From assembly GCA_019323515.1 (NCBI GenBank), contig JAHWHG010000007.1, positions 148,603 through 212,602 on the forward strand: 64,000 bases of DNA, read 5' to 3'. The notes below the pieces were generated by a model. The model saw only the letters and a program-made list of their open reading frames with translations. It had not been told where the DNA came from and ran no database searches. The stretch is from Candidatus Woesearchaeota archaeon (GTDB lineage Archaea > Nanobdellota > Nanobdellia > Woesearchaeales > JAHWHD01). Of this stretch, positions 1 through 64,000 are shown piece by piece. Each line of letters starts with the position of its first letter. Positions within the stretch are counted from its first letter, which is position 1. Position numbers and translations under genes: made by a program.

Positions 1-687
1 CGGCAACACATTGTTAAGTACTCTATACATCTCCTCAGCAGGCTCACCTATTGCAAGACCACCAATTGCAACACCATCAAAATCAAGACCATTGATAAAA
101 TGCGCACTTATCCTTCTAAGGTCCATCTGAAAGCCACCTTGAACTATACCAAAAAGCAACTGTTTATCATCAGTGTGATATTTCTTACTTAACTCCATCC
201 ACTTATGCGTATTCTTAAGCGCAGAAATATAGACTTCCCTATTAGCTCCATAAGGGGCCATATCATCTAATGCCATTGCAACGTCAGAACCAATCATCTC
301 ATGAATCCTCATTATCCTTTCAGGAGTTATCACATGCTTTTTTCCAGAAAAAGGACTCTCGAAGTGAAGACCTTTCTTAGTCTTGGCTTTAAACATGCTC
401 CTTGACATTTGAAAACCTCCACAGTCTGTAAAAATACAACCATCAAATTTCATGAACTTATGGATACCCCCAACCTCACCAACAACATCCACACCAGGGC
501 TCATAGACAACACCAAAGCATTACATATCAAATTCCTAAGCCCAATAGAATCGTAATCATCAGTTGATATGCATTTACCAGTAGCCATTGTTGCAGCTGG
601 CATAAAGAATGGAGTCTCAAATCTGCCAGACTTAGTCTTAAGCTGCCCTAACCTGGCGCTACCTGATTCTGCCTTAATTTTAAACAT
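1..687 (-). CDS. tgt: Bacterial-type tRNA-guanine transglycosylase, 3'-truncated by the window edge (absent from ORF track)
   Basis: Manual translation from ATG at 687: MFKIKAESGSARLGQLKTKSGRFETPFFMP...IFTDCGGFQ...IGSDVAMALDD...LFGIVQGG...FDGVAIGGLAIGE; the frame stays open to the window edge. Confidence 0.92.
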   Translation of the reverse strand, partial: MFKIKAESGSARLGQLKTKSGRFETPFFMPAATMATGKCISTDDYDSIGLRNLICNALVLSMSPGVDVVGEVGGIHKFMKFDGCIFTDCGGFQMSRSMFKAKTKKGLHFESPFSGKKHVITPERIMRIHEMIGSDVAMALDDMAPYGANREVYISALKNTHKWMELSKKYHTDDKQLLFGIVQGGFQMDLRRISAHFINGLDFDGVAIGGLAIGEPAEEMYRVLNNVLP

Positions 688-829
688 AAAAGCTCAAATT
701 AGAAAAAGAAATAAAAACCTTTGTATTATTCAAAAAAATTAATATATTAGTTGCTTGGTTACCCTAAAAATATATACATAACTTTTAAATATGCTATAAC
801 ATTAAAATAATATAAATATAGGTGGAAAA

Positions 830-2137
830 ATGACAAAATACATCTCAATACAAGAAGCAATGAACAAGGGCAAGGGTAAGGTCTCGGTAAGAGGCTGGGT
901 TTATAGGCAAAGAGGCTCTAACAAGATTAAATTCCTAATAATAAGAGACTCATCAAACATAATACAATGCGTGCTTGAACATTCTAAATTTGAAAAGACA
1001 TGGGACGATATTGATAAAATTCAGATAGAGTACTCAATCGAAATAACTGGGGACATAAAGGAAGATAAAAGAGCTCCAACAGGATATGAGATATCAGTAA
1101 CAGATTATAAGATAGTTGGAACATCGGACAAGTTCCCTATTCAAAAAGACCAAAGTAAGGAATTTCTTGCTGACAACAGACATCTTTGGCTTAGGAGCAG
1201 GTACATGACTTCAATCCTAAAGATACGTTCCACAGTATTTGATGCGATTCATGAATACTTCAGAAGCCAAGGTTTCTATGAGTATCACTCCCCAATATTT
1301 CAAGCAGTACAGTGCGAAGGCGGCTCCACCTTATTCAATGTACCATATTTTGGAAAAAAGGATGTGTTTCTTTCACAAACTTGGCAGCTTTATGCTGAAC
1401 CTGCGATATTTGCTCTTGAAAAGATATACACTATTGAGCCAGCGTTCAGGGCAGAAAAATCTGTAACGTCCAGGCACGTGACAGAGCTTTGGATGTGCGA
1501 GATGGAAGTTGCCTGGGCAACATTCGATGATATTATTGACCATGGTGAAGCATTAATTAAACATATTGTTAAGAGCGTTCTTGACAAAAACAAACCAGAA
1601 CTTGAGGTTTTAGGAAGGGACTGGAAAAAGCTTGAACCTACTGTAAAGAAAAAGTTTCCCAGGATAACTTATGATGAAGTGCTTAAACATCTGAAAGAGA
1701 AATTCAAGATGAAAGTTGAATGGGGTAAAGACCTTAGAACTATTGAAGAAGATAAATTAAGTGAACTCTATGATACACCTGTTGCAGTCACAAGATACCC
1801 TAAAGCAGTAAAAGCATTCTACATGAAAGAACCAGAAGACAGCGATAAAAAGAAACCAGTTGTGAATGGTGTTGATTTTATCGCACCTGAGCATTATGGA
1901 GAGATAATAGGCGGCTCTGAGAGGGAATCTGATTTGGAGGATATCAAGAAAAAACTTGTCGAGATGGGAGAAAATCCAAAGGAATACGAATTCTACTTAG
2001 ATACAAGGAGATACGGTTCAGTCCCTCATGGAGGATTTGGCCTAGGTATTGAAAGGATAATATCATGGATCTGCGGCCTCGACACAATCAAGGATGCAAT
2101 CCCATTCCCAAGAACTCCAGAAAGGTATAAACCGTGA
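830..2137 (+). CDS. asnS: Asparaginyl-tRNA synthetase
   Basis: N-terminal OB fold ([16 protein letters not shown]), motif 2 FRAEKS.TSRHVTE, motif 3 [17 protein letters not shown]. Confidence 0.93.
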
Positions 2138-3336
2138 TTATTAAAGGCGATTACCGAAAATCTAAGAAAAAGTACGACATAGAGAGCATCATAAAAACAA
2201 ATAGAGAAAAGAAACGTCTTCAAATCCCAGAACTTCAGGCAACTACAGACTTCTCAAAAAGCCATGAACTCGAGAAAAGAATTAACAAACTCGAAGACTT
2301 GACAAACTTAAATAAACAAGATTTGTACGAGATAATCAAGGAATATATCAGACCTAAACCTAAGAATCTTGACCATTACATAATTACAGCAGATATTAAC
2401 CCATTAATTTATACTAAAATTGATTCAGCACTTTCGCAGCTTGAGAGCGCTTACCTAGACAAGAAAGAAGCCAGGAAATACACCTCGCGGACAGATACAG
2501 AATCAGATGACCCACTGAAACAATACTTAAACGATATTGGAAAAGTCCCACTCCTCACTGCAGAAGAAGAGATACACCTTGGCAAATTAATAGAGAAAGG
2601 GAACACAAAAGCAAAGAACAATTTAATCAGAGGAAACCTTCGCCTTGTTGTATCTGTTGCAAAAAAATATACAAACAGAGGCCTAAGCACACTAGATTTA
2701 ATACAGGAAGGAAACCAAGGATTGATTAGGGCTGCAGAGAAATTTAGATATATGAAAGGTTTTAAGTTTTCGACATACGCAATATGGTGGATTAGACAAG
2801 CAATTACAAGAGCAATAGCAGACCAAGGACGAGTAATAAGAATTCCAGTGCACGCTAATGAAAGGGTAAGTAGGATTAGACAGATTAAGAAAAAGATTAC
2901 CCAAGAGCTTGGCAGGGTTCCGACATTAGAGGAAGTTGCAAATGAAATGAACACAATACCTGAACAGCTGAACGAATTCATGAAGGACATAACAAAACCT
3001 GCATCACTTGACCAAGATATGACAGACAGTGAGATTACTAAAGGAGATTTAATAAAAAACCAGACATCACCAGATCCATTTAATGAAAGTTCCTACAATG
3101 CACTAAGAGAACAGATTGCTGAAGTACTTGAGACACTTTCACCAAGAGAAAAACAGGTAATAAATTATAGATTTGGACTTATTGATGGGATAAAAAGAAC
3201 TCTGGATGCAACAGGACAAAAATTTGGTGTGACAAGAGAAAGGATAAGACAGATTGAAAGCAAAGCTCTTACAAGATTAAGACATCCATCCCGTTCAGGA
3301 AAGTTAAGAGACTTCTATGATAGAGAAGTTGCTTGA
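2134..3336 (+). CDS. Bacterial RpoD-like (group 1/2) sigma-70 factor with an unrecognised N-terminal extension
   Basis: Region 1.2 [21 protein letters not shown]; region 2 [31 protein letters not shown]...[32 protein letters not shown]; region 4 [15 protein letters not shown]...[19 protein letters not shown] overlap with the asnS stop. Confidence 0.95.
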
Positions 3337-3339
3337 AAA

Positions 3340-4278
3340 CTATTTCTTTACATAACTATAAATAAAAGGCAAAGCAATTGTAGCATCACAATGAACTGTA
3401 ACATACTTAGCATCCTTGCTTATCTTACCCCAGGATATCGCCTCACGCAGCGTAGCTCCGCTTAACCCCCCTGTCTCTTCTCTATCCATTGTAATCTGTA
3501 CAGCATAATTATGTTTCTTAGGAGAAAACTGCATAGCTTGTAATATAAAATCCTTAGGCACACCTCCGCCGACGATAAACACACCAGTTCTATCATTACC
3601 CCAAGTGATGTTCATAATCTCTTTCATATCCTCAAATGTATCAACAGTTAACTCTTTACCTTGCGCGATATAACCCCATGTCTGAAAACCTATCGCAGAA
3701 TCACTTATTCCCGGACAAAAAATAGGGACATTCTTTTTAGCACATGCAGCAAGTATAGAATCATCACTATCAATATTATCCCCAATAATCTTCAACAATT
3801 CCCTTACACTATACTTCCTCTTCTCAAGGTTATCATATAATCCATGAAGCCAAGGCTCTAAATCTTCATAGCCCTTATTAGAAAGAAAAACATCATAAAT
3901 CCTATCAATACCTTGCTCAAACAACTTTTCATCATCTATATAATTAGTGCCCTGGATATGCCTATGTCCAAGACTCTCAATCAAATCATGAACCATATTA
4001 GCGCCAGTTGTAACCAATACATCAATCATTCCCTCATTAACCATTTCAATAATTATCCGTTTCATACCAGCTGGCACCATCGCCCCAGCTAAACCAAAAA
4101 ACACTTTACACTCTTTATCAAGAACCATACTCTCAAAAATCTTACAAGCCTTACCAAGCCTGCCAGCACCAAAAACACCGCACTTCTGCATCTCTTCAGC
4201 AAGTTCTCTAACCTTCATATCACTCTTTATACCGATATGCTTGACAGGCTCTCCCCCATTACACTTATGACAATCCAT
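3340..4278 (-). CDS. dys: Deoxyhypusine synthase
   Basis: VTTGANMVHD, PGISDSAIG, GGLSGATLREAISWGK (catalytic Lys), CDATIALP. Confidence 0.95.
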   Translation of the reverse strand: MDCHKCNGGEPVKHIGIKSDMKVRELAEEMQKCGVFGAGRLGKACKIFESMVLDKECKVFFGLAGAMVPAGMKRIIIEMVNEGMIDVLVTTGANMVHDLIESLGHRHIQGTNYIDDEKLFEQGIDRIYDVFLSNKGYEDLEPWLHGLYDNLEKRKYSVRELLKIIGDNIDSDDSILAACAKKNVPIFCPGISDSAIGFQTWGYIAQGKELTVDTFEDMKEIMNITWGNDRTGVFIVGGGVPKDFILQAMQFSPKKHNYAVQITMDREETGGLSGATLREAISWGKISKDAKYVTVHCDATIALPFIYSYVKK

Positions 4279-4334
4279 GTTTTCTTGAAGAACCGATGAA
4301 TTTATATATATTTCTCATGCTTTTATAAATAAAA

Positions 4335-5087
4335 ATGATAGTTGATGTACACGCACATATGGACATGCTCAAAGGAGATTTAAGCCCAATAATCAAGAGA
4401 GCTAAAAAAGCCGGACTTAATACCATAATCTCAAACTCTGTTAACCTTGAATCCTGTAAAAAAAACATTGAAATATCAAAACAGTATCCTATTGTCAAAC
4501 CAGCCCTAGCAATATATCCAAGAGATGCAGTTGAAAATCCAGATGAAATTGAAACAACCTTTGAATTCATCAAAAGAAACGTAAAAAAAGCTATAGCAAT
4601 AGGTGAAGCTGGGCTTGATTATCATCTTCCCTTTTTGACAGAAATAAAAGCAGTAAAGATCCAAAAACAGGTTTTCCAAGAATTGATAAAGTTAGCAGAA
4701 AAATCAAAACTACCATTAATAGTCCACTCGAGAAAGGCTGAAAAAGAAGTGGTTGAGATACTAGAAACATCAAAACTCAAACACATAATCTTGCATTGCT
4801 ATGGTGGAAAATTAAAACTAGCTAAAAGGATTACAGAAAACGGGTGGAACTTCTCAATACCTGCTTCGATTGTAAGAAGCGAACACTTCCAAAAAATAGT
4901 AGAACAAACACCACTACCCCAACTGTTATCAGAGACAGATGCACCGTTCCAATCTCCTTTCCATAACAAGCAGAATGAACCTGCTTTCATAATAGAGGGA
5001 ATAAAAAAGATTGCAGAGATAAAATCAATTACATTAGAAGATTGCAAGAATAACCTTTTTATGAATTTTCAGAGGATATTCAAATGA
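4335..5087 (+). CDS. tatD: TatD-family DNase / amidohydrolase
   Basis: VDVHAH, AIGEAGLDY, VHSR, LHCY, LSETDAP. Confidence 0.93.
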   Translation: MIVDVHAHMDMLKGDLSPIIKRAKKAGLNTIISNSVNLESCKKNIEISKQYPIVKPALAIYPRDAVENPDEIETTFEFIKRNVKKAIAIGEAGLDYHLPFLTEIKAVKIQKQVFQELIKLAEKSKLPLIVHSRKAEKEVVEILETSKLKHIILHCYGGKLKLAKRITENGWNFSIPASIVRSEHFQKIVEQTPLPQLLSETDAPFQSPFHNKQNEPAFIIEGIKKIAEIKSITLEDCKNNLFMNFQRIFK

Positions 5088-6205
5088 GAAAAATAGAGGA
5101 CACTCCTTACTTCTCAAAAAAAATAGGCACACTTCCTAAAGGCTGCCAGCTCTGTGTTGAAGGGAAAAAACTCGTTCTAGTTGTCACAGGTTTATGTTCC
5201 TCAAAATGTTATTACTGCCCATTAAGTGACCAAAAAAAAGATATTGATTTGGTTTGGGCAAATGAATGGCAGACAGATCAAGATAAAGACATCATTACCG
5301 AAGCAGAACTTTGCAGTTCAAAAGGAGCAGGATTTACAGGAGGAGACCCTCTTCTAAAATTTGATAGGACTTTACATTACATTAAACTTCTAAAAAAAAG
5401 ATTTGGTAAACATTTCCACATACATCTTTACACACCATTCGAGCTTGTTACAAAAGAAAAATTACAAAAACTGGAAAAAGCAGGCCTTGATGAGATAAGA
5501 TTCCATCCAAAAGTTGAAGACAATCGATTATGGGAAAAATTAGAACTAGCAAAGACACTTAACATTGACATAGGTATAGAGATCCCAATTATACCAAATA
5601 CTGAAAAGCAAACAATCACACTCATAGAATACATTAAAGACAAAGTAAAGTTCCTTAATCTGAATGAACTCGAACTTTCTGATAATAATACACAACAACT
5701 CACTAAGTTAGGCTTCACTCCAAAAAACACACTTTCATATGGTGTAAAGGATAGTGAAGAATTAGCCTTAAAAATAATGGAATACTGTAAAAAAAATACT
5801 GAACTTAACGTACATTACTGCACAACAACATTAAAGGACAGTGTCCAGCTTGCTGAAAGGATAAAAAGAAGAGCAAAGAACATAAAACAGCATTATGACA
5901 CAATAACAGACGAAGGAACAATAATAAGAGGAGTACTTTATCTTCCAGAACTCAAACCAGACACAGGATATAGGAAAAAACTCCAAACAATTGATAAAGA
6001 ACCAATTATTAAGAAACTTAAAGAACTTCAGAGAAAGATTAAGTTCCATACAGATATAGATAAGATAAAACTAAGACTGCTCTGTTCAAAAAAACAAATT
6101 ATAAAGAACATAAAGGATATAAAACAATTAAATCTTATCCCGGCAGTTGTTGAAGAATACCCAACACATGATGCTCTTGAGATTGATGTGAATTTCTTAG
6201 ATTAA
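5084..6205 (+). CDS. Archaeal radical SAM protein (uncharacterised, PflA-related family)
   Basis: CSSKCYYC (CxxxCxxC), GFTGGDPL, LDEIRFHP; ATGA overlap with tatD. Confidence 0.85.
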   Translation: MRKIEDTPYFSKKIGTLPKGCQLCVEGKKLVLVVTGLCSSKCYYCPLSDQKKDIDLVWANEWQTDQDKDIITEAELCSSKGAGFTGGDPLLKFDRTLHYIKLLKKRFGKHFHIHLYTPFELVTKEKLQKLEKAGLDEIRFHPKVEDNRLWEKLELAKTLNIDIGIEIPIIPNTEKQTITLIEYIKDKVKFLNLNELELSDNNTQQLTKLGFTPKNTLSYGVKDSEELALKIMEYCKKNTELNVHYCTTTLKDSVQLAERIKRRAKNIKQHYDTITDEGTIIRGVLYLPELKPDTGYRKKLQTIDKEPIIKKLKELQRKIKFHTDIDKIKLRLLCSKKQIIKNIKDIKQLNLIPAVVEEYPTHDALEIDVNFLD

Positions 6206-6281
6206 TATGAGATAAAGGCCCTAATAATCAAAATATTTATAAACAAACTGATATTAAATTCTATAATCAAGAGGTGATAAT

Positions 6282-6485
6282 ATGAGCACAATACCGGCTG
6301 CTGCAATGGAAAGAATTCTTAGAAGAGCTGGAGCTAAAAGAGTAAGCGAACCTGCTAAAAAAGCATTTGCAGAGATCCTTGAAGATTACGCTCTAAAGAT
6401 AGGTGAAAAAGCTCTTAATATAGCCAAAAATTGCGGCAGGAAAACCATTCTTGACACCGATATCAAGATGGTTAAACTAAAATGA
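6282..6485 (+). CDS. Archaeal histone (HMf-like fold)
   Basis: IPAAAMERILRRAGAKRVS...GRKTI..DI histone-fold signature; SD GAGGTGAT upstream. Confidence 0.93.
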   Translation: MSTIPAAAMERILRRAGAKRVSEPAKKAFAEILEDYALKIGEKALNIAKNCGRKTILDTDIKMVKLK

Positions 6486-6703
6486 AAATAACAATTGACA
6501 CTAAACAAGACAGTAAAGATGATATAAAACGCCTTATCAACATGCTGAGTCATCTTGTAGATAATACAGCATCAAATACAGAGTTTAATACTCCACAAGA
6601 ACAAGGTTTCTTTAATATGTTTGGCTCAGTTGAAGAGACCAAAAAAGGACCTGATGAAGATAAATCTGACACAAAAGAGATTCCAAGGATAATGGAATAC
6701 TAA
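6482..6703 (+). CDS. Small hypothetical protein with an acidic C-terminus
   Basis: 73-aa ORF with ATGA overlap to the histone; no family recognised. Confidence 0.7.
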   Translation: MKITIDTKQDSKDDIKRLINMLSHLVDNTASNTEFNTPQEQGFFNMFGSVEETKKGPDEDKSDTKEIPRIMEY

Positions 6704-6712
6704 GCAAGTAAG

Positions 6713-7189
6713 ATGAAAGAATCAAGACTACTAAAGATAGAAAAAGACGTTGCACATCTAAAAAAAGAATTAATAATTAAAGAACCAGAACATTTCTCAA
6801 TAAGAGATATTATCTCAGCTTTTTTTGGTGCACTTGTTATTGGTCTTACATTCATGTTCAAGGGTTTATTGATTCAACAAAGTATAACCCTAAGTTTCTT
6901 TAATGTGGGGATAATTGTATTAACAACCCTAGCACTAATGGCTTTGGAGATATATTTTATAGGCTATACAAGAGTACAATACAAACATAAAAGAAAACCT
7001 GGCCAATTCATTCTTAAAAGACTTACAGCTATCTATCTTATTTCATTCACTGTTTCTTTATACTTGGTAAACATCTTTGGAATAAGCAAACTAGCAGGGA
7101 ATATTGAAAACATTATGAAAATAGTGCTTGTTCTGACACTTCCTTGCGGAATTGGAGCCACACTCTCTGACCTTTTAAAAAGCTATTAA
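6713..7189 (+). CDS. Small multi-pass membrane protein (possibly DUF2391-like)
   Basis: About four hydrophobic segments; DIISAFFGAL motif. Confidence 0.6.
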   Translation: MKESRLLKIEKDVAHLKKELIIKEPEHFSIRDIISAFFGALVIGLTFMFKGLLIQQSITLSFFNVGIIVLTTLALMALEIYFIGYTRVQYKHKRKPGQFILKRLTAIYLISFTVSLYLVNIFGISKLAGNIENIMKIVLVLTLPCGIGATLSDLLKSY

Positions 7190-7234
7190 CGTATCCTAAA
7201 TATTTAAATAACAGCACTTGTTCTTTCAGATAAA

Positions 7235-7645
7235 ATGGTATATGAATTTTTCGAACACCAGGCAGACATTGGCATAAGAGGTATAGGTTCTACACTTGAA
7301 GAGGCATTTGAAGAGTGTGCAAAGGCAATGTTTGAGGTAATGGTAGAGATTGACAGGGTTGAACCCAAGAACGAGATTAAAGTAGAGTGCAGTGCTTCAA
7401 ACGAAGAAGAACTACTCGTAGAATGGCTTAATAGGCTACTGGCAGAATCAGGCATAAACAATATGGTCTTCTCAGAGTTTGCTGTTTCAATAAAAGCTAG
7501 CAAGCTTATTGGTACTGCAAAAGGCGAAGAGATTAACCCAGAAAAGCATAAGGTAAAGACAGAAGTCAAATCAGCCACATACTCAGGACTTAAGGTAGGG
7601 AAAAAAGAAGGCAAAATCTTTGCACAATGTATTGTAGACGTGTGA
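7235..7645 (+). CDS. Archease
   Basis: YEFFEHQADIGIRG, EVKSATYSGL, C-terminal IVDV; directly upstream of rtcB. Confidence 0.95.
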   Translation: MVYEFFEHQADIGIRGIGSTLEEAFEECAKAMFEVMVEIDRVEPKNEIKVECSASNEEELLVEWLNRLLAESGINNMVFSEFAVSIKASKLIGTAKGEEINPEKHKVKTEVKSATYSGLKVGKKEGKIFAQCIVDV

Positions 7646-7656
7646 GGTAAACTAAA

Positions 7657-9084
7657 ATGGACATTAACCAATTAAACAAAATATCAGACTACGAATGGGA
7701 AATCCCTCTAACAGGCGATATGAAAGTACCTGGAAGAATCTTTGCAAGTAAAATGCTTATTGAAGAAATGGATGACAAAGTAAAAGAACAAATCTCAAAT
7801 GTAGCTGCACTTCCTGGCATACAAAAAGCCTCACTTGCAATGCCAGATGCACACTGGGGATATGGCTTTCCAATCGGAGGCGTAGGAGCATTTGACCCAG
7901 AGGAAGATGGAATAATCTCTGTAGGTGGAGTTGGCTTTGACATTAACTGTGGAGTCCGTACACTAAAAACTAACCTAACAGTAAAAGAGGTACAGCCAAA
8001 GATAAAAGAACTTGTTGATTCATTGTTTAACACAGTACCAGCAGGACTTGGCTCAAGAGGTGAAATCGCGTTAAAAGAAAACGAGATTAACGATGTAATG
8101 ACACTTGGTTCAAAATGGATCATTGAAAAAGGTTATGGAACAGAGGAAGACCTTGAATATACTGAAGAGAATGGGTATGTTGAAGGAGCTGATCCTAAAA
8201 ACGTAAGTGACCTCGCTATTAGAAGAGAAAAAAAACAAGTAGGAACACTAGGCTCAGGCAACCATTACCTTGAAATGCAAGTTGTAGACGAAATTTTTGA
8301 TGAAAAGATTGCAAAGAAGTTCGGACTTGAAAAAGACCAAGTGATAATAACACTCCATTGCGGTTCAAGAGCTCTTGGTCACCAGATAGGTTCAGATTAT
8401 TTAAAGATCCTTGCAGACGCATCAAGAAAATATAACATCCCCATAAGGGAAAAAGAACTTGTATGTGCTCCAATTAATTCGCCTGAGGGCAAAAAATACT
8501 ATTCAGCAATGGTCTGCGGTATTAACTACGCCTTCGCTAATAGACAAGTAATCACACATCTTACTAGACAAGGCTTCAACAAAATCTTTCCTGATGCAGA
8601 ACTCAAGATGCTTTACGACATCGGCCACAATACTTGCAAGATTGAAGAACATAAAGTGGGGAATAAGGTAAAAAAACTCTATGTGCATAGAAAAGGTTCA
8701 ACAAGAGCATTCGGTCCTGATAGAAAAGACCTTCCTAAAGCTTACTCAGGAGTTGGTCAACCTGTAATTATAGGCGGTTCAATGGGCACTTCCTCTTACA
8801 TATTGGCAGGAGCTATTGATGGAAAAGCAAGCTTTGAATCAGTCTGCCACGGAGCTGGTCGTTCAATGTCAAGAACCCAGGCAAAGAAGCAATGGTGGGG
8901 CGGCAATGTTGTTAAAGAACTTGCAGCAAAAGGCATCATCATAAAAGGCCATTCTATGAGCGGTCTAGCAGAGGAAGCACCTGGAGCGTACAAAGAAGTT
9001 AACGAAGTTATTGAATCAGTTTGTAAAGCAAAACTCGCCAATAAAGTTATCAGGATGAGACCTATTGGTAATGTTAAGGGTTAA
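7657..9084 (+). CDS. rtcB: RtcB RNA 3'-phosphate ligase
   Basis: MPDAHWGYGFPIGG, GVGFDINCG, GTLGSGNHYLE, HCGSR, HRKG, CHGAGR, EEAPGAYK. Confidence 0.97.
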   Translation: MDINQLNKISDYEWEIPLTGDMKVPGRIFASKMLIEEMDDKVKEQISNVAALPGIQKASLAMPDAHWGYGFPIGGVGAFDPEEDGIISVGGVGFDINCGVRTLKTNLTVKEVQPKIKELVDSLFNTVPAGLGSRGEIALKENEINDVMTLGSKWIIEKGYGTEEDLEYTEENGYVEGADPKNVSDLAIRREKKQVGTLGSGNHYLEMQVVDEIFDEKIAKKFGLEKDQVIITLHCGSRALGHQIGSDYLKILADASRKYNIPIREKELVCAPINSPEGKKYYSAMVCGINYAFANRQVITHLTRQGFNKIFPDAELKMLYDIGHNTCKIEEHKVGNKVKKLYVHRKGSTRAFGPDRKDLPKAYSGVGQPVIIGGSMGTSSYILAGAIDGKASFESVCHGAGRSMSRTQAKKQWWGGNVVKELAAKGIIIKGHSMSGLAEEAPGAYKEVNEVIESVCKAKLANKVIRMRPIGNVKG

Positions 9085-9872
9085 TCAAATAGAGTATTGA
9101 TAGGATTCAAGTTACTAAAATAAGGCATTATAACCTTATCATCTTTTGGTTTAGGCAAAGGAAATACAAATTCATCACTATATTCCTTTGTTTTCTTGAT
9201 TATAGCATACCTCTTATCTATCCCTAACTTTTCATAACAAAAGGCCAATCTTTGTAAAAACGGAACTTTATTTATTACACGCCCAGACCTCCCTAGTGGA
9301 AAGCCAGAGAGAACAAAATAGAGAAATTCTTTTACATAAGGAACTCGAGCAAAACAGTTCTCATCATAAATCTTCTCTGCTGCATTTTGTGGAGTCAAAG
9401 ATTCTTTCTTAAGATAATCAAAAAGTAAAGACGCAATCTCCTTACCTTTTTCACAAGGCCTTCTCTTCCTTACCTGCATAAACTCAACAACAGACCTCTT
9501 AGGAGGATAAACAAAGTCAGTCTCATATAACTTCAAGTCTTGAATCAAAATGCTATCCTGTTTAACACCAAGATATTCTAGAACAATACCCAATCTATCT
9601 ATTGACCGCGCATTATCCTGAGGTCGATAATGCCCAAAAACAAAAGGGCAACAGCGTGATACATAGCCAATATATTCATACGCAGAAAGGACCCTCATAT
9701 AACCTAAAGTATCAAATAATTCTTCAGACAATTTAAGATTGGAATAACCCTGTGCCTCAATTTGACTTTTAATCCTAGAACAAATGTCCATACGAATCCT
9801 ATAATCAAGCTTTTGTTTTACTTCTCTGCCCTTTGCTTTTTCCAATCTTATAACTAACTTAGTTATATCCAT
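9081..9872 (-). CDS. Hypothetical protein with two tandem, probably HTH-like, repeats
   Basis: Two ~100-aa halves, each ending RL....(E/K)..LG......I.......(D/E)FV(Y/F)P. Confidence 0.55.
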   Translation of the reverse strand: MDITKLVIRLEKAKGREVKQKLDYRIRMDICSRIKSQIEAQGYSNLKLSEELFDTLGYMRVLSAYEYIGYVSRCCPFVFGHYRPQDNARSIDRLGIVLEYLGVKQDSILIQDLKLYETDFVYPPKRSVVEFMQVRKRRPCEKGKEIASLLFDYLKKESLTPQNAAEKIYDENCFARVPYVKEFLYFVLSGFPLGRSGRVINKVPFLQRLAFCYEKLGIDKRYAIIKKTKEYSDEFVFPLPKPKDDKVIMPYFSNLNPINTLFD

Positions 9873-9939
9873 AAAACCTAGAAGCCTTTTTGCACTTTTA
9901 AAATTTAATATACTCTAGAATACAAATAACCAAAAGAAT

Positions 9940-10548
9940 TCACAACTCAATAATCTTCCCATTCTTTCCAACATTTATAACCCTAGTTTTACCAATCTTG
10001 TCTTCAATACCTTCAGCCTCATGCACATGAGAACACAGTAAGATGTCAGGTTTAAATGTATCAATTGCCTTTCTTACAGCCTTGCTCGGTGGTACAAAAT
10101 TAGAGAATTTCTCAATAAGACTCCCCTTAGGATGCACATGCGTGACCATAATCTTCTTTTTGATATCTTTAAGGTTATCATTACCTTTCTTCAAAAGCTC
10201 AAACATGTCATCTTCTAATATTACTGGACTAGGCCCTACATTTGTAGCTCCACCAGCACCAAAAATCCCAATATCCTCATAGACAACAGAATAACCATGG
10301 ATGTTTCTCGCACCATATACTTGAGCCAAAAAATCAGCAGTAGCAACACTTTCATGATTTCCAGGGATAAGCAGAACCTTTTTACCAACCCTCCTGAAAG
10401 GACCTATCAAGTTCTTAGTAGAACTCTCAAAATTAGTTATATCACCACATAGGATAACCAAATCTACATTCTCCTTCTCAGCTCTTTTAGCTAATCTTTC
10501 AGCTAAATTAGTATCACCATGAAGGTCTCCAGATGCGAGTATTTTCAT
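9940..10548 (-). CDS. Calcineurin-like metallophosphoesterase
   Basis: GDLHGD, CGDI, PGNHE, VTHVHP, CSHVHE. Confidence 0.92.
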   Translation of the reverse strand: MKILASGDLHGDTNLAERLAKRAEKENVDLVILCGDITNFESSTKNLIGPFRRVGKKVLLIPGNHESVATADFLAQVYGARNIHGYSVVYEDIGIFGAGGATNVGPSPVILEDDMFELLKKGNDNLKDIKKKIMVTHVHPKGSLIEKFSNFVPPSKAVRKAIDTFKPDILLCSHVHEAEGIEDKIGKTRVINVGKNGKIIEL

Positions 10549-10549
10549 T

Positions 10550-10924
10550 TTAGAACTTTTCTACCCCTGCAACACGAAGCGTTCTTATCTTAAGCCCTTG
10601 TTCTCCAGCCTTATGTAAAATATCAGTGCTAATTTCATCAATCACATCAGATATCTCCCAAAAAGGTTTAAATCCCTGGTCTTTTAAGAATGGCCAGACA
10701 TCTTTGATTCTTGACGTATTTGGCTTGTATAATTCATCTATTAAAAAACCGTCCACAATAATCAAACGACTATCGTTGAAATAAGTTGTCACAAGACGAG
10801 ATTCCTTCCAAGGAAAAATGTGTGTACCTTCTCCATGTATATAATCGTCTGTTCCGTCATAAGCGCCATCTATCATACGATTATATAACATCTTTCCATT
10901 TATAAAGCTTTCGGTTGTTACCAC
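10550..10924 (-). CDS. Hypothetical protein
   Basis: 124-aa ORF packed into a co-directional gene run; no motif recognised. Confidence 0.6.
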   Translation of the reverse strand: MVTTESFINGKMLYNRMIDGAYDGTDDYIHGEGTHIFPWKESRLVTTYFNDSRLIIVDGFLIDELYKPNTSRIKDVWPFLKDQGFKPFWEISDVIDEISTDILHKAGEQGLKIRTLRVAGVEKF

Positions 10925-10937
10925 TTGTAAGAACTAA

Positions 10938-11510
10938 CTATCTCTCCCTTATTCTAACTTCTTCATCCTCAAGATGTATAATCTTAGAGGGCCTTCCGTG
11001 CTTAGGTCCTTCATTCAAGCAGAAGTGAATACCTTTCCTTATTTCAGGGTCTAAATTATCAACAGAAGTCATAAACTCCTTGCCAGTCACATTAGCCGAA
11101 GTTGATACAATAGGCATTCCATAAGCTTTTACAAAATCAGATATCCAATGTTCAGGAATCCTGATTCCTATCGCATCCAATCCAGGAACGACATTAGGAG
11201 CTACTGATTCCCTATTCTTCAGCTTAAGTATTAAAGTTACAGGTCCTGGAAGTTCATCAATATACTTCATTGCTTCATCACTTACTTCACAATTTTTAAG
11301 TATCCATTCCTTGCCAGGAGCAATTATAGAAAGCGGAAGCTTAGGTCGCTTCTTTAGTTTCCGAACGTGATCAACTGCTTCTTTATTGAGAGCATTGCAT
11401 CCAATTCCATAGATTGTATCAGTTGGATGTATAAAGAGGAATCCATCATCAATATCCTTCATCAAATGAGGAGCTTTCATCTCTGCTTCATCTTTTTCGA
11501 CTACTTCCAT
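10938..11510 (-). CDS. Threonylcarbamoyl-AMP synthase (YrdC/TsaC-type, no SUA5 C-terminal domain)
   Basis: HPTDTIYGIGC, KKRPKLPLS, LPGPVT, IGIRIP, PIVSTSAN. Confidence 0.92.
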   Translation of the reverse strand: MEVVEKDEAEMKAPHLMKDIDDGFLFIHPTDTIYGIGCNALNKEAVDHVRKLKKRPKLPLSIIAPGKEWILKNCEVSDEAMKYIDELPGPVTLILKLKNRESVAPNVVPGLDAIGIRIPEHWISDFVKAYGMPIVSTSANVTGKEFMTSVDNLDPEIRKGIHFCLNEGPKHGRPSKIIHLEDEEVRIRER

Positions 11511-11582
11511 ATAATCTCCGAATTAAGCATATGTTTATAAAGATTATGGTTTAGAATATATATAGAATATATACTAAAATAA

Positions 11583-12533
11583 CTAACTACCAATCACTTC
11601 AGAAAGATAACTATTCGGATTCTTACCCTCATACAAAACTTCATATAAACCTTTGAACAATGGCACATCAAGATTGTCTTTAACAAGACTATAAACAATC
11701 CTCAGCTGCTCAGGACCCTCAGGTTTTTGAGGTGCAAAATAGGAATAAATATCTTCAAGATTTTTAGAATTCAACATCTCCCCAACTTTTCTATTCCTTC
11801 CTGCAAAACATGTAGTTATCAGATCACCTATACCAGCAACATCAAAAAAAGTAGCTCTCTCAGCACCAAAAAATTCTCCAATCAACTGCATCTCTCTCAA
11901 TGCCTCAGAAATATACCACGACACCACATTATTATCAAACCCTTTATACAACCCTGCAAAAAGTCCTACTCCAATAGCATAAGGGTTCTTCAATATCCCA
12001 CACCACTGCAATCCCTTAGGATCCCTATTCACATAAACCCTAAATCTATCAGAACTTAAGAGATTCTTAACTTTATTTGCAGCCTCTAGATTAACTGAAC
12101 CCACCATAGTAGCTGCAGGATTCCCTATATAAATTTCATTAGCAATGTTAGGTCCTGAAAGCACAATTATATTTTCTTTAGGAACATTATACTTCTCTGA
12201 CAATATCTCCATAGACAAATAAAACCGATCATTATATTGAACAAGCCCTTTTGTTAAAACAACAAACTTAACACTACGATTTATACAGTCCTCAAAATTC
12301 ATTTGGTTTAATGTAGGGATAAAGAATTGAGAGTTCAAAACAAGAAAAATAAATTCAGATTCCTGAGTAGCAGAATTAATATCATCAGTAACACTGATAC
12401 CATCTATTGGAACAATATCCTTATCCAAAATGTTCTGATAGGCCCAAAGAGAAACATCATTACCGTTATGCTTCAACAGACAAGCAACAGCTGTACCCCA
12501 AGGACCAGCACCAATAACACTTACTTTGACCAT
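11583..12533 (-). CDS. gpsA: NAD(P)H-dependent sn-glycerol-3-phosphate dehydrogenase
   Basis: VIGAGPWGTA, LTKGL, LSGPNIANE, LKNPYAIGVG, GIGDLITTC..GRNRKVG, EG. Confidence 0.92.
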   Translation of the reverse strand: MVKVSVIGAGPWGTAVACLLKHNGNDVSLWAYQNILDKDIVPIDGISVTDDINSATQESEFIFLVLNSQFFIPTLNQMNFEDCINRSVKFVVLTKGLVQYNDRFYLSMEILSEKYNVPKENIIVLSGPNIANEIYIGNPAATMVGSVNLEAANKVKNLLSSDRFRVYVNRDPKGLQWCGILKNPYAIGVGLFAGLYKGFDNNVVSWYISEALREMQLIGEFFGAERATFFDVAGIGDLITTCFAGRNRKVGEMLNSKNLEDIYSYFAPQKPEGPEQLRIVYSLVKDNLDVPLFKGLYEVLYEGKNPNSYLSEVIGS

Positions 12534-12570
12534 AATGTTTAATAAACAAGTTCAAGATATATAACTATTT

Positions 12571-13575
12571 CTATTCACCAGAATAAACCTCAGCAAACTC
12601 CTCAAGATAGAGATTAGCAATCTCTTCGTCATAAATGATTATAACATTCTCATCATTCTTAGAAGTGCCAGAACTAGTTGGATTATAAGAACCAGTCACA
12701 ACAACCTTTTCATCAACAATAAAGACTTTATGATGCATCTTTGCTTTATTCTTGTCAAGAGTGACATTCAATCCAATATCCTTAAGCTTATCATATTCAG
12801 TATATTGACCTCTGCCAGAAGCCTCAAACACACCAATAACCTCAACGCCTCTACCAGCTAAGTCAATCAGTTTCTGCCCTATTGGATCAGAGGTAAAGCT
12901 AAAGGTCATAAAATAAACCGAATCTTCTGCAGAATCTAAAATTTCCAAAACATGCTCCTCGCAATCATCCTCCGGACAAAAATAATTATTAAGTCTATGC
13001 CCGTTCAATACTATTTCATCATATTCTACTCTCGCACCTTCACCAAAATCACCATACCAAAGCTCCCAGAATTCACTTTCATAATTCTCAGCTAAATACT
13101 TTGAATAAAAGACAATGACATTATTATTATTCTTTGTATCTCCGTTAAAAGTCGGATTAAAACTCCCAGTCCATACTATCTCCTCATCAATGACACAGAA
13201 CTTATTATGTGAAAGCTGAGAACTATCATCATATCTTATGAATTCATAATCATCTTCTAGCTTGTTCTCATTATCAACCACAATCTTAACCTTCACACCT
13301 TTCTCATCAGCATCGATAAGAGCATCAATAACATTCTCCAAATCTAAATCAAATAAACCGCAGTAAACATACTCCTCAGCACTTTCAATAAAACCAACCA
13401 TCTTAATACTGCAATTATCCTCAGGACAAAAATACACTTCTTGCTCAAGGTTTTCCTCTTCAGGGATTATTGGCCCTTCAGGGATCTCAACAACAATAGA
13501 AGCAGTCTTTGACCCACATCCAAAAACTGAAAAACATAAAAGAAGTAGAAGTATAACTAAAGCATAAGACCTCAC
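12571..13575 (-). CDS. Exported phospholipase D-superfamily protein (two HKD domains; phospholipase or Nuc-like nuclease)
   Basis: HNKFCVID...TGSFN and HHKVFIVD...TGSYN; hydrophobic N-terminus ending VFGC. Confidence 0.88.
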   Translation of the reverse strand: MRSYALVILLLLLCFSVFGCGSKTASIVVEIPEGPIIPEEENLEQEVYFCPEDNCSIKMVGFIESAEEYVYCGLFDLDLENVIDALIDADEKGVKVKIVVDNENKLEDDYEFIRYDDSSQLSHNKFCVIDEEIVWTGSFNPTFNGDTKNNNNVIVFYSKYLAENYESEFWELWYGDFGEGARVEYDEIVLNGHRLNNYFCPEDDCEEHVLEILDSAEDSVYFMTFSFTSDPIGQKLIDLAGRGVEVIGVFEASGRGQYTEYDKLKDIGLNVTLDKNKAKMHHKVFIVDEKVVVTGSYNPTSSGTSKNDENVIIIYDEEIANLYLEEFAEVYSGE

Positions 13576-14084
13576 TTTAATACCTCTCTTAATTCATTAA
13601 GAGATTTAGAGAGACTAAAGCGAATCTCAGGGTACTTTTTCTCAAGCTCGGTTATCAAATCAAAAAACTTTTCCTTCTTTCTAGGCTCAAACTTCAATTT
13701 CTTTATCTGAGCATATGTCTTAAGCTCATCATCAGTCACGACTTTAAAGAGCTTGATACCTTTGACCTTAGCTAAAGTAAAAGCTTTTGAAAAAAAGCTT
13801 TTTAAGAATGCATGGATTTCATCATCAAGAGTCCATTGAACAACTTCTTTAACTCCTTTTATCTTCCTTTTTACAAACTTCAAAGGCATACCTTTTAGTA
13901 TTCTGTTAAGCACATACTCGGTTAGAGGATCCTTAACAAGAACTGAATCATTAGCTTCAAAGAACTTATTAGCTCTGATATACTTGCCAACCCTTCTTTC
14001 AATCAGCTTACAGAAACAACTATTACAGTAATCCCTACCATTATGATTAAGATTTCCCTTCCTTTTACATGAAAAACAATTCAT
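13572..14084 (-). CDS. Truncated TtuA/Ncs6-like protein lacking the PP-loop
   Basis: N-terminal CxxC...YCxxCF zinc finger and C-terminal ELEKKYPEIRFSL resemble TtuA/Ncs6; no SGGKDS. Confidence 0.55.
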   Translation of the reverse strand: MNCFSCKRKGNLNHNGRDYCNSCFCKLIERRVGKYIRANKFFEANDSVLVKDPLTEYVLNRILKGMPLKFVKRKIKGVKEVVQWTLDDEIHAFLKSFFSKAFTLAKVKGIKLFKVVTDDELKTYAQIKKLKFEPRKKEKFFDLITELEKKYPEIRFSLSKSLNELREVLK

Positions 14085-14131
14085 AATATGAATAAAGAAA
14101 CCGTCATTTATAAAAGTTTATTAAAATCATA

Positions 14132-14449
14132 TTACAAAAGTCTGCGGAGATATGGAATTTCATGATAAAAATCAATAAGCTCAGGAAATATACTTTCATG
14201 GTAATACTTCGCACGGCCCCTCCTTTCCTTCCTTATACGAATAGTCATATATTTCCCATGTATTCTTGCATGAGCAGCAATAGCCATTTCAAGCTTAGTA
14301 GGTTCTATATATTCACCCTGTGCTTCCTGCCTTCTAACAATCTGAGTTACTGTCTGAAAAGTAGCATAAAAACCTGCCTCGTTTGCCTCAAGCAAGGTAT
14401 CAAATTCAAAATCAAACTTTGCTTTCTTTGATTTTCCTTTTTTAACCAT
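14132..14449 (-). CDS. Hypothetical basic protein
   Basis: 105-aa ORF with an upstream BRE/TATA-like AGAAAGATTTAAAAA on the minus strand. Confidence 0.6.
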   Translation of the reverse strand: MVKKGKSKKAKFDFEFDTLLEANEAGFYATFQTVTQIVRRQEAQGEYIEPTKLEMAIAAHARIHGKYMTIRIRKERRGRAKYYHESIFPELIDFYHEIPYLRRLL

Positions 14450-14550
14450 CTTAACCAGCTTATGACAAAAAAATGTTTTTAAATCTTTCTAAAAAAGTAC
14501 TACTCAAGAGTAGAAATGCTTATATAGAAGCACCCCCTACATATATATGA

Positions 14551-14626
14551 AGATAATAAAGCAATTTATTATCTATCACCTCTTTTTTCCCCGAGGAAGG
14601 TTCTCAGGAATCTTCTAAGGGGTTTT
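14551..14626. other. Two adjacent intergenic hairpins
   Basis: AGATAATAAA-gcaa-TTTATTATCT (14551-14574) and CCCC-gag-GAAGGTTC-tcag-GAATCTTC-taa-GGGG followed by TTTT (14589-14626). Confidence 0.55.
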
Positions 14627-14630
14627 ATAA

Positions 14631-16481
14631 TCATGCGTGAGATTTCCTAAGAGTTCTTTTTAATTTTCTTTTCCTCAATCGTTCATGCCTAGAAAAAAGA
14701 ATACCTATTAGGAATCCGATAATAATGCCAAGCAAGATAAAAGGAATATTTTCATAATCAACCTCTAATCTAAACTTTACATCATTGTTATATTCTTTAA
14801 AATATAAATCAAGGTTACTCATTTCAAGTGCATACGAAGAGAATAGAAGTGAAGAATGTATATCTTCATCCCTTAAGTCAGCAGCATATTCGTAATAGCT
14901 ATATCCTAATATTGGAAAAACACCTTCTTTAGTCTGTCTTTTTATATTCTTTTCAGCAATATAAAATAAACTGTCAACAAGGCTATCAACAGATTCCTCA
15001 CTAACCCCAAAAGAATTAATTATTGAATCAGACTGAGACTTAGCTTTTCCAGCCTTAAAGAGACAAAGCTCATAATCACCATCTTCTTTATGTTTATTTG
15101 CAATATCAATATTATCCCTTATTGATTCAAAAGGGATTGGCAAAAAAAACTGAAGATACTGGTAACGTTCTTCGGCCTCTGAGATTTTAGTAAAGCAAGA
15201 ATCCTTTAATGCAAACTCATTGATAACATATCTCTTCCCGGGCTTTCCAAAAAACTCGGACCATGACCTCGCTGAATTTGTTCTTTCAATTGAATAAGCA
15301 AGTTCTGATTCAAATTCTTCTTTGTTAAAGAATGACTCCTTGGCTTCGGATAAGCTTTGTTTAGCATCGTATAACCTGTCCTTTACAACCATAAATGCCT
15401 GAAGATCTGTGATTGTCTCAATCTTCTTTTTAGCTAATTCATCCTGAACTTCTTCTATCGATTCATTGACTTGTTTAAAAGACTGCATGCTAGTATCATC
15501 TTGAAATTTAATTAAAAGTTCCTGTAATTTAAGATTTGCAACAAAGCAATAACTTGCAGCAGAGTAATACTTCTCATCAAGAATAGCAGACCTAGCACTA
15601 TTTGTATAGTTATCAATATATTCCAGACCAATATTAAGAATTTCACTTGCATTCTCATATTTCGATAGAATAGAATCAGAATTTAACATAAATACAGATA
15701 AAAGATTCTTCCTTAAAATATCAGCTCTATCACAAAGCTCACTGCTAAGGCCAGACATTGTATCAATATACCCCTTAGGAATCTGAAAATCTTCAACAGG
15801 ACTTCCAGAAGTCTTACCAGTGAAATGCAGTAAAGCATCTTCCAAATCCAATATTTCGATTACTTCTACATTATTAAGATCACCAACCTCGATAAGATCA
15901 TAACTCTCATTATCCCCAATAAAAAACCTCTCGCCTTTGGGAATAAGGATTTTTTTAATCCCAACCTCTGATGCTGCCTCAATCTTACCTTTCAACCCAC
16001 TAACATGCCCAACAAAACCTCCAGAATTGATTGTACCAGTTATTGCTACACTCTTGTTAAGAGGAATATTATCAAGCAAGCTAACAGTTAATGCAGAGAT
16101 TGCAGCACCTGCGCTAGGACCACCTACAATTGAAGAATTTGATCTTATTGTGTAGATAAAATCATAACTATCACAATCAACATTATCCAAAAGTTCACAT
16201 GCAATTTCTTTAGCAAACCTTGTTGATATCTGTGTATCTAGCTTAGTAAGCGGATAAGTATCAATAAAAACCCTGCCAGTCCCAGGAACAATCTCAAGAT
16301 TAAGGTTTGCAATACTACCTTCCCCAGATTCAGTAACTGCTAACAGGATGATATTATCCTCAATAGCTGAAACAGAAAAAGCCAATAATACAAGTATAAT
16401 TAATAAAGCACAAATTCTAAACCTCATAAGATTTTGAGACTTATAACTGGTATTTATTCTTTTCCAATAATGAAAACTCAC
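14631..16481 (-). CDS. Archaeal membrane-anchored Lon-like (S16) serine protease without ATPase domain; likely start 16427
   Basis: VGGPSAGAA (Ser) and GLKGKIEAA (Lys) dyad, ITGTINSGG, signal peptide, C-terminal TM plus basic tail. Confidence 0.88.
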   Translation of the reverse strand: MSFHYWKRINTSYKSQNLMRFRICALLIILVLLAFSVSAIEDNIILLAVTESGEGSIANLNLEIVPGTGRVFIDTYPLTKLDTQISTRFAKEIACELLDNVDCDSYDFIYTIRSNSSIVGGPSAGAAISALTVSLLDNIPLNKSVAITGTINSGGFVGHVSGLKGKIEAASEVGIKKILIPKGERFFIGDNESYDLIEVGDLNNVEVIEILDLEDALLHFTGKTSGSPVEDFQIPKGYIDTMSGLSSELCDRADILRKNLLSVFMLNSDSILSKYENASEILNIGLEYIDNYTNSARSAILDEKYYSAASYCFVANLKLQELLIKFQDDTSMQSFKQVNESIEEVQDELAKKKIETITDLQAFMVVKDRLYDAKQSLSEAKESFFNKEEFESELAYSIERTNSARSWSEFFGKPGKRYVINEFALKDSCFTKISEAEERYQYLQFFLPIPFESIRDNIDIANKHKEDGDYELCLFKAGKAKSQSDSIINSFGVSEESVDSLVDSLFYIAEKNIKRQTKEGVFPILGYSYYEYAADLRDEDIHSSLLFSSYALEMSNLDLYFKEYNNDVKFRLEVDYENIPFILLGIIIGFLIGILFSRHERLRKRKLKRTLRKSHA

Positions 16482-16539
16482 ATTTCAGACTTCAAACATA
16501 TCCAATACCTTTAAAAGGAACCAACTTTTTTAAGTCCCT

Positions 16540-17298
16540 ATGAAGATAGGGATAAGCAGTAAGAATGTACTGGATTTTTTTGATAAAAGGATAAATTCTG
16601 AGAATTTCAAGATACTAGAGATTAACAGATGCAGGAGTCATCTGGGCTTTAATATGGAACGACTGGCAATGCTTGCTGAAAAATTCAAGGAGCATAAGAT
16701 AGAGACTACACTACACTCAGCATCTTATAGCATATTCCATGACAATCCCATGATTCATGAAGCTCAAGTTTTAAATTTAAAATCTGAGATATTACAAGCA
16801 AAACAACTGAATTGCAAGGAGATAGTTTTTCACCTTGCAAATAAAGAACCAGACCAGAATGATATCAACTTACTGAAAGAACTTGCAGTTTTCGCAAAAA
16901 AACATGATGTAATCTTACTTTTAGAAAACGACGCAAAAGGGTACTTCGCAAATGAAGAAAACATTCTTAAGACTATAACAAGCATCGAAAACTTATTCCT
17001 AGCTTTAGACATCGGACACCTAAAACTCGCAAAATTACGTGGACTTGTCAAAAGTGAATCTGCATTTATAAATAAATTAAATGACAAAATCACATACGCC
17101 CATATTCATGACAATTGCGGAAAAATAGATTCACACTCAGCACTTGGCTCAGACATAGAAAGGTACAAGAAGATTCTAAGACTACTTCCAAACAATATCA
17201 AACTTATAATGGAAACTAACTATTTTGATGAAGCAGTAAAGAGTAAAAAAATAATCACAGAAATTCTTGATGAAATCAATAATAACAGCACTAAATAA
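16540..17298 (+). CDS. Xylose-isomerase-like / AP-endonuclease-2 TIM-barrel protein
   Basis: Metal-ligand motifs LLLEN, ALDIGH, HIHDN..DSH, IMET. Confidence 0.8.
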   Translation: MKIGISSKNVLDFFDKRINSENFKILEINRCRSHLGFNMERLAMLAEKFKEHKIETTLHSASYSIFHDNPMIHEAQVLNLKSEILQAKQLNCKEIVFHLANKEPDQNDINLLKELAVFAKKHDVILLLENDAKGYFANEENILKTITSIENLFLALDIGHLKLAKLRGLVKSESAFINKLNDKITYAHIHDNCGKIDSHSALGSDIERYKKILRLLPNNIKLIMETNYFDEAVKSKKIITEILDEINNNSTK

Positions 17299-18310
17299 GA
17301 TAGACCTTTGAATTGATTACCACTACATCAACATTCTTTCCAAGTTTCACATCCCTTTTATTGCGAACTTCAACAGATTGATAAGTCTCTGGATGGATCA
17401 CCTCAATCTCGGGTTTAACCTTAGAAACAATAGCTTTCTTAATCTCCTCTCCTCTTGCAACAATTTCATAACCTTTCTTTTTGTAATCTATTATTGTCTG
17501 TTTACCTGAGATTAAAAACTTTCCATAAACATTCCTCCCTTTAACCGATTCAACAACAATTAGCTTATCTTTAACCCTAATTATATCTTTTGCACCAAAA
17601 TCAGGCAACCTAACCAAGAAATAAACCCTATAAACATTCTTACTTGTGAGTTTATCTTTAGTGAATAGTTTTGCAGTAGAATTGATATCTCCTCCAAACC
17701 TTTTGAACACAAGATTTCCTAAAGTACTAGTATAAGTCTGTGAAGTAAGATAATAATCAAATCCATTCCTCACCTTCTTAACCTGTGTAGCGATTATCCC
17801 TTTTGACTTCTGCTTGGACAACTCCCTGTCAATAAAATCAAGGACCTTAACATTTACATTCCTAACCTGAAGAATACCCTCAAAATACTGCGTACCTAAT
17901 TTACTGCATTTTGAACATTTAACAAATTTAACAGTTAACGGAACTAAGTAATCTTCACTTACAGATTTCTTTTGATTTTCATGCACCCTTCCAATAACTT
18001 TCAAATCAATTTCTGCCTTTACCAATACCCCAACATTCCTTTTATAAGGAGGAAGAGAAAATTTAGTTTTAAACATTTCAATCACAGCTTCTTTACTAAA
18101 CTCAGTTCTGGATTTAACAAACTCCTCAACTGCAACGGAAAAATCCTCAAAACTCTTCCATCTACCCAATAACCTAAACGAATCACAAATTGCACATACC
18201 TCAAGTTCCATACTTTTGAAACCTTTGACAATCGGATTTTGCTCAACAAAGCATCTCTCGCATAATCTATCCATGATTTCATATTTTCCACATTTTGGAC
18301 ATTTTACCAT
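17291..18310 (-). CDS. NMD3 family ribosome biogenesis protein
   Basis: CPKCG..LCERC, CAICD, CSKCSK, YFEGILQVR, C-terminal IHPETYQ. Confidence 0.9.
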   Translation of the reverse strand: MVKCPKCGKYEIMDRLCERCFVEQNPIVKGFKSMELEVCAICDSFRLLGRWKSFEDFSVAVEEFVKSRTEFSKEAVIEMFKTKFSLPPYKRNVGVLVKAEIDLKVIGRVHENQKKSVSEDYLVPLTVKFVKCSKCSKLGTQYFEGILQVRNVNVKVLDFIDRELSKQKSKGIIATQVKKVRNGFDYYLTSQTYTSTLGNLVFKRFGGDINSTAKLFTKDKLTSKNVYRVYFLVRLPDFGAKDIIRVKDKLIVVESVKGRNVYGKFLISGKQTIIDYKKKGYEIVARGEEIKKAIVSKVKPEIEVIHPETYQSVEVRNKRDVKLGKNVDVVVINSKVYLI

Positions 18311-18365
18311 ACTTGAACATATAGAACGAAACCTTTATATTTGTTTTGTTTACCAGAAGTAATAG

Positions 18366-18995
18366 ATGCAAGACATCAAAAAGATAGCAAAAAAAGTATG
18401 GCACTTTATTTGGGAAGAGGACAGTATCTGGAGTTGGATAGTAAACGTGATACTCGCATTCTTGATAATCAAATACCTAGTCTATCCAGGTTTAGGATTA
18501 GCTTTACACACTTCACATCCAGTTGTTGCGGTCGTCTCTGGCTCAATGGAACATGACGGAAGCTTCGATGATTGGTGGGATAGCCAAGCGATATGCAATG
18601 AAGAAAGGTTCTGCAAACAAAAGGATTGGTATGCAGAATACAACATCACAAAAGAAACTTTCAAGGAGTTCCCTTTCAAGAACGGCTTCAATAAGGGGGA
18701 CATAATGGTACTCTATGGAACAAAACCAAAAGACATAAAAAGAGGGGACATTTTGATTTTCGACATTAACAAGGCTGTCCCGATTATCCATAGGGTGGTT
18801 AATGAATGGGACGAAGACAACAGACAATACTTTACAACAAAAGGTGACCATAACCCTGATATCTATCCAGAGATTAATGAAGCAAAAATAAACCAAGAAC
18901 AAATCCTTGGGAAAGCAGTCTTAAGGATTCCATGGTTAGGGTACATAAAGATATGGTTTGTTGAACTGTTACGTCTGCTACATATAATAAGGTGA
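18366..18995 (+). CDS. Signal peptidase I (Sec11/SipW type)
   Basis: VVSGSME (Ser), PIIHRV (His), TKGDHN..D, IPWLGYIK. Confidence 0.93.
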   Translation: MQDIKKIAKKVWHFIWEEDSIWSWIVNVILAFLIIKYLVYPGLGLALHTSHPVVAVVSGSMEHDGSFDDWWDSQAICNEERFCKQKDWYAEYNITKETFKEFPFKNGFNKGDIMVLYGTKPKDIKRGDILIFDINKAVPIIHRVVNEWDEDNRQYFTTKGDHNPDIYPEINEAKINQEQILGKAVLRIPWLGYIKIWFVELLRLLHIIR

Positions 18996-19001
18996 TAATC
19001 A

Positions 19002-19319
19002 ATGCAATTTTGTCCAAGATGCGGTGCTTTACTCTTACCTAAGAAAGAAGGCAACAAAAAAATGGTTGCCTGCTCATGCGGTTATAAAAGCAAAGACATT
19101 GAAGAGTCAAAGATTTCTGAGAAGGTAATTAACAAACAAAAAGATGTGGAAGTTGTGGATAAAGAAGTAGAGGTCATGCCCTTAACAGAAGCAGAATGCC
19201 CAAAATGCGGCCATAACAGGGCAAGATTCTGGACACAGCAGACAAGAGCAGGAGACGAAGCTGAAACTAAGTTCTTCAAATGCGAGAAATGCAAGCATAT
19301 CTGGAGAGAATACAGATAA
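19002..19319 (+). CDS. tfs: Transcription factor S (TFS/RpoM)
   Basis: FCPRCGALL..CSCG and CPKCG...QTRAGDE....FFKCEKC; acidic DE hairpin intact. Confidence 0.95.
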   Translation: MQFCPRCGALLLPKKEGNKKMVACSCGYKSKDIEESKISEKVINKQKDVEVVDKEVEVMPLTEAECPKCGHNRARFWTQQTRAGDEAETKFFKCEKCKHIWREYR

Positions 19320-19322
19320 ACT

Positions 19323-19571
19323 ATGATTGCAGATATATCCTCTTATATCAAAGAAAATAAGCTAAAGATAATTGTCAAGACGAATTCTCCTAAAACAGAG
19401 ATTACTGGATATGATAAAGAAAAAGAAGCAATTAAACTTAATGTTCATGCACAGCCAGAAAAAGGAAAAGCAAATCTAGAGATTATAAAATTCTTCAAAA
19501 AGCAACTAAAAAAAGATATCAGGATAATCTCAGGGTTCAAAAGTAAAGAGAAACTGCTAAACATTGATTGA
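19323..19571 (+). CDS. DUF167 (YggU-like) protein
   Basis: VKTNSPK, VHAQPEKGKANLEII, IISGFKSKEK. Confidence 0.88.
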   Translation: MIADISSYIKENKLKIIVKTNSPKTEITGYDKEKEAIKLNVHAQPEKGKANLEIIKFFKKQLKKDIRIISGFKSKEKLLNID

Positions 19572-20108
19572 ATCAATAATTTCAAATAACCTTTCTTTCA
19601 AGTTCTCAACTGTACTGTTGTTATCAATCCTAAAATCATAAAGTTTATCTTCAATAATAGTACTCAAACCCATCTCTTCACTATCTCTGTGATCACGCTT
19701 AATAAAATCATCTTGGTTCAGTTTCATATTAACTCTCGATTTAAACCTAGCCTTGAAACCCCTATCAACATATATCAACTTAAACTTATCACCAAACTTC
19801 TCCCTGAAAACCTCAACCTCTTCAGGACTTCTAAAACCAGAAATAACAATATTTTTATCAAAATCAGTAATCCTATCACATAAAATCTTAGCAAGGATAT
19901 ACTGACAACCAGAATCTTTCCTTAACTTGACACCAAAAAGTGATTGGTTTTCTTTTGTTGGTTCTTTCCCTTGCTCTTTTAACATATTTACTAGGATATC
20001 AGAAAATACATACATCTCAAAACCGTTCCCCTTTAATAGTAAGGCTGCAGTATCCTTACCACTCCTTGCATAACCAGTCAAACCAATTATCATCTTGAGA
20101 AAAATCAA
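19557..20108 (-). CDS. P-loop nucleoside-monophosphate / dephospho-CoA kinase-like protein
   Basis: IIGLTGYARSGKDTAA, ISGFRSPEEV, IDNNSTVENL. Confidence 0.8.
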   Translation of the reverse strand: MIFLKMIIGLTGYARSGKDTAALLLKGNGFEMYVFSDILVNMLKEQGKEPTKENQSLFGVKLRKDSGCQYILAKILCDRITDFDKNIVISGFRSPEEVEVFREKFGDKFKLIYVDRGFKARFKSRVNMKLNQDDFIKRDHRDSEEMGLSTIIEDKLYDFRIDNNSTVENLKERLFEIIDSINV

Positions 20109-20232
20109 ACCAACTAGATATAAAAATCTATCTGAAATCAGTATACTAAAGGATATAAAATTATATAAATTTCAACAAAGTGATTTTTTCTTAATTTAGC
20201 TTATAAAAGATAAAGCAAGAGAGGTGCTTCTA

Positions 20233-21759
20233 ATGGTCGAATTCACAAAAGAGGAAAAAGAAGGAATAATGCTAACATTCTTCACAAACCTTGACAAACC
20301 AACTTATTTTATACAAAACCTGCCTGAAGAGTTCGATGCTACATTAAAGGCATATTATAGTAGGTCACCTAATTCATTAAGAGACAATTTCTGGGAAGTT
20401 ATAACAGATAAAGAACTTGGCATAGCTGACAGGTTAAGAAAAGAACTTGATGCAGGCTACTCACCTTACATAGCTGCAATGCTTGCAAAGGAAGAGATGA
20501 TGTCCATGAAGACTGTAAAAAGGTTTCACAGTAAATGGACAGTCAAATACGGTCACGGTTCAGTAGCTGAACAGGCAAAGGGATCTGCTTGTCAAGAGGA
20601 TTTATCTATAATACTTACAAAAGTAATAGAAGACGACAGGCTTAACTCCCATGTTGAGATATCCACACGTTACCAACCTTTTTCAAGAGACAACATTGCA
20701 ATTCCTAAATGCATTGAGAATGATGCTGAAATGAGAAAGGTCTACCTGAATTCAGTAAACTTATTATTTGATACCTATGAAAAGGCTACAGAAGAGGTAA
20801 GGAAATGGGTAGAAGAAAAGTTTCCAGATCTTTCAGAATCACTAAAGAAAAACAAGACCTTTGATTTAGTAAGATGCCTACTTCCTGCATGTTCAAAGAC
20901 CAGCGTTGGTTCCTCAATAAACGCAAGATGCCTTGAAAAGATGATTTCAAAGATGGGCTCACATCCTCTAGAAGAAGCACAGGATAGGGCAAAAGCACTG
21001 AAAGACGAAGCTCTTAAGGTTCTTCCTACATTGGTCAAGTATGCAGAACCAAGCAAGTACAGGAAGGTAAACAGAGAATTCTTAGAGACAATTATTGAGA
21101 CTACTAATCTTTTCAAAGATTATGATTATGACAAGGTAAAATTAATCCATTCAGAAGACGAAAGTGAAGCAATCGATAAAATAGTATCATTCTTGTTATT
21201 TGACCGAAATCGCCAAGGATATTCGTACAGTCAGATTTTTAATAGAGTAAAAGAAATGCCACATGACATAAAAGAAGGGATAATAACAAATTTTAACACA
21301 GGCAGAAAAAGACATGACCAACTACCTAGAGCATTTGAGATGGTAGATTATACCTGGGAATGCATAATAGACTTCGGAGCATACCGTGACCTGCAAAGAC
21401 AAAGGATGTGCACCCAGGCAACACCAGGGTTAACAAACCATCTTGGGTTTACATATCCAAATATACTAAAGAACCTTGGCCTGCAAGACGATATCGAAAA
21501 CGCATTAAACCAAGCATGTTTAGCCTACGACATTATATCAAAGGAACACAAATACGAAGCACAATATGTCCTTCCACTAGCTACAAACGTAAGGATGCTT
21601 TTCAAGATGAATCTCAGAGAACTTGACGAGGTAGCTCCTCTAAGGACATCATCAAGGGCGCACGAATCATATAAAAACATAATCCTGAAAGTAGTTGACC
21701 AGATAAGAGAAGCACACCCATTCTTAGGCTCTCTGCTAAGGACAGGTGATATAGAATGA
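20233..21759 (+). CDS. thyX: FAD-dependent thymidylate synthase, double-domain form
   Basis: YGHGSVAEQ, EISTRY, DLVRCLLP in domain 1; DFGAYRDLQRQR, AQYVLPL, NLREL..LR in domain 2. SD GAGGTG precedes ATG 20233. Confidence 0.88.
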   Translation: MVEFTKEEKEGIMLTFFTNLDKPTYFIQNLPEEFDATLKAYYSRSPNSLRDNFWEVITDKELGIADRLRKELDAGYSPYIAAMLAKEEMMSMKTVKRFHSKWTVKYGHGSVAEQAKGSACQEDLSIILTKVIEDDRLNSHVEISTRYQPFSRDNIAIPKCIENDAEMRKVYLNSVNLLFDTYEKATEEVRKWVEEKFPDLSESLKKNKTFDLVRCLLPACSKTSVGSSINARCLEKMISKMGSHPLEEAQDRAKALKDEALKVLPTLVKYAEPSKYRKVNREFLETIIETTNLFKDYDYDKVKLIHSEDESEAIDKIVSFLLFDRNRQGYSYSQIFNRVKEMPHDIKEGIITNFNTGRKRHDQLPRAFEMVDYTWECIIDFGAYRDLQRQRMCTQATPGLTNHLGFTYPNILKNLGLQDDIENALNQACLAYDIISKEHKYEAQYVLPLATNVRMLFKMNLRELDEVAPLRTSSRAHESYKNIILKVVDQIREAHPFLGSLLRTGDIE

Positions 21760-22655
21760 GAGGAGCTTATATTGTAGCAGAACACATTGACGGAGGAGGT
21801 GGTTCTGTAATAATTGAAGGCCTAAAAAAATATTTCAAAGAGCAGAACCAAGAAGTACTAGACATTACTGAATTATGGGGCCCGCACAGCTCCAGCAACA
21901 TAGACAATCTACTTACAGACATCTATGGAAAAGAGATAATAACAGAAACAAAAGACAAAAAGACAGGAGATATTGAATGGTACGCTAACAAAGTACCAGA
22001 GTTCAATAAGATTAAAGAGTACTATGAAAAAAAACAGCAACAACTACCAAACACAATAATCATCTGCGAACCCACTTTTGCAGAATACGGCTTACCAATA
22101 AGAAAGGAAATCACTAACTCAGAACAAGGCCTAAAGTACAAAGCACTTGACGCAGCCAAGGCATATTCAGAAGATAGGAAGAACCTTCTCAATAAATTAA
22201 TAATCCCGGCAAGAGAACACGGAGTCAATATCATTTCAGATAGAAGCGTGATTTCATCTCTTGCTTATCAATCAACTGAAGAGGACGGAGAGCTTGACAT
22301 CACTGCAATAATCTCATTGGAAGGTAATAAACTTGCTCTTGACAATGCTCCGGATCTTGCAATAATCTCAGACTTAAGTGTAGAGACTGCATTAGAGAGA
22401 CTTGCATCAAGAACTAAAAAAGACAACTGCAAGTACGAAAAAAAAAATTTCCTGGAAAAAGTGCAAAGAAAATACCTCAGCAAGCCCTTTCTTCACTTGC
22501 TAGAAGGATTCGGCACAAAGGTCACATACCTTCAGGTAGACAATCCAAGAAAACCAAGTGACACAATAGAAGGAGCAAAAATGATTGCTAAAGACTTCTT
22601 AAATGAGAAATTAAGTACAAGATACCTATACAATGAATGGCCAAGCAAGATATAA
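21756..22655 (+). CDS. tmk: Thymidylate kinase homolog with a degenerate P-loop and an insertion
   Basis: CEPT, IISDRSVISSLAYQ, PDLAII, FLEKVQRKY; P-loop reads EHIDGGGGSV; ATGA overlap with thyX. Confidence 0.75.
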   Translation: MRGAYIVAEHIDGGGGSVIIEGLKKYFKEQNQEVLDITELWGPHSSSNIDNLLTDIYGKEIITETKDKKTGDIEWYANKVPEFNKIKEYYEKKQQQLPNTIIICEPTFAEYGLPIRKEITNSEQGLKYKALDAAKAYSEDRKNLLNKLIIPAREHGVNIISDRSVISSLAYQSTEEDGELDITAIISLEGNKLALDNAPDLAIISDLSVETALERLASRTKKDNCKYEKKNFLEKVQRKYLSKPFLHLLEGFGTKVTYLQVDNPRKPSDTIEGAKMIAKDFLNEKLSTRYLYNEWPSKI

Positions 22656-22670
22656 CATTAGATTGAAATA

Positions 22671-22775
22671 TTATTCTTTCTCCTTCTTCTCTTTCTCATC
22701 ACAAAAAAAACAATCTAACTTTTTACAGCCGCGCTGCGCATCATAACTTACCTTTTTTTCAACAACCCTTTCCAA
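22671..22775 (-). CDS. Putative 34-aa Cys-containing microprotein (not in ORF track)
   Basis: TTG start 4 nt after SD GAGGTGAT; MERVVEKKVSYDAQRGCKKLDCFFCDEKEKKEKE. Confidence 0.45.
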   Translation of the reverse strand: MERVVEKKVSYDAQRGCKKLDCFFCDEKEKKEKE

Positions 22776-22832
22776 AAAAATCACCTCTTTTTTTTTATTA
22801 TAAACACATCTTTTTCCCAGAGCAATAAAGCA

Positions 22833-23273
22833 CTAATCAACTCCAGTGCTTCCAAAACCTCCCTCTCCACGTTCAGTTGCGTCAAGCTCAGGAACTTCCT
22901 CTATATCAACAATCTCAACCTTATTTATAACCAATTGAGCAATCTTATTATTTTTTACAACCTGAAAATCTTCACTGCCATGGTTGATAAGTATAACCCC
23001 AAGTACACCTCTATAACCCGCATCAAGAGTACCAGGAGTGTTCACAACACTTATCCCGTGCTTTGCAGCTAAACCAGACTTAGGTCGCACCTGGCCTTCA
23101 TACCCTGGAGGTACTGCCACCTTTAAGCCTGTGGAGATTATCTTCCTCTCACCAGGTTTTAAAACATAATCCTCAGCAGAATATAAGTCAAGCCCCACAT
23201 CACCAGGATTAGCATATGTAGGGCTCCTAACATCCGCAACCTTTTGAATTTGAATCTTCATTTGACCACCCAT
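22833..23273 (-). CDS. dut: Trimeric dUTPase
   Basis: GLDLYSA, QVRPKSGLA, GTLDAGYRG, IAQLV, RGEGGFGSTG. Confidence 0.96.
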   Translation of the reverse strand: MGGQMKIQIQKVADVRSPTYANPGDVGLDLYSAEDYVLKPGERKIISTGLKVAVPPGYEGQVRPKSGLAAKHGISVVNTPGTLDAGYRGVLGVILINHGSEDFQVVKNNKIAQLVINKVEIVDIEEVPELDATERGEGGFGSTGVD

Positions 23274-23366
23274 TCTTTTTCAATCAACCAAAAGTACAAT
23301 AAATCTCAAAAAATTATAAAACTCAAATGATATTTAAATTATTCCAATCTAAAAAATATATGTTTA

Positions 23367-23867
23367 TCAAACTTTAAGGTCCATCAATGAACCCATTTTA
23401 TCGTCTAAAATCTTACCATCAGAGGCATTTATTTTCATATTGATAGCATTAAGAGCTTTAGTAACTAAAGTAACATTCCACACATTCCCAAAATTCTCAA
23501 GATTTTGCACAAGTAGCAAAGTCTTGACAATAATCTCTCTATACTTTTCATTTTGAAAATCGTCTGCCTTTTTAATAACCTCAGGCAGATCAAGTTTAAC
23601 ATGTTTCATATCTAGTTCAAATATATTCTCATCTGGCCTTTTAAAGACCTTATCTTTACCTATTATTGAAACCTCTTTATCAATATTAAAAGAAACAATC
23701 ATGTCCTCTTTAGGACTATAATAACCAATTGTCCAAGGATACTGCTTAGCACCAGTATTATCAATGGTAAGAAAACCCACACTTAAGAAATAATCCTTAT
23801 TATCCTTCTTCCAATCCCCAAAAACTGAACTTTTCTCTAAAAGATTTAAGGCTTCTCTAAAAATCAT
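23367..23867 (-). CDS. Hypothetical protein
   Basis: 166-aa ORF with its own TATA-like element; weak PepSY-like C-terminus (INASDGKIL). Confidence 0.6.
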   Translation of the reverse strand: MIFREALNLLEKSSVFGDWKKDNKDYFLSVGFLTIDNTGAKQYPWTIGYYSPKEDMIVSFNIDKEVSIIGKDKVFKRPDENIFELDMKHVKLDLPEVIKKADDFQNEKYREIIVKTLLLVQNLENFGNVWNVTLVTKALNAINMKINASDGKILDDKMGSLMDLKV

Positions 23868-23953
23868 ATTAAAAATAAAAGAACCCTAGTTTATATAACT
23901 TTGTATTGAAGTAATCCAAAAATATTTTAAGTAGAGCCAAATCATATCAAATC

Positions 23954-24955
23954 ATGAAAAGATTACTTCAAGGAAACCAAGCAATCGTTGAAGCAGCAAT
24001 CAAGGTAGGCTGCAGTTTCTTTGCTGCATATCCTATCACTCCTGCATCAGAGATAATGCACTTTATGGCAAAAAAGGACATAGCCTTTATACATGCAGAA
24101 GATGAAATTGCATCAGTAAATATGGCAATCGGGGCTTCACTTGCAGGATCCAAATCAATGACTTCAACATCAGGACCTGGCTTCTCATTAAAACAAGAGG
24201 CAATCGGCTTTGCCCATATGACAAGAACCCCTCTTATTATAGTTGATGTCCAAAGAGTCGGCCCAAGTACTGGCATGCCCACCCTCCCAAATCAAGGAGA
24301 TATAATGCAATCAAGATATGGCAGTCATGGAGACTATATTCCAATTGTTTTCTATCCAAATTCAGTAGAAGAATGTTACAAGTACACAATAGAAGCATTC
24401 AATGCATCCGAAGAATCCTTAAGCCCAGTTATACTTTTAAGTGACGGCTTCCTAGGATTGATGTACGAAACTGTTGAACTTGACAAAATAAAGCATAATC
24501 TAAAGATAAGAAAGAAAGTAGCCTTAGGAAAAGGAGCAGGACATTTTGCAGGAATCCTTAATGAAAATGGAAATGCGAAAACAAAAGACTCAGCTTACTA
24601 CAAAAAATGGATGCAAGATTATAAAAAAGAGATTCTAGAAACAGCAAAAAGATACAATTTTTATGAGTATATTGAAAACAAAAAGTCAGACACACTTCTT
24701 ATCGCATATGGGATAACTTCAAGGGTAATCATGCCATTAAAAGAAGAATACTCAATATTCAGACCTATAAGGATTTGGCCTTTCTTAGAAGATGAACTTA
24801 TGATTATAGCAAGAAACTACAAGAAAATCATAGTCATAGAGATGAACGAAGGTCAGTATAAGAAAGAAGTTGAAAGGGTTCTTAAGAGAGATATTAAGTT
24901 CATAAACTGCAATGGAGGACAGCTCTCATTAGAAGAGATAAAATCAAGAATATGA
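23954..24955 (+). CDS. korA: 2-oxoacid:ferredoxin oxidoreductase alpha subunit (KorA-like)
   Basis: AYPITPASE, AEDEIAS, TSGPGFSL, VQRVGPSTGMPT, IEMNEGQ. Confidence 0.9.
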   Translation: MKRLLQGNQAIVEAAIKVGCSFFAAYPITPASEIMHFMAKKDIAFIHAEDEIASVNMAIGASLAGSKSMTSTSGPGFSLKQEAIGFAHMTRTPLIIVDVQRVGPSTGMPTLPNQGDIMQSRYGSHGDYIPIVFYPNSVEECYKYTIEAFNASEESLSPVILLSDGFLGLMYETVELDKIKHNLKIRKKVALGKGAGHFAGILNENGNAKTKDSAYYKKWMQDYKKEILETAKRYNFYEYIENKKSDTLLIAYGITSRVIMPLKEEYSIFRPIRIWPFLEDELMIIARNYKKIIVIEMNEGQYKKEVERVLKRDIKFINCNGGQLSLEEIKSRI

Positions 24956-25674
24956 GCATTGTAAAGACAGAGGAAGTGGTATGGTGTAAAGGCTGCGGCC
25001 TTAGCATTCTTCTCCACGCAGTAGGCCAAACATTAGAGAAGCTAAACATGAATAAACAGAACTCAACTGTTGTTTCAGGCATTGGATGCGCTGCACGTGG
25101 CTCAGGCTACTTCGACCTTGACGGAATAAACGGCCTTCATGGAAGAGCAATCCCACTAGCCGAAGGCATCAAACTTGCTAAACCAGAGATAAATACTTTT
25201 GTCTTTTCAGGAGACGGAGACCTCACCGGCATAGGAGGCAACCATTTAATTCACGCCTCAAGAAGAAACACAGACATAACAGTTATCTGCGCAAACAACG
25301 AAATCTACGGGATGACAGGTGGCCAGAAATCTCCTCTTACCCCTCTCGGAACAAAGACAATGACCTCACCTAAGGGGAATAGATGGGATCCTGTTAATAT
25401 CCAAGGGATAATAACCTCAAACAAAAAACATTTTTACGCAAGGACAACAGTCGCACATCTCCCACATCTTAAAAAATGCCTTGAAGAAGCTTTTAGGCAT
25501 AAGGGCTTTTCATTCGTAGAGGTAAAGATTAATTGCTTATCTAACTATGGCAGACGTATAGGGTTTAAGTCGTTCTTTGATATGCTAAAACACTACAAAG
25601 AAACATTCACAATAAATCAAAGTCCAACAACAGGACTAAAAGATAACGAATTAGGGATAATACAAAATGATTAA
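24952..25674 (+). CDS. korB: 2-oxoacid:ferredoxin oxidoreductase beta subunit (TPP-binding)
   Basis: WCKGCG, VSGIGC, LHGRA, GDGD..GIGGNH, NNEIYGMTGGQ.SP. Confidence 0.92.
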   Translation: MSIVKTEEVVWCKGCGLSILLHAVGQTLEKLNMNKQNSTVVSGIGCAARGSGYFDLDGINGLHGRAIPLAEGIKLAKPEINTFVFSGDGDLTGIGGNHLIHASRRNTDITVICANNEIYGMTGGQKSPLTPLGTKTMTSPKGNRWDPVNIQGIITSNKKHFYARTTVAHLPHLKKCLEEAFRHKGFSFVEVKINCLSNYGRRIGFKSFFDMLKHYKETFTINQSPTTGLKDNELGIIQND

Positions 25675-26167
25675 GATAATAATTATTGGAGAAGGGGGCC
25701 AAGGAGTTAAACTACTTGGAAATGTTATGGCAAACATTCTTGCATCTATAGGAAAACATGTAACTCTAACATACTCATACGACGCTGCTGTAAGAGGTGG
25801 AAACATAACTGCAAACCTAATCTACTCTGACGAAAAGATAGATAACCCAATAATAGACACTTCTGACATTCTGCTGATGCTTTCAGAGACAGAAGGAATC
25901 TCAACAAAAAAGATGATTATGGAAAAAACATTATTCAAAGAAGGTTACGAAAACATCCCTATAGGGGATATCACTAAGATTCCCTTAATCACCTTATCCT
26001 CTGAAAAATTCGGCAGCCCAATCTTCATCAACATGATTGCTCTCGGACAACTTCTCAAAAAGGTAGAGATTGACATCACCCAGATAAACTTAGAAAGATA
26101 CCTCCCTGAGAAGTTCCTCGAAAAGAACCTAGAAGCCATCAGATACGGTTACACCTGGCAGGAATGA
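25667..26167 (+). CDS. korC: 2-oxoacid:ferredoxin oxidoreductase gamma subunit
   Basis: GEGGQGV, YDAAVRGG, NMIALG. Confidence 0.88.
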   Translation: MIKIIIIGEGGQGVKLLGNVMANILASIGKHVTLTYSYDAAVRGGNITANLIYSDEKIDNPIIDTSDILLMLSETEGISTKKMIMEKTLFKEGYENIPIGDITKIPLITLSSEKFGSPIFINMIALGQLLKKVEIDITQINLERYLPEKFLEKNLEAIRYGYTWQE

Positions 26168-26174
26168 TAAAAGA

Positions 26175-27233
26175 ATGAGACTAAAAGAATACCAAGGAAA
26201 AGAACTTTTCAAGAAGTATGGGATTAAGGTTCCCTCAGGATATGTAATCTCAAGCATTAATCACGTAAAAGAGCAGCCAGGCATTGTTAAGGCACAGCTG
26301 CCTATAGGAAGCAGGGGCAAGTCAGGAGGTATAAAGACTGCTGACTCGGATAATATCAAAGAGATATGCTCCCAATTATTTAAGACAAAAATCAAAGGAT
26401 TAAAGGTAAAAGAACTTCTTATTGAAGAAAAGCTTGATATAGAAAAAGAACTTTATCTCTCAATCACAGTAAATCAGACAGATAAATGCCTTACACTAAT
26501 CTTTTCTGAACAAGGAGGAATTAATATTGAATCAGTTCCAGAAGATAACATAATTAAGATTAATTTCTTTAAATTTGATGAAATTATAGAAGAAATCAAA
26601 AGCACGATAAATGATAAAAAAATAATAGAAATCTCAAAAAACATCTACAACTTAATGAGAGACTTTGATGCTGAGCTAGTAGAAATCAACCCATTAGTTC
26701 TCTCAAAAGGTGAATACATTGCAGCCGACTCTAAAGTTATAATTGATGATAATGCACTTTATAGACATCCTGAATTCTCAAACGAAAAACAGCAGTCTGA
26801 TATTGAAAGGAAAGCTTCTGAATATGGACTTCAATATGTAGAGTTAGATGGAGATATCGCAATTATAGGTAATGGCGCAGGGCTAGTAATGGCAACACTT
26901 GACTCAATTAAACACTTTGGAGGTTCAGCTGCAAATTTTTTGGACCTTGGTGGAGGTGCTTCAGTAGAAAGGATGGAAAAAGCACTTGAAATTGCACTTA
27001 TGAAAAAAACAAAAGCAATTTTCATAAACGTATTCGGTGGTATAACTAGATGCGATGATATAGCACAAGGGCTTGTCAATTACATTAAAAAAAACAATAT
27101 CAATATTCCAATTGTTGTCAGGATAATAGGCACTAACCAAGAAAAAGCAGAACTTATCCTCAAAGAGAATAACATAGAATCATTCAACTCAATGGATGAA
27201 TGCAGCAAAAGAATAGTTAAGACTGCCAAGTAA
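26175..27233 (+). CDS. sucC: Succinyl-CoA synthetase beta subunit
   Basis: MRLKEYQGKELF, VKAQ..GSRGKSGG, VEINPL, GNGAGLVMATLD, ANFLDLGGGA, NVFGGITRCD. Confidence 0.9.
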   Translation: MRLKEYQGKELFKKYGIKVPSGYVISSINHVKEQPGIVKAQLPIGSRGKSGGIKTADSDNIKEICSQLFKTKIKGLKVKELLIEEKLDIEKELYLSITVNQTDKCLTLIFSEQGGINIESVPEDNIIKINFFKFDEIIEEIKSTINDKKIIEISKNIYNLMRDFDAELVEINPLVLSKGEYIAADSKVIIDDNALYRHPEFSNEKQQSDIERKASEYGLQYVELDGDIAIIGNGAGLVMATLDSIKHFGGSAANFLDLGGGASVERMEKALEIALMKKTKAIFINVFGGITRCDDIAQGLVNYIKKNNINIPIVVRIIGTNQEKAELILKENNIESFNSMDECSKRIVKTAK

Positions 27234-27240
27234 TATATTC

Positions 27241-27258
27241 TATTAAATATATTTAATA
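27241..27258. promoter_or_regulatory. 18-bp perfect palindrome upstream of the merR-like gene
   Basis: TATTAAATATATTTAATA; AT-only, so weak. Confidence 0.35.
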
Positions 27259-27299
27259 CACTATATTTTGCTTTAAATAAAGGCATATAAAAGGACCAT

Positions 27300-27860
27300 A
27301 TGCTCTATATACCAATGAAATCATTTTTTACACCTAAAGAAGTTAAAAGAATTGTTGGTATCAGCTATAGGCAGATGCAGTATTGGGATAATTCGAACTT
27401 TATCTCGCCTTCATATAGGAGAAGAAACAAGTATCGCTTATACACTTTTACAGATCTAACTAAATTAAAGTTTGCTAAGCAATTAAGGGAAAAAGGCTAT
27501 TCTATACAAAGATTAAGAAAAACTGTAAAGAGTCTAGAAGATTTGTTACCAAAAGTAAGCCATCCTTTAGTTGAATTAACATTCTTAATTGACGGAGACC
27601 GTATCCTGGTCTTCGATGGAGATGTCCTGATGAATGATACTAACAAAAGCTATTTGCGATTTAATGTCAAAAGCCTGAGAGAAAAGATAAATGAGATATG
27701 TAAAGATGAGTTTTCTCCAAAATCGAAAGAGAATAACAGAAGTGAAGCAGCAAGTAAATGGGAAAAGAAGAGCTCAGGTATTTATGAACTCTATTATTCA
27801 CATTGGTATCAGAAACTTCAAGAAGACAGTATTAAAGGAGATATTCATAAAGCTTATTAA
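27300..27860 (+). CDS. MerR-family HTH regulator
   Basis: FTPKEVKRIVGISYRQMQYWD...RLYTFTDL..L...L...GYSIQ. Confidence 0.85.
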   Translation: MLYIPMKSFFTPKEVKRIVGISYRQMQYWDNSNFISPSYRRRNKYRLYTFTDLTKLKFAKQLREKGYSIQRLRKTVKSLEDLLPKVSHPLVELTFLIDGDRILVFDGDVLMNDTNKSYLRFNVKSLREKINEICKDEFSPKSKENNRSEAASKWEKKSSGIYELYYSHWYQKLQEDSIKGDIHKAY

Positions 27861-27884
27861 ACAAGAACCTTTTTTCTAACAATT

Positions 27885-28754
27885 ATGTCAATCCTTATAG
27901 ACAAAAACACAAAAGTGATTGTTCAAGGAATCACAGGAAAACAAGGGAGTTTTCATACAAAACAGATGTTAAACTATGGAACTAAGATAGTTGCAGGAGT
28001 CACACCCGGCAAGCAAGGACAGACTATAGATGGGATTCCTGTGTACAATACAGTAAAGGAGGCATTAGTACAACACAACACTAATAACAAAAATCCAATA
28101 AAGTTCTCAATAATATTTGTTCCTGTAAGATTTGCGAAACAAGCAGCGATTGAAGCCCTAGAAAATAATCTTAACATTATCCTTATCACAGAAGGAATCC
28201 CAATTCATGATACTCTTGAAATAATTAAAGAAGCAAAACATAAAGACCTAATTGTAATAGGACCAAACTGCCCAGGCATAATCTCTCCTGAAGAATCAAA
28301 ACTTGGAATCATGCCAAATCAGATATTCAAAAAAGGAAAGATAGGAATAGTATCACGCTCAGGAACACTCACTTATGAGATTGTACATCTGCTCTCAAGC
28401 AATAACATTGGTCAATCCTCAGTGATAGGCATAGGAGGCGACTCTGTGATTGGCTTTGACTTTGTCGAAGCTTTGAAGAGGTTTGAACAAGATCAAGGAA
28501 CAGAAAAGATAATTCTAATTGGAGAGATTGGGGGAAACCTTGAGGAACAAGCAGCTAAGTTCATCAAGAACGATATAACCAAGCCAGTAATAGCATACAT
28601 TGCTGGAAAAACAGCACCTCTTGGAAAAAAAATGGGCCATGCAGGTGCAATTATCACAAGAGACGCAGGAACTGCTACCTCGAAAATCAAAGCGCTTCAA
28701 CAAGCAGGCGTAAAGATTGCAGAATTGCCCTCAAATATCCTAGATTTTCTTTGA
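27885..28754 (+). CDS. sucD: Succinyl-CoA synthetase alpha subunit
   Basis: VQGITGKQG, GVTPGK, GPNCPG, SRSGTLTYE, GEIGG, MGHAGA (phospho-His). Confidence 0.95.
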   Translation: MSILIDKNTKVIVQGITGKQGSFHTKQMLNYGTKIVAGVTPGKQGQTIDGIPVYNTVKEALVQHNTNNKNPIKFSIIFVPVRFAKQAAIEALENNLNIILITEGIPIHDTLEIIKEAKHKDLIVIGPNCPGIISPEESKLGIMPNQIFKKGKIGIVSRSGTLTYEIVHLLSSNNIGQSSVIGIGGDSVIGFDFVEALKRFEQDQGTEKIILIGEIGGNLEEQAAKFIKNDITKPVIAYIAGKTAPLGKKMGHAGAIITRDAGTATSKIKALQQAGVKIAELPSNILDFL

Positions 28755-28911
28755 AAACAATAACATCACAGATTTAAGCTAAAGAATCTTCTAGTTTTAT
28801 CACTTAACAAAAACATCAAAACGATTAATTTCATATTCAAAAAAGAACAAAACAAAAAGACTTATAGACTTTAGAATACAAAAATATTTAAATGTAAAAC
28901 CTGCAAAAAAT

Positions 28912-28958
28912 ACACAATATGTTGTGGTTTTGACAAAAAAACACACAACAGGTTGTTA
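28912..28958 (+). promoter_or_regulatory. Tandem NrdR boxes, 31 bp apart
   Basis: ACACAATATGTTGTGG (28912-28927) and ACACAACAGGTTGTTA (28943-28958) match the acaCwAtATaTwGtgt consensus; they lie directly upstream of nrdR-nrdD and just downstream of the TATA-like ATTTAAAT at 28886-28893. Confidence 0.85.
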
Positions 28959-28968
28959 TCACTGAAAA

Positions 28969-29454
28969 ATGAAATGTCCTTACTGCTTATCAAATGAAAC
29001 CAAGGTTGTAGACAAAAGACCTACAAGTGACTTTGAAGTCACAAGAAGAAGAAGGGAATGTCTAAAGTGCGAGCGCCGTTTTACTACGTATGAAAGGATT
29101 GAGATGGCTGACCTTGTTGTTGTCAAAAAAGACAGCAGAAGAGAGGCTTTTGATAGGGACAAACTAAAGCAAGGCCTGACAAAAGCACTGCAAAAAAGAC
29201 CAATAAGTGCTGAACAGGTAGATAAAATAATCAATGAAATTGAGATGAAACTCAAAGGCAAGGAAAATCTAGAGGTTGAAAGCAGATATATTGGGAAGCT
29301 TATCATGAACAGGCTCAAAAGGATAGACCCTGTAGCCTATATAAGATTTGCTTCAGTGTATAAATCATTTGATGACCTAGACGCATTTGCTGAAGAAATA
29401 AAAAAGATAAAACAAACGAAAAAAAGTGGTGATAATGATGGAGATTCTAGTTAA
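28969..29454 (+). CDS. nrdR: Transcriptional repressor NrdR
   Basis: MKCPYC...RRRRECLKCERRFTTYE, ATP cone VVKKDSRREAFDRDKL, VAYIRFASVY. Confidence 0.97.
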   Translation: MKCPYCLSNETKVVDKRPTSDFEVTRRRRECLKCERRFTTYERIEMADLVVVKKDSRREAFDRDKLKQGLTKALQKRPISAEQVDKIINEIEMKLKGKENLEVESRYIGKLIMNRLKRIDPVAYIRFASVYKSFDDLDAFAEEIKKIKQTKKSGDNDGDSS

Positions 29455-31741
29455 AAAAGCAGATGAAAGAACTGAATCATTCTCAAAACAAAAACTGAGT
29501 TACGCTTTAGAAAGAACAGGGATTCCAAACAAACATATCTCTGAAGTAGTTGACAAGATTGCTAAACAGGCGTATAACCTTATTCCAACCTCTGAGATTA
29601 GGAAATGGGTCATTGAAGAACTTGATAAGATTGATGAGCAATACAGCTATGGATTCAAATATAAAAGAAAAAACGTCTGGGTCGTTGGAGGAGAACCTCC
29701 ATTCAACCATGTGTTTCAACCATTTATCAAGCAAAGAATTGTTGAATCACTTATTAAAGAGACAAATATGGAGGAAAAACTAGCAAGAGAAATCTCAGAC
29801 GAAGTGGAACATCTACTTATTGAGAATAAAGTTGAGCATATAACAGGGCCACTCATAAGGGAACTTGTAAATTATATCCTTACAAAAAGAAAACTCTATG
29901 ACTATAAGAGAGATTATTCGAGACTCGGCATGCCTGTCTATGATATACATAGGACAATCAACCAAAACTTACATGAGAATGCAAATTTAGGGTATCATGC
30001 TGAAGCAATACATAAACTGATTGCTGACAATGTATCTAAGAAATACGCACTCACAAAAATACTTCCTCCTGAACTTGCTTACACACACCTCAAAGGAGAA
30101 TTATACATTCATGACCTAAGCTATTTCTCTACAAGACCATTTTGCTTTGCATCTGACCTTAGATTCTTCTTCAAAAACGGGCTTAAAGTAGATGGCTTTG
30201 GCAACCAAACCTCAACTGCAGGCCCAGCAAAACGTGCAGATGTTGCTTTAAACCATGCTGCGAAGATTGTCGGAGCTGGCCAAACTAACTGTGCAGGTGG
30301 TCAAGGCCTTGACTTCTTTAATATATGGATGTCACCTTTTTTAAAAGGAAAATCATACAATGAGATGTATCAACTAGCACAGCAATTCATTTATGAAATG
30401 AATATGATGCTTGTAAGCAGAGGCGGTCAAGCAGTCTTTTCTTCAATATCATTAGAATTCGACCCTCCCAAATGGATTTCCGAATTACCAGCAGTGCTTC
30501 CTGGAGGAAAGGTTAGTGAAAAAGAAACATATGCAGATTACACTGAGGAAGCCCTGACATTCACAGAAGCACTAACTGATGTATTCCTAGGAGGAGACTA
30601 CAATGGAAAGATGTTTTCATGGCCAAAACCTGAATTCAAGGTTAGGAAACCTTTGCTAAAGGGCAAGCATGAAGAACTCTTCATGAAGGTGCATCAACTA
30701 GCTTCAAAATTTGGCAGCCCTTATTTCCTTAACCTAAACGCACCATACATGCCGGACATATGCCAAAGTCAATGTTGTAGATTTTTTCTCACGCCAACTG
30801 CTGACGAATGGATAGACATTGAAAGAGGTTCTACAAGATCAAGCTGCATACAGTACGTTTCATTGAACCTTCCAAGAGTTGCTTACGAAGCAAAAGATGA
30901 GACTGCTGCATTGGAACTTATTCAAAAAAGGATGGAGCAATCAAAAGAAATATTCAAGATTAAAAATGATATAATAAGGCAAAGACTTGATCAAAAGATT
31001 CTTCCTTTCCTTGCGCAGGATTGCTACGGAGAATACCTTTATCCAATTAATCACTGCTTACACAATTTTGGTTTTGTAGGATTAAACGAAATGGTAAAAT
31101 CATTAACTGGAGAAGAACTTCATGAAAGCGAAAGTGCATGGAAGTTCGGATTAAAAGTAATCAAAAATATGTCTGATTATTCTAAACTCCTTAACGAAAA
31201 CCCTGATGAGGGATACGGATTACGATACGGAGTTGTACAAACACCTGGAGAAAGTGCACCCCATAGGCTCGCAAAGATTGATATGCGTGATTTCAAAGAC
31301 AAGGCAGTTGTACAGGGCAATGTCAAAGATGGTTCTGTTTATTACATGAACTCGTCACATCCAAACTACTCAGCTCCAATCAATCTTTTCAAGAGATTAC
31401 AGATTGATGCATCATTCCACCCTTTGCTCGATGGCGGCGCAATATCACATCTATGGTTAGGAGAATCTAACCCTGATCCAAGTGCACTTCTCAAGTTGAC
31501 AAAGAAGATATGTGAAAAAACACTCACTGCATATTATGCCTACACAAAGGACATAAGTTATTGCATTAAATGCCATAAGACTATGGGAGGCATACAAGAT
31601 ACATGCCCTAACTGCGGTTCTAACGAAGTGGAATGCTACAGTAGAGTGACTGGCTACTATCAAAGGGTATCAGGCTGGAACAAAGGAAAGAAACAAGAAT
31701 TCCTTGATAGATATAGATACGGAAATAACATGTTAAAATAA
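29435..31741 (+). CDS. nrdD: Class III anaerobic ribonucleoside-triphosphate reductase, copy 1 (two ATP cones)
   Basis: ENAN, IHD, RPFC, GGQG, SRGGQ, QSQCCRF, SLNLPR, TPGES, Zn ribbon CIKC..CPNC, glycyl-radical loop SRVTGYY; SD GGTGAT before ATG 29435/29438. Confidence 0.95.
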   Translation: MMEILVKKADERTESFSKQKLSYALERTGIPNKHISEVVDKIAKQAYNLIPTSEIRKWVIEELDKIDEQYSYGFKYKRKNVWVVGGEPPFNHVFQPFIKQRIVESLIKETNMEEKLAREISDEVEHLLIENKVEHITGPLIRELVNYILTKRKLYDYKRDYSRLGMPVYDIHRTINQNLHENANLGYHAEAIHKLIADNVSKKYALTKILPPELAYTHLKGELYIHDLSYFSTRPFCFASDLRFFFKNGLKVDGFGNQTSTAGPAKRADVALNHAAKIVGAGQTNCAGGQGLDFFNIWMSPFLKGKSYNEMYQLAQQFIYEMNMMLVSRGGQAVFSSISLEFDPPKWISELPAVLPGGKVSEKETYADYTEEALTFTEALTDVFLGGDYNGKMFSWPKPEFKVRKPLLKGKHEELFMKVHQLASKFGSPYFLNLNAPYMPDICQSQCCRFFLTPTADEWIDIERGSTRSSCIQYVSLNLPRVAYEAKDETAALELIQKRMEQSKEIFKIKNDIIRQRLDQKILPFLAQDCYGEYLYPINHCLHNFGFVGLNEMVKSLTGEELHESESAWKFGLKVIKNMSDYSKLLNENPDEGYGLRYGVVQTPGESAPHRLAKIDMRDFKDKAVVQGNVKDGSVYYMNSSHPNYSAPINLFKRLQIDASFHPLLDGGAISHLWLGESNPDPSALLKLTKKICEKTLTAYYAYTKDISYCIKCHKTMGGIQDTCPNCGSNEVECYSRVTGYYQRVSGWNKGKKQEFLDRYRYGNNMLK

Positions 31742-31779
31742 GACGTTAAACAAACAATAAAAAGATACAAGGATAAAAG

Positions 31780-33819
31780 ATGGAGAAGAAGATAATTACT
31801 TCAAATGGAGAGACAGGTTCTTTATCCAAGGAAAAAATAAAACAAGCTTTACTTAAAGAGACTTCAATAACAAAAGAAAATGCTGAACAGATTGCAGAAA
31901 AAAGTTTTAAGGAATTAGAGGGTATAAACGGAATCCTCAAGACAAGTTTGATTAGAGAAATAGTTTGTATGAAACTAAGAGAGCAAGGGCTTGAAAAAGA
32001 ACATTCAGAGTTTGTACGTCTTGGCCTGCCAGTGCACGAGGTTAAGAAAATAATGTTTGAATATGACAAGAACAATGCAAACACAACATATAACCCTCAA
32101 ACAATCCAATTTAATTTAGCACAGCCTATTGCAAGACAATATGCACTATTCCACTTACTTCCAAAAAAGATAGCAGATAGCCATATAAATGGCGAGATTT
32201 ACATCCATGACTTCGACTTCTTTGCAACAAGACCGTTCTGCTTTTCACATGATATAAGGTTCTTCCTAAAGAACGGACTTAAGACAGACGGTTCAGGGAA
32301 CCACACAGCATCTTCAGGACCTGCTAAAAGTCTCTCAGTAGCCCTTAGACACGCAGCAAGGACAATGATAATAGCCTCAAACTACTTTTCAGGAGGCCAA
32401 GGTTTTGATAGCCTTAACCTTTACTTAGCTCCCTACGCGCGTGGACTTAGCAACCATGCTATTGAACACGCAGTTCAAGGCTTTATCTTCCAGCTAGCAA
32501 CATTAAACGTTGTCAAAGGCGGCCAACTTCCCTTTACATCAGCATCACTCGAACTCAACATGCCAGGTTACCTCAAAGACGTCCCAGTAGTGCTTCCTGG
32601 AGGTAAAGTCAGTGAAAATGAGAACTACGAAAATTATTTAGATGAAGCAAGAAGAATTGCAGACGTGTTCACAAAACTTCTTATGCGTGGAGACCACTTT
32701 GGTAGACCATTCCACTTCCCTAAACCCGAATATAAGATAAGAAAGGATACTTTAAAGGATAAAGAAGTAGAGCCTCTACTCTTAGATATTCATAAACTTG
32801 TAGCTAAGTTCGGAAGTCCATACTTCCTAAACATGGCAGCTCCTTATATGCCAGATGCTCTCCAAAGCCAATGCTGCCGCTACTTCCTTGCACCTGACCA
32901 GGATTTCTGGGAAGAGATAAAGGAAGGTACTGTTAGGAGCGGCAGTATCCAGACTGTTACATTAAACCTTCCAAATATAGCCTATAACGTAAAAGATGAA
33001 TCCGAGATTTACCCACTAATCCAGGAAAGGATTAACCTCATGAGGGGCATATTTGATATCAAAAGAGAATGCATCAAAAAGGTAATGGACTCAGGAGCTG
33101 CACCTTTCCTTACAATGGATTGTAATGGAAAACCTTACTTCAAGATTAACGAATCAACAAACTCTGTCGGGTTTATAGGATTAAACGAGATGGTGAAGTC
33201 ATTAATTGGAGAAGAACTTCACGAAAGCGACAATGGATGGAAGTTAGGCTTAAAGATAATCAAGTACATGTCAGATTTAGTTATGGAAATGCAGGAAAAA
33301 ACCGGACAACGATGGGGTATGGTGCAAACACCAGCAGAATCCGTAAGCTGGAAGTTTGCTGAACTTGATTCAAAGAACTACAAAGATAAAGCGATTGTAC
33401 AAGGGAATAAAGAAACTGGCGATATTTTCTATACAAATAGTAGTCAGCCAAGGTACTCAGCTGACATAGACCTTTTCAAAAGACTCAAGATTGATAGTTC
33501 ATTCCATCCACTTGTAAAAGGTGGAGTGATATCACATGTATTCCTCGGAGAAAAGAACCCTGACCCAGAAGCCCTATTAAATTTGACAAAAAAGATTTGC
33601 TCTAAAACTCTAACAGCCTATTATGCTTATACAAAAGATATCACTTACTGTAACAGTTGTAGTAATACGTTTGGTGGCATACACCAAAAATGTCCTAGCT
33701 GTGGAGAAGAAGACAAGATTGAATGCTTTTCAAGAATAACTGGCTATTATACAAATGTAAAAAGCTGGAATAAAGGTAAGTTCAAGGAATTCCTAGAAAG
33801 AAAAAGGTATGGTCTATGA
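31780..33819 (+). CDS. nrdD: Class III ribonucleotide reductase, copy 2
   Basis: One ATP cone; IHD, RPFC, GGQG, QSQCCRY, TPAES, CNSC..CPSC, SRITGYY. Confidence 0.93.
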   Translation: MEKKIITSNGETGSLSKEKIKQALLKETSITKENAEQIAEKSFKELEGINGILKTSLIREIVCMKLREQGLEKEHSEFVRLGLPVHEVKKIMFEYDKNNANTTYNPQTIQFNLAQPIARQYALFHLLPKKIADSHINGEIYIHDFDFFATRPFCFSHDIRFFLKNGLKTDGSGNHTASSGPAKSLSVALRHAARTMIIASNYFSGGQGFDSLNLYLAPYARGLSNHAIEHAVQGFIFQLATLNVVKGGQLPFTSASLELNMPGYLKDVPVVLPGGKVSENENYENYLDEARRIADVFTKLLMRGDHFGRPFHFPKPEYKIRKDTLKDKEVEPLLLDIHKLVAKFGSPYFLNMAAPYMPDALQSQCCRYFLAPDQDFWEEIKEGTVRSGSIQTVTLNLPNIAYNVKDESEIYPLIQERINLMRGIFDIKRECIKKVMDSGAAPFLTMDCNGKPYFKINESTNSVGFIGLNEMVKSLIGEELHESDNGWKLGLKIIKYMSDLVMEMQEKTGQRWGMVQTPAESVSWKFAELDSKNYKDKAIVQGNKETGDIFYTNSSQPRYSADIDLFKRLKIDSSFHPLVKGGVISHVFLGEKNPDPEALLNLTKKICSKTLTAYYAYTKDITYCNSCSNTFGGIHQKCPSCGEEDKIECFSRITGYYTNVKSWNKGKFKEFLERKRYGL

Positions 33820-34952
33820 AGATTGATGTCCCTTTTAAAGACCTGGAAGAAAGTAGCCCTGATAAGATAGTAAAGTCTCTTCTAAAAGAGACATCTATAG
33901 AAGAAGACAAAGCAAAGATTATTGCAGAACAAGCATTCCAGGAGTTAAAGAAACTAGAGAGTATAACACCTAATTTAGTAAGAGAAATTGTATGTACTCA
34001 ACTCTTGAAATCCGGCCTAAGGAAATCACACAAAGAATATTCAAGGTTAGGTATGCCAGTATATGACATTAAAAATACTATCTTGCAGTATGATAAAGAA
34101 AATGCAAATGTAAACTATAATCCGCAATTTATGCACAAACAATTTGGAGATTCAATCTCTGAACAGTACACCTTACTATACCTTCTGCCTGCATCAGCAA
34201 GCAGGGCACACCTTAATGGAGAGATATACATACATGATAGGGCGTTCTTCCCAACAAGACCTTTCTGTTTTTCGCACGATATGAGATTCTTTCTTAAAAA
34301 CGGGGTAAAACCAGACGGGATAGGCATTTATGCAGGAGTTTCTGGACCTGCAAAAAGTCTACAAGTTGCAATGCAGCATGCTGCAAGAGTCTTACTTAAT
34401 GCTCAGACATACTTTTCAGGTGGCCAAGGCTTCGACAGTCTTAATCTTTACCTTGCACCTTATGCAAGGGGACTTAATTATTACCAAGTTAAACAGGCAG
34501 TTGAAGCATTTGTATACACTTTAGACCAGATATTTATACGCGATGGTGAGACAGCATTCACATCAGCATCACTCGAACTTAACTGCCCAAGATACTTAAA
34601 AGACGTGCCGGTTGTCCTTCCAGGTGGAAGAGTAACTGAAAATGAGAATTATGAGAACTACATTGAAGAAGCAAGAACAATCGCAAGAGCTTTTACAGAA
34701 GTAATGATGAATGGTGATCATAATGGCAAACCGTTTCATTTCCCTAAACCCGAGTATAAGATAAGAAAGGATACTTTAAAGGATAAAGAAGTAGAACCTC
34801 TACTCCTGGATGTACACAAACTTGTAGCTAAGTTCGGAAGTCCATACTTCCTAAACATGGCAGCTCCTTATATGCCAGACGCTCTCCAAAGTCAATGCTG
34901 TCGCTATTTCCTTGCACCTGACCAAGACTTCTGGGAAGACATCAAAGAAGGA
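32716..34952 (+). repeat. ~210-bp near-identical direct repeat shared by nrdD2 (about 32716-32928) and nrdD3 (about 34740-34952)
   Basis: Exact runs of 41 bp (32731-32771 = 34755-34795) and 62 bp (32794-32855 = 34818-34879), counted by eye. Confidence 0.85.
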
Positions 34953-35858
34953 ACCGTAAGAAGTGGAAGTATACAAGTTATAACAATTAACCTACCAAAC
35001 ATAGCATATAATGCAAAAGACGAAAGCCAAGTCTTTGACATTATTGACCAGCGCCTTGACACCGCTGAAAAGATATTCAATGTGAAAAGAGATGTAATAA
35101 AAAAAATATTAGATAACAATGCAGCACCTTTCCTAACAATGGAATGTAACAAGAAACCATATTTTAAGATTAAATCATCAACCAATTCTGTAGGATTTAT
35201 AGGGCTTAATGAGATGGTTAAATCACTGACAGGAGAAGAACTTCACGAAAGCGACAGCGCTTGGAAGCTCGGACTGAAGATTATAAAAGAGATGGCTGAC
35301 AAGGTCAAAGAAAAGCAAGAAAAAACAGAACAAAGATGGGGCATGGTACAGACACCTGCTGAAGGTTGTTCATATAAGCTGGCGGAGATTGACACTAAAA
35401 GGTATAAAGACAAGGCGATCGTACAAGGAGATACTAAATCCGGCACAATATATTATACGAATTCATGCCAAGTTAATTATTCCGCAAATTTACCATTATT
35501 TAATAGGATAAAGATTGACAGCTCATTCCACCCTCTTGTTAAGGGTGGTGTAATTAACCACATATTCCTTGGGGAAAAGAATCCAGACCCAGAAGCTCTT
35601 CTAAACCTAACAAACAAGATATGCAAAAACACTCTTACAGCATACTTTGCATACACCAAAGACATAACCTCTTGTAATAAATGCAAACAAACTTTTGGCA
35701 ACATACTTGAAAAATGTCCAAGTTGCGGTGCAGTGGGTGATGATTTACAATGGTACTCGAGGGTAACAGGCTATTATACGCCAGTAAAATCATGGAACAA
35801 GGGCAAAGCTACTGAATTTATTAACAGGAAAAGATATAGTGTAGGTGATAGACAATGA
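33816..35858 (+). CDS. nrdD: Class III ribonucleotide reductase, copy 3
   Basis: Degenerate ATP cone; ENAN, IHD, RPFC, GGQG, QSQCCRY, TPAEG, CNKC..CPSC, SRVTGYY; ATGA overlap with copy 2. Confidence 0.93.
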   Translation: MKIDVPFKDLEESSPDKIVKSLLKETSIEEDKAKIIAEQAFQELKKLESITPNLVREIVCTQLLKSGLRKSHKEYSRLGMPVYDIKNTILQYDKENANVNYNPQFMHKQFGDSISEQYTLLYLLPASASRAHLNGEIYIHDRAFFPTRPFCFSHDMRFFLKNGVKPDGIGIYAGVSGPAKSLQVAMQHAARVLLNAQTYFSGGQGFDSLNLYLAPYARGLNYYQVKQAVEAFVYTLDQIFIRDGETAFTSASLELNCPRYLKDVPVVLPGGRVTENENYENYIEEARTIARAFTEVMMNGDHNGKPFHFPKPEYKIRKDTLKDKEVEPLLLDVHKLVAKFGSPYFLNMAAPYMPDALQSQCCRYFLAPDQDFWEDIKEGTVRSGSIQVITINLPNIAYNAKDESQVFDIIDQRLDTAEKIFNVKRDVIKKILDNNAAPFLTMECNKKPYFKIKSSTNSVGFIGLNEMVKSLTGEELHESDSAWKLGLKIIKEMADKVKEKQEKTEQRWGMVQTPAEGCSYKLAEIDTKRYKDKAIVQGDTKSGTIYYTNSCQVNYSANLPLFNRIKIDSSFHPLVKGGVINHIFLGEKNPDPEALLNLTNKICKNTLTAYFAYTKDITSCNKCKQTFGNILEKCPSCGAVGDDLQWYSRVTGYYTPVKSWNKGKATEFINRKRYSVGDRQ

Positions 35859-36118
35859 AAGAGATAAAAATTGATATATTTGTTAAAAAAAATGAAGAAA
35901 AAAGTAAAAATGCAAAAATGATTGTTGAGAAAGTAACCGCTGAAATGGAAAACATTAGAATTAATGTCTTGGACATTGAAGAGGAAGAGATTACTGCATT
36001 AACATACCATATTATTAAAAGCCCAAGCATCTGTATCAATGGTTTGACAAGGTTTCATGGCAACATTCCTAATGAAGAAGCATTAAGGTCTGAAATCCTT
36101 AAAGCTCAGTTGATGTAA
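35855..36118 (+). CDS. Thioredoxin-fold protein lacking CxxC
   Basis: IFVKKNEEKSKNAK aligns with VFTGKNCPKCPAAK of the next gene; cis-Pro segment KSPSICING; ATGA overlap with nrdD3. Confidence 0.75.
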   Translation: MKEIKIDIFVKKNEEKSKNAKMIVEKVTAEMENIRINVLDIEEEEITALTYHIIKSPSICINGLTRFHGNIPNEEALRSEILKAQLM

Positions 36119-36162
36119 TAATATAGATTAACATAAAAATAACATAACGGAGGTAAATAAAA

Positions 36163-36414
36163 ATGAAACTAACTGTATTTACTGGAAAAAACTGCCCAAA
36201 ATGTCCTGCAGCAAAAGAACTTTGCGAGGAGATTGCAAAAGAAAAAGGTATGGAATATGAGGTTAAAGATATTGAAGAAAACATGTTTGAAGCACTTCAG
36301 CTACAGATTGCATCTACACCTACGATTCTGCTAAATGATAATATCTTATTCAGGTCTGACCCACCAACAAAAGAAGAACTTATCCAAGCTATTGAAGAAA
36401 ACAGAGAGGGATGA
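36163..36414 (+). CDS. NrdH/glutaredoxin-like redoxin (CPKC)
   Basis: CPKC, IASTPTI; SD GGAGGT. Confidence 0.9.
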   Translation: MKLTVFTGKNCPKCPAAKELCEEIAKEKGMEYEVKDIEENMFEALQLQIASTPTILLNDNILFRSDPPTKEELIQAIEENREG

Positions 36415-36468
36415 AAACTCTCTGGACCCAGTTTTCTCAGAATATAGATATCTCTCTGGGATATTAAG

Positions 36469-37224
36469 ATGGAAGCATATATAGCAGGCACTGTCCCAAT
36501 GTCAACAGTTGACTGGCCTGGCAATATATCGCTAGTTATATTTTTTGCAGGCTGCGACTTCAAGTGCAGTTATTGCTATAACTCCAAGTTAGTTGAGTTT
36601 AAGCAAGAGTTCAAAAAGCCTATTAAAGAACTTAAAGAAGAGATTAAAAAAAGTTTGGGATTTATAGATGCAGTATTATTCTCAGGAGGAGAATGCTGCC
36701 TCCAACTTCAAGCATTGAAAGAATTGGCAAAATTCACAAAAAGTATGGAACTAAAAGTAGGAATAGAAACTAACGGAACAAGACCAGGAGTTGTAAGGCA
36801 CCTAATTAATGAAAGACTTATTGACTTTATTGGCCTTGACCTCAAGGCACCATTTGAACCAATCCTATTTGAAAATGTCACAAAATCAAAAACATTCTTC
36901 AAGACAACCGAAGAAGTTATAGACAACATAAAAGAGACTGTAGAGATTCTAAAGAAGAATACAAATAAGCTAGAGATTGAGATAAGGACAACTGTAGTAC
37001 CTACATTAGTACATACAAAAGAACATCTTGAATTAATAGGTAAAGAGATTCAAGGCTTAATCTGCACATGGTCACTGCAACAGTTCAGACCTGAAGAAGG
37101 AAAGATGATTGATAAATCTCTTGAAAAAGTTAAACCTCCAAAGCGAAGCGAACTAGAGTATTACAAAGAGCATCTTGAAAGAAAATTCCCATATCTTTCA
37201 ATCAAGGTAAAAGCAATTGATTAA
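36469..37224 (+). CDS. nrdG: Class III RNR activating radical SAM enzyme
   Basis: STVDWPG, FAGCDFKCSYCYN, FSGGE, ETNG, DLKAP, EIRTTVVP. Confidence 0.92.
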   Translation: MEAYIAGTVPMSTVDWPGNISLVIFFAGCDFKCSYCYNSKLVEFKQEFKKPIKELKEEIKKSLGFIDAVLFSGGECCLQLQALKELAKFTKSMELKVGIETNGTRPGVVRHLINERLIDFIGLDLKAPFEPILFENVTKSKTFFKTTEEVIDNIKETVEILKKNTNKLEIEIRTTVVPTLVHTKEHLELIGKEIQGLICTWSLQQFRPEEGKMIDKSLEKVKPPKRSELEYYKEHLERKFPYLSIKVKAID

Positions 37225-37251
37225 TGAAAATTGATTGATGATTATGTAAAA

Positions 37252-37980
37252 TCAATCTGCTGATTTGAGATTCTTTAGTTTACCAAAAAAATACACCTTA
37301 TCAGAAACAATATAAACCTCGAAGTTACTAAGTTTTTGCTTTAGAAAGGGACTTAGTATCTCTTCCTTAAGAATATCAGTACCTTCAGTTACAAGATTAA
37401 AAGATGGCATTACTATCAGCTTTTTTCTTTTCCAATTACCAATCAAAAAACATTTATAAGTCTCAAACCTTCCTGACTCTGACAGTGTTACAGCTGGATG
37501 CTCATGCCCAATTATAATATACTTTGCTTTCTTAAACACTTTATCATTACTCTCATCAGGCAAAACATGACCATGGCAGATATAATAATCATCTACAACA
37601 TAATAATCCCTTACCTCAAGATTCCTTTTTGCAGCAATGGGCTTAAGTATTGTATCATGATTACCTTTAAGCAGTACAATCTTCTTCGCATACTTAAACA
37701 TCAAGTCTAAAATCCTTAGAGTATGCCTCCATTCTGTCTCAGATATTGTACCAAACTCATGCTTTAGATCTCCATTTATAACAATAGTGTCTATCTTAAC
37801 AGCCTTAAGCACATTCTCAAGACGCTTAACAGTCTCAACAAACTGAAACCTAGGAACAAGAACACCTTGCTTATTCAAAGCTTCTTCATATCCCATATGG
37901 ATATCAGATACAACCAAAATCCTTTGCTTTCTAAAGTAAAGACACAAGTCAATAATTTCAAGCTCACTATTCAATCCCAT
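37252..37980 (-). CDS. Lhr-associated metallophosphoesterase (SbcD-related, archaeal type)
   Basis: VSDIHMGYE, NGDLKHEF, KGNHD, CHGH, GHEHP, MPSFN. Confidence 0.9.
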   Translation of the reverse strand: MGLNSELEIIDLCLYFRKQRILVVSDIHMGYEEALNKQGVLVPRFQFVETVKRLENVLKAVKIDTIVINGDLKHEFGTISETEWRHTLRILDLMFKYAKKIVLLKGNHDTILKPIAAKRNLEVRDYYVVDDYYICHGHVLPDESNDKVFKKAKYIIIGHEHPAVTLSESGRFETYKCFLIGNWKRKKLIVMPSFNLVTEGTDILKEEILSPFLKQKLSNFEVYIVSDKVYFFGKLKNLKSAD

Positions 37981-38064
37981 AACATAAAATTAAATTAAGT
38001 TCTTTATAAAATTAACTTATAAACAAAAATATTTATAAATTAAGAGATATTAAATATAACAAAA

Positions 38065-38688
38065 ATGAACAAAATCTTTTATGCCATATTGTTAGTTACT
38101 GCGTTTTTTCAAGTAATTGGAAGCTTCATTGGCTCAATCTGTCATCGGAAGTTCAAAAAAAGACAAAACATTCTTATCATAATCGAAACCCTTCTAATGA
38201 CAATAATATCTATAGAATTGATATATTTTGGAATTACAACAGAACCAATGTCATACCTTGGAGTGATTGCCGGATTAGGAGCGCTTACTCTCTTAAGCTG
38301 GTTCATACCCCACAAGCATTCGGACAAACTGTCTAGGATTAGCTTACTTGTGTTTATAGCAATGTGCTTACACGAACTGCCAGAGGGCATTGCATTTGCC
38401 TCAAGCTACTTATTCAATAAAAATATTGGGATAGCAACCGCGATTCTTATGGCTTTGCATAATATTCCAGAAGGAATCATTGTCACTCTCCCATATATGA
38501 TGAAGAACAAGCTAAAGCAAGGATTCTTAGCAGTGGTTATTACACAATTATTATACATCATCGGCGCTGTCTTTACATTCATATTCCTGCTTAAATATTC
38601 ACCAAAGATACATGCATTTATGATGTCATTTGCTGCTGGTGCAATGCTTTATGTGATTGTTGAAGAAGTTAGTCTGATTAAGAGATAG
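38065..38688 (+). CDS. ZIP (ZupT/GufA) family metal transporter
   Basis: LHELPEGIA, LHNIPEG, AAGAMLYVIVEE; multiple TM segments. Confidence 0.9.
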   Translation: MNKIFYAILLVTAFFQVIGSFIGSICHRKFKKRQNILIIIETLLMTIISIELIYFGITTEPMSYLGVIAGLGALTLLSWFIPHKHSDKLSRISLLVFIAMCLHELPEGIAFASSYLFNKNIGIATAILMALHNIPEGIIVTLPYMMKNKLKQGFLAVVITQLLYIIGAVFTFIFLLKYSPKIHAFMMSFAAGAMLYVIVEEVSLIKR

Positions 38689-38705
38689 TTATATTTTTCC
38701 TGTTC

Positions 38706-41315
38706 TTACTTTTTTCTTCCTTTATCTAACTCAATCTTAGCCCTCACCATACTATGCATTCTTTTCAAGAACTCAAGCTTATCATCTGCTCTCAAGACAT
38801 CAGAATAACCCTGTATAATAAGATTAAAGGCAAATGGACTAGGCACTTTAACATTAAACTCTTTTAACTTAAGATCCTTGTTCTCTACCCATTTAAGGAC
38901 TTTAACAGCATTGGAAATATCCATTAAATCCTCTAACACCTCCCTCTTAGCCTCTTTAAGTATACAGAAATCTTCAGAAATCCTTTTGACAGCATTCAAA
39001 AGTATCATAGAACTCACCTGCTGCCTTCCCACTCTTTTCTTTCTACCTTTATAACTTCTGAGTATCATCAAAGCCCTTCCTGCACAATGCCTAAACCTTC
39101 TCTTCAAAACTTCAGAACCATCTAAAGCCCTCTCAAGCACCTTTCTAAAATCCTTAGACTTAAGAAGCTCAAAAGCCTTCAAAACATTAACAGACTTATC
39201 ACTACCTACATAAAACCCATTATCACTTATCCCAATCTCAACATCCCTATGCTGTGTCCTTGAGATTGCAAAAGCAACAGCCCTTGACAAAGCATCATTA
39301 ACCCTTCTACCTAAATTAGTATGAAATATATTATAAGTCCTCTGATTGTCATTATACTTCTCAACAACCAACCATTTAAGGTTAGGTATTCCAAGATAGT
39401 CATACTGCTCTCGCATATAATTGTAAATAGCCTCAGCTGCTTTATTATCAACATAAAGGAAATCATGGATAAACTTCAAAACTTCCTGCTTAGGAACATT
39501 ATGGTTAAACTTATCCTGCATAAGGTATTTAAATTTAGAAATCTCTACACCCAAATCAAACGACAAGGGTAACATCTCTGAAAACCATGATGGAACTGTT
39601 GGCTTCTTACCAGTAGCAGAGTTCACCTGTGCAACCATACCTCTTGCATAATTGAATTGATAAGTATCCCCACCAAGTACAAATATATCACCCTTCTTCA
39701 ATCTCTCAAGAAACCCTTCGTCAATTGTACCAATAGTCTGCACACCAATCTTAACTGCAACACCATGCTGGTCAGGAATAGTACCAATATTAGTCATGTA
39801 AAGAACTCGTGCAAGCTTACCTCTCCGACCTATCTTACCATCTTCCTGCCAAATCTTAGCGTAGATGTTCCTATCCTCTAACTTTGAAAACTCACCTGCA
39901 AGATAATCAATTACCTCATTAAAATCAGCTCGACTCAAGTACTTATAACAATAACTCCCTTTCACAAGCGTAAAAAGTTCCTTTTTCTCAATTACGCCAT
40001 TTATTGCTATACCAAATATCTGCTGTGCAAGTACATCTAAGCAATTAGTAGGTATATGCAATCTGTCAATCTTTTTCTCAATTGCATTCTTTAGAAGTAC
40101 AGAACATTCAACCAAATCATCCCTGTCCATCACAATTATTCTTCCTTTTACTGTCTGGTGAAGCCTGTGACCTGCTCTACCTGCTCTTTGCAAAAACCTA
40201 GCAACACTTTTAGGCGAACCTAAACAGATAACAAGGTCAATATAACCAATATCAATGCCTAACTCAAGAGAAGTACTGCACACAACTGCCTTAAGTTCTC
40301 CCTTTCTCAGGGATTCCTCAATCTTAAGCCTATGCCTTTTTGACAATGAACCATGGTGCGCTCCTATAAGAGTTGAAACCTTCTCAGGAGGCCCTTCATC
40401 AATCTCATAATATTTCTTTGGGAATTTAGACTTAAGATGATGTACAACCCTCTCTGTTCCAGAACGAGTATTTGTAAATATCAAAGTAGTTTTATGTTTA
40501 TGTATAAGATCATCAATCAACTCATAAGTCTTCCTACTCAATGTCTCATAATCAGTGTTTATCAAATCATCAACAGGACTCACTACCCTTAAATCCAAGT
40601 TTTTGATAAACTGTACATCAACTATTTTACAGGACCTATCATTACCTACCAAAAACTTAGCAACCTCTTCCAATGGAGAGACTGTAGCTGATAACCCAAC
40701 CCTGCAAAGTCCAGGTGATAATCTTTGTAAGCTTTCCATTGATAACGATAGATGAACCCCTCTCTTATTCTCAGCAAGTGCATGGATTTCATCAATTATA
40801 CACCAGTCAACTCTTGAAAGATGCAACCTGAACTTAGGACTGCAAAGAAGAATTGCCAAAGACTCAGGTGTAGTGATAAGTATATGTGGAGGGTTCTTAG
40901 TCATCTTGGAACGTTCAGTTTGTGTAGTGTCACCTGTCCTAACACCAATCCTTATTCCAAGTTCCTTACCATTAATCTTTTCAATCTCAGCCAAAGGCTC
41001 AACAAGATTCTTGTAAATATCATTAGACAGTGCCTTTAAAGGTGAAATATAAACACAATAGGTTTTATCCTCAAGTATACCTTTCTGCGCTGAATCAACC
41101 AGTTCATTCAATATTGAAAGAAAACCTGTCAAAGTCTTTGTAGCACCAGTTGGAGCTGAGACCAAAATATTATTCCTTGAATGGATTTCCATAACTCCAA
41201 AAAGCTGTGGCAATGAAAAAGACTTGAACCTACTGAAAAACCAATCCTTAACAAAAGGATTAAGGACATTATTCAATTGTTCTTCAGTATTTGGCTTTTT
41301 TTTGTAGCTTATCAT
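38706..41315 (-). CDS. lhr: Lhr-like SF2 helicase (archaeal type)
   Basis: APTGATKT, YISPLKAL, TTPESL, IDEIH, GLSAT, AHHGSLS, STSLELGIDIG, QRAGRAGH, winged-helix region. Confidence 0.93.
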   Translation of the reverse strand: MISYKKKPNTEEQLNNVLNPFVKDWFFSRFKSFSLPQLFGVMEIHSRNNILVSAPTGATKTLTGFLSILNELVDSAQKGILEDKTYCVYISPLKALSNDIYKNLVEPLAEIEKINGKELGIRIGVRTGDTTQTERSKMTKNPPHILITTPESLAILLCSPKFRLHLSRVDWCIIDEIHALAENKRGVHLSLSMESLQRLSPGLCRVGLSATVSPLEEVAKFLVGNDRSCKIVDVQFIKNLDLRVVSPVDDLINTDYETLSRKTYELIDDLIHKHKTTLIFTNTRSGTERVVHHLKSKFPKKYYEIDEGPPEKVSTLIGAHHGSLSKRHRLKIEESLRKGELKAVVCSTSLELGIDIGYIDLVICLGSPKSVARFLQRAGRAGHRLHQTVKGRIIVMDRDDLVECSVLLKNAIEKKIDRLHIPTNCLDVLAQQIFGIAINGVIEKKELFTLVKGSYCYKYLSRADFNEVIDYLAGEFSKLEDRNIYAKIWQEDGKIGRRGKLARVLYMTNIGTIPDQHGVAVKIGVQTIGTIDEGFLERLKKGDIFVLGGDTYQFNYARGMVAQVNSATGKKPTVPSWFSEMLPLSFDLGVEISKFKYLMQDKFNHNVPKQEVLKFIHDFLYVDNKAAEAIYNYMREQYDYLGIPNLKWLVVEKYNDNQRTYNIFHTNLGRRVNDALSRAVAFAISRTQHRDVEIGISDNGFYVGSDKSVNVLKAFELLKSKDFRKVLERALDGSEVLKRRFRHCAGRALMILRSYKGRKKRVGRQQVSSMILLNAVKRISEDFCILKEAKREVLEDLMDISNAVKVLKWVENKDLKLKEFNVKVPSPFAFNLIIQGYSDVLRADDKLEFLKRMHSMVRAKIELDKGRKK

Positions 41316-41385
41316 GTCAAAACCACACAGTTCTAACTATCTAAACACCTCAATTAGAACTAAACTTATAAACATAATCTGGAGT

Positions 41386-41401
41386 TGTCCTGTGTCCAGT
41401 G
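41386..41401 (-). promoter_or_regulatory. Conserved 16-bp heptad-repeat motif, copy 1 (upstream of lhr)
   Basis: Plus strand TGTCCTGTGTCCAGTG, 15/16 identical to 45864-45879; 13 nt upstream of a minus-strand TTTATAAG. Confidence 0.55.
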
Positions 41402-41478
41402 TATAATACCTAAGAATGCTTTATAAAGGTTTCGTAGAACTTCAACACATAAAACCAGCACCAAAAATAAGACTAAAA

Positions 41479-42114
41479 CTACCTGCTTATCTCGACACCT
41501 ACTTTCTTGCACCACTTACATATTGGACACTTGCTACAAATAGGAGAAATCGGCCTGCAGGTAGCCTTCCCATGCCTTACCATCAACTCATTGAACATCA
41601 TCCAATACTTTCTTGGCAAATTCTTCCTAAGCACCATCTCAGTTTCTTCAGGATTCTTTGTCTCTATCCAACCTATCCTATTAGGAATCCTATGCGCATG
41701 TGTATCAATAGCCAATCCCTCCTTATCATGCCCATAAGTTACCACAATATTAGCAGTCTTTCTTCCAACACCTTTCAGCTTCAGAAGTTCATCAATTGTA
41801 TCTGGAACCTTATCCTTATAATCCTCATGGATTACTCTAGCAATATCTTTTATCCGCTCAGCTTTAGTCTTATAAAACCCAACAGGATAGATAAGCTTCC
41901 GTATCATACCTAAATCCAGATTCATCAATTCCTTAGGAGTCCCCGCTACTTTAAACAACCTTCTTGATGCAACATAAGTAACCTCATCCTTAGTACGAAG
42001 TGACAATATACAGGATATCAAAACCTGGAATGGATTAGAATCACCATGCTCTTTGAACTTAGTAATAGGATAACGTTCCTCTAGCTTTTTGAAGATTATT
42101 GCGACGTTTTTCAT
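41479..42114 (-). CDS. nth: Endonuclease III
   Basis: PFQVLISCILS, HhH LKGVGRKTAN, AIDTH, 4Fe-4S CRPISPICSKCPICKWC; ATG 42114 overlaps the upstream stop. Confidence 0.95.
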   Translation of the reverse strand: MKNVAIIFKKLEERYPITKFKEHGDSNPFQVLISCILSLRTKDEVTYVASRRLFKVAGTPKELMNLDLGMIRKLIYPVGFYKTKAERIKDIARVIHEDYKDKVPDTIDELLKLKGVGRKTANIVVTYGHDKEGLAIDTHAHRIPNRIGWIETKNPEETEMVLRKNLPRKYWMMFNELMVRHGKATCRPISPICSKCPICKWCKKVGVEISR

Positions 42115-42875
42115 TTCTTTGCACTTTTCCATTTAGTATTAAAATATTTAAGTGCTCTATCTCTAAATCTAAGATTCTTAATCTTAATTATTATTGGATC
42201 ATCCCCCCACAAAGCAAGCAAGATAGTATCTTTAAATATCATCATCCCCCAAGGGAATTCTTCATCTAGATATCTTAAAGAATAAGTTTTTTGGTTAGAA
42301 TAGAAAGATTTCCAGATTTTCCTCACTCCAGATGAACCTAAACCTTGGAGATGACACTTTTTCTCTTCAACAAGATTATTGATTTTAAGATAAAAATCAT
42401 GAACAGATTTATCCTCCTGAAACTCTGAGGGCAGACCAATAAATTGTGCAGTCTGACCTTTACTCAATTTTTCATACTCCTCAAGATAAGCAGTCTGAAA
42501 ACCTTTCCTTCCACGAAAAACTTGTACATCAGTCTTTTGTTTAGCTAATTCCTTTTGAAGTTTCAGTTTTGGGAGTAATTTATTAATTTCTTTCTTCCTT
42601 TCATCAATCTGTTTCTTTTGATCCTCTAAAAAATTTAAAAAAACTTCTGGTTCAGCTGCCTGATAATGTTTAATTTTCCCGACCATGACAAAACTAACCA
42701 AACCTTTCTCAATTAACTTATTTAAGTTATTATGGACAACAGAAGACTGTAAGTTCGTTTGCTCAATGATGACTCCGACCTTTGTTATACCTACTTCTAT
42801 CAGTGTTAAATAGATTATAGACTGCGCATTAGATAACCCTGCAGATTCTAGTGTTTTCACATCGGATTCCTTCAT
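42111..42875 (-). CDS. TrmB-like transcription regulator
   Basis: N-terminal wHTH GLSNAQSIIYLTLIE...LIEKGLV..YQAAEP, coiled coil, VQVFRGRKG. Confidence 0.85.
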   Translation of the reverse strand: MKESDVKTLESAGLSNAQSIIYLTLIEVGITKVGVIIEQTNLQSSVVHNNLNKLIEKGLVSFVMVGKIKHYQAAEPEVFLNFLEDQKKQIDERKKEINKLLPKLKLQKELAKQKTDVQVFRGRKGFQTAYLEEYEKLSKGQTAQFIGLPSEFQEDKSVHDFYLKINNLVEEKKCHLQGLGSSGVRKIWKSFYSNQKTYSLRYLDEEFPWGMMIFKDTILLALWGDDPIIIKIKNLRFRDRALKYFNTKWKSAKK

Positions 42876-42915
42876 ATAACTTTAAAGGGAATAGGACTTT
42901 ATAAAACTTACTAAA

Positions 42916-42938
42916 AACTCTCCTTATGAAGGAGAGTT
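42916..42938. promoter_or_regulatory. Perfect 10-bp inverted repeat between divergent TATA boxes
   Basis: AACTCTCCTT-atg-AAGGAGAGTT, between TTTATAAA (42898-42905) and TTTATATA (42943-42950). Confidence 0.55.
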
Positions 42939-42974
42939 AATCTTTATATAATTTAAGAATTCACCAAAATTACA

Positions 42975-43385
42975 ATGAAAAAACTAACATCAATACTAGC
43001 AGCATTGGCATTAACATGCTCTGCATGTGGAGAAAGGCCAAGCGACACTTGGATAGAGAACAAGATCAGAAGCAACATTGAAAGAAAGAATCAAGCAAGA
43101 TGCATAGAGATAAGGTATTCACCAATTTCCAGTAGCGCTAATGTATTTAGCAGAAGATACTATGACTATGATGGAGACGGCAAGACAGTTGAGCAATATA
43201 TTGTTATCGGAGAATTTCCTATTATGATTAGATGGAACGCTGTACGCCCAGGAAAAAAACCAAGGTTTGACCCACGAAACGTCCTTAGATGTCAGAGATA
43301 TATGACAAAGGAAGAACAACAAAGATTCGATAAAGAATACCAAGACCTTATAAAAAGTTTTGACTGGGGAACAAAGCCTAAATAA
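42975..43385 (+). CDS. Hypothetical exported lipoprotein-like protein
   Basis: MKKLTSILAALALTCSACG signal with Cys; DYDGDG motif. Confidence 0.65.
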   Translation: MKKLTSILAALALTCSACGERPSDTWIENKIRSNIERKNQARCIEIRYSPISSSANVFSRRYYDYDGDGKTVEQYIVIGEFPIMIRWNAVRPGKKPRFDPRNVLRCQRYMTKEEQQRFDKEYQDLIKSFDWGTKPK

Positions 43386-43980
43386 ACTCATCCAACCTCC
43401 TACACTTCATAAACTTCCTCCTCTCCATAGCCAAACCTTCATTATTATGGTATTTCTTAGGTATGTTCTTCAGAAAAAGCCTAACATTCTTCCTCTGCTT
43501 GATAAAGTTAGCATCGTAAAGATTCTCCCAGGACAGTTCATCAAATTCAATCAAATCCTTCAACATGTTGTTCTCAGGCAAAGTCTTCTCCATCATCCTG
43601 ACAACCTTCATCATCCTTTCTTTAGTCTTAACAAAACCAGACTCATGCGAATTAATAAAAGTCCCCCTTCTGCTTTCCAAGAGAATCACAAACAGAGGAA
43701 ACCTTGATAAAAACCAATCAGCAACCATATCTTCTATCTCATGCTCAGGATCAATCCTCCCATAAATAATACCATGCTTTGAAATCTTCAGCCTAGAAAA
43801 AGCTCTGCACCTCTGATAATCATTAGCAACCTGCCTATGTAAAGAATATAAGCTATTAGACTCTTTAGTCGCTTTGTTAAGTACAAGGGCTTCATCCTGC
43901 TCACAAACAGCTTCCCATAACTTCTCTGTAAACTTAGCATGCCTTGATGCAAGCTCAAAATTCTCCATCACACAATTCAT
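43378..43980 (-). CDS. DUF4130 (TIGR03915-like) DNA-metabolism protein
   Basis: YGRIDPEHEI, WFLSRFP, LWE/LYD..FIKQRKNVRLFLKNIPKKY; coupled to the rSAM gene. Confidence 0.8.
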   Translation of the reverse strand: MNCVMENFELASRHAKFTEKLWEAVCEQDEALVLNKATKESNSLYSLHRQVANDYQRCRAFSRLKISKHGIIYGRIDPEHEIEDMVADWFLSRFPLFVILLESRRGTFINSHESGFVKTKERMMKVVRMMEKTLPENNMLKDLIEFDELSWENLYDANFIKQRKNVRLFLKNIPKKYHNNEGLAMERRKFMKCRRLDEFI

Positions 43981-45101
43981 GATACAAACTCACCTAACAT
44001 CTTTTGATGATATCCATCAATCTTTATGAAAGGTATTGCTCTTTTCAAGACAACACCCATATTATGAAGATGCTTCTTAGATATTATAGAACCAGACTCC
44101 TGTAACTCCAATATCCTCTTGGCATTCCTTGGACCAATGCCAGGTACCCTAATCAAATCATCCCAGCCTGCTTCGTTTACATCAACAGGACCATCAAAAT
44201 ACCTTCTTGCAAGAGCAATCTTAGGATCTTCTTTTGGCAGCATGCCATCATCCATTATATCCTTAAATTCATTAAGCTTAATGTAATACTTCCTCATCAT
44301 AAAATCTATATTATACAACCTGTGCTCTCTTAATAAGGGTTGTTTCTTCTTACCAGCAAGAGGAGTGTTCTCAACAGGCATAAAAGCTGAATAATACCCT
44401 CGTTTAAGCTTTATATTCTTATACTCCCAATCAATCATCCTCAGTATCTCAAGGTCAGTCTCATCCGAACCCCCAACAACAAGCTGGGTAGTCTGTCCTG
44501 AAGGAATCTTCATCCTCTTTAACCAAGCCTGCCTTCGCAATATATCAATCTTAAAATCCTTAACACTAGATATTTCAGAAAGTCGTGACTTATTTGGAGC
44601 TTCAAGATTAACAGACATCCTATCAGCAAACTCAGAAGCCTGCTTAATTAATTCATAAGAAGTCCCAGGCAGAACCTTAAAATGAATATAACCCTGAAAC
44701 TTATACTTGCTCCTAATCAAGTTAATGGCTTCAATCATCTGTTCTGTTGTAGAATCAGCATCCTTAACAACAGCAGAACTAAGGAAAAGACCTTCAACAT
44801 AATTCCTAACATATAATGACATAAAGGTCTTAGCCAGCTCATCTGGCTTAAAGGATGCTGGCTTCTTATTACAACCAGAAGCATTCTGGCAGTATTTACA
44901 ATCATGCGAACAAGCATTTGAAAAAAGGGTCTTATAGAGCGATATACATCTACCATCTTCAGTAAAAGAATGACATATACCACAACCAGCAGCGTTGCCT
45001 ATTCTATCATTTGTTTTAACCTTACGATTAGATGCAGAACTAGCGCAGCTGTCAAACTTGCTCGCATCAGCAAGCACCTTAACCTTTTCCAAGACATTCA
45101 T
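43977..45101 (-). CDS. Putative DNA modification/repair radical SAM protein (TIGR03916-like)
   Basis: GICHSFTEDGRCISL, NACSHDCKYC, GLFLSS, ADRMSVNLE, GQTTQLVVG, YYSAF, REHRLYNIDF, HhH VPGIG. Confidence 0.9.
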   Translation of the reverse strand: MNVLEKVKVLADASKFDSCASSASNRKVKTNDRIGNAAGCGICHSFTEDGRCISLYKTLFSNACSHDCKYCQNASGCNKKPASFKPDELAKTFMSLYVRNYVEGLFLSSAVVKDADSTTEQMIEAINLIRSKYKFQGYIHFKVLPGTSYELIKQASEFADRMSVNLEAPNKSRLSEISSVKDFKIDILRRQAWLKRMKIPSGQTTQLVVGGSDETDLEILRMIDWEYKNIKLKRGYYSAFMPVENTPLAGKKKQPLLREHRLYNIDFMMRKYYIKLNEFKDIMDDGMLPKEDPKIALARRYFDGPVDVNEAGWDDLIRVPGIGPRNAKRILELQESGSIISKKHLHNMGVVLKRAIPFIKIDGYHQKMLGEFVS

Positions 45102-45819
45102 CTTTCATCTTCTTATAACAGTACTCCATCAAAGGCTTCAGATTCATAATATCCTCCTCATTATATTGTACTAACAAATCCAAATATTCTTTATCTCCAG
45201 AAGCATGATAAGCTCTCCATAAATCAACAGGACTCCCTTTTAGGTGTCGCGGTCTTTTTATCCCAACTATTGGCTCAATATCTTTTAAACTACCCTTAAG
45301 TCCAAGCTTAGCAGATAAAAATCTAAGATCAATATGAGGAATCTTAGGGATAATATCAGAAAAATACCTTTTCATCACTGGAATATCAAAAACAGAACCA
45401 TTGAAAGTAACAATTAACTTATACTTTTTCAATTCCCTTTTAAGTAGCCTAAGGTCAAGATTAAAACCATGCACCATAACATTAGTATCTAATCCATCAA
45501 ATAAACCTATTACATTTATATCTCCCTGCCTATTCGCAATCTCAATATCTAAGAACAAAACTTCACTTTTAAAGAATTCATACAACCTCCATGTCTCAGT
45601 CGAGGGAAGCTTTCCTACAAAATAACTTGAATTGAAATTATATAAAGCGCTCTGTGCCTCCTTTAATTTCCTATCATAAAATCTCTTACGCTTATTAGAA
45701 AAACCCTTTATCTTACCAGAATCAATAAAGGACTTCCAATCAAAAACTCCATGATACCAAATATTCTGCTCAGATTTACCTGATACTTTATCCAAGAATA
45801 TAAATGACCTACGAATCAT
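45079..45819 (-). CDS. RNase H-like (YprB/RNase_H_2) exonuclease
   Basis: FLDIE, VTFNGSVFDIP, HIDL, SLKDIE, YNEED. Confidence 0.88.
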   Translation of the reverse strand: MIRRSFIFLDKVSGKSEQNIWYHGVFDWKSFIDSGKIKGFSNKRKRFYDRKLKEAQSALYNFNSSYFVGKLPSTETWRLYEFFKSEVLFLDIEIANRQGDINVIGLFDGLDTNVMVHGFNLDLRLLKRELKKYKLIVTFNGSVFDIPVMKRYFSDIIPKIPHIDLRFLSAKLGLKGSLKDIEPIVGIKRPRHLKGSPVDLWRAYHASGDKEYLDLLVQYNEEDIMNLKPLMEYCYKKMKDECLGKG

Positions 45820-45863
45820 ACGAAATTAACAAACAAATCCAGTTAAAATATCTTATCCGAGTA

Positions 45864-45879
45864 TGTCCAGTGTCCAGTG
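45864..45879 (-). promoter_or_regulatory. Conserved 16-bp heptad-repeat motif, copy 2 (upstream of the exonuclease-rSAM-DUF4130 operon)
   Basis: Plus strand TGTCCAGTGTCCAGTG; about 13-15 nt upstream of a minus-strand TATTTTAA. Confidence 0.55.
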
Positions 45880-45928
45880 CTCAAAATAAAAACAAAAGAA
45901 AAAGAATTACTAAAAAAGAAAAAGACAA

Positions 45929-48097
45929 TTATTTGTTACTCTTAGGTTTCTTTAACATAACCACAACTGCTACCACAATGATCAAAGTTAAAACTGCTAT
46001 TATTATAGCTGCAGTATTTGTCTTCTTCTCTACAACTTCTTCGACCTTTTCAGTAACAGAAGGGACTTCTGAAGGTTCAATATCTTCACTAGGAATTATC
46101 TCTGCCTCTTCTTCAGCAACCTCTTCAATGTCAGTACCTAAATCAATTACAATCTCTTCTGAAATAGCATTCATCTCAACCCTAACGCTTTGACCTTGTA
46201 TCTCAACTACATAAAAATCAATGTCATATACATCATCTTCATCAATATCAAGTTTCTCAGATTCACCTTCAGCAACTCTGAAAGTTTGAGAATCACTCTG
46301 GATTGTAAACTCAGCTACCTTATCAATGATTTTCATCAACTGCAGTCTATGGTAATAACCTTTATGATTAAAGCCATAAGCACCACCCTCAAGTATGCTA
46401 AACTTAAGAGGAGCATCTGCTGTTAATTTTCCTTGAAAGATTGTAGGTGCAGAACTCCTACTTGAACTAGTACTAGATGTAGTAGTTGAAGCAGCATCTG
46501 TAGTGAAGCTATTAGGACCAGTAGTGTTACAATTTCCTGCTTGGTCACAGCTAGTCACATTATAATAATAAGTTGTCTCAGCTGAAAGCGAACTCAAAGC
46601 AACACTATGACTTGTAACAAACGAAGTCGCTGTAGCAATAGTCCCTAAAGCAGTTGATGTACCATAATTCATAGTAGAGTTAGCTGATTCATCAGTTGTC
46701 CATGTGATGGTTGCTGCTGTATCTGAGGGATCACCAGAACTGACACTGCTAAGAGTAGGCTTAGTAGCATCATAAGTGAATGTCTTATTAGCGCTTGCAT
46801 AAGCACAATTACTGCTATTATCGCATGCCCTACAGTTCCAAATATAAGTCCCCTCAGGCATAGTCTTTGAAAAAGTACTATCAGTAGCATTTGTAGGACT
46901 TCCATCAGTCTCATTTGCATGCCAACTGCCTAAGTTAAGGTACAAAGTAACATTCGCCAGATTGACATTCTCTGTTGCACTACAATTAAGTGTGACTGAA
47001 GCTGAATTAGTAAAGTAACTATCATCAGGGTAAGTCAAACTAACAGTTGGTGCAGTGTTATCAGGTACTGGAGGAGAATAAGCAACACTAAAGGTAAAGT
47101 TAGTAGCATTCCATGCACAATTCCCACTAGGATCACAACAATGAGCATTCCAAAGATAAGCACCATTGCTTAAGCCATATACACTCCATGTAGCAGTTGT
47201 ACCACTTAAAGAACTATTCGTTCCATTTGAAGCCCAAGACCCAGACATGTTAGTCCATAAAGTACAGTTTGCAACAGTTCCAGGATCTGTTGCGCTTACA
47301 CTAAAAGTTGTGTCATTAGTGTTAGTAATTGATTGGCCATCTGTTGGATTTGTCAAACTTACAACAGGTACAGTTGAATCTGTAACAGTCACTGTCAAGA
47401 TAGTATAATTCTCATTACCGCTTGTATCATTAATTGTTATGTTCACAACATGAGCACCAAGAGACAATAAAGTTTTATTTGTGATAAAACCAGTATCATT
47501 AATTTCAAAGTTACTTGTATCATTTACTGAGTAAGTATCAAATGCAATTGCATCTGTCGCATTCACAATAAAAGTGAACTGAGTTGCATACTCAACACCA
47601 GTAGAATATGGAGGTATGTCTCCTGTGAAATAAGGAGCTTCATCATCTATAATATCAAAAACAACTGAAGCAAGCAATAGATTAAAGTGGTTAGTCTCAT
47701 TACTAACATTAATCAAAGCACTATTGTTAATGCCACTACTAATATTAATCGCAGTCATATTAACATACAGGCTAAATACCTCATTTGGCTCAATAATATA
47801 ATCACCAGAAGTATTTGTTACATTCTCCCAATATGCGGAGTTAGAGCCACCAGTTATATTAGGAACACTTGAACCAGCAAATTGAACGTATGAATTATCC
47901 CAGGTATCATTAATATGCACCAGAGTTATATTATCACTACCTGTATTAGTAATATTTATTCGAAACTCAATTGTTTCTCCTAAATGATATCCTGAACCCA
48001 GCACTGTCTTACTTACACTAAAAGAAAGCGCACCAACACCTGCTGCGCTGAACAGAAAACACATTACAAATATAATTACACCTTTTTTTTTCATCAA
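45929..48097 (-). CDS. Cell-surface glycoprotein with Ig-like/FN3-like domains and a C-terminal TM anchor
   Basis: Signal peptide, many NxS/T sequons, D.T.P.V.L..P repeats, ITWTTDE...YG...YYYNVTSCD, S/T linker, TM plus basic tail. Confidence 0.8.
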   Translation of the reverse strand: MMKKKGVIIFVMCFLFSAAGVGALSFSVSKTVLGSGYHLGETIEFRINITNTGSDNITLVHINDTWDNSYVQFAGSSVPNITGGSNSAYWENVTNTSGDYIIEPNEVFSLYVNMTAINISSGINNSALINVSNETNHFNLLLASVVFDIIDDEAPYFTGDIPPYSTGVEYATQFTFIVNATDAIAFDTYSVNDTSNFEINDTGFITNKTLLSLGAHVVNITINDTSGNENYTILTVTVTDSTVPVVSLTNPTDGQSITNTNDTTFSVSATDPGTVANCTLWTNMSGSWASNGTNSSLSGTTATWSVYGLSNGAYLWNAHCCDPSGNCAWNATNFTFSVAYSPPVPDNTAPTVSLTYPDDSYFTNSASVTLNCSATENVNLANVTLYLNLGSWHANETDGSPTNATDSTFSKTMPEGTYIWNCRACDNSSNCAYASANKTFTYDATKPTLSSVSSGDPSDTAATITWTTDESANSTMNYGTSTALGTIATATSFVTSHSVALSSLSAETTYYYNVTSCDQAGNCNTTGPNSFTTDAASTTTSSTSSSRSSAPTIFQGKLTADAPLKFSILEGGAYGFNHKGYYHRLQLMKIIDKVAEFTIQSDSQTFRVAEGESEKLDIDEDDVYDIDFYVVEIQGQSVRVEMNAISEEIVIDLGTDIEEVAEEEAEIIPSEDIEPSEVPSVTEKVEEVVEKKTNTAAIIIAVLTLIIVVAVVVMLKKPKSNK

Positions 48098-48306
48098 AAC
48101 CCTCCTTTTTATTTGATATGCCTTATAATGTTAGATTAAAAAGCACGTATTTGTTATCATCCAATGCTATTTATAACTCATTTTAAAAATACCCTTTATA
48201 AATATTTCGAAAAAGAACCCATAGCATATAAAACAACCCTTGTTTAAACAAAGTACATCCAAAAATTTATATAAAATCAGTGATGATGCACTCATGGGGT
48301 GATTAT

Positions 48307-48831
48307 ATGGTCAAACTATTTAGATGTAAGATCTGCGGCGACCCATACATCGGCGCAGAAAAACCAACCAGGTGCCCGCACTGCGGAGCATACGAAAAGT
48401 TCCTGGTTGAAGCAAACGAATACAACGAGACATTTGATGTTGAACTGAATGAAAAGGACAAGGCAAATGCAGAAAAAGCACTAGAGCTAGAGATAGGGAA
48501 CGCAGAATTCTATTTCTGTGCATCAAGAAAAGCAGAAGATGAAGAAATAAAAAACCTTTTCAAGGCACTTGCAAAGGTAGAAGCTGAGCACGCTTCAATC
48601 TGGAAAAAGATTCTTAAGCTCGAAAAGGTTGATATCTCAAAAGAATCAGATGAATGCTCTACATTAAACAAGGAAAACCTTCAAGAATCACATGATAGGG
48701 AAGACAGGGCTATTAAATTCTACAGCCAAGCTGCCCAAGAATCTGAAAACGATAGAGTCAGGCAAATCTTCGGAGCAATTGTCCAAGTTGAGCAGGACCA
48801 TCTTAAATTGTCAGAAGAGAGATTAAAATGA
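48307..48831 (+). CDS. Reverse rubrerythrin (N-terminal rubredoxin plus ferritin-like domain)
   Basis: FRCKICG...CPHCGA, EAEH, EQDH; SD GGGGTGA before ATG 48307. Confidence 0.88.
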
Positions 48832-49205
48832 CAAAACTGAATGAAGTCTACAAGTGCAATGTCTGCGGCAACATAGTACAAATGATACATGCAAGCGCAG
48901 GGCAACTTGTCTGCTGCAATCAGCCCATGGAACTTCAAACAGAAAAAACAGAAGATGAAGGAAACGAGAAACATGTTCCAATAATAGAAAAGATCGAAAC
49001 AGGATTCAAAGTTAAAGTTGGCTCAATTCCACATCCAATGGAAGAATCTCACCATATTGAATGGATTGAGCTGATAGCAGACAACAAAAGCTACAGGAAG
49101 TTTCTTGAACCTGGCAATCCTGCTGAGGCAGAGTTCTGTATCCAAGCAGAGACAGTGACAGCAAGGGAATTCTGCAATCTTCACGGACTTTGGAAGTCCA
49201 AATAA
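48828..49205 (+). CDS. Desulfoferrodoxin / superoxide reductase
   Basis: [37 protein letters not shown]. Confidence 0.96.
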
Positions 49206-49251
49206 TTTTTTTTTCTTTTACGAAAAGTAATACTCTAAACTTACAGCTAAC

Positions 49252-49878
49252 ATGAAAAGCCTAATAAGAAAGATAAATGCTCTCAGAAAGACTGAGATTA
49301 AGAAAAGAATAGACTCAAGACTAAAAGAATTCGAATCATTTAAAGTTAAGAATAACAAAGCATGGTTTTCAGAACTCTGTTTCTGTATCCTCACTGCAAA
49401 TTCAAAAGCAAAGACAGCAATTGCTATCCAAAAAGAGTTAGGGATAAAAGGATTCTGCTCAGGATGCGCAGCTGATGTAAAGGCCTGTATTATAAAGAAT
49501 AAACATCGCTTTCACAACAATAAGACCTCATACATAATCCAAGCAAGAGAGCACCTTAACATAAAATCAAAGCTTAAGTCAAAAAGCGAATTTGAAGCAA
49601 GGGAATGGCTTGCCTCCAATATAAAAGGCTTAGGTTTTAAGGAGGCTTCACATTTCTTAAGGAACATAGGTTACAAGAACTTAGCAATTGTAGATCGCCA
49701 CATAATTAACCTGCTTGTAGAAAATAAACTATTAAAAGAAAAACCAAAAACAATAACAAAAAAACTATACCTAAACATTGAAAAAATCCTCCTAAGACTA
49801 TGTGACAAGCTAAATATGTCACAAGCAGAACTTGACATGTACATGTGGTACCTTAAAACAGGAGAAGTCTTGAAATAA
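49252..49878 (+). CDS. ogg: 8-oxoguanine DNA glycosylase/lyase (Ogg2 type)
   Basis: ELCFCILTAN, HRFHNNK, IKGLGFKEASHFLRNIG, AIVDRH, MWYLKTGEVLK. Confidence 0.93.
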   Translation: MKSLIRKINALRKTEIKKRIDSRLKEFESFKVKNNKAWFSELCFCILTANSKAKTAIAIQKELGIKGFCSGCAADVKACIIKNKHRFHNNKTSYIIQAREHLNIKSKLKSKSEFEAREWLASNIKGLGFKEASHFLRNIGYKNLAIVDRHIINLLVENKLLKEKPKTITKKLYLNIEKILLRLCDKLNMSQAELDMYMWYLKTGEVLK

Positions 49879-49949
49879 CCTCACTTTCTTTATAAATAAT
49901 CACAAATTTTATATAGTTGAATAAACAAATAATACTTGGGGTGTAACTA

Positions 49950-50042
49950 ATGGATGAAAGACAAGAATGCCCATTCTGCGGCGCTATTCTTGATGATGGA
50001 GACGAATCCTGCGAAGAATGTGGAGCTAACTTAGAAGACTGA
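49950..50042 (+). CDS. 30-aa zinc-ribbon microprotein (not in ORF track)
   Basis: MDERQECPFCGAILDDGDESCEECGANLED; CPxCG...CxxCG, SD GGGGTG, upstream TATA TTTTATATAG. Confidence 0.75.
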   Translation: MDERQECPFCGAILDDGDESCEECGANLED

Positions 50043-50092
50043 ATATTCAAGTTCCAAAATCTTTAAATAAACACAACTGGTTCTTAGAATTT

Positions 50093-51034
50093 ATGATAAC
50101 TAACGAAAAACGATTAGATTTAGAAAAGCAGGGTTATAGGGTTGTTGGCAACCACAGCGCTATCAAAGTATGTGAATGGACAAAAAAATCAATTCGTGGC
50201 ACAGATGTTTGTTACAAGTGCAAATTCTATGGTATCAATACCTGGCAGTGTGTACAGATGACACCTGCACTCCCAGTATGCAATCAAAGATGTTTATGGT
50301 GTTGGCGGGATATCAATTTCACCAAAAAAGACTGGCAAGGACCTATCGATTCACCTAAAGATATAGTTGATGGGTGCATAAGGGAACATGTAAAATATCT
50401 CCAAGGCTTTGGAGGGAACCAAGAAAAAGATGAAGAACGTTTTGTTAAATCACTAAAACCATTACATTTTGCGATTTCACTTTCTGGAGAACCAACCTTC
50501 TACCCAAAACTCCCAGAACTGATAGATGAAATCAATTCAAGAGGCATGACAACGTTTCTGGTGACTAACGGCACAAACCCTGAAATGTTAAAAAGGATAA
50601 TCAATCACCAACCAACCCAGTTGTATCTTACACTCCCAGCACCAGATGAAGAAACATACAAAAAAGCGTGCAATCCTTTAGATATTGAAAACTGGAAGAA
50701 CATACATAAATCACTTATGCTTTTAAAAAATTTTAAGAGATCAGTTATACGTCTTACGCTTGTAAAAGGCATTAACATGATAAAGCCTGAGAAATATGCT
50801 GAGCTTTTCAAACAACACGATGCCGACTATATAGAATGCAAAGCATATGTCTGGGTAGGTTATTCAAGAGAACGCCTTGCAATCGAAAACATGCCAAGAC
50901 ACAACGAGATTATAGAATTTGCAAAAGAAATCATTAAACACTATCCAGAACTAAAGATAATCGATGAAAAAAAAGAAAGCAGGGTAGTTCTTTTGTCAAA
51001 AGCAGATAAGGAAGATAGAGTAATGAAATTCTAA
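50093..51034 (+). CDS. taw1: 4-demethylwyosine synthase (Taw1/TYW1 radical SAM)
   Basis: HSAIKVCEWTKK, CYKCKFYGI, CNQRCLWCWR, HFAISLSGEPT, VTNGT, ECKAY. Confidence 0.95.
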   Translation: MITNEKRLDLEKQGYRVVGNHSAIKVCEWTKKSIRGTDVCYKCKFYGINTWQCVQMTPALPVCNQRCLWCWRDINFTKKDWQGPIDSPKDIVDGCIREHVKYLQGFGGNQEKDEERFVKSLKPLHFAISLSGEPTFYPKLPELIDEINSRGMTTFLVTNGTNPEMLKRIINHQPTQLYLTLPAPDEETYKKACNPLDIENWKNIHKSLMLLKNFKRSVIRLTLVKGINMIKPEKYAELFKQHDADYIECKAYVWVGYSRERLAIENMPRHNEIIEFAKEIIKHYPELKIIDEKKESRVVLLSKADKEDRVMKF

Positions 51035-51056
51035 ATAATACACTTAGCAAATCTGT

Positions 51057-51665
51057 TCAAAATTCAATAATTGTTCCAACTGGACCAAGATTTACCATTA
51101 CAGTCTCTCCTAACTTTTCAATAGCGCCATGAGCTTCATGTATATGGCCTGAAAGAGCATACGAAGGATGATACAGTTTAATGAAAGATTTAATTGATTT
51201 ATTTCCAACATGACTTTTACCAATTTTATCAAGTTTTGTATCTTTAGGAGGTGCATGCGTCACTAATACAGAATCCTCATGCTTCTTTAGAACCTTTACA
51301 ATTTTTTTTGAAAACTTTTCAAAACTAGGATCAACATCAGAAAAACCTCCCCCTCCCCAACCAAATATTAGGACTCCTTCAAAGATTTTATATTTTCCAT
51401 GGATATTTATAATATTTTTATACTTCTTCTCAACCTCCTTGATATCAGAAAGCATCTCATGATTACCATGAATCACAAATACAGGCTTCTTTATCTTACC
51501 AAGCTTCTTGAAAACAAAACTAAGATTACTACCAAAGTCAGAAAAATCACCTGCAGAGATAACTGCAGAAATATCATCTTTGTTAGCCCTCTCCACAAGC
51601 TTATCAATCAGTTTAGATATAAAAGCCTTGTCTCCATGGATATCTGAAAAACATAAGATCTTCAT
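51057..51665 (-). CDS. Calcineurin-like metallophosphoesterase
   Basis: SDIHG, AGDF, HGNHE, VTHAPP, SGHIHE. Confidence 0.92.
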   Translation of the reverse strand: MKILCFSDIHGDKAFISKLIDKLVERANKDDISAVISAGDFSDFGSNLSFVFKKLGKIKKPVFVIHGNHEMLSDIKEVEKKYKNIINIHGKYKIFEGVLIFGWGGGGFSDVDPSFEKFSKKIVKVLKKHEDSVLVTHAPPKDTKLDKIGKSHVGNKSIKSFIKLYHPSYALSGHIHEAHGAIEKLGETVMVNLGPVGTIIEF

Positions 51666-51719
51666 GTTGAAAATAGAAACTTAACAATTTTATAAACTTT
51701 ACTACAAGGACTCATCTAA

Positions 51720-52808
51720 CTACATAACTTCATAATAATCTTCAAGTATAATCTTATCCAAATTATCTGTATCCTTTACTATATACAACCTACCATCTCC
51801 TAACTCTACAATCTTTTTTGCAAGTTCCTCGCCTTTCTTATCAAGACTTATTCCTATCAAGGATATTGAGATACCAGCTGACACTGCCTCGGAAACTGAC
51901 TTCAAGGTTTCTTCTGAAGTTCCAACTGTTTGGATTGCATCAGTTAACAATATTAAATGCTTAGTCACTTCATCTGAAGGAAACATTGTTATAGCTTCAT
52001 CAATAACTGATATGATATTCGTCTCACCGCTAGCTCTCTGCATTGCCATAACGTGCAGCAAACCTACAAAATCATCAGTAGGCATCAGAGTGTCCTTAAC
52101 CTCGCTTCCAAAGACTATTAACCCTACTTTATCCTTATTCTCAACAGCCTTAAATGCAAGAGCAATCCCTGCCTTCTTTGCAGTCTCAAGCTTATTACCT
52201 TTCATTGAACCAGAGATATCCATTGCATATACGATGTAAACAAGCCCTTTGCTCTGTCGCTCAAATACCTTAAGATCTGCATCCATTAAAATATCATGTG
52301 ACCTCTTAATTGCAGTCTTCACACTCCTCCTAATTGCAATATCCCTATATCTGTCACCTTTCTTAAAATCCTTAATTTCACCTTTTCCACCATAATGTGA
52401 AACCTTCTGATGAATTCTCTCTCCTGAGATACCCTTAGGAACTATATTATCCAACTCTTGAATGTACAGGGAAATAGCAGCTAAATCATAACCCTTATCA
52501 ACAACAATACCCTCCTCATCCAATAACTTCAAATCCTTTAACTTTTGAATGTTTTGTTCAATCCTTTTCTTAAGTTCCCTCTGAAACTCAGGGATTTTGA
52601 TATTCCTCTCAACATAACCTGGCTCATATCCTGAAACAAACCTAATTATTTTTTCTCCAAACAACCTTTCAGCATTCTTATAATCCTTTACAAGTTGTTC
52701 GAACATTAAGTCAGGTGTAAAGGAACCTATCCCATAATTAATAGAATCATTGATAACTTCACCACTTTCAACAGCATCCTTATCATTTTCAAGTACAGAA
52801 TGCATCAA
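51720..52808 (-). CDS. VWA-domain protein (ChlD-like partner of the AAA+ ATPase); start uncertain
   Basis: MIDAS DISGSM, GETNI, LLTD; directly downstream of the AAA+ gene. Confidence 0.85.
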   Translation of the reverse strand: MMHSVLENDKDAVESGEVINDSINYGIGSFTPDLMFEQLVKDYKNAERLFGEKIIRFVSGYEPGYVERNIKIPEFQRELKKRIEQNIQKLKDLKLLDEEGIVVDKGYDLAAISLYIQELDNIVPKGISGERIHQKVSHYGGKGEIKDFKKGDRYRDIAIRRSVKTAIKRSHDILMDADLKVFERQSKGLVYIVYAMDISGSMKGNKLETAKKAGIALAFKAVENKDKVGLIVFGSEVKDTLMPTDDFVGLLHVMAMQRASGETNIISVIDEAITMFPSDEVTKHLILLTDAIQTVGTSEETLKSVSEAVSAGISISLIGISLDKKGEELAKKIVELGDGRLYIVKDTDNLDKIILEDYYEVM

Positions 52809-52884
52809 GGCTTCATCATCAGCTATGCTAAGCTTACCAGAAATCTCATCAATTGGAGAAAAGCTTGAAACTTCTACATGAGTA

Positions 52885-53976
52885 TCAGGGAACTTTACCT
52901 TCTTTCTCCCCTAGTTCTTTACTAAGTTCTCTGCCATAATTACTATTCATCAAAGACTCAAACTCTTCTTTTATAAACTCAGCAGGAGACTTAAGATACT
53001 TAACACTCGGCTTCAAAGAAATCCTATGTGCTAAAACAGAAACCAACACGTCCTTAACATCACTGAAAACAACAGATTTCCTATTATTCAAAAGTGCATT
53101 GCTCTGGCTCCTGTCATAAAGTCCAAGTGATGCCCTAACTGAGGGCTTTTTTTCTAAATCCTTGCTCTCCCTCAACAACCTAACAAAGTATACTATAAAA
53201 TCCAAAAGATTTTCAGGCATATTTACTAAATCCTGTCCATTTTTAATAACTATTTCCTTTTCAATATCAATACTCTCAGGGTAACCCATGTAAACAACAT
53301 CAAATCTATCAAGTAGCACATCAGAAAGTTTTTCAGTTGAAGAATCCTCAGGGTTCATAGTAGCTATGAATATAAAGTCTGAAGGGATATCAACATCATA
53401 ACTTCCTATCGTAGCCTTACGTTCCTGCAGAACCTGTAACAAAGCATTCTGAAGCTTCTCAGGACATCTGTTAAGTTCATCAAAAAATAGTATCCCATTA
53501 TTCGCTTTAAAAATCTTGCCAGGAGTAAAAGCCTCAAAACTTAAAGGTCCAAACTTAAGGGCCTTAATTGGATCAATATCGCCTATAAGATCCTCAACTG
53601 TAAGGTCTGGACTACCCTGTACCCTTACAAACCTCTGAGAACCACTCACTTTAACTTTCTTCAAGTTCTTATGCAACTTACACTCAGGACATACAGGGTT
53701 TGATGCTAGACAATGAAAGTTACAACCCTCAACAACCTCAACATCAGGTAAAATACTTGAAAGGTTACGTGCAAGGGTAGTCTTCCCAACACCCGGAGGA
53801 CCTACTATTATAATATGCCTATCCACCAACAAGGCAGACTTTACTTGTTCCTTAACAAGGTTTTGCCCAATTATATTATTAAAAACGTCCTTTCCTATTA
53901 GGAAGATTTTCAATTTATCAGTCATGTTAGATTTAGGATTAAGTTTAGGGTCCAGTTTTGATTTAGATTTTGCCAT
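52885..53976 (-). CDS. MoxR/ChlI-like AAA+ ATPase
   Basis: GPPGVGKTT, VQGSPDLT, GILFFDELNR, ATMNP, LLDRF. Confidence 0.88.
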   Translation of the reverse strand: MAKSKSKLDPKLNPKSNMTDKLKIFLIGKDVFNNIIGQNLVKEQVKSALLVDRHIIIVGPPGVGKTTLARNLSSILPDVEVVEGCNFHCLASNPVCPECKLHKNLKKVKVSGSQRFVRVQGSPDLTVEDLIGDIDPIKALKFGPLSFEAFTPGKIFKANNGILFFDELNRCPEKLQNALLQVLQERKATIGSYDVDIPSDFIFIATMNPEDSSTEKLSDVLLDRFDVVYMGYPESIDIEKEIVIKNGQDLVNMPENLLDFIVYFVRLLRESKDLEKKPSVRASLGLYDRSQSNALLNNRKSVVFSDVKDVLVSVLAHRISLKPSVKYLKSPAEFIKEEFESLMNSNYGRELSKELGEKEGKVP

Positions 53977-54169
53977 GGTAAACCATATTGTATGCCAAGG
54001 ATTTATAAAGGTTATGTACGAAAATTTACTCGACAAATACAAGAATACAAAAATTTATAAAGCTAAACATCTTAATAATTTATAGGAAACACTGATTCTA
54101 ACAGCAATTCTAATAATTCCTTACTACAATACAATAAAACATATATAATAATAGGACATCCAACGTATC

Positions 54170-54340
54170 ATGCCACAAAAAGAATACAAAATCACAAGAC
54201 AGATTGTATACTTAAGCAAAGAAGATAGAAAATTAGTACGACAAATAATAAAATGGCTAAAGTTCTTTCCAATTATGTATCTGGTGTTATGGATATTGAT
54301 GTGCCTTACTTTATTCTCACTTATGTGGATCCTGTTCTAA
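54170..54340 (+). CDS. Putative 56-aa single-pass membrane protein (not in ORF track)
   Basis: MPQKEYKITRQIVYLSKEDRKLVRQIIKWLKFFPIMYLVLWILMCLTLFSLMWILF; TATA-like CATATATAAT at 54140-54149. Confidence 0.6.
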   Translation: MPQKEYKITRQIVYLSKEDRKLVRQIIKWLKFFPIMYLVLWILMCLTLFSLMWILF

Positions 54341-54344
54341 AGAC

Positions 54345-54701
54345 TTACTTTTTCTTTTTCCTTGCTTTAGCTTTTCTATGGACCTTTCTTGCTTTTTTCT
54401 TTGCAACCTTTCTCTTTATTTTCTTCTTAGCTTTATTCTTGACCTTTTTCTTCACGATCTTAGCTTTCCCATAAGCTTTCTTCAGTGCTTTCTTTACCTC
54501 AACATCAACCATAGACATTACTTTTTTCTCAGCTTTCTTTGCTTCAGCAATTATATTGCTAGCCAACTTCTTACCTTCAGCAACATTCATATAACCCTCG
54601 TTCTGAAGCCTTGCTATAGCCTTCTCTGCTTTCTCTTTAGTCAAAGCACCAAAACCAATACCAACCAAAACAGTCTTTTTAATTAAATCTCTTTTTTTCA
54701 T
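54345..54701 (-). CDS. Phasin-like (PHA-granule-associated family) protein with a Lys/Ala-rich tail
   Basis: LIKKTVLVGIGFGALTKEKAEK...EG.MNVAEGKKL; basic tail; co-directional with the ABC1 kinase. Confidence 0.7.
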   Translation of the reverse strand: MKKRDLIKKTVLVGIGFGALTKEKAEKAIARLQNEGYMNVAEGKKLASNIIAEAKKAEKKVMSMVDVEVKKALKKAYGKAKIVKKKVKNKAKKKIKRKVAKKKARKVHRKAKARKKKK

Positions 54702-54705
54702 TTAA

Positions 54706-56382
54706 TCACCTCTTAACAAAAATTGTCCTTATCAAAACCCAAATCCCAAAAATTGCAGCAATACAAAAACCAATCGTTGGGATTAATGGAAGACCATACG
54801 CAACCGGTTGATCAGGCACTTGTAGAACTAAAGCTGAACCAACCACCATAGCTGCACAAATCATGCCAATTGCAAGATTTCCTGATGACTTCTCCATCTC
54901 AAGAGTCAGATTCTTAACATCAGCATCCTCAATATCTACCCCAATCTTACCCCTACTTAGAATATCTAATAACTTAGTTGTTTTATCAGGGACAGATGAA
55001 AAAAGATTAGCATAAGCCTCGATATCACTCTTAACTTTCCTTTTAATAGATTTCAAGCTATATTGTTTACGTATGATTTGTTTAATCCTAGGCCTAGCCA
55101 AACTAACTAATTTATAATCTGGACTATACTTTAGCGCAAGACCCTCAAGAGTAATAAGCGTTTTTCCAAACAAAACATAATCAACAGGTACGTGGATGCT
55201 ATACTTAGAAGCAAGATGAATTGCATTCTCGATAATCAGGCTTATCTCAACATCCCTTATGTTAGTGAAGGCAATCGGCTGAAATAAATCTCGAACTTCC
55301 TCTCTAAATCTGTGCATGTCAACATCATGCGACATTCCAAATTGCTCAAAAACTTTAACAGCCCTATCTGGATCATTATTGATTATACTTAACAAGAAAT
55401 CCAAAGAATTTCTTCTAAGCTTCTCATCAAAATAACCAACAATTCCAAAATCCAGAAGTGCAATCTTACCATTCTTAAGCAGCAGTATATTCCCCGGATG
55501 AGGATCAGCATGAAAAAAACCATCTTCAAATATCTGTTTAAGTATAACGCCAAACCCATTTGTAATATACTTCTTAACATTCTTGTAACGTTTCTTAACA
55601 AAGTTTACATCACTTAAAGGAACTCCGGCTATGAAATCCATTACAATTATACTATCAGTCACATACTCACGATAAATCTTAGGCACAACGACATCAGGAT
55701 AACTCCTACAATTCTTCCTAAATCTCTCAGCATTAGCTGCCTCAACTCTTAACCTAAGCTCTTTCAGAGTCCATTTCTCAAATTCATCGACAACGCGCGG
55801 AATATGAAACATCTTAAGTTCATCAAAGTTTTCCTCTAAAAGCTTAGCAACAACTTTCATAAGCTTTATGTCAAGAGCCATTATCTCATCAACACCAGGC
55901 CTCTTGACCTTAACAGCAACAACCTTTCCATTCTTTAGGACAGCCTTATGGACTTGAGCAATGGATGCAGAAGCAACAGGCTTCTTATCAAAGGAGTTAA
56001 AAATGTCCCGAATAGGTTTCCCAAGTTCTCTTTTTATAATTTCATCAACTTGACTGAAAGAAAAACTAGGGACCTTATCCTGCATCTTTTCAAACTCAAG
56101 AACATAATCATAAGGTATCAAATCAGGTCTTAAGGAAAGAATCTGACCAAACTTTACAAAAGTCGGACCAAGTCTCTCAAAAGCTCTCCTCAATCTAACT
56201 GCAGTATTATTACTTCTCTTATACACCTTAAGTTGGATCTTCCTATGAAAAGGCAAATGTTTGCTAAGCTTAATAGCATCAATAAAGTAACCAAAACCTT
56301 CCTCTAAGAAAACAACTAATATCTCCTCAAGTCTTTTCAAATCTCTAAAATTACGGATAACGCTATTTACAGACATATTCAA
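54706..56382 (-). CDS. ABC1/UbiB (AarF) atypical kinase
   Basis: LGPTFVKFGQILS, ASASIAQVH, VKVKRPG, FHADPHPGN, LLDFG; C-terminal TMs. Confidence 0.93.
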   Translation of the reverse strand: MNMSVNSVIRNFRDLKRLEEILVVFLEEGFGYFIDAIKLSKHLPFHRKIQLKVYKRSNNTAVRLRRAFERLGPTFVKFGQILSLRPDLIPYDYVLEFEKMQDKVPSFSFSQVDEIIKRELGKPIRDIFNSFDKKPVASASIAQVHKAVLKNGKVVAVKVKRPGVDEIMALDIKLMKVVAKLLEENFDELKMFHIPRVVDEFEKWTLKELRLRVEAANAERFRKNCRSYPDVVVPKIYREYVTDSIIVMDFIAGVPLSDVNFVKKRYKNVKKYITNGFGVILKQIFEDGFFHADPHPGNILLLKNGKIALLDFGIVGYFDEKLRRNSLDFLLSIINNDPDRAVKVFEQFGMSHDVDMHRFREEVRDLFQPIAFTNIRDVEISLIIENAIHLASKYSIHVPVDYVLFGKTLITLEGLALKYSPDYKLVSLARPRIKQIIRKQYSLKSIKRKVKSDIEAYANLFSSVPDKTTKLLDILSRGKIGVDIEDADVKNLTLEMEKSSGNLAIGMICAAMVVGSALVLQVPDQPVAYGLPLIPTIGFCIAAIFGIWVLIRTIFVKR

Positions 56383-56542
56383 CCTCTTTTACATTGAAAA
56401 ATATGCATTCACATTTATAAAGGTTACGAGTTTATCTGGCGGAATCTACCAATAATTCAAATATGATTACTAATAGAAAAGCAGGGCTTAAGAAACTAAT
56501 TAAACAAAAGCTTTTTAAAGTAACCAGCAAATTTTAAAAAAA

Positions 56543-58735
56543 ATGTCTTATGAACTAATTATTACAGAGAAACCAAAAGCAGCAAATAAGATTGCAACAG
56601 CACTTGCTGATGGAAAGCCAATCAAAAAATCAATAAACAATGTACCTTACTATGTCTTGACCCACAATAAAAAGAACATTGTCGTGGCGTGCGCAGTAGG
56701 TCACCTCTATGGGTTAACACAGAAAGGTGAAAAAAGAGTTATCCCAATATTTGAAGTCGAATGGAAACCTACTGCTGATATTTCCAAGAGCTCTAAATTC
56801 TCAAAAAAATACCTTAATGTTATCAAGAAACTATGCAAGGACGCATCTGAGTTCACAGTTGCAACAGACTATGACATCGAAGGAGAGGTCATAGGGTTAA
56901 ATGTGATAAGGTTTGCATGCAAGAAAAAAGATGCAAGGAGGATGAAATTCTCTACACTAACAAAACCTGATCTTATGAAATCATATGAAAATGTTTCAAA
57001 ACATCTTGACTGGGGCCAGGCACATGCAGGCGAGACTAGACATATTCTTGACTGGTACTATGGTATTAACACAAGTCGTGCTTTAATGCGAGCAATCAAG
57101 GCTGCAGGGATGTTTAAACTTATGTCAACTGGAAGGGTCCAAGGCCCAGCACTAAAATTGTTAGTTGATCGAGAAAAAGAAATACAAGCATTTAAATCCA
57201 CACCATATTGGCAGATTGAATTAAAAGGCAAAATAAAGAAAGACAATATTTCAGCATGGCATGAAAAGGACAAGTTCTGGAAAAAAGAGGAAGCACAAGA
57301 GATATTGAAAAAAACAAAAGGAAAACCTGCTGTTATTGACAAGGTTCAAAAGAGCACAATAAAACAGAAGCCGCCACATCCATTTGATTTGACAAGTATG
57401 CAGATAGAGGCACATAAATGCCTTAGAATATCCCCTAAAGAGACACTAGCTCTTGCACAGGAGCTTTACACATCAGGATACATTTCATATCCTAGAACTT
57501 CATCACAACAGTTACCACCAGCAATAGGTTTCAAGAGCATCCTCAATTCATTATCAAAAAACTCAAATTATAAACAACTTTGTGCAAAACTTCTAAAAAA
57601 GACTACACTTGCCCCTAACAATGGGAAAAAGACAGATGCAGCACACCCCGCAATTTATCCAACTGGCGTACTCCCGAAAGTATTGAAGGATAAGGAGGCT
57701 AAACTTTATGATCTCATTGTAAGAAGGTTCCTTGCAACCTTTGGCGAGGACGCTACAAGAGAGACAATGAAGATATTTATTGACATCAATAAAGAGATGT
57801 TTATTGCAAAGGGTACAAGGACAGTAGAGAGGGGCTGGCACGAATTCTATGGGAAGTATACTATGTTAAAGGAAGAGGAACTGCCTGAGGTAAACAAAGG
57901 GGACATTGTTGATGTTGAAAAGATCCTTATGCATGACAAAGAGACCCAGCCACCAAAAAGATACACAGAATCATCGATAATAAAAGAACTAGAAAAAAGG
58001 AACTTAGGCACAAAAGCGACAAGAGCAACAATTATCGATACTCTGTTTAATAGGGGCTATACAGAAGGAAAGCCAATTAAAGTAACAGAGTTAGGCATAA
58101 AAACAAGCGATACCCTTACGAAATATTCACCTACCATTGTTGATGAAGAACTTACAAGGAATTTCGAAACAGAAATGGAAAATATAAGAGAAAATAAATC
58201 AACTCCAGAAAAAGTTCTTGAGAAGGCAAAAAAAGCAATTACAACAATAATGGACGATTTCAAGAAACATCTTAAAGAAATTGGGAAAAATTTAATGGAA
58301 GCACAGATAGAGACAAGGGAGGAACAAAGCCATATTGGGCAATGCCCTGTATGCAAGGAAGGAACACTCCAGATAAGAAAAGGCAAGTTCGGGATGTTCA
58401 TTGCATGTAATCGGTATCCTGATTGCAAAACAACATTCAGCCTCCCTTCAGGAGCACTGATAAAAGGCACTGACAAAATATGTGAACATTGTGGCTACCC
58501 TTTGATCATGGTCATAAGAAAAGGCAAGAAACCACAAGAAATCTGCTTCAACCTAAAATGCCCTTCTAAGACACTTACAAAAGAAGAGAAAAAAGAGGTT
58601 AAAGAGATAGAATCTGGGAAACTTGAAAAGAAATGCCCTAAGTGCGGCTCTGATTTAGTTGTTAGAAGCTCGATTTATGGGAAATTCCTTGGATGTTCGA
58701 AGTACCCTAAATGCAGATATACAGAAAAATTATAA
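56543..58735 (+). CDS. topA: Type IA DNA topoisomerase with C-terminal Zn ribbons
   Basis: ITEKPKAA, ATDYDIEGE, STGRVQGP, GYISYPRT (catalytic Tyr), AHPAIYPT, C4 ribbons. Confidence 0.96.
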   Translation: MSYELIITEKPKAANKIATALADGKPIKKSINNVPYYVLTHNKKNIVVACAVGHLYGLTQKGEKRVIPIFEVEWKPTADISKSSKFSKKYLNVIKKLCKDASEFTVATDYDIEGEVIGLNVIRFACKKKDARRMKFSTLTKPDLMKSYENVSKHLDWGQAHAGETRHILDWYYGINTSRALMRAIKAAGMFKLMSTGRVQGPALKLLVDREKEIQAFKSTPYWQIELKGKIKKDNISAWHEKDKFWKKEEAQEILKKTKGKPAVIDKVQKSTIKQKPPHPFDLTSMQIEAHKCLRISPKETLALAQELYTSGYISYPRTSSQQLPPAIGFKSILNSLSKNSNYKQLCAKLLKKTTLAPNNGKKTDAAHPAIYPTGVLPKVLKDKEAKLYDLIVRRFLATFGEDATRETMKIFIDINKEMFIAKGTRTVERGWHEFYGKYTMLKEEELPEVNKGDIVDVEKILMHDKETQPPKRYTESSIIKELEKRNLGTKATRATIIDTLFNRGYTEGKPIKVTELGIKTSDTLTKYSPTIVDEELTRNFETEMENIRENKSTPEKVLEKAKKAITTIMDDFKKHLKEIGKNLMEAQIETREEQSHIGQCPVCKEGTLQIRKGKFGMFIACNRYPDCKTTFSLPSGALIKGTDKICEHCGYPLIMVIRKGKKPQEICFNLKCPSKTLTKEEKKEVKEIESGKLEKKCPKCGSDLVVRSSIYGKFLGCSKYPKCRYTEKL

Positions 58736-58773
58736 AGAATACCTACCTTTAAGTTTTTTATATTAAATTTATA

Positions 58774-60018
58774 TCAGATTAATCGTATACTATTGACCTT
58801 CTCTTTCAGATAGCTATCCTTGATCAAAAATTTAATTAAGTCGCTCGGATTCTTGTAAGCCCTTTTAACAATTGCAAAAATCCTTGAACCTTCAACTATA
58901 GTTTCTTTATGTTTAATTAAGAATTTCTTAATATGCTGCTCTGAAGAAAACACTAAAGGTCCTGGGTGTTTCTTGTAAGAGGGTAATTGCTTAGGATAAA
59001 TAAGATACCAAAAATAAACGTGATCATTCCATTCCCATCCTGAATCAAGTACAGAAAATTCAGCCATCTCAATTTGCTTCCTGATATAATTAAACGCTTT
59101 AAGTATCTTACTTCCTACAATATCATCTTTACCTTCTAAAGGTTTAATCTTCAGGAAAACTGATTCAACTCCAAATTTTCTTGCCCTACCCCTAAGTAAA
59201 TTCAAGGAAAAAACAGGTTTAGTAAAAAAATCCTTCGAAGGAGCATACATGAACTTACGAGCAACATGTATAAACTTGCAGAAAGTTTCAAGGTTCAACG
59301 CTGCTGCAGCATTCCTATCTTTCTGCACAGGATCAATAACAATTAATGGACTAAGTATCTTAGCAGCATTAAGCTTTGAAAATACTTGCTGCTTGTTCTT
59401 ATAATGATTAGCAATATCAATTACCATCTTTGGTTTCCAGTTACTGACTGCCTTCAGCATCTTAACAAATCCACCATAATGGATCACAAGTATCTCAAGC
59501 ATATAACCTGAAAAACCATTAATGTATGATTCAGCACCATATACACCCTGTGCTTTACAGAACCTCTTAGCTAGCATTACATCATCTGCTAAAGTTTTAA
59601 TATTTTTCTTGACCCACATTGCATGTAGAGGGCTTACATCTGTAACATTAACTGCTTGTGCTGCGTTAGCTATCCTCAAGACAGGAACAACCTCAACTTT
59701 CAGATTTTTATACTTAAACTGATAATAATCTCTACTACCATGAACTAATTGACACTTAAAGTTCTTTAATGCTTTCCCTAATATTTTAGATAAATCCTTA
59801 TCTTTATACTCCAAATCAAATCTGACAAAGATATCTACATCAAAATCACCTTTAAGATTAGTGCCCTTTGCAAGCGAGCCACCTAAGACAGGTTCGGCAT
59901 TAATCTTTAATTTAATCAGTTCTTTTCTAATTAAAGCTACAATAGAATCAGCTTTTTCCACCAATCCTTTTCCAGGAACTATTTGTTTTATTACGGAATC
60001 AATGAATTTCAAAATCAA
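58774..60018 (-). CDS. cca: Archaeal (class I) CCA-adding enzyme
   Basis: GGSLAKGTNLKGDFDVDIFV, HGSRDY, DVSPLH, GFSGYMLEIL, IDPVQKDRNAAAAL. Confidence 0.94.
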   Translation of the reverse strand: MILKFIDSVIKQIVPGKGLVEKADSIVALIRKELIKLKINAEPVLGGSLAKGTNLKGDFDVDIFVRFDLEYKDKDLSKILGKALKNFKCQLVHGSRDYYQFKYKNLKVEVVPVLRIANAAQAVNVTDVSPLHAMWVKKNIKTLADDVMLAKRFCKAQGVYGAESYINGFSGYMLEILVIHYGGFVKMLKAVSNWKPKMVIDIANHYKNKQQVFSKLNAAKILSPLIVIDPVQKDRNAAAALNLETFCKFIHVARKFMYAPSKDFFTKPVFSLNLLRGRARKFGVESVFLKIKPLEGKDDIVGSKILKAFNYIRKQIEMAEFSVLDSGWEWNDHVYFWYLIYPKQLPSYKKHPGPLVFSSEQHIKKFLIKHKETIVEGSRIFAIVKRAYKNPSDLIKFLIKDSYLKEKVNSIRLI

Positions 60019-60023
60019 AACCT

Positions 60024-63000
60024 CTAAACTTTTTTATTTACCTGCTTGTAAAGACTCATTATGTCTTTGTAAACCAATCTTTTTGCCTTCTTAGGCATTT
60101 TATCATAAACAGCCCTTATTTTATTATAAATTTTCGAAGCTGCTGCATAATCGTCTTTTGAGAGATAATTCTCAGCCTGATTAATAAACTTATGTGTATT
60201 GATTACATATTTTATAGATGTATCAAGTAATTCAATCTTCTTAAGATACTTTACCTTATTCTTCTTAACCTTAGCATAAGCTGAATTAATTAAATTTCGT
60301 ATCTCAATAGCTTCTTCTAACCTTCCTTTCCTTAACAATCTATAGCAGCGATAGATTAACCATAACAATTTAGTAAACGGTCTTGTAATAAGGAATATCA
60401 AGAGTGCAATTAAAACAGCACCCAAAGAAACAATATAAACAGTTATAGGTATCTTAAATGGAACTTCTACTGGAGGTATAACAGGAGGTACAACCTCAGG
60501 CACTTCAATACAAGCCTTACAAGGACCACCACAATCAACTCCATCCTCATTATTATCCAAATATCTATTGTCACATCTTCCAGGATTTACACAGATTTTT
60601 TCAATGTTACAGACACCGACACAATCAGCATTGATACTACAGCTCTGACCCAAATCACAAGGAGTACAAGGTCCACCGCAATCAATGTCAGTTTCACCAT
60701 CATCCTTAATTAAATTATCACAACTTACTTCATATTTACAATCCCTCCTCTCAACAGGCTTAACCAAACCAAATTTGCTTTCTTCATAGCAACCACTCAC
60801 ATCAACACATGTTCTCTCTTGCCAACCATTAGGCCCGCAAGGACTCCAGTCTGTACAATTCCAATGAGCAAAGCACCCACCAGGTCCACCGCCACGTCTA
60901 GGAGGAGTCACAGAAGGACATACACCACAATCCTGGCTACAAGTGTTACAATCTTCATTAGCATCACATGTACCATCACCACAATAACTTCCTTGTTTTA
61001 TAGAAAATCCTGAGAAGCTTGTAACATTAACTATTAAAGTATTAGCACTTAGATTTTGATCACTCGCTATCAAAACCCAACTACTTAAACATGTCTGACC
61101 AGTGAAATCCCAGTTATCACATTTATAAACTTCAAGAGTATTTTCATAGGAATAATTCAAACCCGTATAGTTTAAGGTTATATTTGCACCAAATATCCCT
61201 AGAAAAGTGTTATTTAATCCATAAGTAACCAAGAAGCCTGGAGCAGGAGTGCTCAACCTATCCATCCCGAACTCATTAGGGTTATTCTGGTTTAATTCAA
61301 TTCCTATAACATGAACAACAATACTACCATCAAAAGCCTCAACCACCATATCATAAGTTGAATTTGCTAACCTTATTGAAGCATTTCCAGTAAAGGATTC
61401 AACCCTGATTACCTCAGTTGAATTAGGATAATAGAAAGTAGCAGTTACTGGAACACCATTCAGACTAAAGTCAACAATTGTCAAGTTAAAGTAAAACTCC
61501 TCAGCAACCTCAAAGAAACTCTCAAGGGTTGCAATGTTGCTCTGAGTATCATTAGCATAGAACGTTACATTATACCAACCAGTAATGTTTGTAGTATAAT
61601 TATTATCATTCTGGGATAAATACTTAGTCACACTAGAACCATTAGGCAATCCAATAACAGCCCAAATCTGACCTACTGCAACATTATCAGAAGCACTTGC
61701 ATTAAGGAAAACATCGTCTCCATTTACAACAATTCTTGGAGTTATATTAGTAAAGGTAAATGAAGGCGGAGTATAATCAGTCTTAATATATCTTGTCTCA
61801 CTTACATTAAAGTTACTAGAACCATCAGTACAGTTTACATACCAATAGACATCACCTTCCGGAACATTTGAATCAACAATAGTTGTCGCTGTATTATTCA
61901 AAGTAGTAGCATTCTGTCCTGCTATGTCATTATTGACATAAAGCTTACAATCAAGTGTACTAGCATAATTATCAATTACATAGAACACAAAGCTCACAGT
62001 TGAACTCGTAGAGTCAGTATCATTTGCAGGTGAAGTAAGAGAAACAGTTGGAGCTAGTATATCAGCAACATTAAAATAGGTAGTTATTAAACTATTTAGG
62101 TTACCTGCACTGTCATTAGCAAGTATCTGAACATTATAAGTTCCAATTATGCTAGTATTTGTAAAGTTAGCATAGTATAACCCTGTATTTGAACTATAAA
62201 TCATCTCAACCAATTCAATAACAGAATCATAACTAATATTGGCAAATACTTTATCAAGATTGTTATGATATGGATCAGTCACATTAACAGATAACTGAAC
62301 TAAATCTCCTAAATTATAAGAAGTGCCTGCTGCTGGAATCAAATCAGCAACACTAGGAGCTTCTATATCATTTATAGTAAAGTAAGAACTTTGGGTATCA
62401 TTCAGATTACCATTAGTATCGTTAGCTATTATAGTTATATTATATTGAGTAGGATAAGTAGTATTAGTAAAAGTATTCGTATAAACCCCATCAAGATTTG
62501 GATCAGTCAGCTCAATGACTTCATAAACTCCTCCATCCCAAGTTATATTAGCATATACTTTCGAGATACCTGTTTCATCAGTTACTGTAACACTTATCGG
62601 AACTGAAACAGCTTGCGCATAAGTTGCAGCAGAAGGACTAACACCACTTACTGCAGGATATGATATATCATTAATCACAAAACTTGAAGTCTCAGTATTA
62701 TTAAGATTACCTCTTGGGTCAGATGCAAATATACGCACATTATAAGTCCCTGCAGGATTAGAAGATGTTGTAGTGTAAGTATAGTACCAGGTATCACCAA
62801 CTCCTGAAATCATTGTTTCATTAAACTTAGAACCATTTGAATACTCAATCTCCACAATTACACTTGACAGACCACTTACATCTGAAGCATTAAGAGTTAT
62901 ATTTGTAGTATCTCCTTGGTTAATAGGAGTTGGATATACTAAAATGTCTTTTACACTAGGATTAGTAGTATCAACAGCTACATTAATATTATGTGTTACA

Positions 63001-64000
63001 ATATCAGCAGTGTAATTCTGCGAACCAAAATAAACTACGCTTATATTATAAACACCAGCTGAATAATTTTTATCATTAATCAAAGGACCCGCTCCAGAAT
63101 CAATTTGTGTTCCATTCTCATACACATATATTATATCCTCTCCACTAAGCAATAATCCAGTGATATTAACAAATTCTGACTCATTAATATCAAAGTCAGC
63201 TGAGGTTCCATTCAACAGCAAGTCTACTTGACCAGTAGCTTTAGCAACTGTATAACTTGAGCTGTTTGAAGCAGAGCTATAATTCCCAGTATCAGTAACA
63301 TTACACACAAAATTGTACAAACTAGCAGCAAGAGTGACATTAAGGTTCATATCAGTTCCAGTAATTTCAGTTGTATTCCTCCATAACCTTCCTGAAGCTT
63401 CTCCGCTATCACAAAGACAACTTGCATTAACTGACTGATTATAAGTCACAGGAGAATCAGGGAAAAGTGTAAGATAACAACTTGTCTGAACAGCTGTGAT
63501 TGTATAGGTAAATTCTCCAGTAAAATTATAATTACCAACACTATCATTTGCAAACCATCTATAATCATAAACTCCAACTCCTAAATCGACAAATGTAAAA
63601 TTATATACATCTCCTACCTTAGTTAACTCTCCAGCAAGATAAGAATAGTTCTGTCCATCAAACTCAAATACTACATCAGACATTCCATATAAATCTACCC
63701 AAGTAGCATTAAACTCATAGACTTGTCCAGGAGAATACACAACAGGACTAAGAAGTAACTCATTAATATTTGAATAAGCAGGAGCACTGATATCATTTAT
63801 TATAAAATAGGTTGTCTGCGTATCATTAAGATTTCCAGAGGTATCATTAGCTATTATTGTAATATTATATTGCGTAGGGAATGTTGTGTTCGTAAAGGTT
63901 ATAGTATAGATGTTATCAGCATTAGGATCAGCCAGCTCAATGAGTTCATAGACCCCTCCATTCCAAGTTATGTTAGCATAAACACTTGATACATCAGTCT
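60024..64000 (-). CDS. Very large cell-surface protein, 5'-truncated by the window edge
   Basis: The frame stays open from the track start (63740) to the window end. Repeated Ig-like units (VYANITW.GGVYE.IEL.DPN.D..YT.TFTNTT.PTQYNITIIANDT.GNLNDTQ), Cys-rich region, TM, basic cytoplasmic helical tail. Confidence 0.85.
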   Translation of the reverse strand, partial: TDVSSVYANITWNGGVYELIELADPNADNIYTITFTNTTFPTQYNITIIANDTSGNLNDTQTTYFIINDISAPAYSNINELLLSPVVYSPGQVYEFNATWVDLYGMSDVVFEFDGQNYSYLAGELTKVGDVYNFTFVDLGVGVYDYRWFANDSVGNYNFTGEFTYTITAVQTSCYLTLFPDSPVTYNQSVNASCLCDSGEASGRLWRNTTEITGTDMNLNVTLAASLYNFVCNVTDTGNYSSASNSSSYTVAKATGQVDLLLNGTSADFDINESEFVNITGLLLSGEDIIYVYENGTQIDSGAGPLINDKNYSAGVYNISVVYFGSQNYTADIVTHNINVAVDTTNPSVKDILVYPTPINQGDTTNITLNASDVSGLSSVIVEIEYSNGSKFNETMISGVGDTWYYTYTTTSSNPAGTYNVRIFASDPRGNLNNTETSSFVINDISYPAVSGVSPSAATYAQAVSVPISVTVTDETGISKVYANITWDGGVYEVIELTDPNLDGVYTNTFTNTTYPTQYNITIIANDTNGNLNDTQSSYFTINDIEAPSVADLIPAAGTSYNLGDLVQLSVNVTDPYHNNLDKVFANISYDSVIELVEMIYSSNTGLYYANFTNTSIIGTYNVQILANDSAGNLNSLITTYFNVADILAPTVSLTSPANDTDSTSSTVSFVFYVIDNYASTLDCKLYVNNDIAGQNATTLNNTATTIVDSNVPEGDVYWYVNCTDGSSNFNVSETRYIKTDYTPPSFTFTNITPRIVVNGDDVFLNASASDNVAVGQIWAVIGLPNGSSVTKYLSQNDNNYTTNITGWYNVTFYANDTQSNIATLESFFEVAEEFYFNLTIVDFSLNGVPVTATFYYPNSTEVIRVESFTGNASIRLANSTYDMVVEAFDGSIVVHVIGIELNQNNPNEFGMDRLSTPAPGFLVTYGLNNTFLGIFGANITLNYTGLNYSYENTLEVYKCDNWDFTGQTCLSSWVLIASDQNLSANTLIVNVTSFSGFSIKQGSYCGDGTCDANEDCNTCSQDCGVCPSVTPPRRGGGPGGCFAHWNCTDWSPCGPNGWQERTCVDVSGCYEESKFGLVKPVERRDCKYEVSCDNLIKDDGETDIDCGGPCTPCDLGQSCSINADCVGVCNIEKICVNPGRCDNRYLDNNEDGVDCGGPCKACIEVPEVVPPVIPPVEVPFKIPITVYIVSLGAVLIALLIFLITRPFTKLLWLIYRCYRLLRKGRLEEAIEIRNLINSAYAKVKKNKVKYLKKIELLDTSIKYVINTHKFINQAENYLSKDDYAAASKIYNKIRAVYDKMPKKAKRLVYKDIMSLYKQVNKKV

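Follow-up and report, generated by a model that had tools for sequence, protein, structure and literature searches.

An intact gene of the sigma-70 family, whose product retains the DNA- and polymerase-contact residues of bacterial RpoD, is located between asnS and dys in the chromosome of a Woesearchaeota archaeon, and we tentatively favour, with a probability of about 0.35, the reading that this product is an intracellular archaeal DNA-binding regulator. The gene lies in a stretch of 64,000 nt which is referred to as the window; its product is called the window sigma. Initiation of transcription depends on sigma factors in bacteria and on TBP, TFB and TFE in archaea, and a sigma factor maintained by archaea that have no bacterial polymerase therefore presents a standing puzzle. 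Rinke et al. are said to have described "complete sigma factors in Archaea" in 2013. A preceding sequence-only reading of the window had pointed out a bacterial primary-type sigma-70 factor in an archaeal housekeeping region. Sigma-70 genes of Woesearchaeota/DPANN archaea have already been reported, and mis-binning has been excluded for this family (fam00359; Castelle et al. 2021, PMC8204110). The window sigma belongs to the sigma-70 family known from DPANN archaea, with membership in fam00359 suggested by the published description, and it adds no new kind of thing. New for the window copy are the empty site in the sister genus, the non-monophyly, the Riflebacteria/Wallbacteria-type affinity with faster evolution, the residue profile and the orphan N-terminus, as well as the archaeal TATA/SD signals of a genome showing no -35/-10 excess, the lack of large RNAP genes in the bin and the purely archaeal rpoB of 13 sigma-bearing relatives. 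As a lone and unfused sigma with a close relative in which the site is empty, it constitutes a clean test case, and its DNA- and clamp-binding modules are more RpoD-like than those of E. coli RpoS. Should its partner be shown to be a bacterial polymerase or else the clamp of the archaeal one, the result would be of major importance; a plain DNA-binding regulator would provide an example of domain co-option.

Regions 1.2, 2, 3 and 4 are all present in the intact protein with Pfam matches above the gathering score (Table 1), and the scores for PF04542 (76.4 bits, cut-off 24) and PF04545 (60.5 bits, cut-off 24.1) place it in the sigma-70 superfamily. BLASTP revealed 50% identity to E. coli RpoD over aa 159-396, corresponding to regions 2-4. 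The AF2 model, with pLDDT above 90 in region 2, matches SigA/sigmaA chains from solved holoenzymes, and the C-terminal RHPSRS tail is present as in bacterial RpoD. The window sigma is the sole sigma of its genome and carries no fused domains. The motifs quoted in the sequence-only reading were recovered in the protein, and its identification as a sigma-70 with regions 1.2, 2, 3 and 4 has been confirmed by Pfam and by BLASTP to E. coli RpoD. The term "primary-type" used there was overstated, since region 1.1 is absent and the scores remain under every RpoD equivalog cut-off: 362 vs 555 bits for NCBIfam NF004208, 360.6 vs 572 bits for NF006666 and 308 vs 354 bits for TIGR02393. As judged from its sequence, the window sigma is not a full "primary" sigma. 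With the bacterial group 1 RpoD/SigA proteins (the nearest being of Riflebacteria, Wallbacteria and UBA6191 type) it has regions 1.2, 2.1-2.4, 3.0-3.2 and 4.1-4.2 in common; unlike them it has no acidic region 1.1, scores below the equivalog cut-offs, sits on a 3-5 times longer branch, and has neither a cognate core polymerase in relatives nor genome-wide sigma-70 promoters.

Table 1 Features of the sigma gene and its surroundings in the window
Feature	Coordinates	Strand	Basis or remark
Candidate archaeal promoter and RBS of the asnS-sigma unit	783..825	+	sequence read; assignment inferred
asnS (asparaginyl-tRNA synthetase), upstream neighbour	830..2137	+	stop overlaps sigma start
sigma-70 family gene	2134..3336	+	400 aa, GTG start; Pfam, NCBIfam, BLASTP, AF2
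N-terminal orphan region, aa 1-125	2134..2508	+	replaces acidic region 1.1
Region 1.2, aa 126-157	2509..2604	+	Sigma70_r1_2 PF00140, 56.8 bits, E 2e-15
Region 2, aa 164-233 (core-binding 2.2; -10 melting/recognition 2.3-2.4)	2623..2832	+	PF04542, E 1.5e-21
Region 3, aa 243-316	2860..3081	+	PF04539, E 1.4e-13
Region 3.2, aa 290-309, the markedly diverged "sigma finger"	3001..3060	+	alignment; pLDDT <50
Region 4, aa 331-384, with -35 helix-turn-helix	3124..3285	+	PF04545, E 1.1e-16
dys (deoxyhypusine synthase), convergent	3340..4278	-	stop 3 nt from sigma TGA
tatD-family hydrolase	4335..5087	+	Pfam
TFS	19002-19319		archaeal context gene

The GTG start codon of the sigma gene overlaps the asnS TGA (ccGTGAtt) just two codons past an in-frame stop, an SD-like AAGGT is found 8 nt 5′ of the start, and no terminator-like site was found between asnS and the sigma gene. 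On the basis of these three features, asnS and the sigma gene are probably co-transcribed as a two-gene unit. Upstream of asnS there are a TATA-like box (TTTTAAATAT, 783-792) and a GGTGG Shine-Dalgarno sequence (821-825). The GTGA overlap with the asnS stop and the 3-nt distance to dys described in the sequence-only reading are correct, and so is the host-like composition it had noted: GC of the gene equals 0.364 vs the gene mean of 0.372, and its codon-usage distance lies near the middle of the distribution for 830 genes (45th percentile). The archaeal character of the surroundings has been verified as well, with the histone and TFS encoded within the window together with deoxyhypusine synthase and RtcB. 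AsnRS shares 72-83% identity with proteins of Woesearchaeota/Nanoarchaeota, and the flanks of the sigma gene, which is located on a 232-kb contig, match an archaeal relative from the sister genus (G002) at 83% identity. The flanking genes are phylogenetically DPANN, which is the context expected of a DPANN sigma-70 homologue. The exact gene-boundary junctions, host-typical codon usage and archaeal flanks bear out the view of an intact gene native-looking in an archaeal chromosome. The host genome is streamlined (1.1 Mb) and encodes TBP and two TFB genes; the bin is 76% complete and contains no large RNAP subunits, neither archaeal nor bacterial, which makes a search for bacterial rpoB/rpoC in it uninformative, and relatives were therefore examined in its place. 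In 13 sigma-bearing relatives, closed or 100% complete genomes included, rpoB occurs in the split archaeal form only, and none of the 13 passes the cut-off for bacterial rpoB.

The extent of conservation has been evaluated at 132 RpoD-invariant positions, defined as those at least 95% conserved across 120 bacterial RpoDs. The window sigma keeps 112 of them (85%) and E. coli RpoS keeps 89. Retention is highest in regions 2.1-2.4 (55/59) and in regions 4.1-4.2 with the C-terminus (36/38; 31/33 for 4.1 and 4.2 alone), and it stays short of RpoD-type conservation in helix 3.0 (6/11) and region 3.2 (5/12 near-invariant positions). Twelve of the 20 substituted near-invariant positions thus fall in regions 3.0/3.2, where the losses cluster (Fisher p = 2e-6), and the sigma finger has diverged strongly from SLETPIG.EEDSHLGDFI. 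Every checked residue contacting the -10, extended -10 and -35 elements or the clamp helix has the RpoD identity, in agreement with the retention of DNA- and RNAP-contact residues claimed earlier: the equivalents of Q406, E407, N409, F427, T429, Y430, W433, W434, R436, Q437, T440 and R441 in region 2, of H455 and E458 in region 3, and of R584, E585, R586, R588 and Q589 in region 4. The clamp-contact residues of region 2.2, along with region 4, are kept in the window sigma and in 69-90% of 29 archaeal copies. The number of retained invariant positions, higher than in E. coli RpoS, appears to point to selection on the window sigma.

The group 2 factor RpoS is a useful reference here, being like the window sigma primary-like (regions 1.2-4.2), dispensable and accessory, and showing the same relaxation, with 3/11 and 6/12 positions kept in regions 3.0 and 3.2, respectively. 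Decay of these two regions was considered as a mark of lost polymerase contact and discarded, as the same pattern in E. coli RpoS makes it non-diagnostic. RpoS differs in its acidic N-terminus, in working with a bacterial core encoded by the same genome and in its defined regulon. Compared with it, the window sigma keeps more RpoD-invariant positions but has no evident partner or regulon.

The part preceding region 1.2 had been described as about 135 aa long and resembling nothing recognisable; the lack of relatives stands and the length has been corrected to 125 aa. No Pfam match, including PF03979 (region 1.1), was obtained even at E<=10 for aa 1-132, no homologue was found among 5.8 billion proteins, and BLAST among the N-termini of archaeal sigmas gave no relative. 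The AF2 model predicts this segment to be helical at low confidence, with no confident fold (pLDDT 37-61). Its net charge is slightly basic (+4) vs -16 to -21 in the bacterial relatives, and the N-termini of other archaeal copies range from neutral to very basic (up to +43). It contains no hydrophobic segment (maximum KD19 hydrophobicity 0.71). The acidic region 1.1 blocks DNA binding by free sigma in bacteria, and Dombroski et al. reportedly found in 1993 that sigma-70 with a truncated N-terminus binds promoter DNA unaided.

Among 61 genomes of the order, 27 encode homologues of the window sigma; for the phylum the count is 130 of 301 high-quality genomes (43%), representing 117 of 225 genera. 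The archaeal homologues anticipated by the sequence-only reading therefore do exist, and dozens of relatives, some of them with closed genomes, carry them within archaeal contigs; the two further expectations, a single archaeal clade and conserved synteny, failed. Monophyly of the archaeal copies was rejected (AU p=0.013). In the tree the window sigma is placed beside an archaeal copy of the same family and both then join a bacterial RpoD clade (support 86/85) which includes Riflebacteria- and Wallbacteria-named proteins and one protein on a UBA6191-labelled contig; the branch of the window sigma is 3-5 times longer (faster) than those of its bacterial sisters. The phylogeny indicates that archaea have captured bacterial rpoD on two or more occasions, with distinct bacterial lineages as donors. 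The best matches anywhere are bacterial RpoDs, which share 57-60% identity with the C-terminal 270 aa; as no relative exceeds 60% identity, the window sigma is a singleton. The closest homologues are 42-60% identical and synonymous sites are thus saturated. In the sister genus the asnS/dys junction is the same but without sigma, and three further relatives with AsnRS ~78% identical have different genes downstream of asnS. The DPANN sigma-70 homologues resemble the window sigma in their location on an archaeal Woesearchaeota contig, in the presence of TBP and TFB and in that no anti-sigma or bacterial polymerase is evident. Among them the window sigma is unusually RpoD-like (85% of invariant positions vs 43-70% for most), and it stands apart as a singleton and the sole sigma of its genome, with an orphan N-terminus and a location that the sister genus leaves unoccupied. 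One relative (G041) encodes a near-pristine RpoD, with 130/132 invariant positions and region 1.1 kept, beside diverged tandem copies.

No excess of sigma-70 promoters was detected in the genome. A composite scan for TTGACA-N16-18-TATAAT gave 6/73/1022 sites at 0/1/2 mismatches vs 2.5/71/975 in Markov-3 simulations, which is the chance level, and only 4 of the 73 one-mismatch sites are intergenic. A local -35/-10 scan likewise gave 14 sites vs 12.6. Intergenic TTGACA is not enriched (37 vs 38.9 expected), intergenic TATAAT is depleted (z = -3.8), and the top-enriched intergenic hexamers genome-wide are TTTAAA/TTTATA and GAGGTG, corresponding to the TATA box and SD. A genome-wide sigma-70 regulon was accordingly dismissed, neither the composite scan nor the hexamer statistics having given a signal. 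Replacement of TFE-alpha by sigma has also been rejected: among 300 high-quality genomes sigma is carried by 7 of 17 without TFE-alpha and by 122 of 283 others (Fisher p=1). Within the order, sigma is encoded in 5 of the 6 genomes in which no strong match to TFE-alpha was obtained (p=0.08), a weak hint that is gone in the larger set.

According to the reading of the window sigma as a DNA-binding regulator, it would be a descendant of a bacterial rpoD from a Riflebacteria/Wallbacteria-like donor, long resident and domesticated in the archaeon. Long residence is suggested by the genome-typical codon usage and GC together with the mere 57-60% identity of the nearest sequence. The gene, second in the two-gene unit, would be read from the archaeal asnS promoter to yield a soluble cytoplasmic protein, as the lack of a hydrophobic segment in 29/29 archaeal copies implies. 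The protein may act as an accessory, non-essential, sequence-specific DNA binder through the intact modules sigma-2 (-10-type) and sigma-4 (-35-type helix-turn-helix); its accessory status follows from the distribution (27/61 and 130/301) and the empty site in the sister genus. Because region 1.1, which keeps free sigma off DNA in bacteria, has been lost, a canonical initiation factor is not expected, and binding of DNA without polymerase and a regulatory role are proposed. The archaeal basal machinery in the genome (TBP, two TFB, TFS) also counts for a regulator. Against it, -35/-10 sites are at chance level, so that no target sites were detected; there is no obvious need in a regulator working without polymerase for the exposed core-contact residues Q406, E407 and N409 of region 2.2 or for region 1.2, yet all are kept; and duplex DNA is poorly bound by free sigma.

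It is possible, if unlikely, that the protein is a cross-domain effector which works with the RNA polymerase of a bacterial partner or prey, redirecting or jamming sigma-70-dependent transcription. No other reading accounts jointly for the full retention of contact residues and for the lack of sigma-70 promoters and of a bacterial polymerase on the archaeal side (no bacterial rpoB in relatives). The uptake of rpoD at least two times from different bacteria (AU p=0.013), the near-pristine RpoD persisting beside tandem diverged copies in G041, and the quick evolution, tandem expansion and patchy occurrence typical of interaction genes speak for it. However, a signal peptide or membrane segment was found in 0/29 copies, no secretion genes adjoin a locus that is a housekeeping operon with asnS, and divergence has affected both region 3.0 and the sigma finger. 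The hosts known for DPANN are archaeal, and delivery of proteins into bacteria is not known for any DPANN archaeon. A more specific version seems rather doubtful, in which Woesearchaeota would repeatedly take up rpoD from bacteria living nearby and export the product independently of Sec, using the variable N-termini for delivery or targeting, to redirect or jam the bacterial transcription that depends on sigma-70. The same residues, kept also in 69-90% of 29 copies, could serve the archaeal RNA polymerase, with the protein as an auxiliary factor for initiation or melting: sigma-2 would dock on the clamp coiled-coil of Rpo1N, where TFE and Spt5 bind, and initiation would be directed or modulated at a few promoters. 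We consider such a role rather improbable. It fits the presence of the archaeal polymerase alone in sigma-bearing relatives, one of them closed, the constraint profile similar to the one of E. coli RpoS, a functional group-2 sigma, and the cytoplasmic, apparently co-expressed nature of the product of a gene adjoining a housekeeping gene; it is weakened by the lack of an excess of -35/-10 sites and of TFE substitution (Fisher p=1), by copies that are polyphyletic and often lost, hence a poor fit to a component of the basal machinery; sigma is also not known to bind an archaeal clamp.

A neutral passenger, i.e. a horizontally acquired rpoD without function and in decay, would account for the patchy distribution with the empty site in the sister genus, the rate 3-5 times faster than in bacterial sisters, the absent regulon signal and the highly degenerate copies in many relatives (only 43-66% of invariant positions), but this is decidedly improbable given the unbroken 400-aa frame in a streamlined 1.1-Mb genome, the fully ameliorated codon usage implying long residence without decay, the 112/132 invariant positions kept with non-random losses (regions 3.0/3.2, p = 2e-6) and the presence of the family in 43% of the phylum's high-quality genomes. 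A part of a mobile element or anti-virus defence system such as the MzaA-like sigma of MZA has been largely refuted and is very unlikely. MzaA (NF041931, MZA anti-phage system) has, as the window sigma does, an RpoD-like C-terminal half after a non-sigma N-terminus, and the window sigma matches the MzaA models of NCBIfam (316 bits) and PADLOC (221 bits); sigma genes, moreover, relocate between related genomes. The match involves the generic sigma part only, without the MzaA N-terminal domain, and is far under the 800-bit cut-off, mzaB-E and defence genes are missing from the neighbourhoods here and in two relatives (G041 and G030; PADLOC, Pfam), and the gene exactly fills the asnS-dys gap with no integrase, repeat or tRNA boundary. 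An assembly chimera or bacterial contamination, for which one could invoke the bin being just 76% complete, is hardly credible: the junctions fall exactly at gene boundaries (the GTGA overlap and the 3-nt gap), the 232-kb contig has flanks 83% identical to an archaeal relative, the codon usage is host-typical, in dozens of relatives, closed genomes included, homologues are likewise embedded in archaeal contigs, and mis-binning of the family has been excluded (Castelle et al., PMC8204110).

With regard to the location of the sigma genes, they shift position among related genomes. Synteny is echoed only loosely: in one relative (G029) a sigma homologue is situated immediately upstream of the tatD orthologue, and in G041 a sigma array abuts a dys-like gene.

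The sigma-70 family ORF located between asnS, encoding asparaginyl-tRNA synthetase (AsnRS), and the convergent dys, encoding deoxyhypusine synthase (DHS), is a real and intact gene, but it is a further member of an already published kind. Its GTG start lies two codons past an in-frame stop, and Pfam detects sigma-70 regions 1.2, 2, 3 and 4, each well over the gathering score. The protein is 50% identical to E. coli RpoD across regions 2-4 by BLASTP, and the motifs quoted in the sequence-only reading were found in it. An AlphaFold2 model reaches pLDDT >90 in sigma-2, sigma-3 and sigma-4, and its top PDB matches are SigA/sigmaA chains from solved holoenzymes. The earlier label of a primary-type factor stands insofar as RpoD models rank first in NCBIfam (~360 bits), but not by score, which falls under every RpoD equivalog cut-off (555-572 bits); the RpoD C-terminal domain model gives 308 vs a cut-off of 354.

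Coordinates of the sigma genes and associated features
Feature	Location	Strand	Remarks
Sigma-70 gene	window 2134-3336	+	intact ORF, 400 aa, GTG start
Archaeal histone gene	window 6282-6485		
Acidic 73-aa ORF	window 6482-6703	+	overlaps end of histone gene; homologues near tatD in relatives G029 and G003
TFS	window 19002-19319		
ThyX-like protein	window 20224-21759	+	511 aa, two Thy1 (PF02511) stretches; ~2x usual length
Three tandem full-length NrdD paralogues	window 29426-35858	+	771, 679, 680 aa; anaerobic ribonucleotide reductase, PF13597
454-aa sigma copy	L005 / L028 (relative G016:C67) 4693-6057	-	net charge of first 120 residues +43 (KKMKQKIKKIVPKKKALIKK...)
Four tandem sigma paralogues	L022 (relative G041:C3) 7361-12496	-	684, 371, 297, 287 aa
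Three sigma paralogues	L026 (sister genus G002:C53) 5518-11562		578, 312, 398 aa; interleaved with orthologues of the G000 genes below
G000 genes matching L026	source genome G000, C5:48658-51344 and C5:65279-66655		no sigma at these places

In 120 bacterial RpoDs, 132 alignment columns show a conservation of 95% or more, and 112 of these are retained by the window copy (region 2.1, 12/12; 2.2, 14/16; 2.3, 13/13; 2.4, 16/18; 3.0, 6/11; 3.2, 5/12; 4.1, 11/11; 4.2, 20/22; C-terminus, 5/5), and the losses cluster in regions 3.0/3.2 (Fisher p = 2e-6). The proposed retention of DNA- and RNAP-contact residues was upheld, every residue checked being identical to its E. coli equivalent (Q406, E407, N409, Y430, W433, W434, Q437, T440, R441, H455, E458, R584, E585, R588 and Q589, E. 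coli numbering). RpoS of E. coli, a working group-2 sigma, keeps 89/132 of these positions, and since it shares the weakness in regions 3.0/3.2, the pattern signifies release from the housekeeping role and not an end of contact with a polymerase.

It is in residues 1-125 that the protein differs most clearly from RpoD. As the sequence-only reading had remarked, this part is without recognisable relatives: neither Pfam nor a search of 5.8 billion proteins gave a match, the N-termini of other archaeal sigmas are dissimilar, and AlphaFold2 models it with low confidence. Its net charge is +4, where bacterial relatives have -16 to -21 in their region 1.1 segment, and other archaeal copies range from -13 to +43; neither a signal peptide nor a membrane segment was detected in 29 archaeal sigma copies. 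The N-terminus of the G016 copy is lysine-rich and histone-tail-like at the place of the acidic region 1.1 in bacteria.

The start codon of sigma and the stop of asnS overlap (ccGTGAtt), an SD-like AAGGT stands 8 nt before the GTG, no terminator-like site lies between the two genes, and the sigma stop is 3 nt from that of dys, both junctions being as first described. asnS itself is preceded by a TTTTAAATAT box and a GGTGG Shine-Dalgarno. The neighbours encode AsnRS (72-83% identical to Woesearchaeota- or Nanoarchaeota-named proteins), DHS, TatD, a radical-SAM protein, an archaeal histone and RtcB. In GC content (0.364 vs 0.372 for the genome) and codon usage (45th percentile of 830 genes) the gene does not stand out in G000, confirming the host-like composition. 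Because of this context, the archaeal neighbours and the host-like GC and codon usage, an assembly chimera is very unlikely.

Sigma genes of this kind are already known from related archaea. "Complete sigma factors in Archaea" had reportedly been listed already by Rinke et al. in 2013. Castelle et al. 2021 (PMC8204110) described sigma-70 genes (fam00359) as "particularly prevalent in Woesearchaeota", ruled out mis-binning, found no anti-sigma factors and called the mechanism unclear. Our literature search found no functional study of the archaeal proteins. Homologues occur in 27/61 genomes of the order, where multiple or tandem copies are frequent, and Sigma70_r2 in 130/301 genomes and 117/225 genera of the phylum. 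The set of sigma genes thus varies sharply between members of one family: G000 has none at the places where G002 has three.

The closest proteins anywhere to the window copy are bacterial RpoDs named Riflebacteria or Wallbacteria (57-60% identity); two near matches without a name are surrounded by bacterial genes, one of them on a contig labelled UBA6191, and identity to archaeal copies peaks at 54-56%. The ML tree pairs the window copy with that of G001, from the same family (support 95/82), and both join the Riflebacteria/Wallbacteria/UBA6191 RpoD clade (86/85), whereas the G041 copies group elsewhere with RpoDs including one named Muiribacteriaceae (97/92). The single archaeal clade and conserved synteny that the sequence-only reading had proposed as a check were not recovered. 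A constraint that keeps the 12 archaeal copies in one group lowers the log-likelihood by 49.6 units (AU p=0.013), which points to at least two acquisitions, although the long branches involved call for caution. Counted from the shared node, the branch of the window copy is 1.41 changes per site long vs 0.28-0.47 for its bacterial sisters. In G002, also of this family, asnS and dys, 83% identical to those of the window, face each other directly, 11 nt apart, and sigma is absent from the junction; three other relatives with ~78% identical AsnRS carry different genes downstream; the copy may either have been inserted at asnS/dys or be ancestral and have been lost elsewhere. Loose echoes of its position are seen in G029, where the gene for a 298-aa sigma runs into the start of the tatD orthologue, and in G041, where the four-gene array adjoins a dys-like gene.

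No large RNAP subunit, archaeal or bacterial, was matched in the G000 bin (PF00562, PF00623, TIGR02013; 1.124 Mb, 20 contigs, 76% complete); presumably an unbinned contig carries the rpo operon. The bin does contain TBP, two TFB genes and TFS. In 13 relatives that carry sigma, among them a genome closed in one contig and one at 100% completeness, no rpoB reaches the bacterial cut-off: a single split archaeal B''/B' pair is the sole match in 12/13, and 1/13 has none.

The promoter-reading residues being the same as in sigma-70, the 1.12-Mb genome was scanned for TTGACA-N16-18-TATAAT against Markov-3 simulations. Sites with 0, 1 and 2 mismatches numbered 6, 73 and 1022 vs 2.5, 71 and 975 simulated, 4/73 with at most one mismatch being intergenic. 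Intergenic TTGACA is at expectation (37 vs 38.9) and TATAAT is depleted (260 vs 329, z = -3.8), which may be a model artefact. The most enriched intergenic hexamers are TTTATA, TTTAAA and TATATA (TATA box) and GAGGTG (SD). The promoter architecture is archaeal. No sigma-70 regulon is visible in either the composite-site scan or the hexamers; a handful of sites would be below detection.

The function may be read in several ways. Tentatively, at a probability of about 0.35, we favour an intracellular DNA-binding regulator, which is in keeping with the loss of an acidic region 1.1 that is auto-inhibitory, and with a cytoplasmic protein encoded in an operon, but leaves the retained clamp-contact residues and the lack of target sites unexplained. 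Both of these, and the repeated rpoD captures, would be accounted for by a factor still working with the bacterial polymerase of another cell, yet that is without any delivery route and we consider it improbable. A role as accessory factor of the archaeal polymerase is more doubtful still. Neutral decay is unlikely because the frame is intact, codon usage is ameliorated and retention of positions is non-random. Substitution for TFE-alpha, which likewise binds the clamp and aids melting, was rejected, as was membership of a defence system or mobile element, e.g. MzaA. The window copy offers a convenient single-copy test case, with an empty site in a sister genome for comparison.

The G041 array shows a gradient of decay, its 684-, 371-, 297- and 287-aa paralogues keeping 130, 125, 84 and 57 of the 132 invariant positions, respectively. 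The 684-aa copy, sister to Muiribacteriaceae RpoD, keeps region 1.1 behind an extra ~330-aa N-terminus, and the array is preceded by uncharacterised ORFs of 287, 765 and 1062 aa. Elsewhere in the window, the ThyX-like protein could have arisen by duplication or fusion of ThyX.

What the first reader, a model, noticed from the sequence alone, without database searches (positions are those of the whole stretch)
28969..37224. Three tandem class III ribonucleotide reductases in one operon with one activase and two thioredoxin-fold proteins
Seen: nrdR-nrdD1-nrdD2-nrdD3-trx(no CxxC)-trx(CPKC)-nrdG, tightly packed with ATGA overlaps. All three NrdDs keep the glycyl-radical loop (R[VI]TGYY), Zn ribbon, first Cys (RPFC), finger-loop Cys pair (QSQCCR) and TPxE, so none looks like a pseudogene. 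Established: a single NrdD homodimer normally reduces all four NTPs through allosteric switching, and adjacent CC plus a linked redoxin typify redoxin-dependent class III enzymes. I know of no described triple-paralog operon. Inference: a multi-subunit or division-of-labour RNR (heterodimers or base-specialised isozymes), striking in an apparently streamlined genome. Best candidate for an undescribed system here.
Basis: partly seen in the sequence, partly recalled or inferred. Interest (0 to 1): 0.92.

Follow-up and report, generated by a model that had tools for sequence, protein, structure and literature searches.

The report
Triple anaerobic ribonucleotide reductase operon
A tiny-genome Woesearchaeal archaeon keeps three intact, diverged copies of the oxygen-sensitive enzyme that makes DNA building blocks in one operon with a single activator. 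This elaborates a two-copy operon that recurs in related archaea and that I could not find described, and it suggests divided labour in an enzyme normally seen as one self-sufficient homodimer.

Summary
Window 28969-37224 encodes nrdR, three full-length NrdD paralogs (48-68% identical), a CxxC-less thioredoxin-fold protein, a CPKC thioredoxin and an NrdG2-type activase.

It is not a mis-assembly. A different MAG (G002) has the same operon with 1:1 orthologs, and an independent assembly is 100% identical up to a 201-nt D2/D3 gene-conversion tract.

All three copies keep every catalytic motif. All are under strong purifying selection (pN 0.09-0.13, synonymous sites saturated).

The triplet is rare: 2 of 401 genomes of the order, 0 of 80 metagenome loci. 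It derives from a recurrent DPANN operon of a long ATP-cone NrdD, a short cone-less NrdD, Trx and NrdG, seen in at least 12 loci with congruent long and short trees. D2 and D3 are an old duplication of the short partner.

Divergence concentrates in the specificity-site helices and loop 2. D2/D3 identity there is 33% against 68% elsewhere (p=2.5e-6), while orthologs are 89-93% identical in the same columns.

Best reading: three active, co-expressed isozymes with partitioned allosteric control. A heteromeric enzyme is not excluded. I rate it a new variant of a known kind, interest about 0.6.

The parts
28912..28958 (+). Two NrdR-box-like palindromes (ACACAATATGTTGTGG at 28912-27; ACACAACAGGTTGTTA at 28943-58). 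Their starts are 31 bp apart, downstream of an A/T-rich TATA-like element at about 28880-28894.
   Evidence: Read directly from the sequence. The match to the bacterial NrdR-box consensus is from my own knowledge of that consensus. Binding was not tested.
28969..29454 (+). nrdR: Zn-ribbon plus ATP-cone transcriptional repressor. It is the first gene of the operon and overlaps the nrdD1 start.
   Evidence: TIGR00244 195 bits (cut-off 124.65); PF22811 and PF03477. 82% identical ortholog in G002 and 71% in G001 at the same site.
29435..31741 (+). nrdD1: long class III RNR (767 aa from ATG 29435; the ORF opens at GTG 29426). It has a true N-terminal ATP-cone, a second degenerate cone-like module and the catalytic core. 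Loop 2 is canonical (VSRGGQAVF).
   Evidence: PF13597 495.7 bits and PF03477 50.7 bits. AF2 pLDDT 88.6 with two hairpin-plus-4-helix modules at residues 5-79 and 82-161. Foldseek top hits are NrdD structures. 86% ortholog in G002; pN 0.093, pS 0.91.
31780..33819 (+). nrdD2: short class III RNR (679 aa). It lacks the first ATP-cone and has only a sub-threshold cone-like N-terminus. Loop 2 is VVKGGQLPF, matching the consensus of the short clade.
   Evidence: PF13597 503 bits; ATP-cone 23.2 bits, below the 25.8 cut-off. 85% ortholog in G002; pN 0.112, pS 0.88. 25 copy-specific changes at positions conserved in the short clade, clustered in the flap and in aB/loop 2.
33816..35858 (+). nrdD3: short class III RNR (680 aa) with no detectable ATP-cone. 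Loop 2 is shortened by one residue (FIRDG[E/Q]TAF) and helix aA differs (NAQTYF). Its start overlaps the nrdD2 stop (ATGA).
   Evidence: PF13597 518 bits. AF2 pLDDT 85.0. 80% ortholog in G002; pN 0.133, pS 0.86. A third D3 ortholog fragment (77-80% identical) is followed by a TrxX-like gene, Trx and NrdG on metagenome contig L123.
32713..32913 (+). Gene-conversion tract, nrdD2 copy. It covers the region encoding PFHFPKPEYK...QSQCCRYFLAPDQDFWE.
   Evidence: 201 nt, 93% identical to 34737-34937. pS is 0.23-0.30 here against about 0.85 elsewhere. An independent assembly's contig ends inside it, at 32760.
34737..34937 (+). Gene-conversion tract, nrdD3 copy.
35855..36118 (+). trxX: thioredoxin-fold protein without the CxxC motif (EEKS in place of CPKC). 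The cis-Pro (SPS) is kept. Its start overlaps the nrdD3 stop (ATGA).
   Evidence: PF13192 27.7 bits (cut-off 24.8). CxxC is also absent in G002 (DKKS), and only the second Cys is present in L123 (DAQC). It evolves fast (49% identity, pN 0.30) but is intact in all three lineages. It is always found directly after a D3-type nrdD.
36163..36414 (+). trx: 83-aa CPKC thioredoxin/glutaredoxin-like redoxin (MJ0307-like). It is the presumed electron donor to the NrdD cysteine pair.
   Evidence: PF13192 51.8 bits. TIGR00411 gives 60.7 bits, below the 92.75-bit cut-off. A homologous redoxin follows the short NrdD in the related dual-NrdD loci listed and mapped by tblastn. A TrxR-like gene lies at G000:C6:72106-72990.
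36469..37224 (+). nrdG: radical-SAM activase, the only one in the operon.
   Evidence: TIGR02495 (NrdG2) 169 bits (cut-off 131); PF04055 and PF13353. 52-56% identical to the NrdG of other dual-NrdD operons.

Best explanation
The operon encodes three catalytically competent class III ribonucleotide reductase isozymes of the type that carries an extra finger-loop cysteine and uses a redoxin.

How it is likely wired:
- The genes are packed for co-transcription behind NrdR boxes.
- The single NrdG installs the glycyl radical on all three.
- All three are re-reduced through the one CPKC thioredoxin, itself probably reduced by the genome's TrxR-like enzyme.

The copies have partitioned allosteric control.
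- D1 keeps a true ATP-cone, and so the dATP off-switch, and keeps the ancestral-looking specificity loop.
- D2 and D3 descend from an old cone-less short paralog that accompanies an ATP-cone NrdD in many DPANN archaea. They carry different specificity-site helices (aA, aB), loop 2 and flap regions.
- Each enzyme therefore probably responds to a different subset of effector/substrate pairs. Together they supply balanced dNTPs.

The CxxC-less TrxX travels with D3. It is probably a non-redox partner of D3.

Shown here: gene content, intact motifs, conservation, evolutionary history and the site-specific divergence.
Inferred: co-transcription, sharing of NrdG and Trx, escape from dATP inhibition, and different specificities.
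For: 1. All catalytic and cofactor motifs are intact in the three copies and in their G002 orthologs.
2. Purifying selection on each copy: pN 0.093, 0.112 and 0.133 with pS 0.86-0.91. This is lower pN than the flanking sucC and sucD (0.16, 0.24).
3. The same nine-gene synteny occurs in another genus-level MAG. An independent assembly is 100% identical.
4. Long+short NrdD-Trx-NrdG operons occur in at least 12 further loci, including a different order. Long and short topologies are congruent within the S30/L26 pairs.
5. In aA+aB+loop 2, D2/D3 identity is 15/46 (33%) against 435/636 (68%) elsewhere, Fisher p=2.5e-6. Orthologs are 89-93% identical in the same columns. Positions come from the AF2 models. 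Published NrdD structures show these elements form the dimer interface, bind the effector and read the substrate base (PMC4493059).
6. Only D1 has a Pfam-significant ATP-cone. Cone domains mediate dATP inhibition via the active-site flap (PMC12662201; PMC11226230).
7. In all 10 genomes with a short-type NrdD where I listed NrdD matches, another non-short NrdD is present. At most 18% of NrdD-bearing genomes of the order have two or more matches.
8. Short-type NrdDs coexist with partners only about 28% identical (G053, G143, G401). That favours stand-alone function of the short enzyme.
9. D3-TrxX-Trx-NrdG recurs in three lineages.
Against: - There is no biochemical or expression evidence.
- The elements that diverged also form the dimer interface. 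The same signal fits evolution of specific heteromers, or of mutual exclusion, rather than new specificities.
- Key loop-2 residues (R/K-x-x-Q) are largely retained. The Q-to-E change in D3 is not shared by its G002 ortholog, so a changed substrate range is not obvious from sequence.
- Ongoing D2/D3 gene conversion shows the two are not fully independent.
- The long partner has been exchanged during evolution. D1 groups with the partners of a different short subclade. The functional relationship may therefore be loose.
Confidence: 0.5

Rival explanations
1. Heteromeric class III RNR. The paralogs assemble into mixed dimers (D1 with a short subunit, and/or D2 with D3). This would fix genetically the active/inactive monomer asymmetry seen in NrdD dimers, with one chain supplying the ATP-cone. 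TrxX would be a structural adaptor.
For: - Stop/start overlaps between long and short genes in L028, L029, L031 and L036, and between D2/D3 and D3/trxX here.
- One activase and one redoxin serve all copies.
- Divergence is concentrated in the aA/aB helices that form the dimer interface.
- The short clade replaces small interface residues (AAQTNC) with bulky ones (LSSTYF).
- The P. copri NrdD dimer is functionally asymmetric (PMC11226230).
- Long and short trees are congruent within one clade of pairs.
Against: - All copies keep every catalytic residue under strong constraint. None looks like a dedicated regulatory subunit.
- Short-type NrdDs occur without an adjacent long partner (L037, L038, L042, L045, L047, L053, G053). 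They also occur in genomes whose only other NrdD is about 28% identical, where heterodimerisation is unlikely.
- The long partner was swapped between clades.
- Compact overlapping genes are the norm in these genomes, so the overlaps are weak evidence.
Confidence: 0.22
2. Functionally redundant copies kept for dosage, or a slow transitional state after duplication or transfer. There would be no real specialisation.
For: The RNR literature notes that more than one gene set per class is common and may reflect the lag between acquisition and loss (PMC3019208). Gene conversion between D2 and D3 homogenises part of the genes.
Against: - The copies are retained across genera with saturated synonymous divergence and low pN.
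- The long/short pair is conserved across orders.
- The genomes are only about 1.1 Mb.
- Divergence is non-random and focused on regulatory elements that are themselves conserved between orthologs.
Confidence: 0.12
3. One or two copies are no longer reductases. They would act as nucleotide-sensing regulators or pseudo-enzymes, like the wHTH-ATP-cone-dead-NrdD proteins found next to nrdD in other archaeal contigs.
For: Dead NrdD paralogs do exist beside active nrdD genes. An earlier scan note describes a similar case in Bacilli.
Against: D1, D2 and D3 keep the Gly-radical loop, both catalytic Cys positions, the extra Cys, the YIHD triphosphate motif, the NxN flap and the Zn ribbon. The dead paralogs have lost all of these except the Zn ribbon.
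Confidence: 0.04
4. Assembly artefact: strain variants of one nrdD stitched in tandem.
For: The source is a MAG. A 201-nt near-identical tract exists between D2 and D3.
Against: - Paralogs are only 48-68% identical.
- The D2/D3 and D3/trxX junctions are unique ATGA overlaps, not repeats.
- G002, a different MAG with 80-86% identical orthologs, has the same order.
- A Logan assembly reproduces nrdR-D1-D2 at 100% identity.
- L123 reproduces D3-trxX-trx-nrdG.
Confidence: 0.01

Closest known systems
Thioredoxin-dependent class III RNR (NrdD2 of Wei et al. 2014: Neisseria bacilliformis and Thermotoga maritima NrdD)
   Same: - Glycyl-radical NrdD with an extra Cys next to the finger-loop Cys (tmNrdD SCCR, here SQCCR).
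- Bottom-face Cys (tm C125, here RPFC).
- Triphosphate motif (tm HYHD, here YIHD).
- Zn ribbon.
- A linked thioredoxin-fold redoxin and an NrdG activase.
(PMC4493059.)
   Different: - Those are single-copy enzymes acting as homodimers. Here three paralogs share one activase and one redoxin.
- Sequence identity to solved NrdDs is only about 16-21% in the Foldseek alignments.
- I could not map the subtype-defining active-site Glu, so NrdD2 versus NrdD3 is open.
Methanosarcina barkeri NrdD3 with an NrdH-like redoxin
   Same: A class III RNR from an anaerobic archaeon with a third Cys and a small glutaredoxin/thioredoxin-like partner (subtype summary in PMC9176816, and PMC4493059).
   Different: That system has a single NrdD. 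Its reductant chain uses a ferredoxin:disulfide reductase according to the title of the primary paper, which is not held here. This genome has a TrxR-like gene instead.
ATP-cone-regulated NrdD (Prevotella copri, Streptococcus thermophilus)
   Same: D1 has an N-terminal ATP-cone, a connector and the NxN (ENAN) flap. In those enzymes these transmit ATP/dATP status to the active site (PMC11226230; PMC12662201). They are the best structural matches.
   Different: - Those are formate-type (MGCR) single enzymes.
- D1 carries a second, degenerate cone module.
- D1 is accompanied by two cone-less paralogs that should escape this control.
Organisms with several RNR gene sets (for example Pseudomonas aeruginosa classes Ia+II+III; redundancy noted in RNRdb surveys)
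   Same: More than one RNR per genome is common and sometimes reflects specialisation (PMC3019208).
   Different: In known cases the sets belong to different classes or lie at separate, differently regulated loci, each with its own accessory genes. Here three same-class paralogs sit in one tightly packed operon with shared accessories.
Tandem long+short NrdD pairs in Patescibacteria
   Same: An ATP-cone NrdD next to a cone-less NrdD with a redoxin and NrdG, in small-genome organisms.
   Different: That host lineage is bacterial. No Patescibacterial names appeared among the top 120 hits of either of my homolog searches, so the pairs may be independent inventions. Those are pairs, not triplets. 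I did not test this.

Membership tests
Class III RNR catalytic subunit (NrdD) | Match to the curated family models above cut-off | tested here: met
   TIGR02487 at 490, 493 and 514 bits (cut-off 326); PF13597 at 496, 503 and 518 bits.
Class III RNR catalytic subunit (NrdD) | C-terminal glycyl-radical loop (RxTGY) preceded by a four-Cys Zn ribbon | tested here: met
   SR[VI]TGYY and CxxC...CxxC are invariant in D1-D3 and in their orthologs.
Class III RNR catalytic subunit (NrdD) | Bottom-face Cys, finger-loop Cys, NTP-binding motif and NxN flap | tested here: met
   RPFC aligns to tmNrdD C125. SQCCR corresponds to tm SCCR. YIHD corresponds to tm HYHD. ENAN aligns to the P. copri flap. All are invariant.
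Class III RNR catalytic subunit (NrdD) | Ten-stranded alpha/beta barrel fold of NrdD | tested here: met
   AF2 models have pLDDT 88.6 (D1) and 85.0 (D3). The D1 model hits NrdD chains from S. thermophilus, P. copri, T. maritima and T4 at E 1e-29 to 1e-19, with target-normalised TM (TMt) 0.59-0.79.
Class III RNR catalytic subunit (NrdD) | Glycyl radical formation and NTP reduction | not testable with these tools
   Needs anaerobic biochemistry.
Redoxin-dependent NrdD subtypes (NrdD2/NrdD3 of Wei et al.) | Third Cys adjacent to the finger-loop Cys, in place of the Met-Gly-Cys of formate enzymes | tested here: met
   QSQCCR in all three. The Methanobrevibacter relatives in the same tree have MGCR. 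The definition is taken from PMC4493059.
Redoxin-dependent NrdD subtypes (NrdD2/NrdD3 of Wei et al.) | Active-site Glu (N. bacilliformis E438), present in NrdD2 and absent in NrdD3 | tested here: inconclusive
   The primary paper is not held. The TPxE Glu is also present in the formate-type P. copri enzyme, so it is not diagnostic. The equivalent of E438 could not be mapped.
Redoxin-dependent NrdD subtypes (NrdD2/NrdD3 of Wei et al.) | Dedicated CxxC redoxin and a reductase for it | tested here: met
   A CPKC Trx_3 protein is in the operon. A TrxR-like gene scores 302 bits, just under the 343-bit equivalog cut-off. Electron transfer was not tested.
ATP-cone activity regulation | Pfam ATP-cone above the gathering threshold at the N-terminus | tested here: met
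   Met for D1 only, at 50.7 bits (cut-off 25.8), with V-K-K...E-F...K-L hairpin residues. D2 scores 23.2 bits (below cut-off) and D3 has no hit. Their N-terminal module keeps the fold but not the basic hairpin residues.
NrdR regulon | NrdR protein plus tandem NrdR boxes upstream of nrd genes | tested here: met
   TIGR00244 at 195 bits. Two 16-nt palindromic boxes lie 31 bp apart at 28912-28958. The consensus is from memory and binding was not tested.
Heteromeric (alpha/alpha') RNR, hypothetical | Physical association of different NrdD paralogs | not testable with these tools
   Only single-chain prediction was available. The indirect evidence is mixed.

The most novel reading that the evidence does not exclude
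Class III RNR in these archaea is a hetero-oligomeric machine. The ATP-cone subunit D1 and the cone-less subunits D2 and D3 would form defined mixed dimers, each with two non-equivalent specificity sites. This would hard-wire the half-of-sites asymmetry of NrdD. The redox-dead TrxX would be a dedicated structural partner of D3. It would be the first heteromeric glycyl-radical ribonucleotide reductase.
Probability: 0.15. Interest if true: 0.9.

Novelty: new variant of a known kind. Interest (0 to 1): 0.6.

Why it matters
Class III RNR is treated as a single homodimer that makes all four dNTPs by allosteric switching. Here, and in a wider set of DPANN archaea, organisms with very small genomes pay to keep two or three active copies in one operon with shared activase and reductant. 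The copies differ exactly where effectors are bound and substrates are read.

If the copies divide the four substrates or the ATP/dATP control between them, or form mixed dimers, that is a new solution to dNTP balancing. It would also be a natural experiment on how RNR specificity is encoded.

The system is directly testable: three proteins, one activase and one redoxin. It also flags a conserved redox-dead thioredoxin-fold partner.

Tried and rejected
- Mis-assembly is rejected, based on G002 synteny, a 100% identical independent assembly and L123.
- Recent duplication is rejected. D2/D3 sisterhood has 96% support on the full alignment. Support falls to 0 once conversion tracts are removed, and D3 drifts toward P0023 in the N-terminal half. 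The split is therefore old and blurred by gene conversion.
- P0023 as a third triplet is rejected. Its contig has no adjacent second NrdD.
- The related-loci scan of genome contigs gave only 6 loci and little information.
- The metagenome census first seemed to show 37 tandem pairs. 36 of them are a different system with a catalytically dead upstream paralog, so I did not count them.
- The 102-aa ORF in L028 is not a TrxX homolog.
- The word-index search for TrxX found only itself. The exhaustive search found one relative.
- NrdD2 versus NrdD3 assignment failed because the primary papers are not held.
- Heterodimer modelling was not possible, because only single chains encoded exactly by the window can be folded.

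Full report
**1. Observation**

The ORF map shows seven tightly packed + strand genes.
- nrdR 28969-29454
- nrdD1 29426-31741 (probable start ATG 29435)
- nrdD2 31780-33819
- nrdD3 33816-35858
- a Trx-fold gene 35855-36118
- a second Trx-fold gene 36163-36414
- nrdG 36469-37224

The D2/D3 and D3/trxX junctions are ATGA overlaps. D1 and D2 are 38 nt apart.

Family models confirm every assignment above curated cut-offs: NrdR TIGR00244 at 195 bits, the three NrdDs on TIGR02487 at 490-514 bits, and NrdG on TIGR02495 at 169 bits.

The three NrdDs are 48%, 50% and 67.5% identical in pairs. They share as invariant columns the YIHD triphosphate motif, RPFC, QSQCCR, QTPxE, the ENAN flap, the four-Cys Zn ribbon and SR[VI]TGYY. 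The first Trx-fold protein has EEKS where the second has CPKC.

The window lies in a 1.12-Mb, 76%-complete genome that has exactly these three NrdD genes. The genome also has a class II-type RNR next to a corrinoid adenosyltransferase and a TrxR-like gene. Hit names place it in Woesearchaeota/Nanoarchaeota, i.e. DPANN.

**2. The arrangement is real**

G002 is a different MAG of the same family ('Candidatus Woesearchaeota archaeon FT1_799'). It has sucC-merR-sucD-nrdR-D1-D2-D3-trxX-trx-nrdG with 1:1 orthologs at 86%, 85% and 80% identity, far above the paralog identities.

A Logan assembly of run SRR11241199 is 100% identical to window 19438-32760. It ends at 32760. That point lies inside a 201-nt tract where D2 (32713-32913) and D3 (34737-34937) are 93% identical. 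This is what a repeat-induced contig break looks like.

A 1.3-kb JGI contig (L123) carries the 3' end of a D3 ortholog, which is 77-80% identical to D3 and 65-69% to D2. It is followed by a TrxX-like gene, a CPKC Trx and the start of nrdG.

**3. Selection**

Nei-Gojobori counts between G000 and G002:

| Gene | pN | pS |
|---|---|---|
| D1 | 0.093 | 0.91 |
| D2 | 0.112 | 0.88 |
| D3 | 0.133 | 0.86 |
| NrdR | 0.11 | 0.73 |
| Trx | 0.14 | 0.82 |
| SucC | 0.16 | 0.78 |
| SucD | 0.24 | 0.83 |
| TrxX | 0.30 | 0.71 |

Synonymous sites are saturated for the three NrdDs. All three reductases are therefore among the most constrained genes of the neighbourhood.

Sliding windows show gene conversion between D2 and D3. 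In G000, codons about 312-378 have pS 0.23-0.30. In G002, other segments are affected.

**4. Evolutionary origin**

Homolog searches and trees show two old clades.
- A 'long' type of about 770 aa with a Pfam ATP-cone.
- A 'short' type of about 680 aa without one.

D1 with P0050-52 forms a clade that is sister to the whole short clade (SH-aLRT 95). D2 and D3 lie inside one short subclade, which I call S30.

The N-terminal alignment shows that the short type lacks the first cone and begins with the long type's second, degenerate cone module. The AF2 models agree: D1 has two hairpin-plus-four-helix modules and D3 has one.

Long and short genes share an operon with Trx and NrdG in many contigs. 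Sometimes dCTP deaminase, dCMP deaminase or ThyA is inserted.
- L028, L029, L030, L031
- L033-L036; two of these are G080 and G075
- L052
- G573, from another order of the class

Within the S30 pairs the long-partner and short-partner topologies are congruent, which indicates long co-inheritance.

D1, however, groups with the long partners of the other short subclade. The window's Trx and NrdG resemble those of S30-type operons (52-66%) more than those of D1-like operons (40-45%). The long partner was therefore exchanged at least once.

G001, of the same family, has at the identical syntenic site nrdR plus a single NrdD only about 28% identical, a different NrdG and no Trx. Whole cassettes are thus replaced in situ.

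**5. Age and rarity of the third copy**

D2+D3 are sisters on the full alignment (96). Support falls to 0 when the conversion tracts are removed, and in the N-terminal half D3 is unresolved near P0023. Nine identical shared derived residues scattered along the proteins still point to common ancestry. I read this as an old duplication near the base of S30, blurred by conversion.

Tandem triplets were found only in G000 and G002 among 401 genomes of the order. None was found among 80 metagenome loci. L123 shows the D3-TrxX module in a third lineage.

**6. Where the copies differ**

I took aA, aB and loop 2 from the AF2 model of D3 (residues 182-199, 222-237 and 238-248).
- In these 46 columns D2 and D3 are 33% identical, against 68% elsewhere (Fisher p=2.5e-6).
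- In the same columns the ortholog pairs are 91% (D1), 93% (D2) and 89% (D3) identical.

Loop 2 by copy:
- D1: VSRGGQAVF, like the long-type consensus and like P. copri
- D2: VVKGGQLPF, the S30 consensus
- D3: FIRDG[E/Q]TAF, with a one-residue deletion

Copy-specific changes at positions at least 90% conserved in S30 number 25 for D2 (flap region, aB/loop 2) and 20 for D3 (before and in aA).

In tmNrdD and T4 NrdD these helices form the dimer interface and the effector site, and loop 2 reads the substrate base (PMC4493059). In S. thermophilus and P. copri NrdD the cone controls the flap.

**7. Interpretation**

The data show three active-looking, long-retained, co-located reductases that have diverged in their regulatory apparatus.

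I favour separate isozymes with partitioned allosteric control (confidence 0.5). My reasons are as follows.
- All copies keep full catalytic equipment.
- Short-type NrdDs also occur without an adjacent long gene.
- Short-type NrdDs occur in genomes whose only other NrdD is very distant (G053, G143, G401).
- In all 10 genomes where I listed NrdD matches, a short type is accompanied by a non-short NrdD. That fits an accessory, specialised role.

A heteromeric enzyme (0.22) fits the interface-focused divergence and the coupling, but the partner swapping and the distant partners weaken it.

Redundancy (0.12), pseudo-enzyme regulators (0.04) and artefact (0.01) are poorly supported.

**8. Comparison with known systems**

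These are class III RNRs of the extra-Cys, redoxin-linked kind. NrdD2 versus NrdD3 is unresolved because the defining Glu could not be mapped.

The literature states that several RNR gene sets per genome are common (PMC3019208). My searches found no description of co-operonic NrdD paralogs in archaea.

Earlier unchecked notes of this scan report analogous long+short pairs in Patescibacteria. I did not test whether they are related.

**9. Limits**

The genomes are incomplete MAGs. Censuses were samples, and only two candidates per genome were scored.

Noticed in passing
L069:5436-7736 (dead paralog), 7884-10034 (active NrdD), 10031-10303 (Trx); L061:5279-7585 and 7854-10028; about 34 further metagenome loci (L058-L121): Many archaeal sediment contigs have, directly upstream of an intact cone-less nrdD, a roughly 766-aa protein made of a winged HTH (HTH_20/DUF7347), an ATP-cone and an NrdD-like body. 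The body has lost RPFC, the CC pair, the Gly-radical loop, YIHD and the NxN flap, but keeps the Zn ribbon. It reads like an archaeal analogue of NrdR built from a pseudo-enzyme.
   Followed up: partly
G402(=G080):C12:92954-93070 and 93250-93348; G403(=G075):C63:9717-9878 and 10057-10155; G053:C157:21686-21910; G054:C22:4830-4955: Small stand-alone ORFs (40-105 aa), sometimes in tandem, match only the C-terminal glycyl-radical segment of NrdD. They may be GrcA/YfiD-like 'spare part' radical domains for RNR. None was seen in this genome.
   Followed up: no
G001:C17, G007:C1, G010:C40, G012:C45, G018:C1, G025:C147, G035:C23: The commonest Woesearchaeal NrdD type matches Pfam NRDD only to about position 525-532. 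The last roughly 35 model positions match separately, 18-180 nt downstream. This could be an insertion or a split glycyl-radical C-terminus.
   Followed up: no
L020 (G001:C17) compared with window 26175-37980: At the same sucCD-nrdR...metallophosphoesterase site, a same-family genome has one distant NrdD (about 28% identical) with a different NrdG and no redoxin. The whole RNR cassette has been replaced in situ while nrdR stayed (71% identical).
   Followed up: partly
G000:C19:26260-27786 (L040:2260-3786, minus strand): The genome also has a 508-aa class II-type RNR (Ribonuc_red_lgN plus barrel) next to an ATP:corrinoid adenosyltransferase. That makes four RNR catalytic genes in a genome of about 1.1 Mb.
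   Followed up: partly
window 20233-23273: ThyX (Thy1), thymidylate kinase and a dCTP deaminase/dUTPase-like gene lie 6-9 kb upstream of the nrd operon. The Pfam calls come from the identical contig L122. This is a loose deoxynucleotide-metabolism neighbourhood.
   Followed up: no
P0121, P0132, P0151-P0165; G126, G342, G214, G348, G091: Many long-type NrdDs of related archaea carry inteins (PF14528/PF14890, 1140-1260 aa). Several Woesearchaeal NrdD frames contain in-frame stops (G058, G362, G218, G377).
   Followed up: no
window 27300-27860: A MerR-like gene sits between sucC and sucD. It is conserved at that position in G001, G002 and L122. This is an unusual interruption of the succinyl-CoA synthetase pair.
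   Followed up: no

What the first reader, a model, noticed from the sequence alone, without database searches (positions are those of the whole stretch)
30180..34560. NrdD paralogs diverge in the presumed specificity-site helix and substrate loop
Seen: copy 1 QQFIYEMNMMLVSRGGQAVF (closest to the usual pattern), copy 2 QGFIFQLATLNVVKGGQLPF, copy 3 EAFVYTLDQIFIRDGETAF. Also AGQTNCAGGQ / ASNYFSGGQ / AQTYFSGGQ; TSTAGPAK / TASSGPAK / AGVSGPAK; HKLIAD / QFNLAQ / HKQFGD; NLPR versus NLPN. Established: in phage T4 NrdD the equivalent region forms the dimer-interface effector site and base-reading loop; my mapping onto it is by eye. Inference: each copy may be fixed on different bases or effectors, or may accept non-canonical nucleotides.
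Basis: partly seen in the sequence, partly recalled or inferred. Interest (0 to 1): 0.72.

Follow-up and report, generated by a model that had tools for sequence, protein, structure and literature searches.

The report
Three NrdD copies, diverged specificity sites
A tiny DPANN archaeon carries three intact copies of the oxygen-sensitive enzyme that makes DNA building blocks in one operon. The two younger copies have changed most in the helix and loop that normally decide which building block is made, so they may be tuned differently, but this is not proven.

Summary
The quoted strings are all present. They belong to three tandem, intact class III ribonucleotide reductase genes: D1 29426-31741, D2 31780-33819, D3 33816-35858. 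These sit in an nrdR-nrdD1-D2-D3-trx'-trx-nrdG operon of a Woesearchaeota-like genome.

QQFIYEM...GGQAVF is helix alphaB plus loop 2, and TSTAGPAK lies in the effector-site beta-hairpin. HKLIAD, NLPR/NLPN and AGQTN... are not effector-site elements or fall on variable columns.

D1 is canonical. D2 and D3 are sister copies of a cone-less DPANN paralog. Their lineage-specific changes concentrate in alphaB and loop 2 (D3: 7/20 versus 32/467 columns, p=4e-4). They hit the effector-base contact (T4 Glu181 equivalent: E/Q/T) and, in D3 of this genome only, the universally conserved loop-2 Gln (now Glu).

All catalytic motifs are kept, and all three copies are under purifying selection. Most of the new residues also occur in characterised four-substrate NrdDs, so retuned allosteric specificity is plausible but unproven. 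Fixed single-base specificity or non-canonical substrates have no support. The triple is known from only two genomes.

The parts
28912..28956 (+). Two NrdR-box-like palindromes (ACACAATATGTTGTG and ACAACAGGTTGT), centres about 31.5 bp apart, just upstream of nrdR
   Evidence: Read directly from the sequence. The spacing matches the tandem NrdR boxes known in bacteria (my own knowledge of Rodionov & Gelfand 2005). Binding was not tested.
28969..29454 (+). nrdR (Zn-ribbon + ATP-cone repressor). It overlaps the start of nrdD1.
   Evidence: Pfam Zn_ribbon_NrdR 64 bits and ATP-cone 68 bits.
29426..31741 (+). NrdD copy D1 (771 aa from GTG; 767 aa from ATG at 29438). N-terminal ATP-cone, a second degenerate cone and the class III RNR core. 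Its specificity site and loop 2 are canonical for the family.
   Evidence: Pfam NRDD 496 bits and ATP-cone. Groups with cone-bearing DPANN NrdDs. 0/7 departures in alphaB + loop 2.
30368..30439 (+). D1 helix alphaB + loop 2 (YQLAQQFIYEMNMMLVSRGGQAVF). E325 is the T4 Glu181 equivalent. R332, Q335 and F338 are the T. maritima Arg221, Gln224 and Tyr227 equivalents.
   Evidence: Profile alignment to PDB chains, column table, papers PMC4493059 and PMC12662201.
31780..33819 (+). NrdD copy D2 (679 aa). Only a degenerate cone remnant. All catalytic motifs are present.
   Evidence: Pfam NRDD 503 bits; ATP-cone 23 bits, below the cut-off. Motifs.
32464..32535 (+). D2 helix alphaB + loop 2 (EHAVQGFIFQLATLNVVKGGQLPF). 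Lineage-specific changes: Q230H, E238Q at the effector-base contact, Q241T and T250L.
   Evidence: Q at column 411 is found in 0 of 87 other family members.
32071..32124 (+). D2 NxN flap and the following helix (NNANTT...IQFNLAQ). E98N, H110Q and K111F hit columns that are 94%, 99% and 82% conserved.
   Evidence: Flap role from PMC11226230.
33816..35858 (+). NrdD copy D3 (680 aa). No recognisable cone. All catalytic motifs are present. Its start overlaps the D2 stop by 4 nt.
   Evidence: Pfam NRDD 518 bits. AlphaFold2 pLDDT 91.4. Foldseek TM 0.73-0.81 to P. copri and T4 NrdD.
34308..34355 (+). D3 effector-site beta-hairpin (KPDGIGIYAGVSGPAK). Family H-T-A is Y-A-G in D3 of both genomes.
   Evidence: Hairpin role in PcNrdD.
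34491..34559 (+). D3 helix alphaB + loop 2 (KQAVEAFVYTLDQIFIRDGETAF). Changes: Q230E, E235T (V in the sister genome), a one-residue deletion, G243D and Q245E. Q245E is codon GAG at 34548-34550 and occurs in this genome only.
   Evidence: Gln at column 422 is found in 87/87 family members and in all four solved NrdDs.
34761..34940 (+). Recent D2-to-D3 gene-conversion tract, reaching the thiyl-radical loop SQCCRY (34890-34907)
   Evidence: D2-D3 nucleotide identity is 90-98% here, against 47-78% over most of the gene. In this tract D3 is closer to D2 than to its own ortholog, which is 67-78% identical.
35855..36118 (+). Thioredoxin-fold ORF without a CxxC motif; it overlaps the D3 stop
   Evidence: Pfam Thioredoxin_3 27.7 bits. 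The sequence has no CxxC.
36163..36414 (+). NrdH/thioredoxin-like redoxin with a CPKC motif, the likely reductant
   Evidence: Pfam Thioredoxin_3 51.8 bits; sequence.
36469..37224 (+). NrdG-type radical-SAM activase, the only one in the operon
   Evidence: Pfam Radical_SAM and Fer4_12.

Best explanation
The operon encodes three catalytically competent class III ribonucleotide reductases. They share one activase, one redoxin system and, probably, one NrdR-controlled promoter.

D1 is the ancestral-type enzyme. It has an ATP-cone for ATP/dATP on/off control and a canonical specificity site.

D2 and D3 descend from the cone-less paralog that accompanies the cone-bearing NrdD in many DPANN archaea. 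After that paralog duplicated, both copies changed mainly in the N-terminal half: the NxN flap region, the effector-site hairpin, helix alphaB and loop 2. Their catalytic C-terminal halves stayed alike and still exchange sequence by gene conversion.

I infer that D2 and D3 respond differently to the dNTP/ATP specificity effectors, or have different substrate preferences. The three isoenzymes together would then set the dNTP balance, rather than one enzyme doing it alone.

Shown: the gene anatomy, the mapping of the diverged residues, their statistical concentration and purifying selection. Inferred: that the changes alter effector or substrate preference.
For: **All three look active.** Each keeps the NxN flap, the (Y)IHD triphosphate motif, the bottom-face Cys, the SQCCR thiyl loop, the NLP Asn, four Zn-ribbon Cys and the RxTGYY glycyl motif.

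**All three are kept by selection.** Orthologs in the only other genome with the triple (G002) differ at saturated synonymous sites (pS 0.86-0.91) but have dN of only 0.10-0.15.

**The diverged residues sit in the specificity apparatus.**
- Column 411 is T4 Glu181, S. thermophilus Glu293 and P. copri Asn298, the effector-base contact. It reads E in D1, Q in D2 and T/V in D3, against E in 80/87 relatives. No relative has Q, T or V there.
- Column 414 (T. maritima Gln218) reads M/T/Q.
- D3's loop 2 is one residue shorter and has G243D. In this genome it also has Q245E, at a Gln that is invariant in 87/87 relatives and in all four solved structures.

**The changes are concentrated.** D3 has 7/20 versus 32/467 (p=4e-4). 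D2 has 5/20 versus 49/467 (p=0.059). D1 has none.

**The two halves of the protein behave differently.** In the N-half tree the D2 and D3 stems are 0.44 and 0.23, and the two are not sisters. In the C-half tree they are sisters with stems of 0.13 and 0.10. A 180-nt conversion tract lies in the C-half.

**Differential expression is an unlikely reason for three copies.** The genes are co-oriented with 38-nt and -4-nt junctions behind NrdR boxes.
Against: - No biochemistry exists for any member of this archaeal NrdD family.
- D1 and D2 keep the substrate-contacting (R/K)GGQxxF loop.
- The residue pairs at columns 411/414 in D2 (Q/T) and D3 (T/Q) resemble those of P. copri (N/T) and T. maritima (S/Q). 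D3's loop length equals that of T4 and S. thermophilus. All of those enzymes reduce four substrates under the usual rules, so the changes could be functionally neutral re-solutions.
- The most striking change, Q245E, is in one metagenome-assembled genome only.
- Only two genomes carry the triple, so 'fixed' rests on n=2.
Confidence: 0.45

Rival explanations
1. Heteromeric enzyme. The paralogs assemble into mixed dimers (D2-D3, or D1 with D2 or D3). The specificity site and the two loops 2 sit at the dimer interface, and NrdD works with one active and one inactive monomer. Divergence there could therefore reflect adaptation to a fixed asymmetric partner rather than separate specificities.
For: - The D2/D3 and D3/trx' junctions overlap by 4 nt (ATGA), as do cone-bearing/cone-less pairs in other DPANN contigs (L020 and L024). 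This suggests translational coupling and matched amounts.
- In PcNrdD the two loops 2 touch each other, and only one monomer is active at a time.
- The effector site is built from helix alphaA of one chain and alphaB of the other.
- D3's loop 2 gains acidic residues (D243, E245), while the D1 and D2 loops carry R or K.
- Earlier agents of this scan raised the same idea for bacterial NrdD pairs. That is a lead, not evidence.
Against: - There is no direct evidence. All described NrdDs are homodimers.
- Both D2 and D3 keep every catalytic residue, so neither looks like a purely regulatory partner.
- The changes in D2 and D3 are not complementary (alphaA of one, alphaB of the other). Both changed alphaB.
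- X-type NrdDs also occur without an adjacent partner of this family (G053, L026).
- In L021 the two paralogs are separated by dcd and thyA.
- No multimer prediction could be run.
Confidence: 0.17
2. Functional redundancy or drift. The three enzymes do the same job. Loop 2 and the end of alphaB tolerate many solutions, as the diversity among characterised NrdDs shows, and the differences are neutral or only mildly quantitative. The extra copies are kept for dosage, or are in transit between gain and loss.
For: - The substituted states occur in functional NrdDs of other subclasses.
- Column 414 is variable across the family (Q61 M19 T6).
- Shortened RxGQ loops arose in two other X-type lineages without an extra copy (P0022, P0023).
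- RNR gene sets turn over quickly. The congener G001 carries a different NrdD type.
- Lundin et al. 2010 (PMC3019208) argue that redundancy is the null hypothesis for same-class RNR paralogs.
Against: - A 1.1-Mb genome keeps all three intact across saturated synonymous divergence, with dN of 0.10-0.15.
- The changes hit columns that are 92-100% conserved in 87 relatives, and they cluster (p=4e-4 for D3).
- The N-half stems are 2-3 times longer than the C-half stems only in D2 and D3, although the N-half is the slower half in the other sequences.
- Gene conversion homogenises the C-half but has not erased the N-half differences.
Confidence: 0.3
3. One copy, most likely D3, has left ordinary ribonucleotide reduction and acts on a non-canonical or modified nucleotide.
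For: In this genome only, D3's loop-2 Gln-to-Glu replaces a residue that contacts the substrate base in T. maritima and P. copri NrdD.
Against: - The triphosphate motif, ribose-side catalytic residues, flap and stacking Phe are unchanged.
- The sister genome's D3 keeps Gln.
- The operon has no modification or salvage genes.
Confidence: 0.03

Closest known systems
Thiol-dependent class III RNRs: Neisseria bacilliformis / Thermotoga maritima NrdD ('NrdD2') and the Methanosarcina barkeri NrdD with an NrdH-like redoxin ('NrdD3'). PDB 4COI/4COJ/4U3E; Wei et al. 2014 and 2015 are cited from my own knowledge because those papers are not held.
   Same: - Same fold (TM 0.64-0.74).
- YxHD triphosphate motif.
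- Bottom-face Cys plus the S(Q)CCR double-Cys thiyl loop.
- Zn ribbon and glycyl motif.
- A small redoxin gene next to nrdD and nrdG.
- The loop-2 R..Q..(Y/F) spacing is the same as in T. maritima (Arg221, Gln224, Tyr227).
   Different: - About 20% identity.
- Three co-operonic paralogs instead of one gene.
- The alphaA effector-pocket Gln (T. maritima Gln161) is Lys or Arg in this whole archaeal family.
- There are two thioredoxin-fold genes, and one lacks CxxC.
- The reductant was not tested.
Formate-dependent, structurally characterised NrdDs with defined specificity sites: phage T4 (1H78-1HK8), Prevotella copri (8P23 and related entries; PMC11226230) and Streptococcus thermophilus (9D3X; PMC12662201)
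   Same: - Same architecture: NxN flap, effector-site hairpin, helices alphaA and alphaB at the dimer interface, loop 2, glycyl-radical domain.
- D1 keeps the T4 Glu181 / S. thermophilus Glu293 equivalent, the loop-2 Gln (T4 Gln191) and the stacking aromatic (T4 Phe194).
- D3's loop 2 has the same length as in T4 and S. thermophilus.
   Different: - Those enzymes have a Met-Gly-Cys thiyl loop and use formate; these have Gln-Cys-Cys.
- D2 and D3 lack a working ATP-cone.
- D2 has Gln and D3 has Thr or Val at the Glu181 position.
- D3 of this genome has Glu instead of the loop-2 Gln.
Tandem cone-bearing plus cone-less NrdD pairs of other DPANN archaea (contigs L020, L021, L024; homologs annotated only as 'anaerobic ribonucleoside-triphosphate reductase')
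   Same: - Same two protein clades.
- Same order: cone-NrdD, cone-less NrdD, Thioredoxin_3, radical-SAM activase.
- Often 4-nt gene overlaps.
   Different: - Those loci have two copies, not three.
- Their cone-less copy keeps the family-consensus E...Q and (K/R)GGQTPF.
- The second duplication and the remodelled specificity site are seen only in this genome and G002.
- I found no paper describing these pairs.

Membership tests
Class III ribonucleotide reductase catalytic subunit NrdD (PF13597) | Full-length match to the NRDD profile and the glycyl-radical-enzyme barrel fold | tested here: met
   496, 503 and 518 bits over profile positions 1-562 for D1, D2 and D3. D3 model has pLDDT 91.4, and its best PDB matches are all NrdD with TM up to 0.81.
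Class III ribonucleotide reductase catalytic subunit NrdD (PF13597) | C-terminal glycyl-radical motif (RxxGY) preceded by a four-Cys zinc ribbon | tested here: met
   RVTGYY / RITGYY / RVTGYY, and CxxC...CxxC in all three. These align to T4 Gly580 and T. maritima Gly621.
Class III ribonucleotide reductase catalytic subunit NrdD (PF13597) | Thiyl-radical Cys on the finger loop, bottom-face Cys on strand A, and the triphosphate-binding H/YxHD motif | tested here: met
   SQCCR(F/Y), FCF(A/S)(S/H)D and YIHD in all three. FCF aligns to T. maritima Cys125, and YIHD to Tyr112-His114-Asp115.
Class III ribonucleotide reductase catalytic subunit NrdD (PF13597) | A dedicated radical-SAM activase (NrdG) nearby | tested here: met
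   One Radical_SAM + Fer4_12 gene at 36469-37224. A single activase serves three NrdDs.
Thiol (thioredoxin/NrdH)-dependent NrdD subtypes (NrdD2/NrdD3) | Second Cys next to the thiyl Cys in place of the Met of formate-type enzymes, plus a redoxin gene in the operon | tested here: met
   QCC aligns with the MGC of T4, S. thermophilus and P. copri. A CPKC Thioredoxin_3 gene lies at 36163-36414. The subtype definitions are from my own knowledge of Wei et al. 2014.
Thiol (thioredoxin/NrdH)-dependent NrdD subtypes (NrdD2/NrdD3) | Activity with thioredoxin or NrdH instead of formate | not testable with these tools
   This needs an enzyme assay.
NrdD with a canonical allosteric specificity site (as in T4 and S. 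thermophilus) | AlphaA Gln contacting the effector base (T4 Gln114, S. thermophilus Gln225, T. maritima Gln161) | tested here: not met
   Lys in D1, Arg in D2 and D3. The whole archaeal family reads K61 R20 E5. This is a family trait, not a difference between the paralogs.
NrdD with a canonical allosteric specificity site (as in T4 and S. thermophilus) | AlphaB carboxylate or amide contacting the effector base (T4 Glu181, S. thermophilus Glu293, P. copri Asn298) | tested here: inconclusive
   D1 has Glu (met). D2 has Gln (an amide, like P. copri Asn). D3 has Thr here and Val in G002 (not met).
NrdD with a canonical allosteric specificity site (as in T4 and S. thermophilus) | Loop-2 Gln that contacts the substrate base, and the stacking aromatic (T4 Gln191/Phe194, T. 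maritima Gln224/Tyr227, P. copri Gln309) | tested here: inconclusive
   Phe is present in all three. Gln is present in D1, in D2 and in G002's D3, but is Glu (GAG, 34548-34550) in this genome's D3.
ATP-cone activity-regulated RNR | N-terminal ATP-cone above the Pfam threshold | tested here: inconclusive
   D1 scores 50.7 bits (met). D2 scores 23.2 bits, below the 25.8 cut-off. D3 has no hit.

The most novel reading that the evidence does not exclude
Division of labour in dNTP supply. Normally one RNR is switched between four substrates by its specificity site. This lineage would instead use three co-expressed NrdD isoenzymes, or mixed dimers of them, whose remodelled effector pockets and loops 2 give each a different, partly hard-wired substrate or effector preference. 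The dNTP balance would then be set by the mix of enzymes. That would be the first case of RNR substrate specificity partitioned among paralogs.
Probability: 0.15. Interest if true: 0.8.

Novelty: new variant of a known kind. Interest (0 to 1): 0.5.

Why it matters
Every RNR studied so far balances the four dNTPs through one allosteric specificity site. How that site works in class III enzymes is still called unknown (PMC12662201).

Here a natural set of three closely related, co-expressed NrdDs differs mainly at the effector-base contact, the effector hairpin and loop 2, on an otherwise conserved scaffold. That is a ready-made mutational series for testing how class III specificity is read out.

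If the copies really differ in specificity, or form mixed dimers, this would be a new way of organising dNTP supply. It would also help explain why genome-reduced DPANN and other small-genome lineages keep several NrdD genes.

If they turn out to be equivalent, the result shows how much sequence freedom the specificity site tolerates.

Tried and rejected
1. Site-wise or regional dN/dS was not possible. Synonymous sites are saturated between the only two genomes (pS 0.86-0.91) and between the paralogs.
2. 3D distances from the diverged residues to bound effector or substrate could not be measured. Model coordinates are not exposed to the Python box, so the mapping rests on profile alignments to solved chains plus the model's secondary structure.
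4. I searched for more triple loci. The 5.8-billion-protein search found no D2 or D3 orthologs beyond G002's own proteins (P0002, P0005 and P0031 are 100% identical to G002's). The order-wide genome search scores at most two candidates per genome, so it cannot count triples.
5. I asked whether the other X-type NrdDs with a shortened loop 2 (P0022, P0023) also sit beside an extra X-type copy, which would have been an independent replicate. They do not. P0022 has only the usual cone-type partner, and P0023's upstream ORF is a pyruvate phosphate dikinase.
6. I looked for complementary decay of alphaA in one paralog and alphaB in the other, as a heterodimer signature. It is not seen; both changed alphaB.
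7. Two residue numbers quoted in PMC11226230 (Glu290, Phe412) do not match the deposited chain at the +4 offset that fits Asn114, Asn298, Arg305, Gln309 and Cys416. I did not use them.
8. Wei et al. 2014 (PMC4246965) is not held.


Full report
**What is there.**
The finding lies in a + strand operon:
- nrdR, 28969-29454
- three class III RNR catalytic genes: D1 29426-31741 (771 aa), D2 31780-33819 (679 aa) and D3 33816-35858 (680 aa)
- a thioredoxin-fold ORF without CxxC, 35855-36118
- a CPKC redoxin, 36163-36414
- one NrdG-type activase, 36469-37224

The junctions are tight: nrdR overlaps D1, the D1-D2 gap is 38 nt, and D2/D3 and D3/trx' overlap by 4 nt. Two NrdR-box-like palindromes with centres 31.5 bp apart precede nrdR.

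The genome is 1.12 Mb in 20 contigs and 76% complete. It has no further NrdD, but it does carry a class I/II-type RNR gene on another contig. Homolog names place it among Woesearchaeota/Nanoarchaeota, i.e. DPANN.

**The observation.**
D1 is 48-49% identical to D2 and D3, and D2 is about 68% identical to D3.

All three copies keep the features needed for catalysis:
- the NxN flap
- the YIHD triphosphate motif
- the bottom-face Cys
- the SQCCR thiyl loop
- the NLP Asn
- four Zn-ribbon Cys
- the RxTGYY glycyl motif

**Mapping onto solved structures.**
I aligned a 53-sequence family profile to the PDB chains and checked the numbering against residues named in three papers. The P. copri chain index equals author numbering plus 4. 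The T. maritima and T4 indices equal author numbering.

| Element | Position in solved NrdDs | D1 / D2 / D3 |
|---|---|---|
| NxN flap | P. copri Asn114-Ala115-Asn116 | ENAN / NNAN / ENAN |
| Effector-site beta-hairpin | P. copri peptide 178-204, hairpin 185-192 | contains TSTAGPAK / TASSGPAK / AGVSGPAK |
| AlphaA effector-base contact | T4 Gln114 = S. thermophilus Gln225 = T. maritima Gln161 | K / R / R (K or R in the whole family) |
| AlphaB, Mg2+ neighbour (column 406) | T. maritima Gln210 | Q / Q / E |
| AlphaB, effector-base contact (column 411) | T4 Glu181 = S. thermophilus Glu293 = P. copri Asn298 | E / Q / T |
| AlphaB, second pocket residue (column 414) | T. maritima Gln218 | M / T / Q |
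| Loop 2 | T. maritima Arg221, Gln224, Tyr227; T4 Gln191, Phe194; P. copri Gln309 | R,Q,F / K,Q,F / R,E,F |

These assignments rest. An AlphaFold2 model of D3 (pLDDT 91.4) puts alphaA at 182-197, alphaB at 222-238, loop 2 at 239-248 and strand C at 249-254. Its best structural matches are NrdDs, with TM up to 0.81 against T4.

The other three strings do not fit that label:
- HKLIAD is the helix after the substrate flap.
- The last residue of NLPR/NLPN is a free column (R44 N22 Q18).
- AGQTN... versus ..YFS.. is an old difference between the cone-bearing and cone-less clades.

**Evolutionary frame.**
In a tree of 117 homologs, D1 sits among cone-bearing DPANN NrdDs. D2 and D3 sit together inside a cone-less clade 'X' of 27 sequences, whose sister is a second cone-less clade 'Y'.

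Cone-bearing plus cone-less pairs, followed by a Thioredoxin_3 gene and an activase, recur in other DPANN contigs. Some also carry dCMP deaminase, or dcd and thyA.

The triple is found only here and in G002, a genome of the same family. G002's three proteins are the database entries P0031, P0005 and P0002. X-type genes occur in about 9 of 401 sampled genomes of the order. I found no paper on NrdD pairs or triples in DPANN.

**Is the divergence special?**
- *Against 87 relatives.* D1 has no departure from strongly conserved columns in alphaB or loop 2. D2 has Q230H and E238Q, plus E98N and H110Q around the flap. D3 has Q230E, E235T (V in G002), G243D, a one-residue loop deletion, hairpin HTA to YAG, and Q245E in this genome only.
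- *Enrichment in alphaB + loop 2.* D3 shows 3/7 versus 8/142 (p=0.009), and D2 shows 2/7 versus 13/142 (p=0.15). With clade X as outgroup, D3 shows 7/20 versus 32/467 (p=4e-4) and D2 shows 5/20 versus 49/467 (p=0.059).
- *Trees by region.* In the N-terminal half, from the flap to just past loop 2 (alignment columns 262-470), the D2 and D3 stems are 0.44 and 0.23 and the two are not sisters. In the C-terminal half they are sisters (support 92) with stems of 0.13 and 0.10.
- *Gene conversion.* A tract of about 180 nt (34761-34940, reaching the thiyl loop) is 90-98% identical between D2 and D3 of this genome. The same tract of D3 is only 67-78% identical to its ortholog. The catalytic half is therefore being homogenised, while the regulatory half stays distinct.
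- *Selection.* Orthologs are saturated at synonymous sites but have dN of 0.10-0.15, so all three copies are under purifying selection.

**What tempers the interpretation.**
- The substituted states are mostly known from working enzymes. P. copri has N/T at columns 411/414, like D2's Q/T. T. maritima has S/Q, like D3's T/Q. T4, S. thermophilus and the other NrdD types of this archaeal order have a loop 2 of D3's length.
- D1 and D2 keep the (R/K)GGQxxF loop.
- Column 414 varies across the family.
- The one truly unprecedented change, Gln245 to Glu at a Gln invariant in 87/87 relatives and in all four structures, is a single G-for-C difference found in one metagenome-assembled genome. It could not be checked against reads.
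- Shortened RxGQ loops also arose in two X-type lineages that show no extra copy.
- Lundin et al. (PMC3019208) argue that redundancy is the null hypothesis for same-class RNR paralogs.

**Verdict.**

The best-supported reading is three active isoenzymes, of which the two younger, cone-less ones have retuned effector read-out and loop 2 (about 0.45). The rivals are plain redundancy or drift (about 0.3), mixed dimers (about 0.17) and a non-canonical substrate (about 0.03).

This is a new variant of a known enzyme system, of moderate interest. It would be high interest if assays show that substrate specificity is divided among the paralogs.

Noticed in passing
window 28912-28956: Two NrdR-box-like palindromes (ACACAATATGTTGTG; ACAACAGGTTGT), centres about 31.5 bp apart, lie directly upstream of nrdR. 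This suggests an autoregulated, bacterial-type NrdR operator in an archaeon.
   Followed up: partly
window 35855-36118: A thioredoxin-fold ORF (Thioredoxin_3, 27.7 bits) has no CxxC. It overlaps the D3 stop and sits next to a CPKC redoxin at 36163-36414. It may be a redox-inactive adaptor.
   Followed up: no
window 34761-34940 (D3) and about 32737-32916 (D2): A recent gene-conversion tract. D2 and D3 are 90-98% identical in DNA here, while D3 is only 67-78% identical to its own ortholog in G002.
   Followed up: yes
window 30104-30115, 32200-32211, 34227-34238: All three paralogs, and their G002 orthologs, read YIHD where 98% of the family reads HIHD. This is the gamma-phosphate-binding motif. 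It looks like a parallel change in the D1 and D2/D3 lineages, or an old conversion.
   Followed up: partly
D2 aa 556 and D3 aa 552 (YTNSSQ / YTNSCQ; window about 33445 and 35469): The His of the YYTNSxH motif is His in 99% of the family and also in T4, P. copri and S. thermophilus. It is Gln in both D2 and D3. Its role is unknown.
   Followed up: no
G000 contig C19:26304-27542 (loci L022/L023): The same 1.1-Mb genome also encodes a class I/II-type RNR large subunit (PF02867, 325 bits). That makes four RNR catalytic genes in a reduced genome.
   Followed up: no
relatives G001, G007, G010, G012, G018, G025, G035: Many Woesearchaeal relatives carry a different NrdD type. Its last 30-45 profile positions, which include the glycyl-radical region, are a separate short ORF just downstream of the large gene. 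This looks like a split NrdD.
   Followed up: no
loci L020 (5680-11571) and L021 (2287-10242): Other DPANN contigs carry the cone-bearing plus cone-less NrdD pair together with dCMP deaminase, or with dCTP deaminase/dUTPase and thymidylate synthase. These are compact dNTP-supply operons.
   Followed up: partly
G001 versus G002 (same genus): One congener has the triple of archaeal-type NrdDs and the other has only the split, bacterial-like type. RNR gene sets seem to be replaced between very close relatives.
   Followed up: no
window 29426 / 29438: The start of D1 is ambiguous: GTG at 29426 (771 aa) or ATG at 29438 (767 aa, the form in the protein database). Either way it overlaps the end of nrdR.
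   Followed up: no
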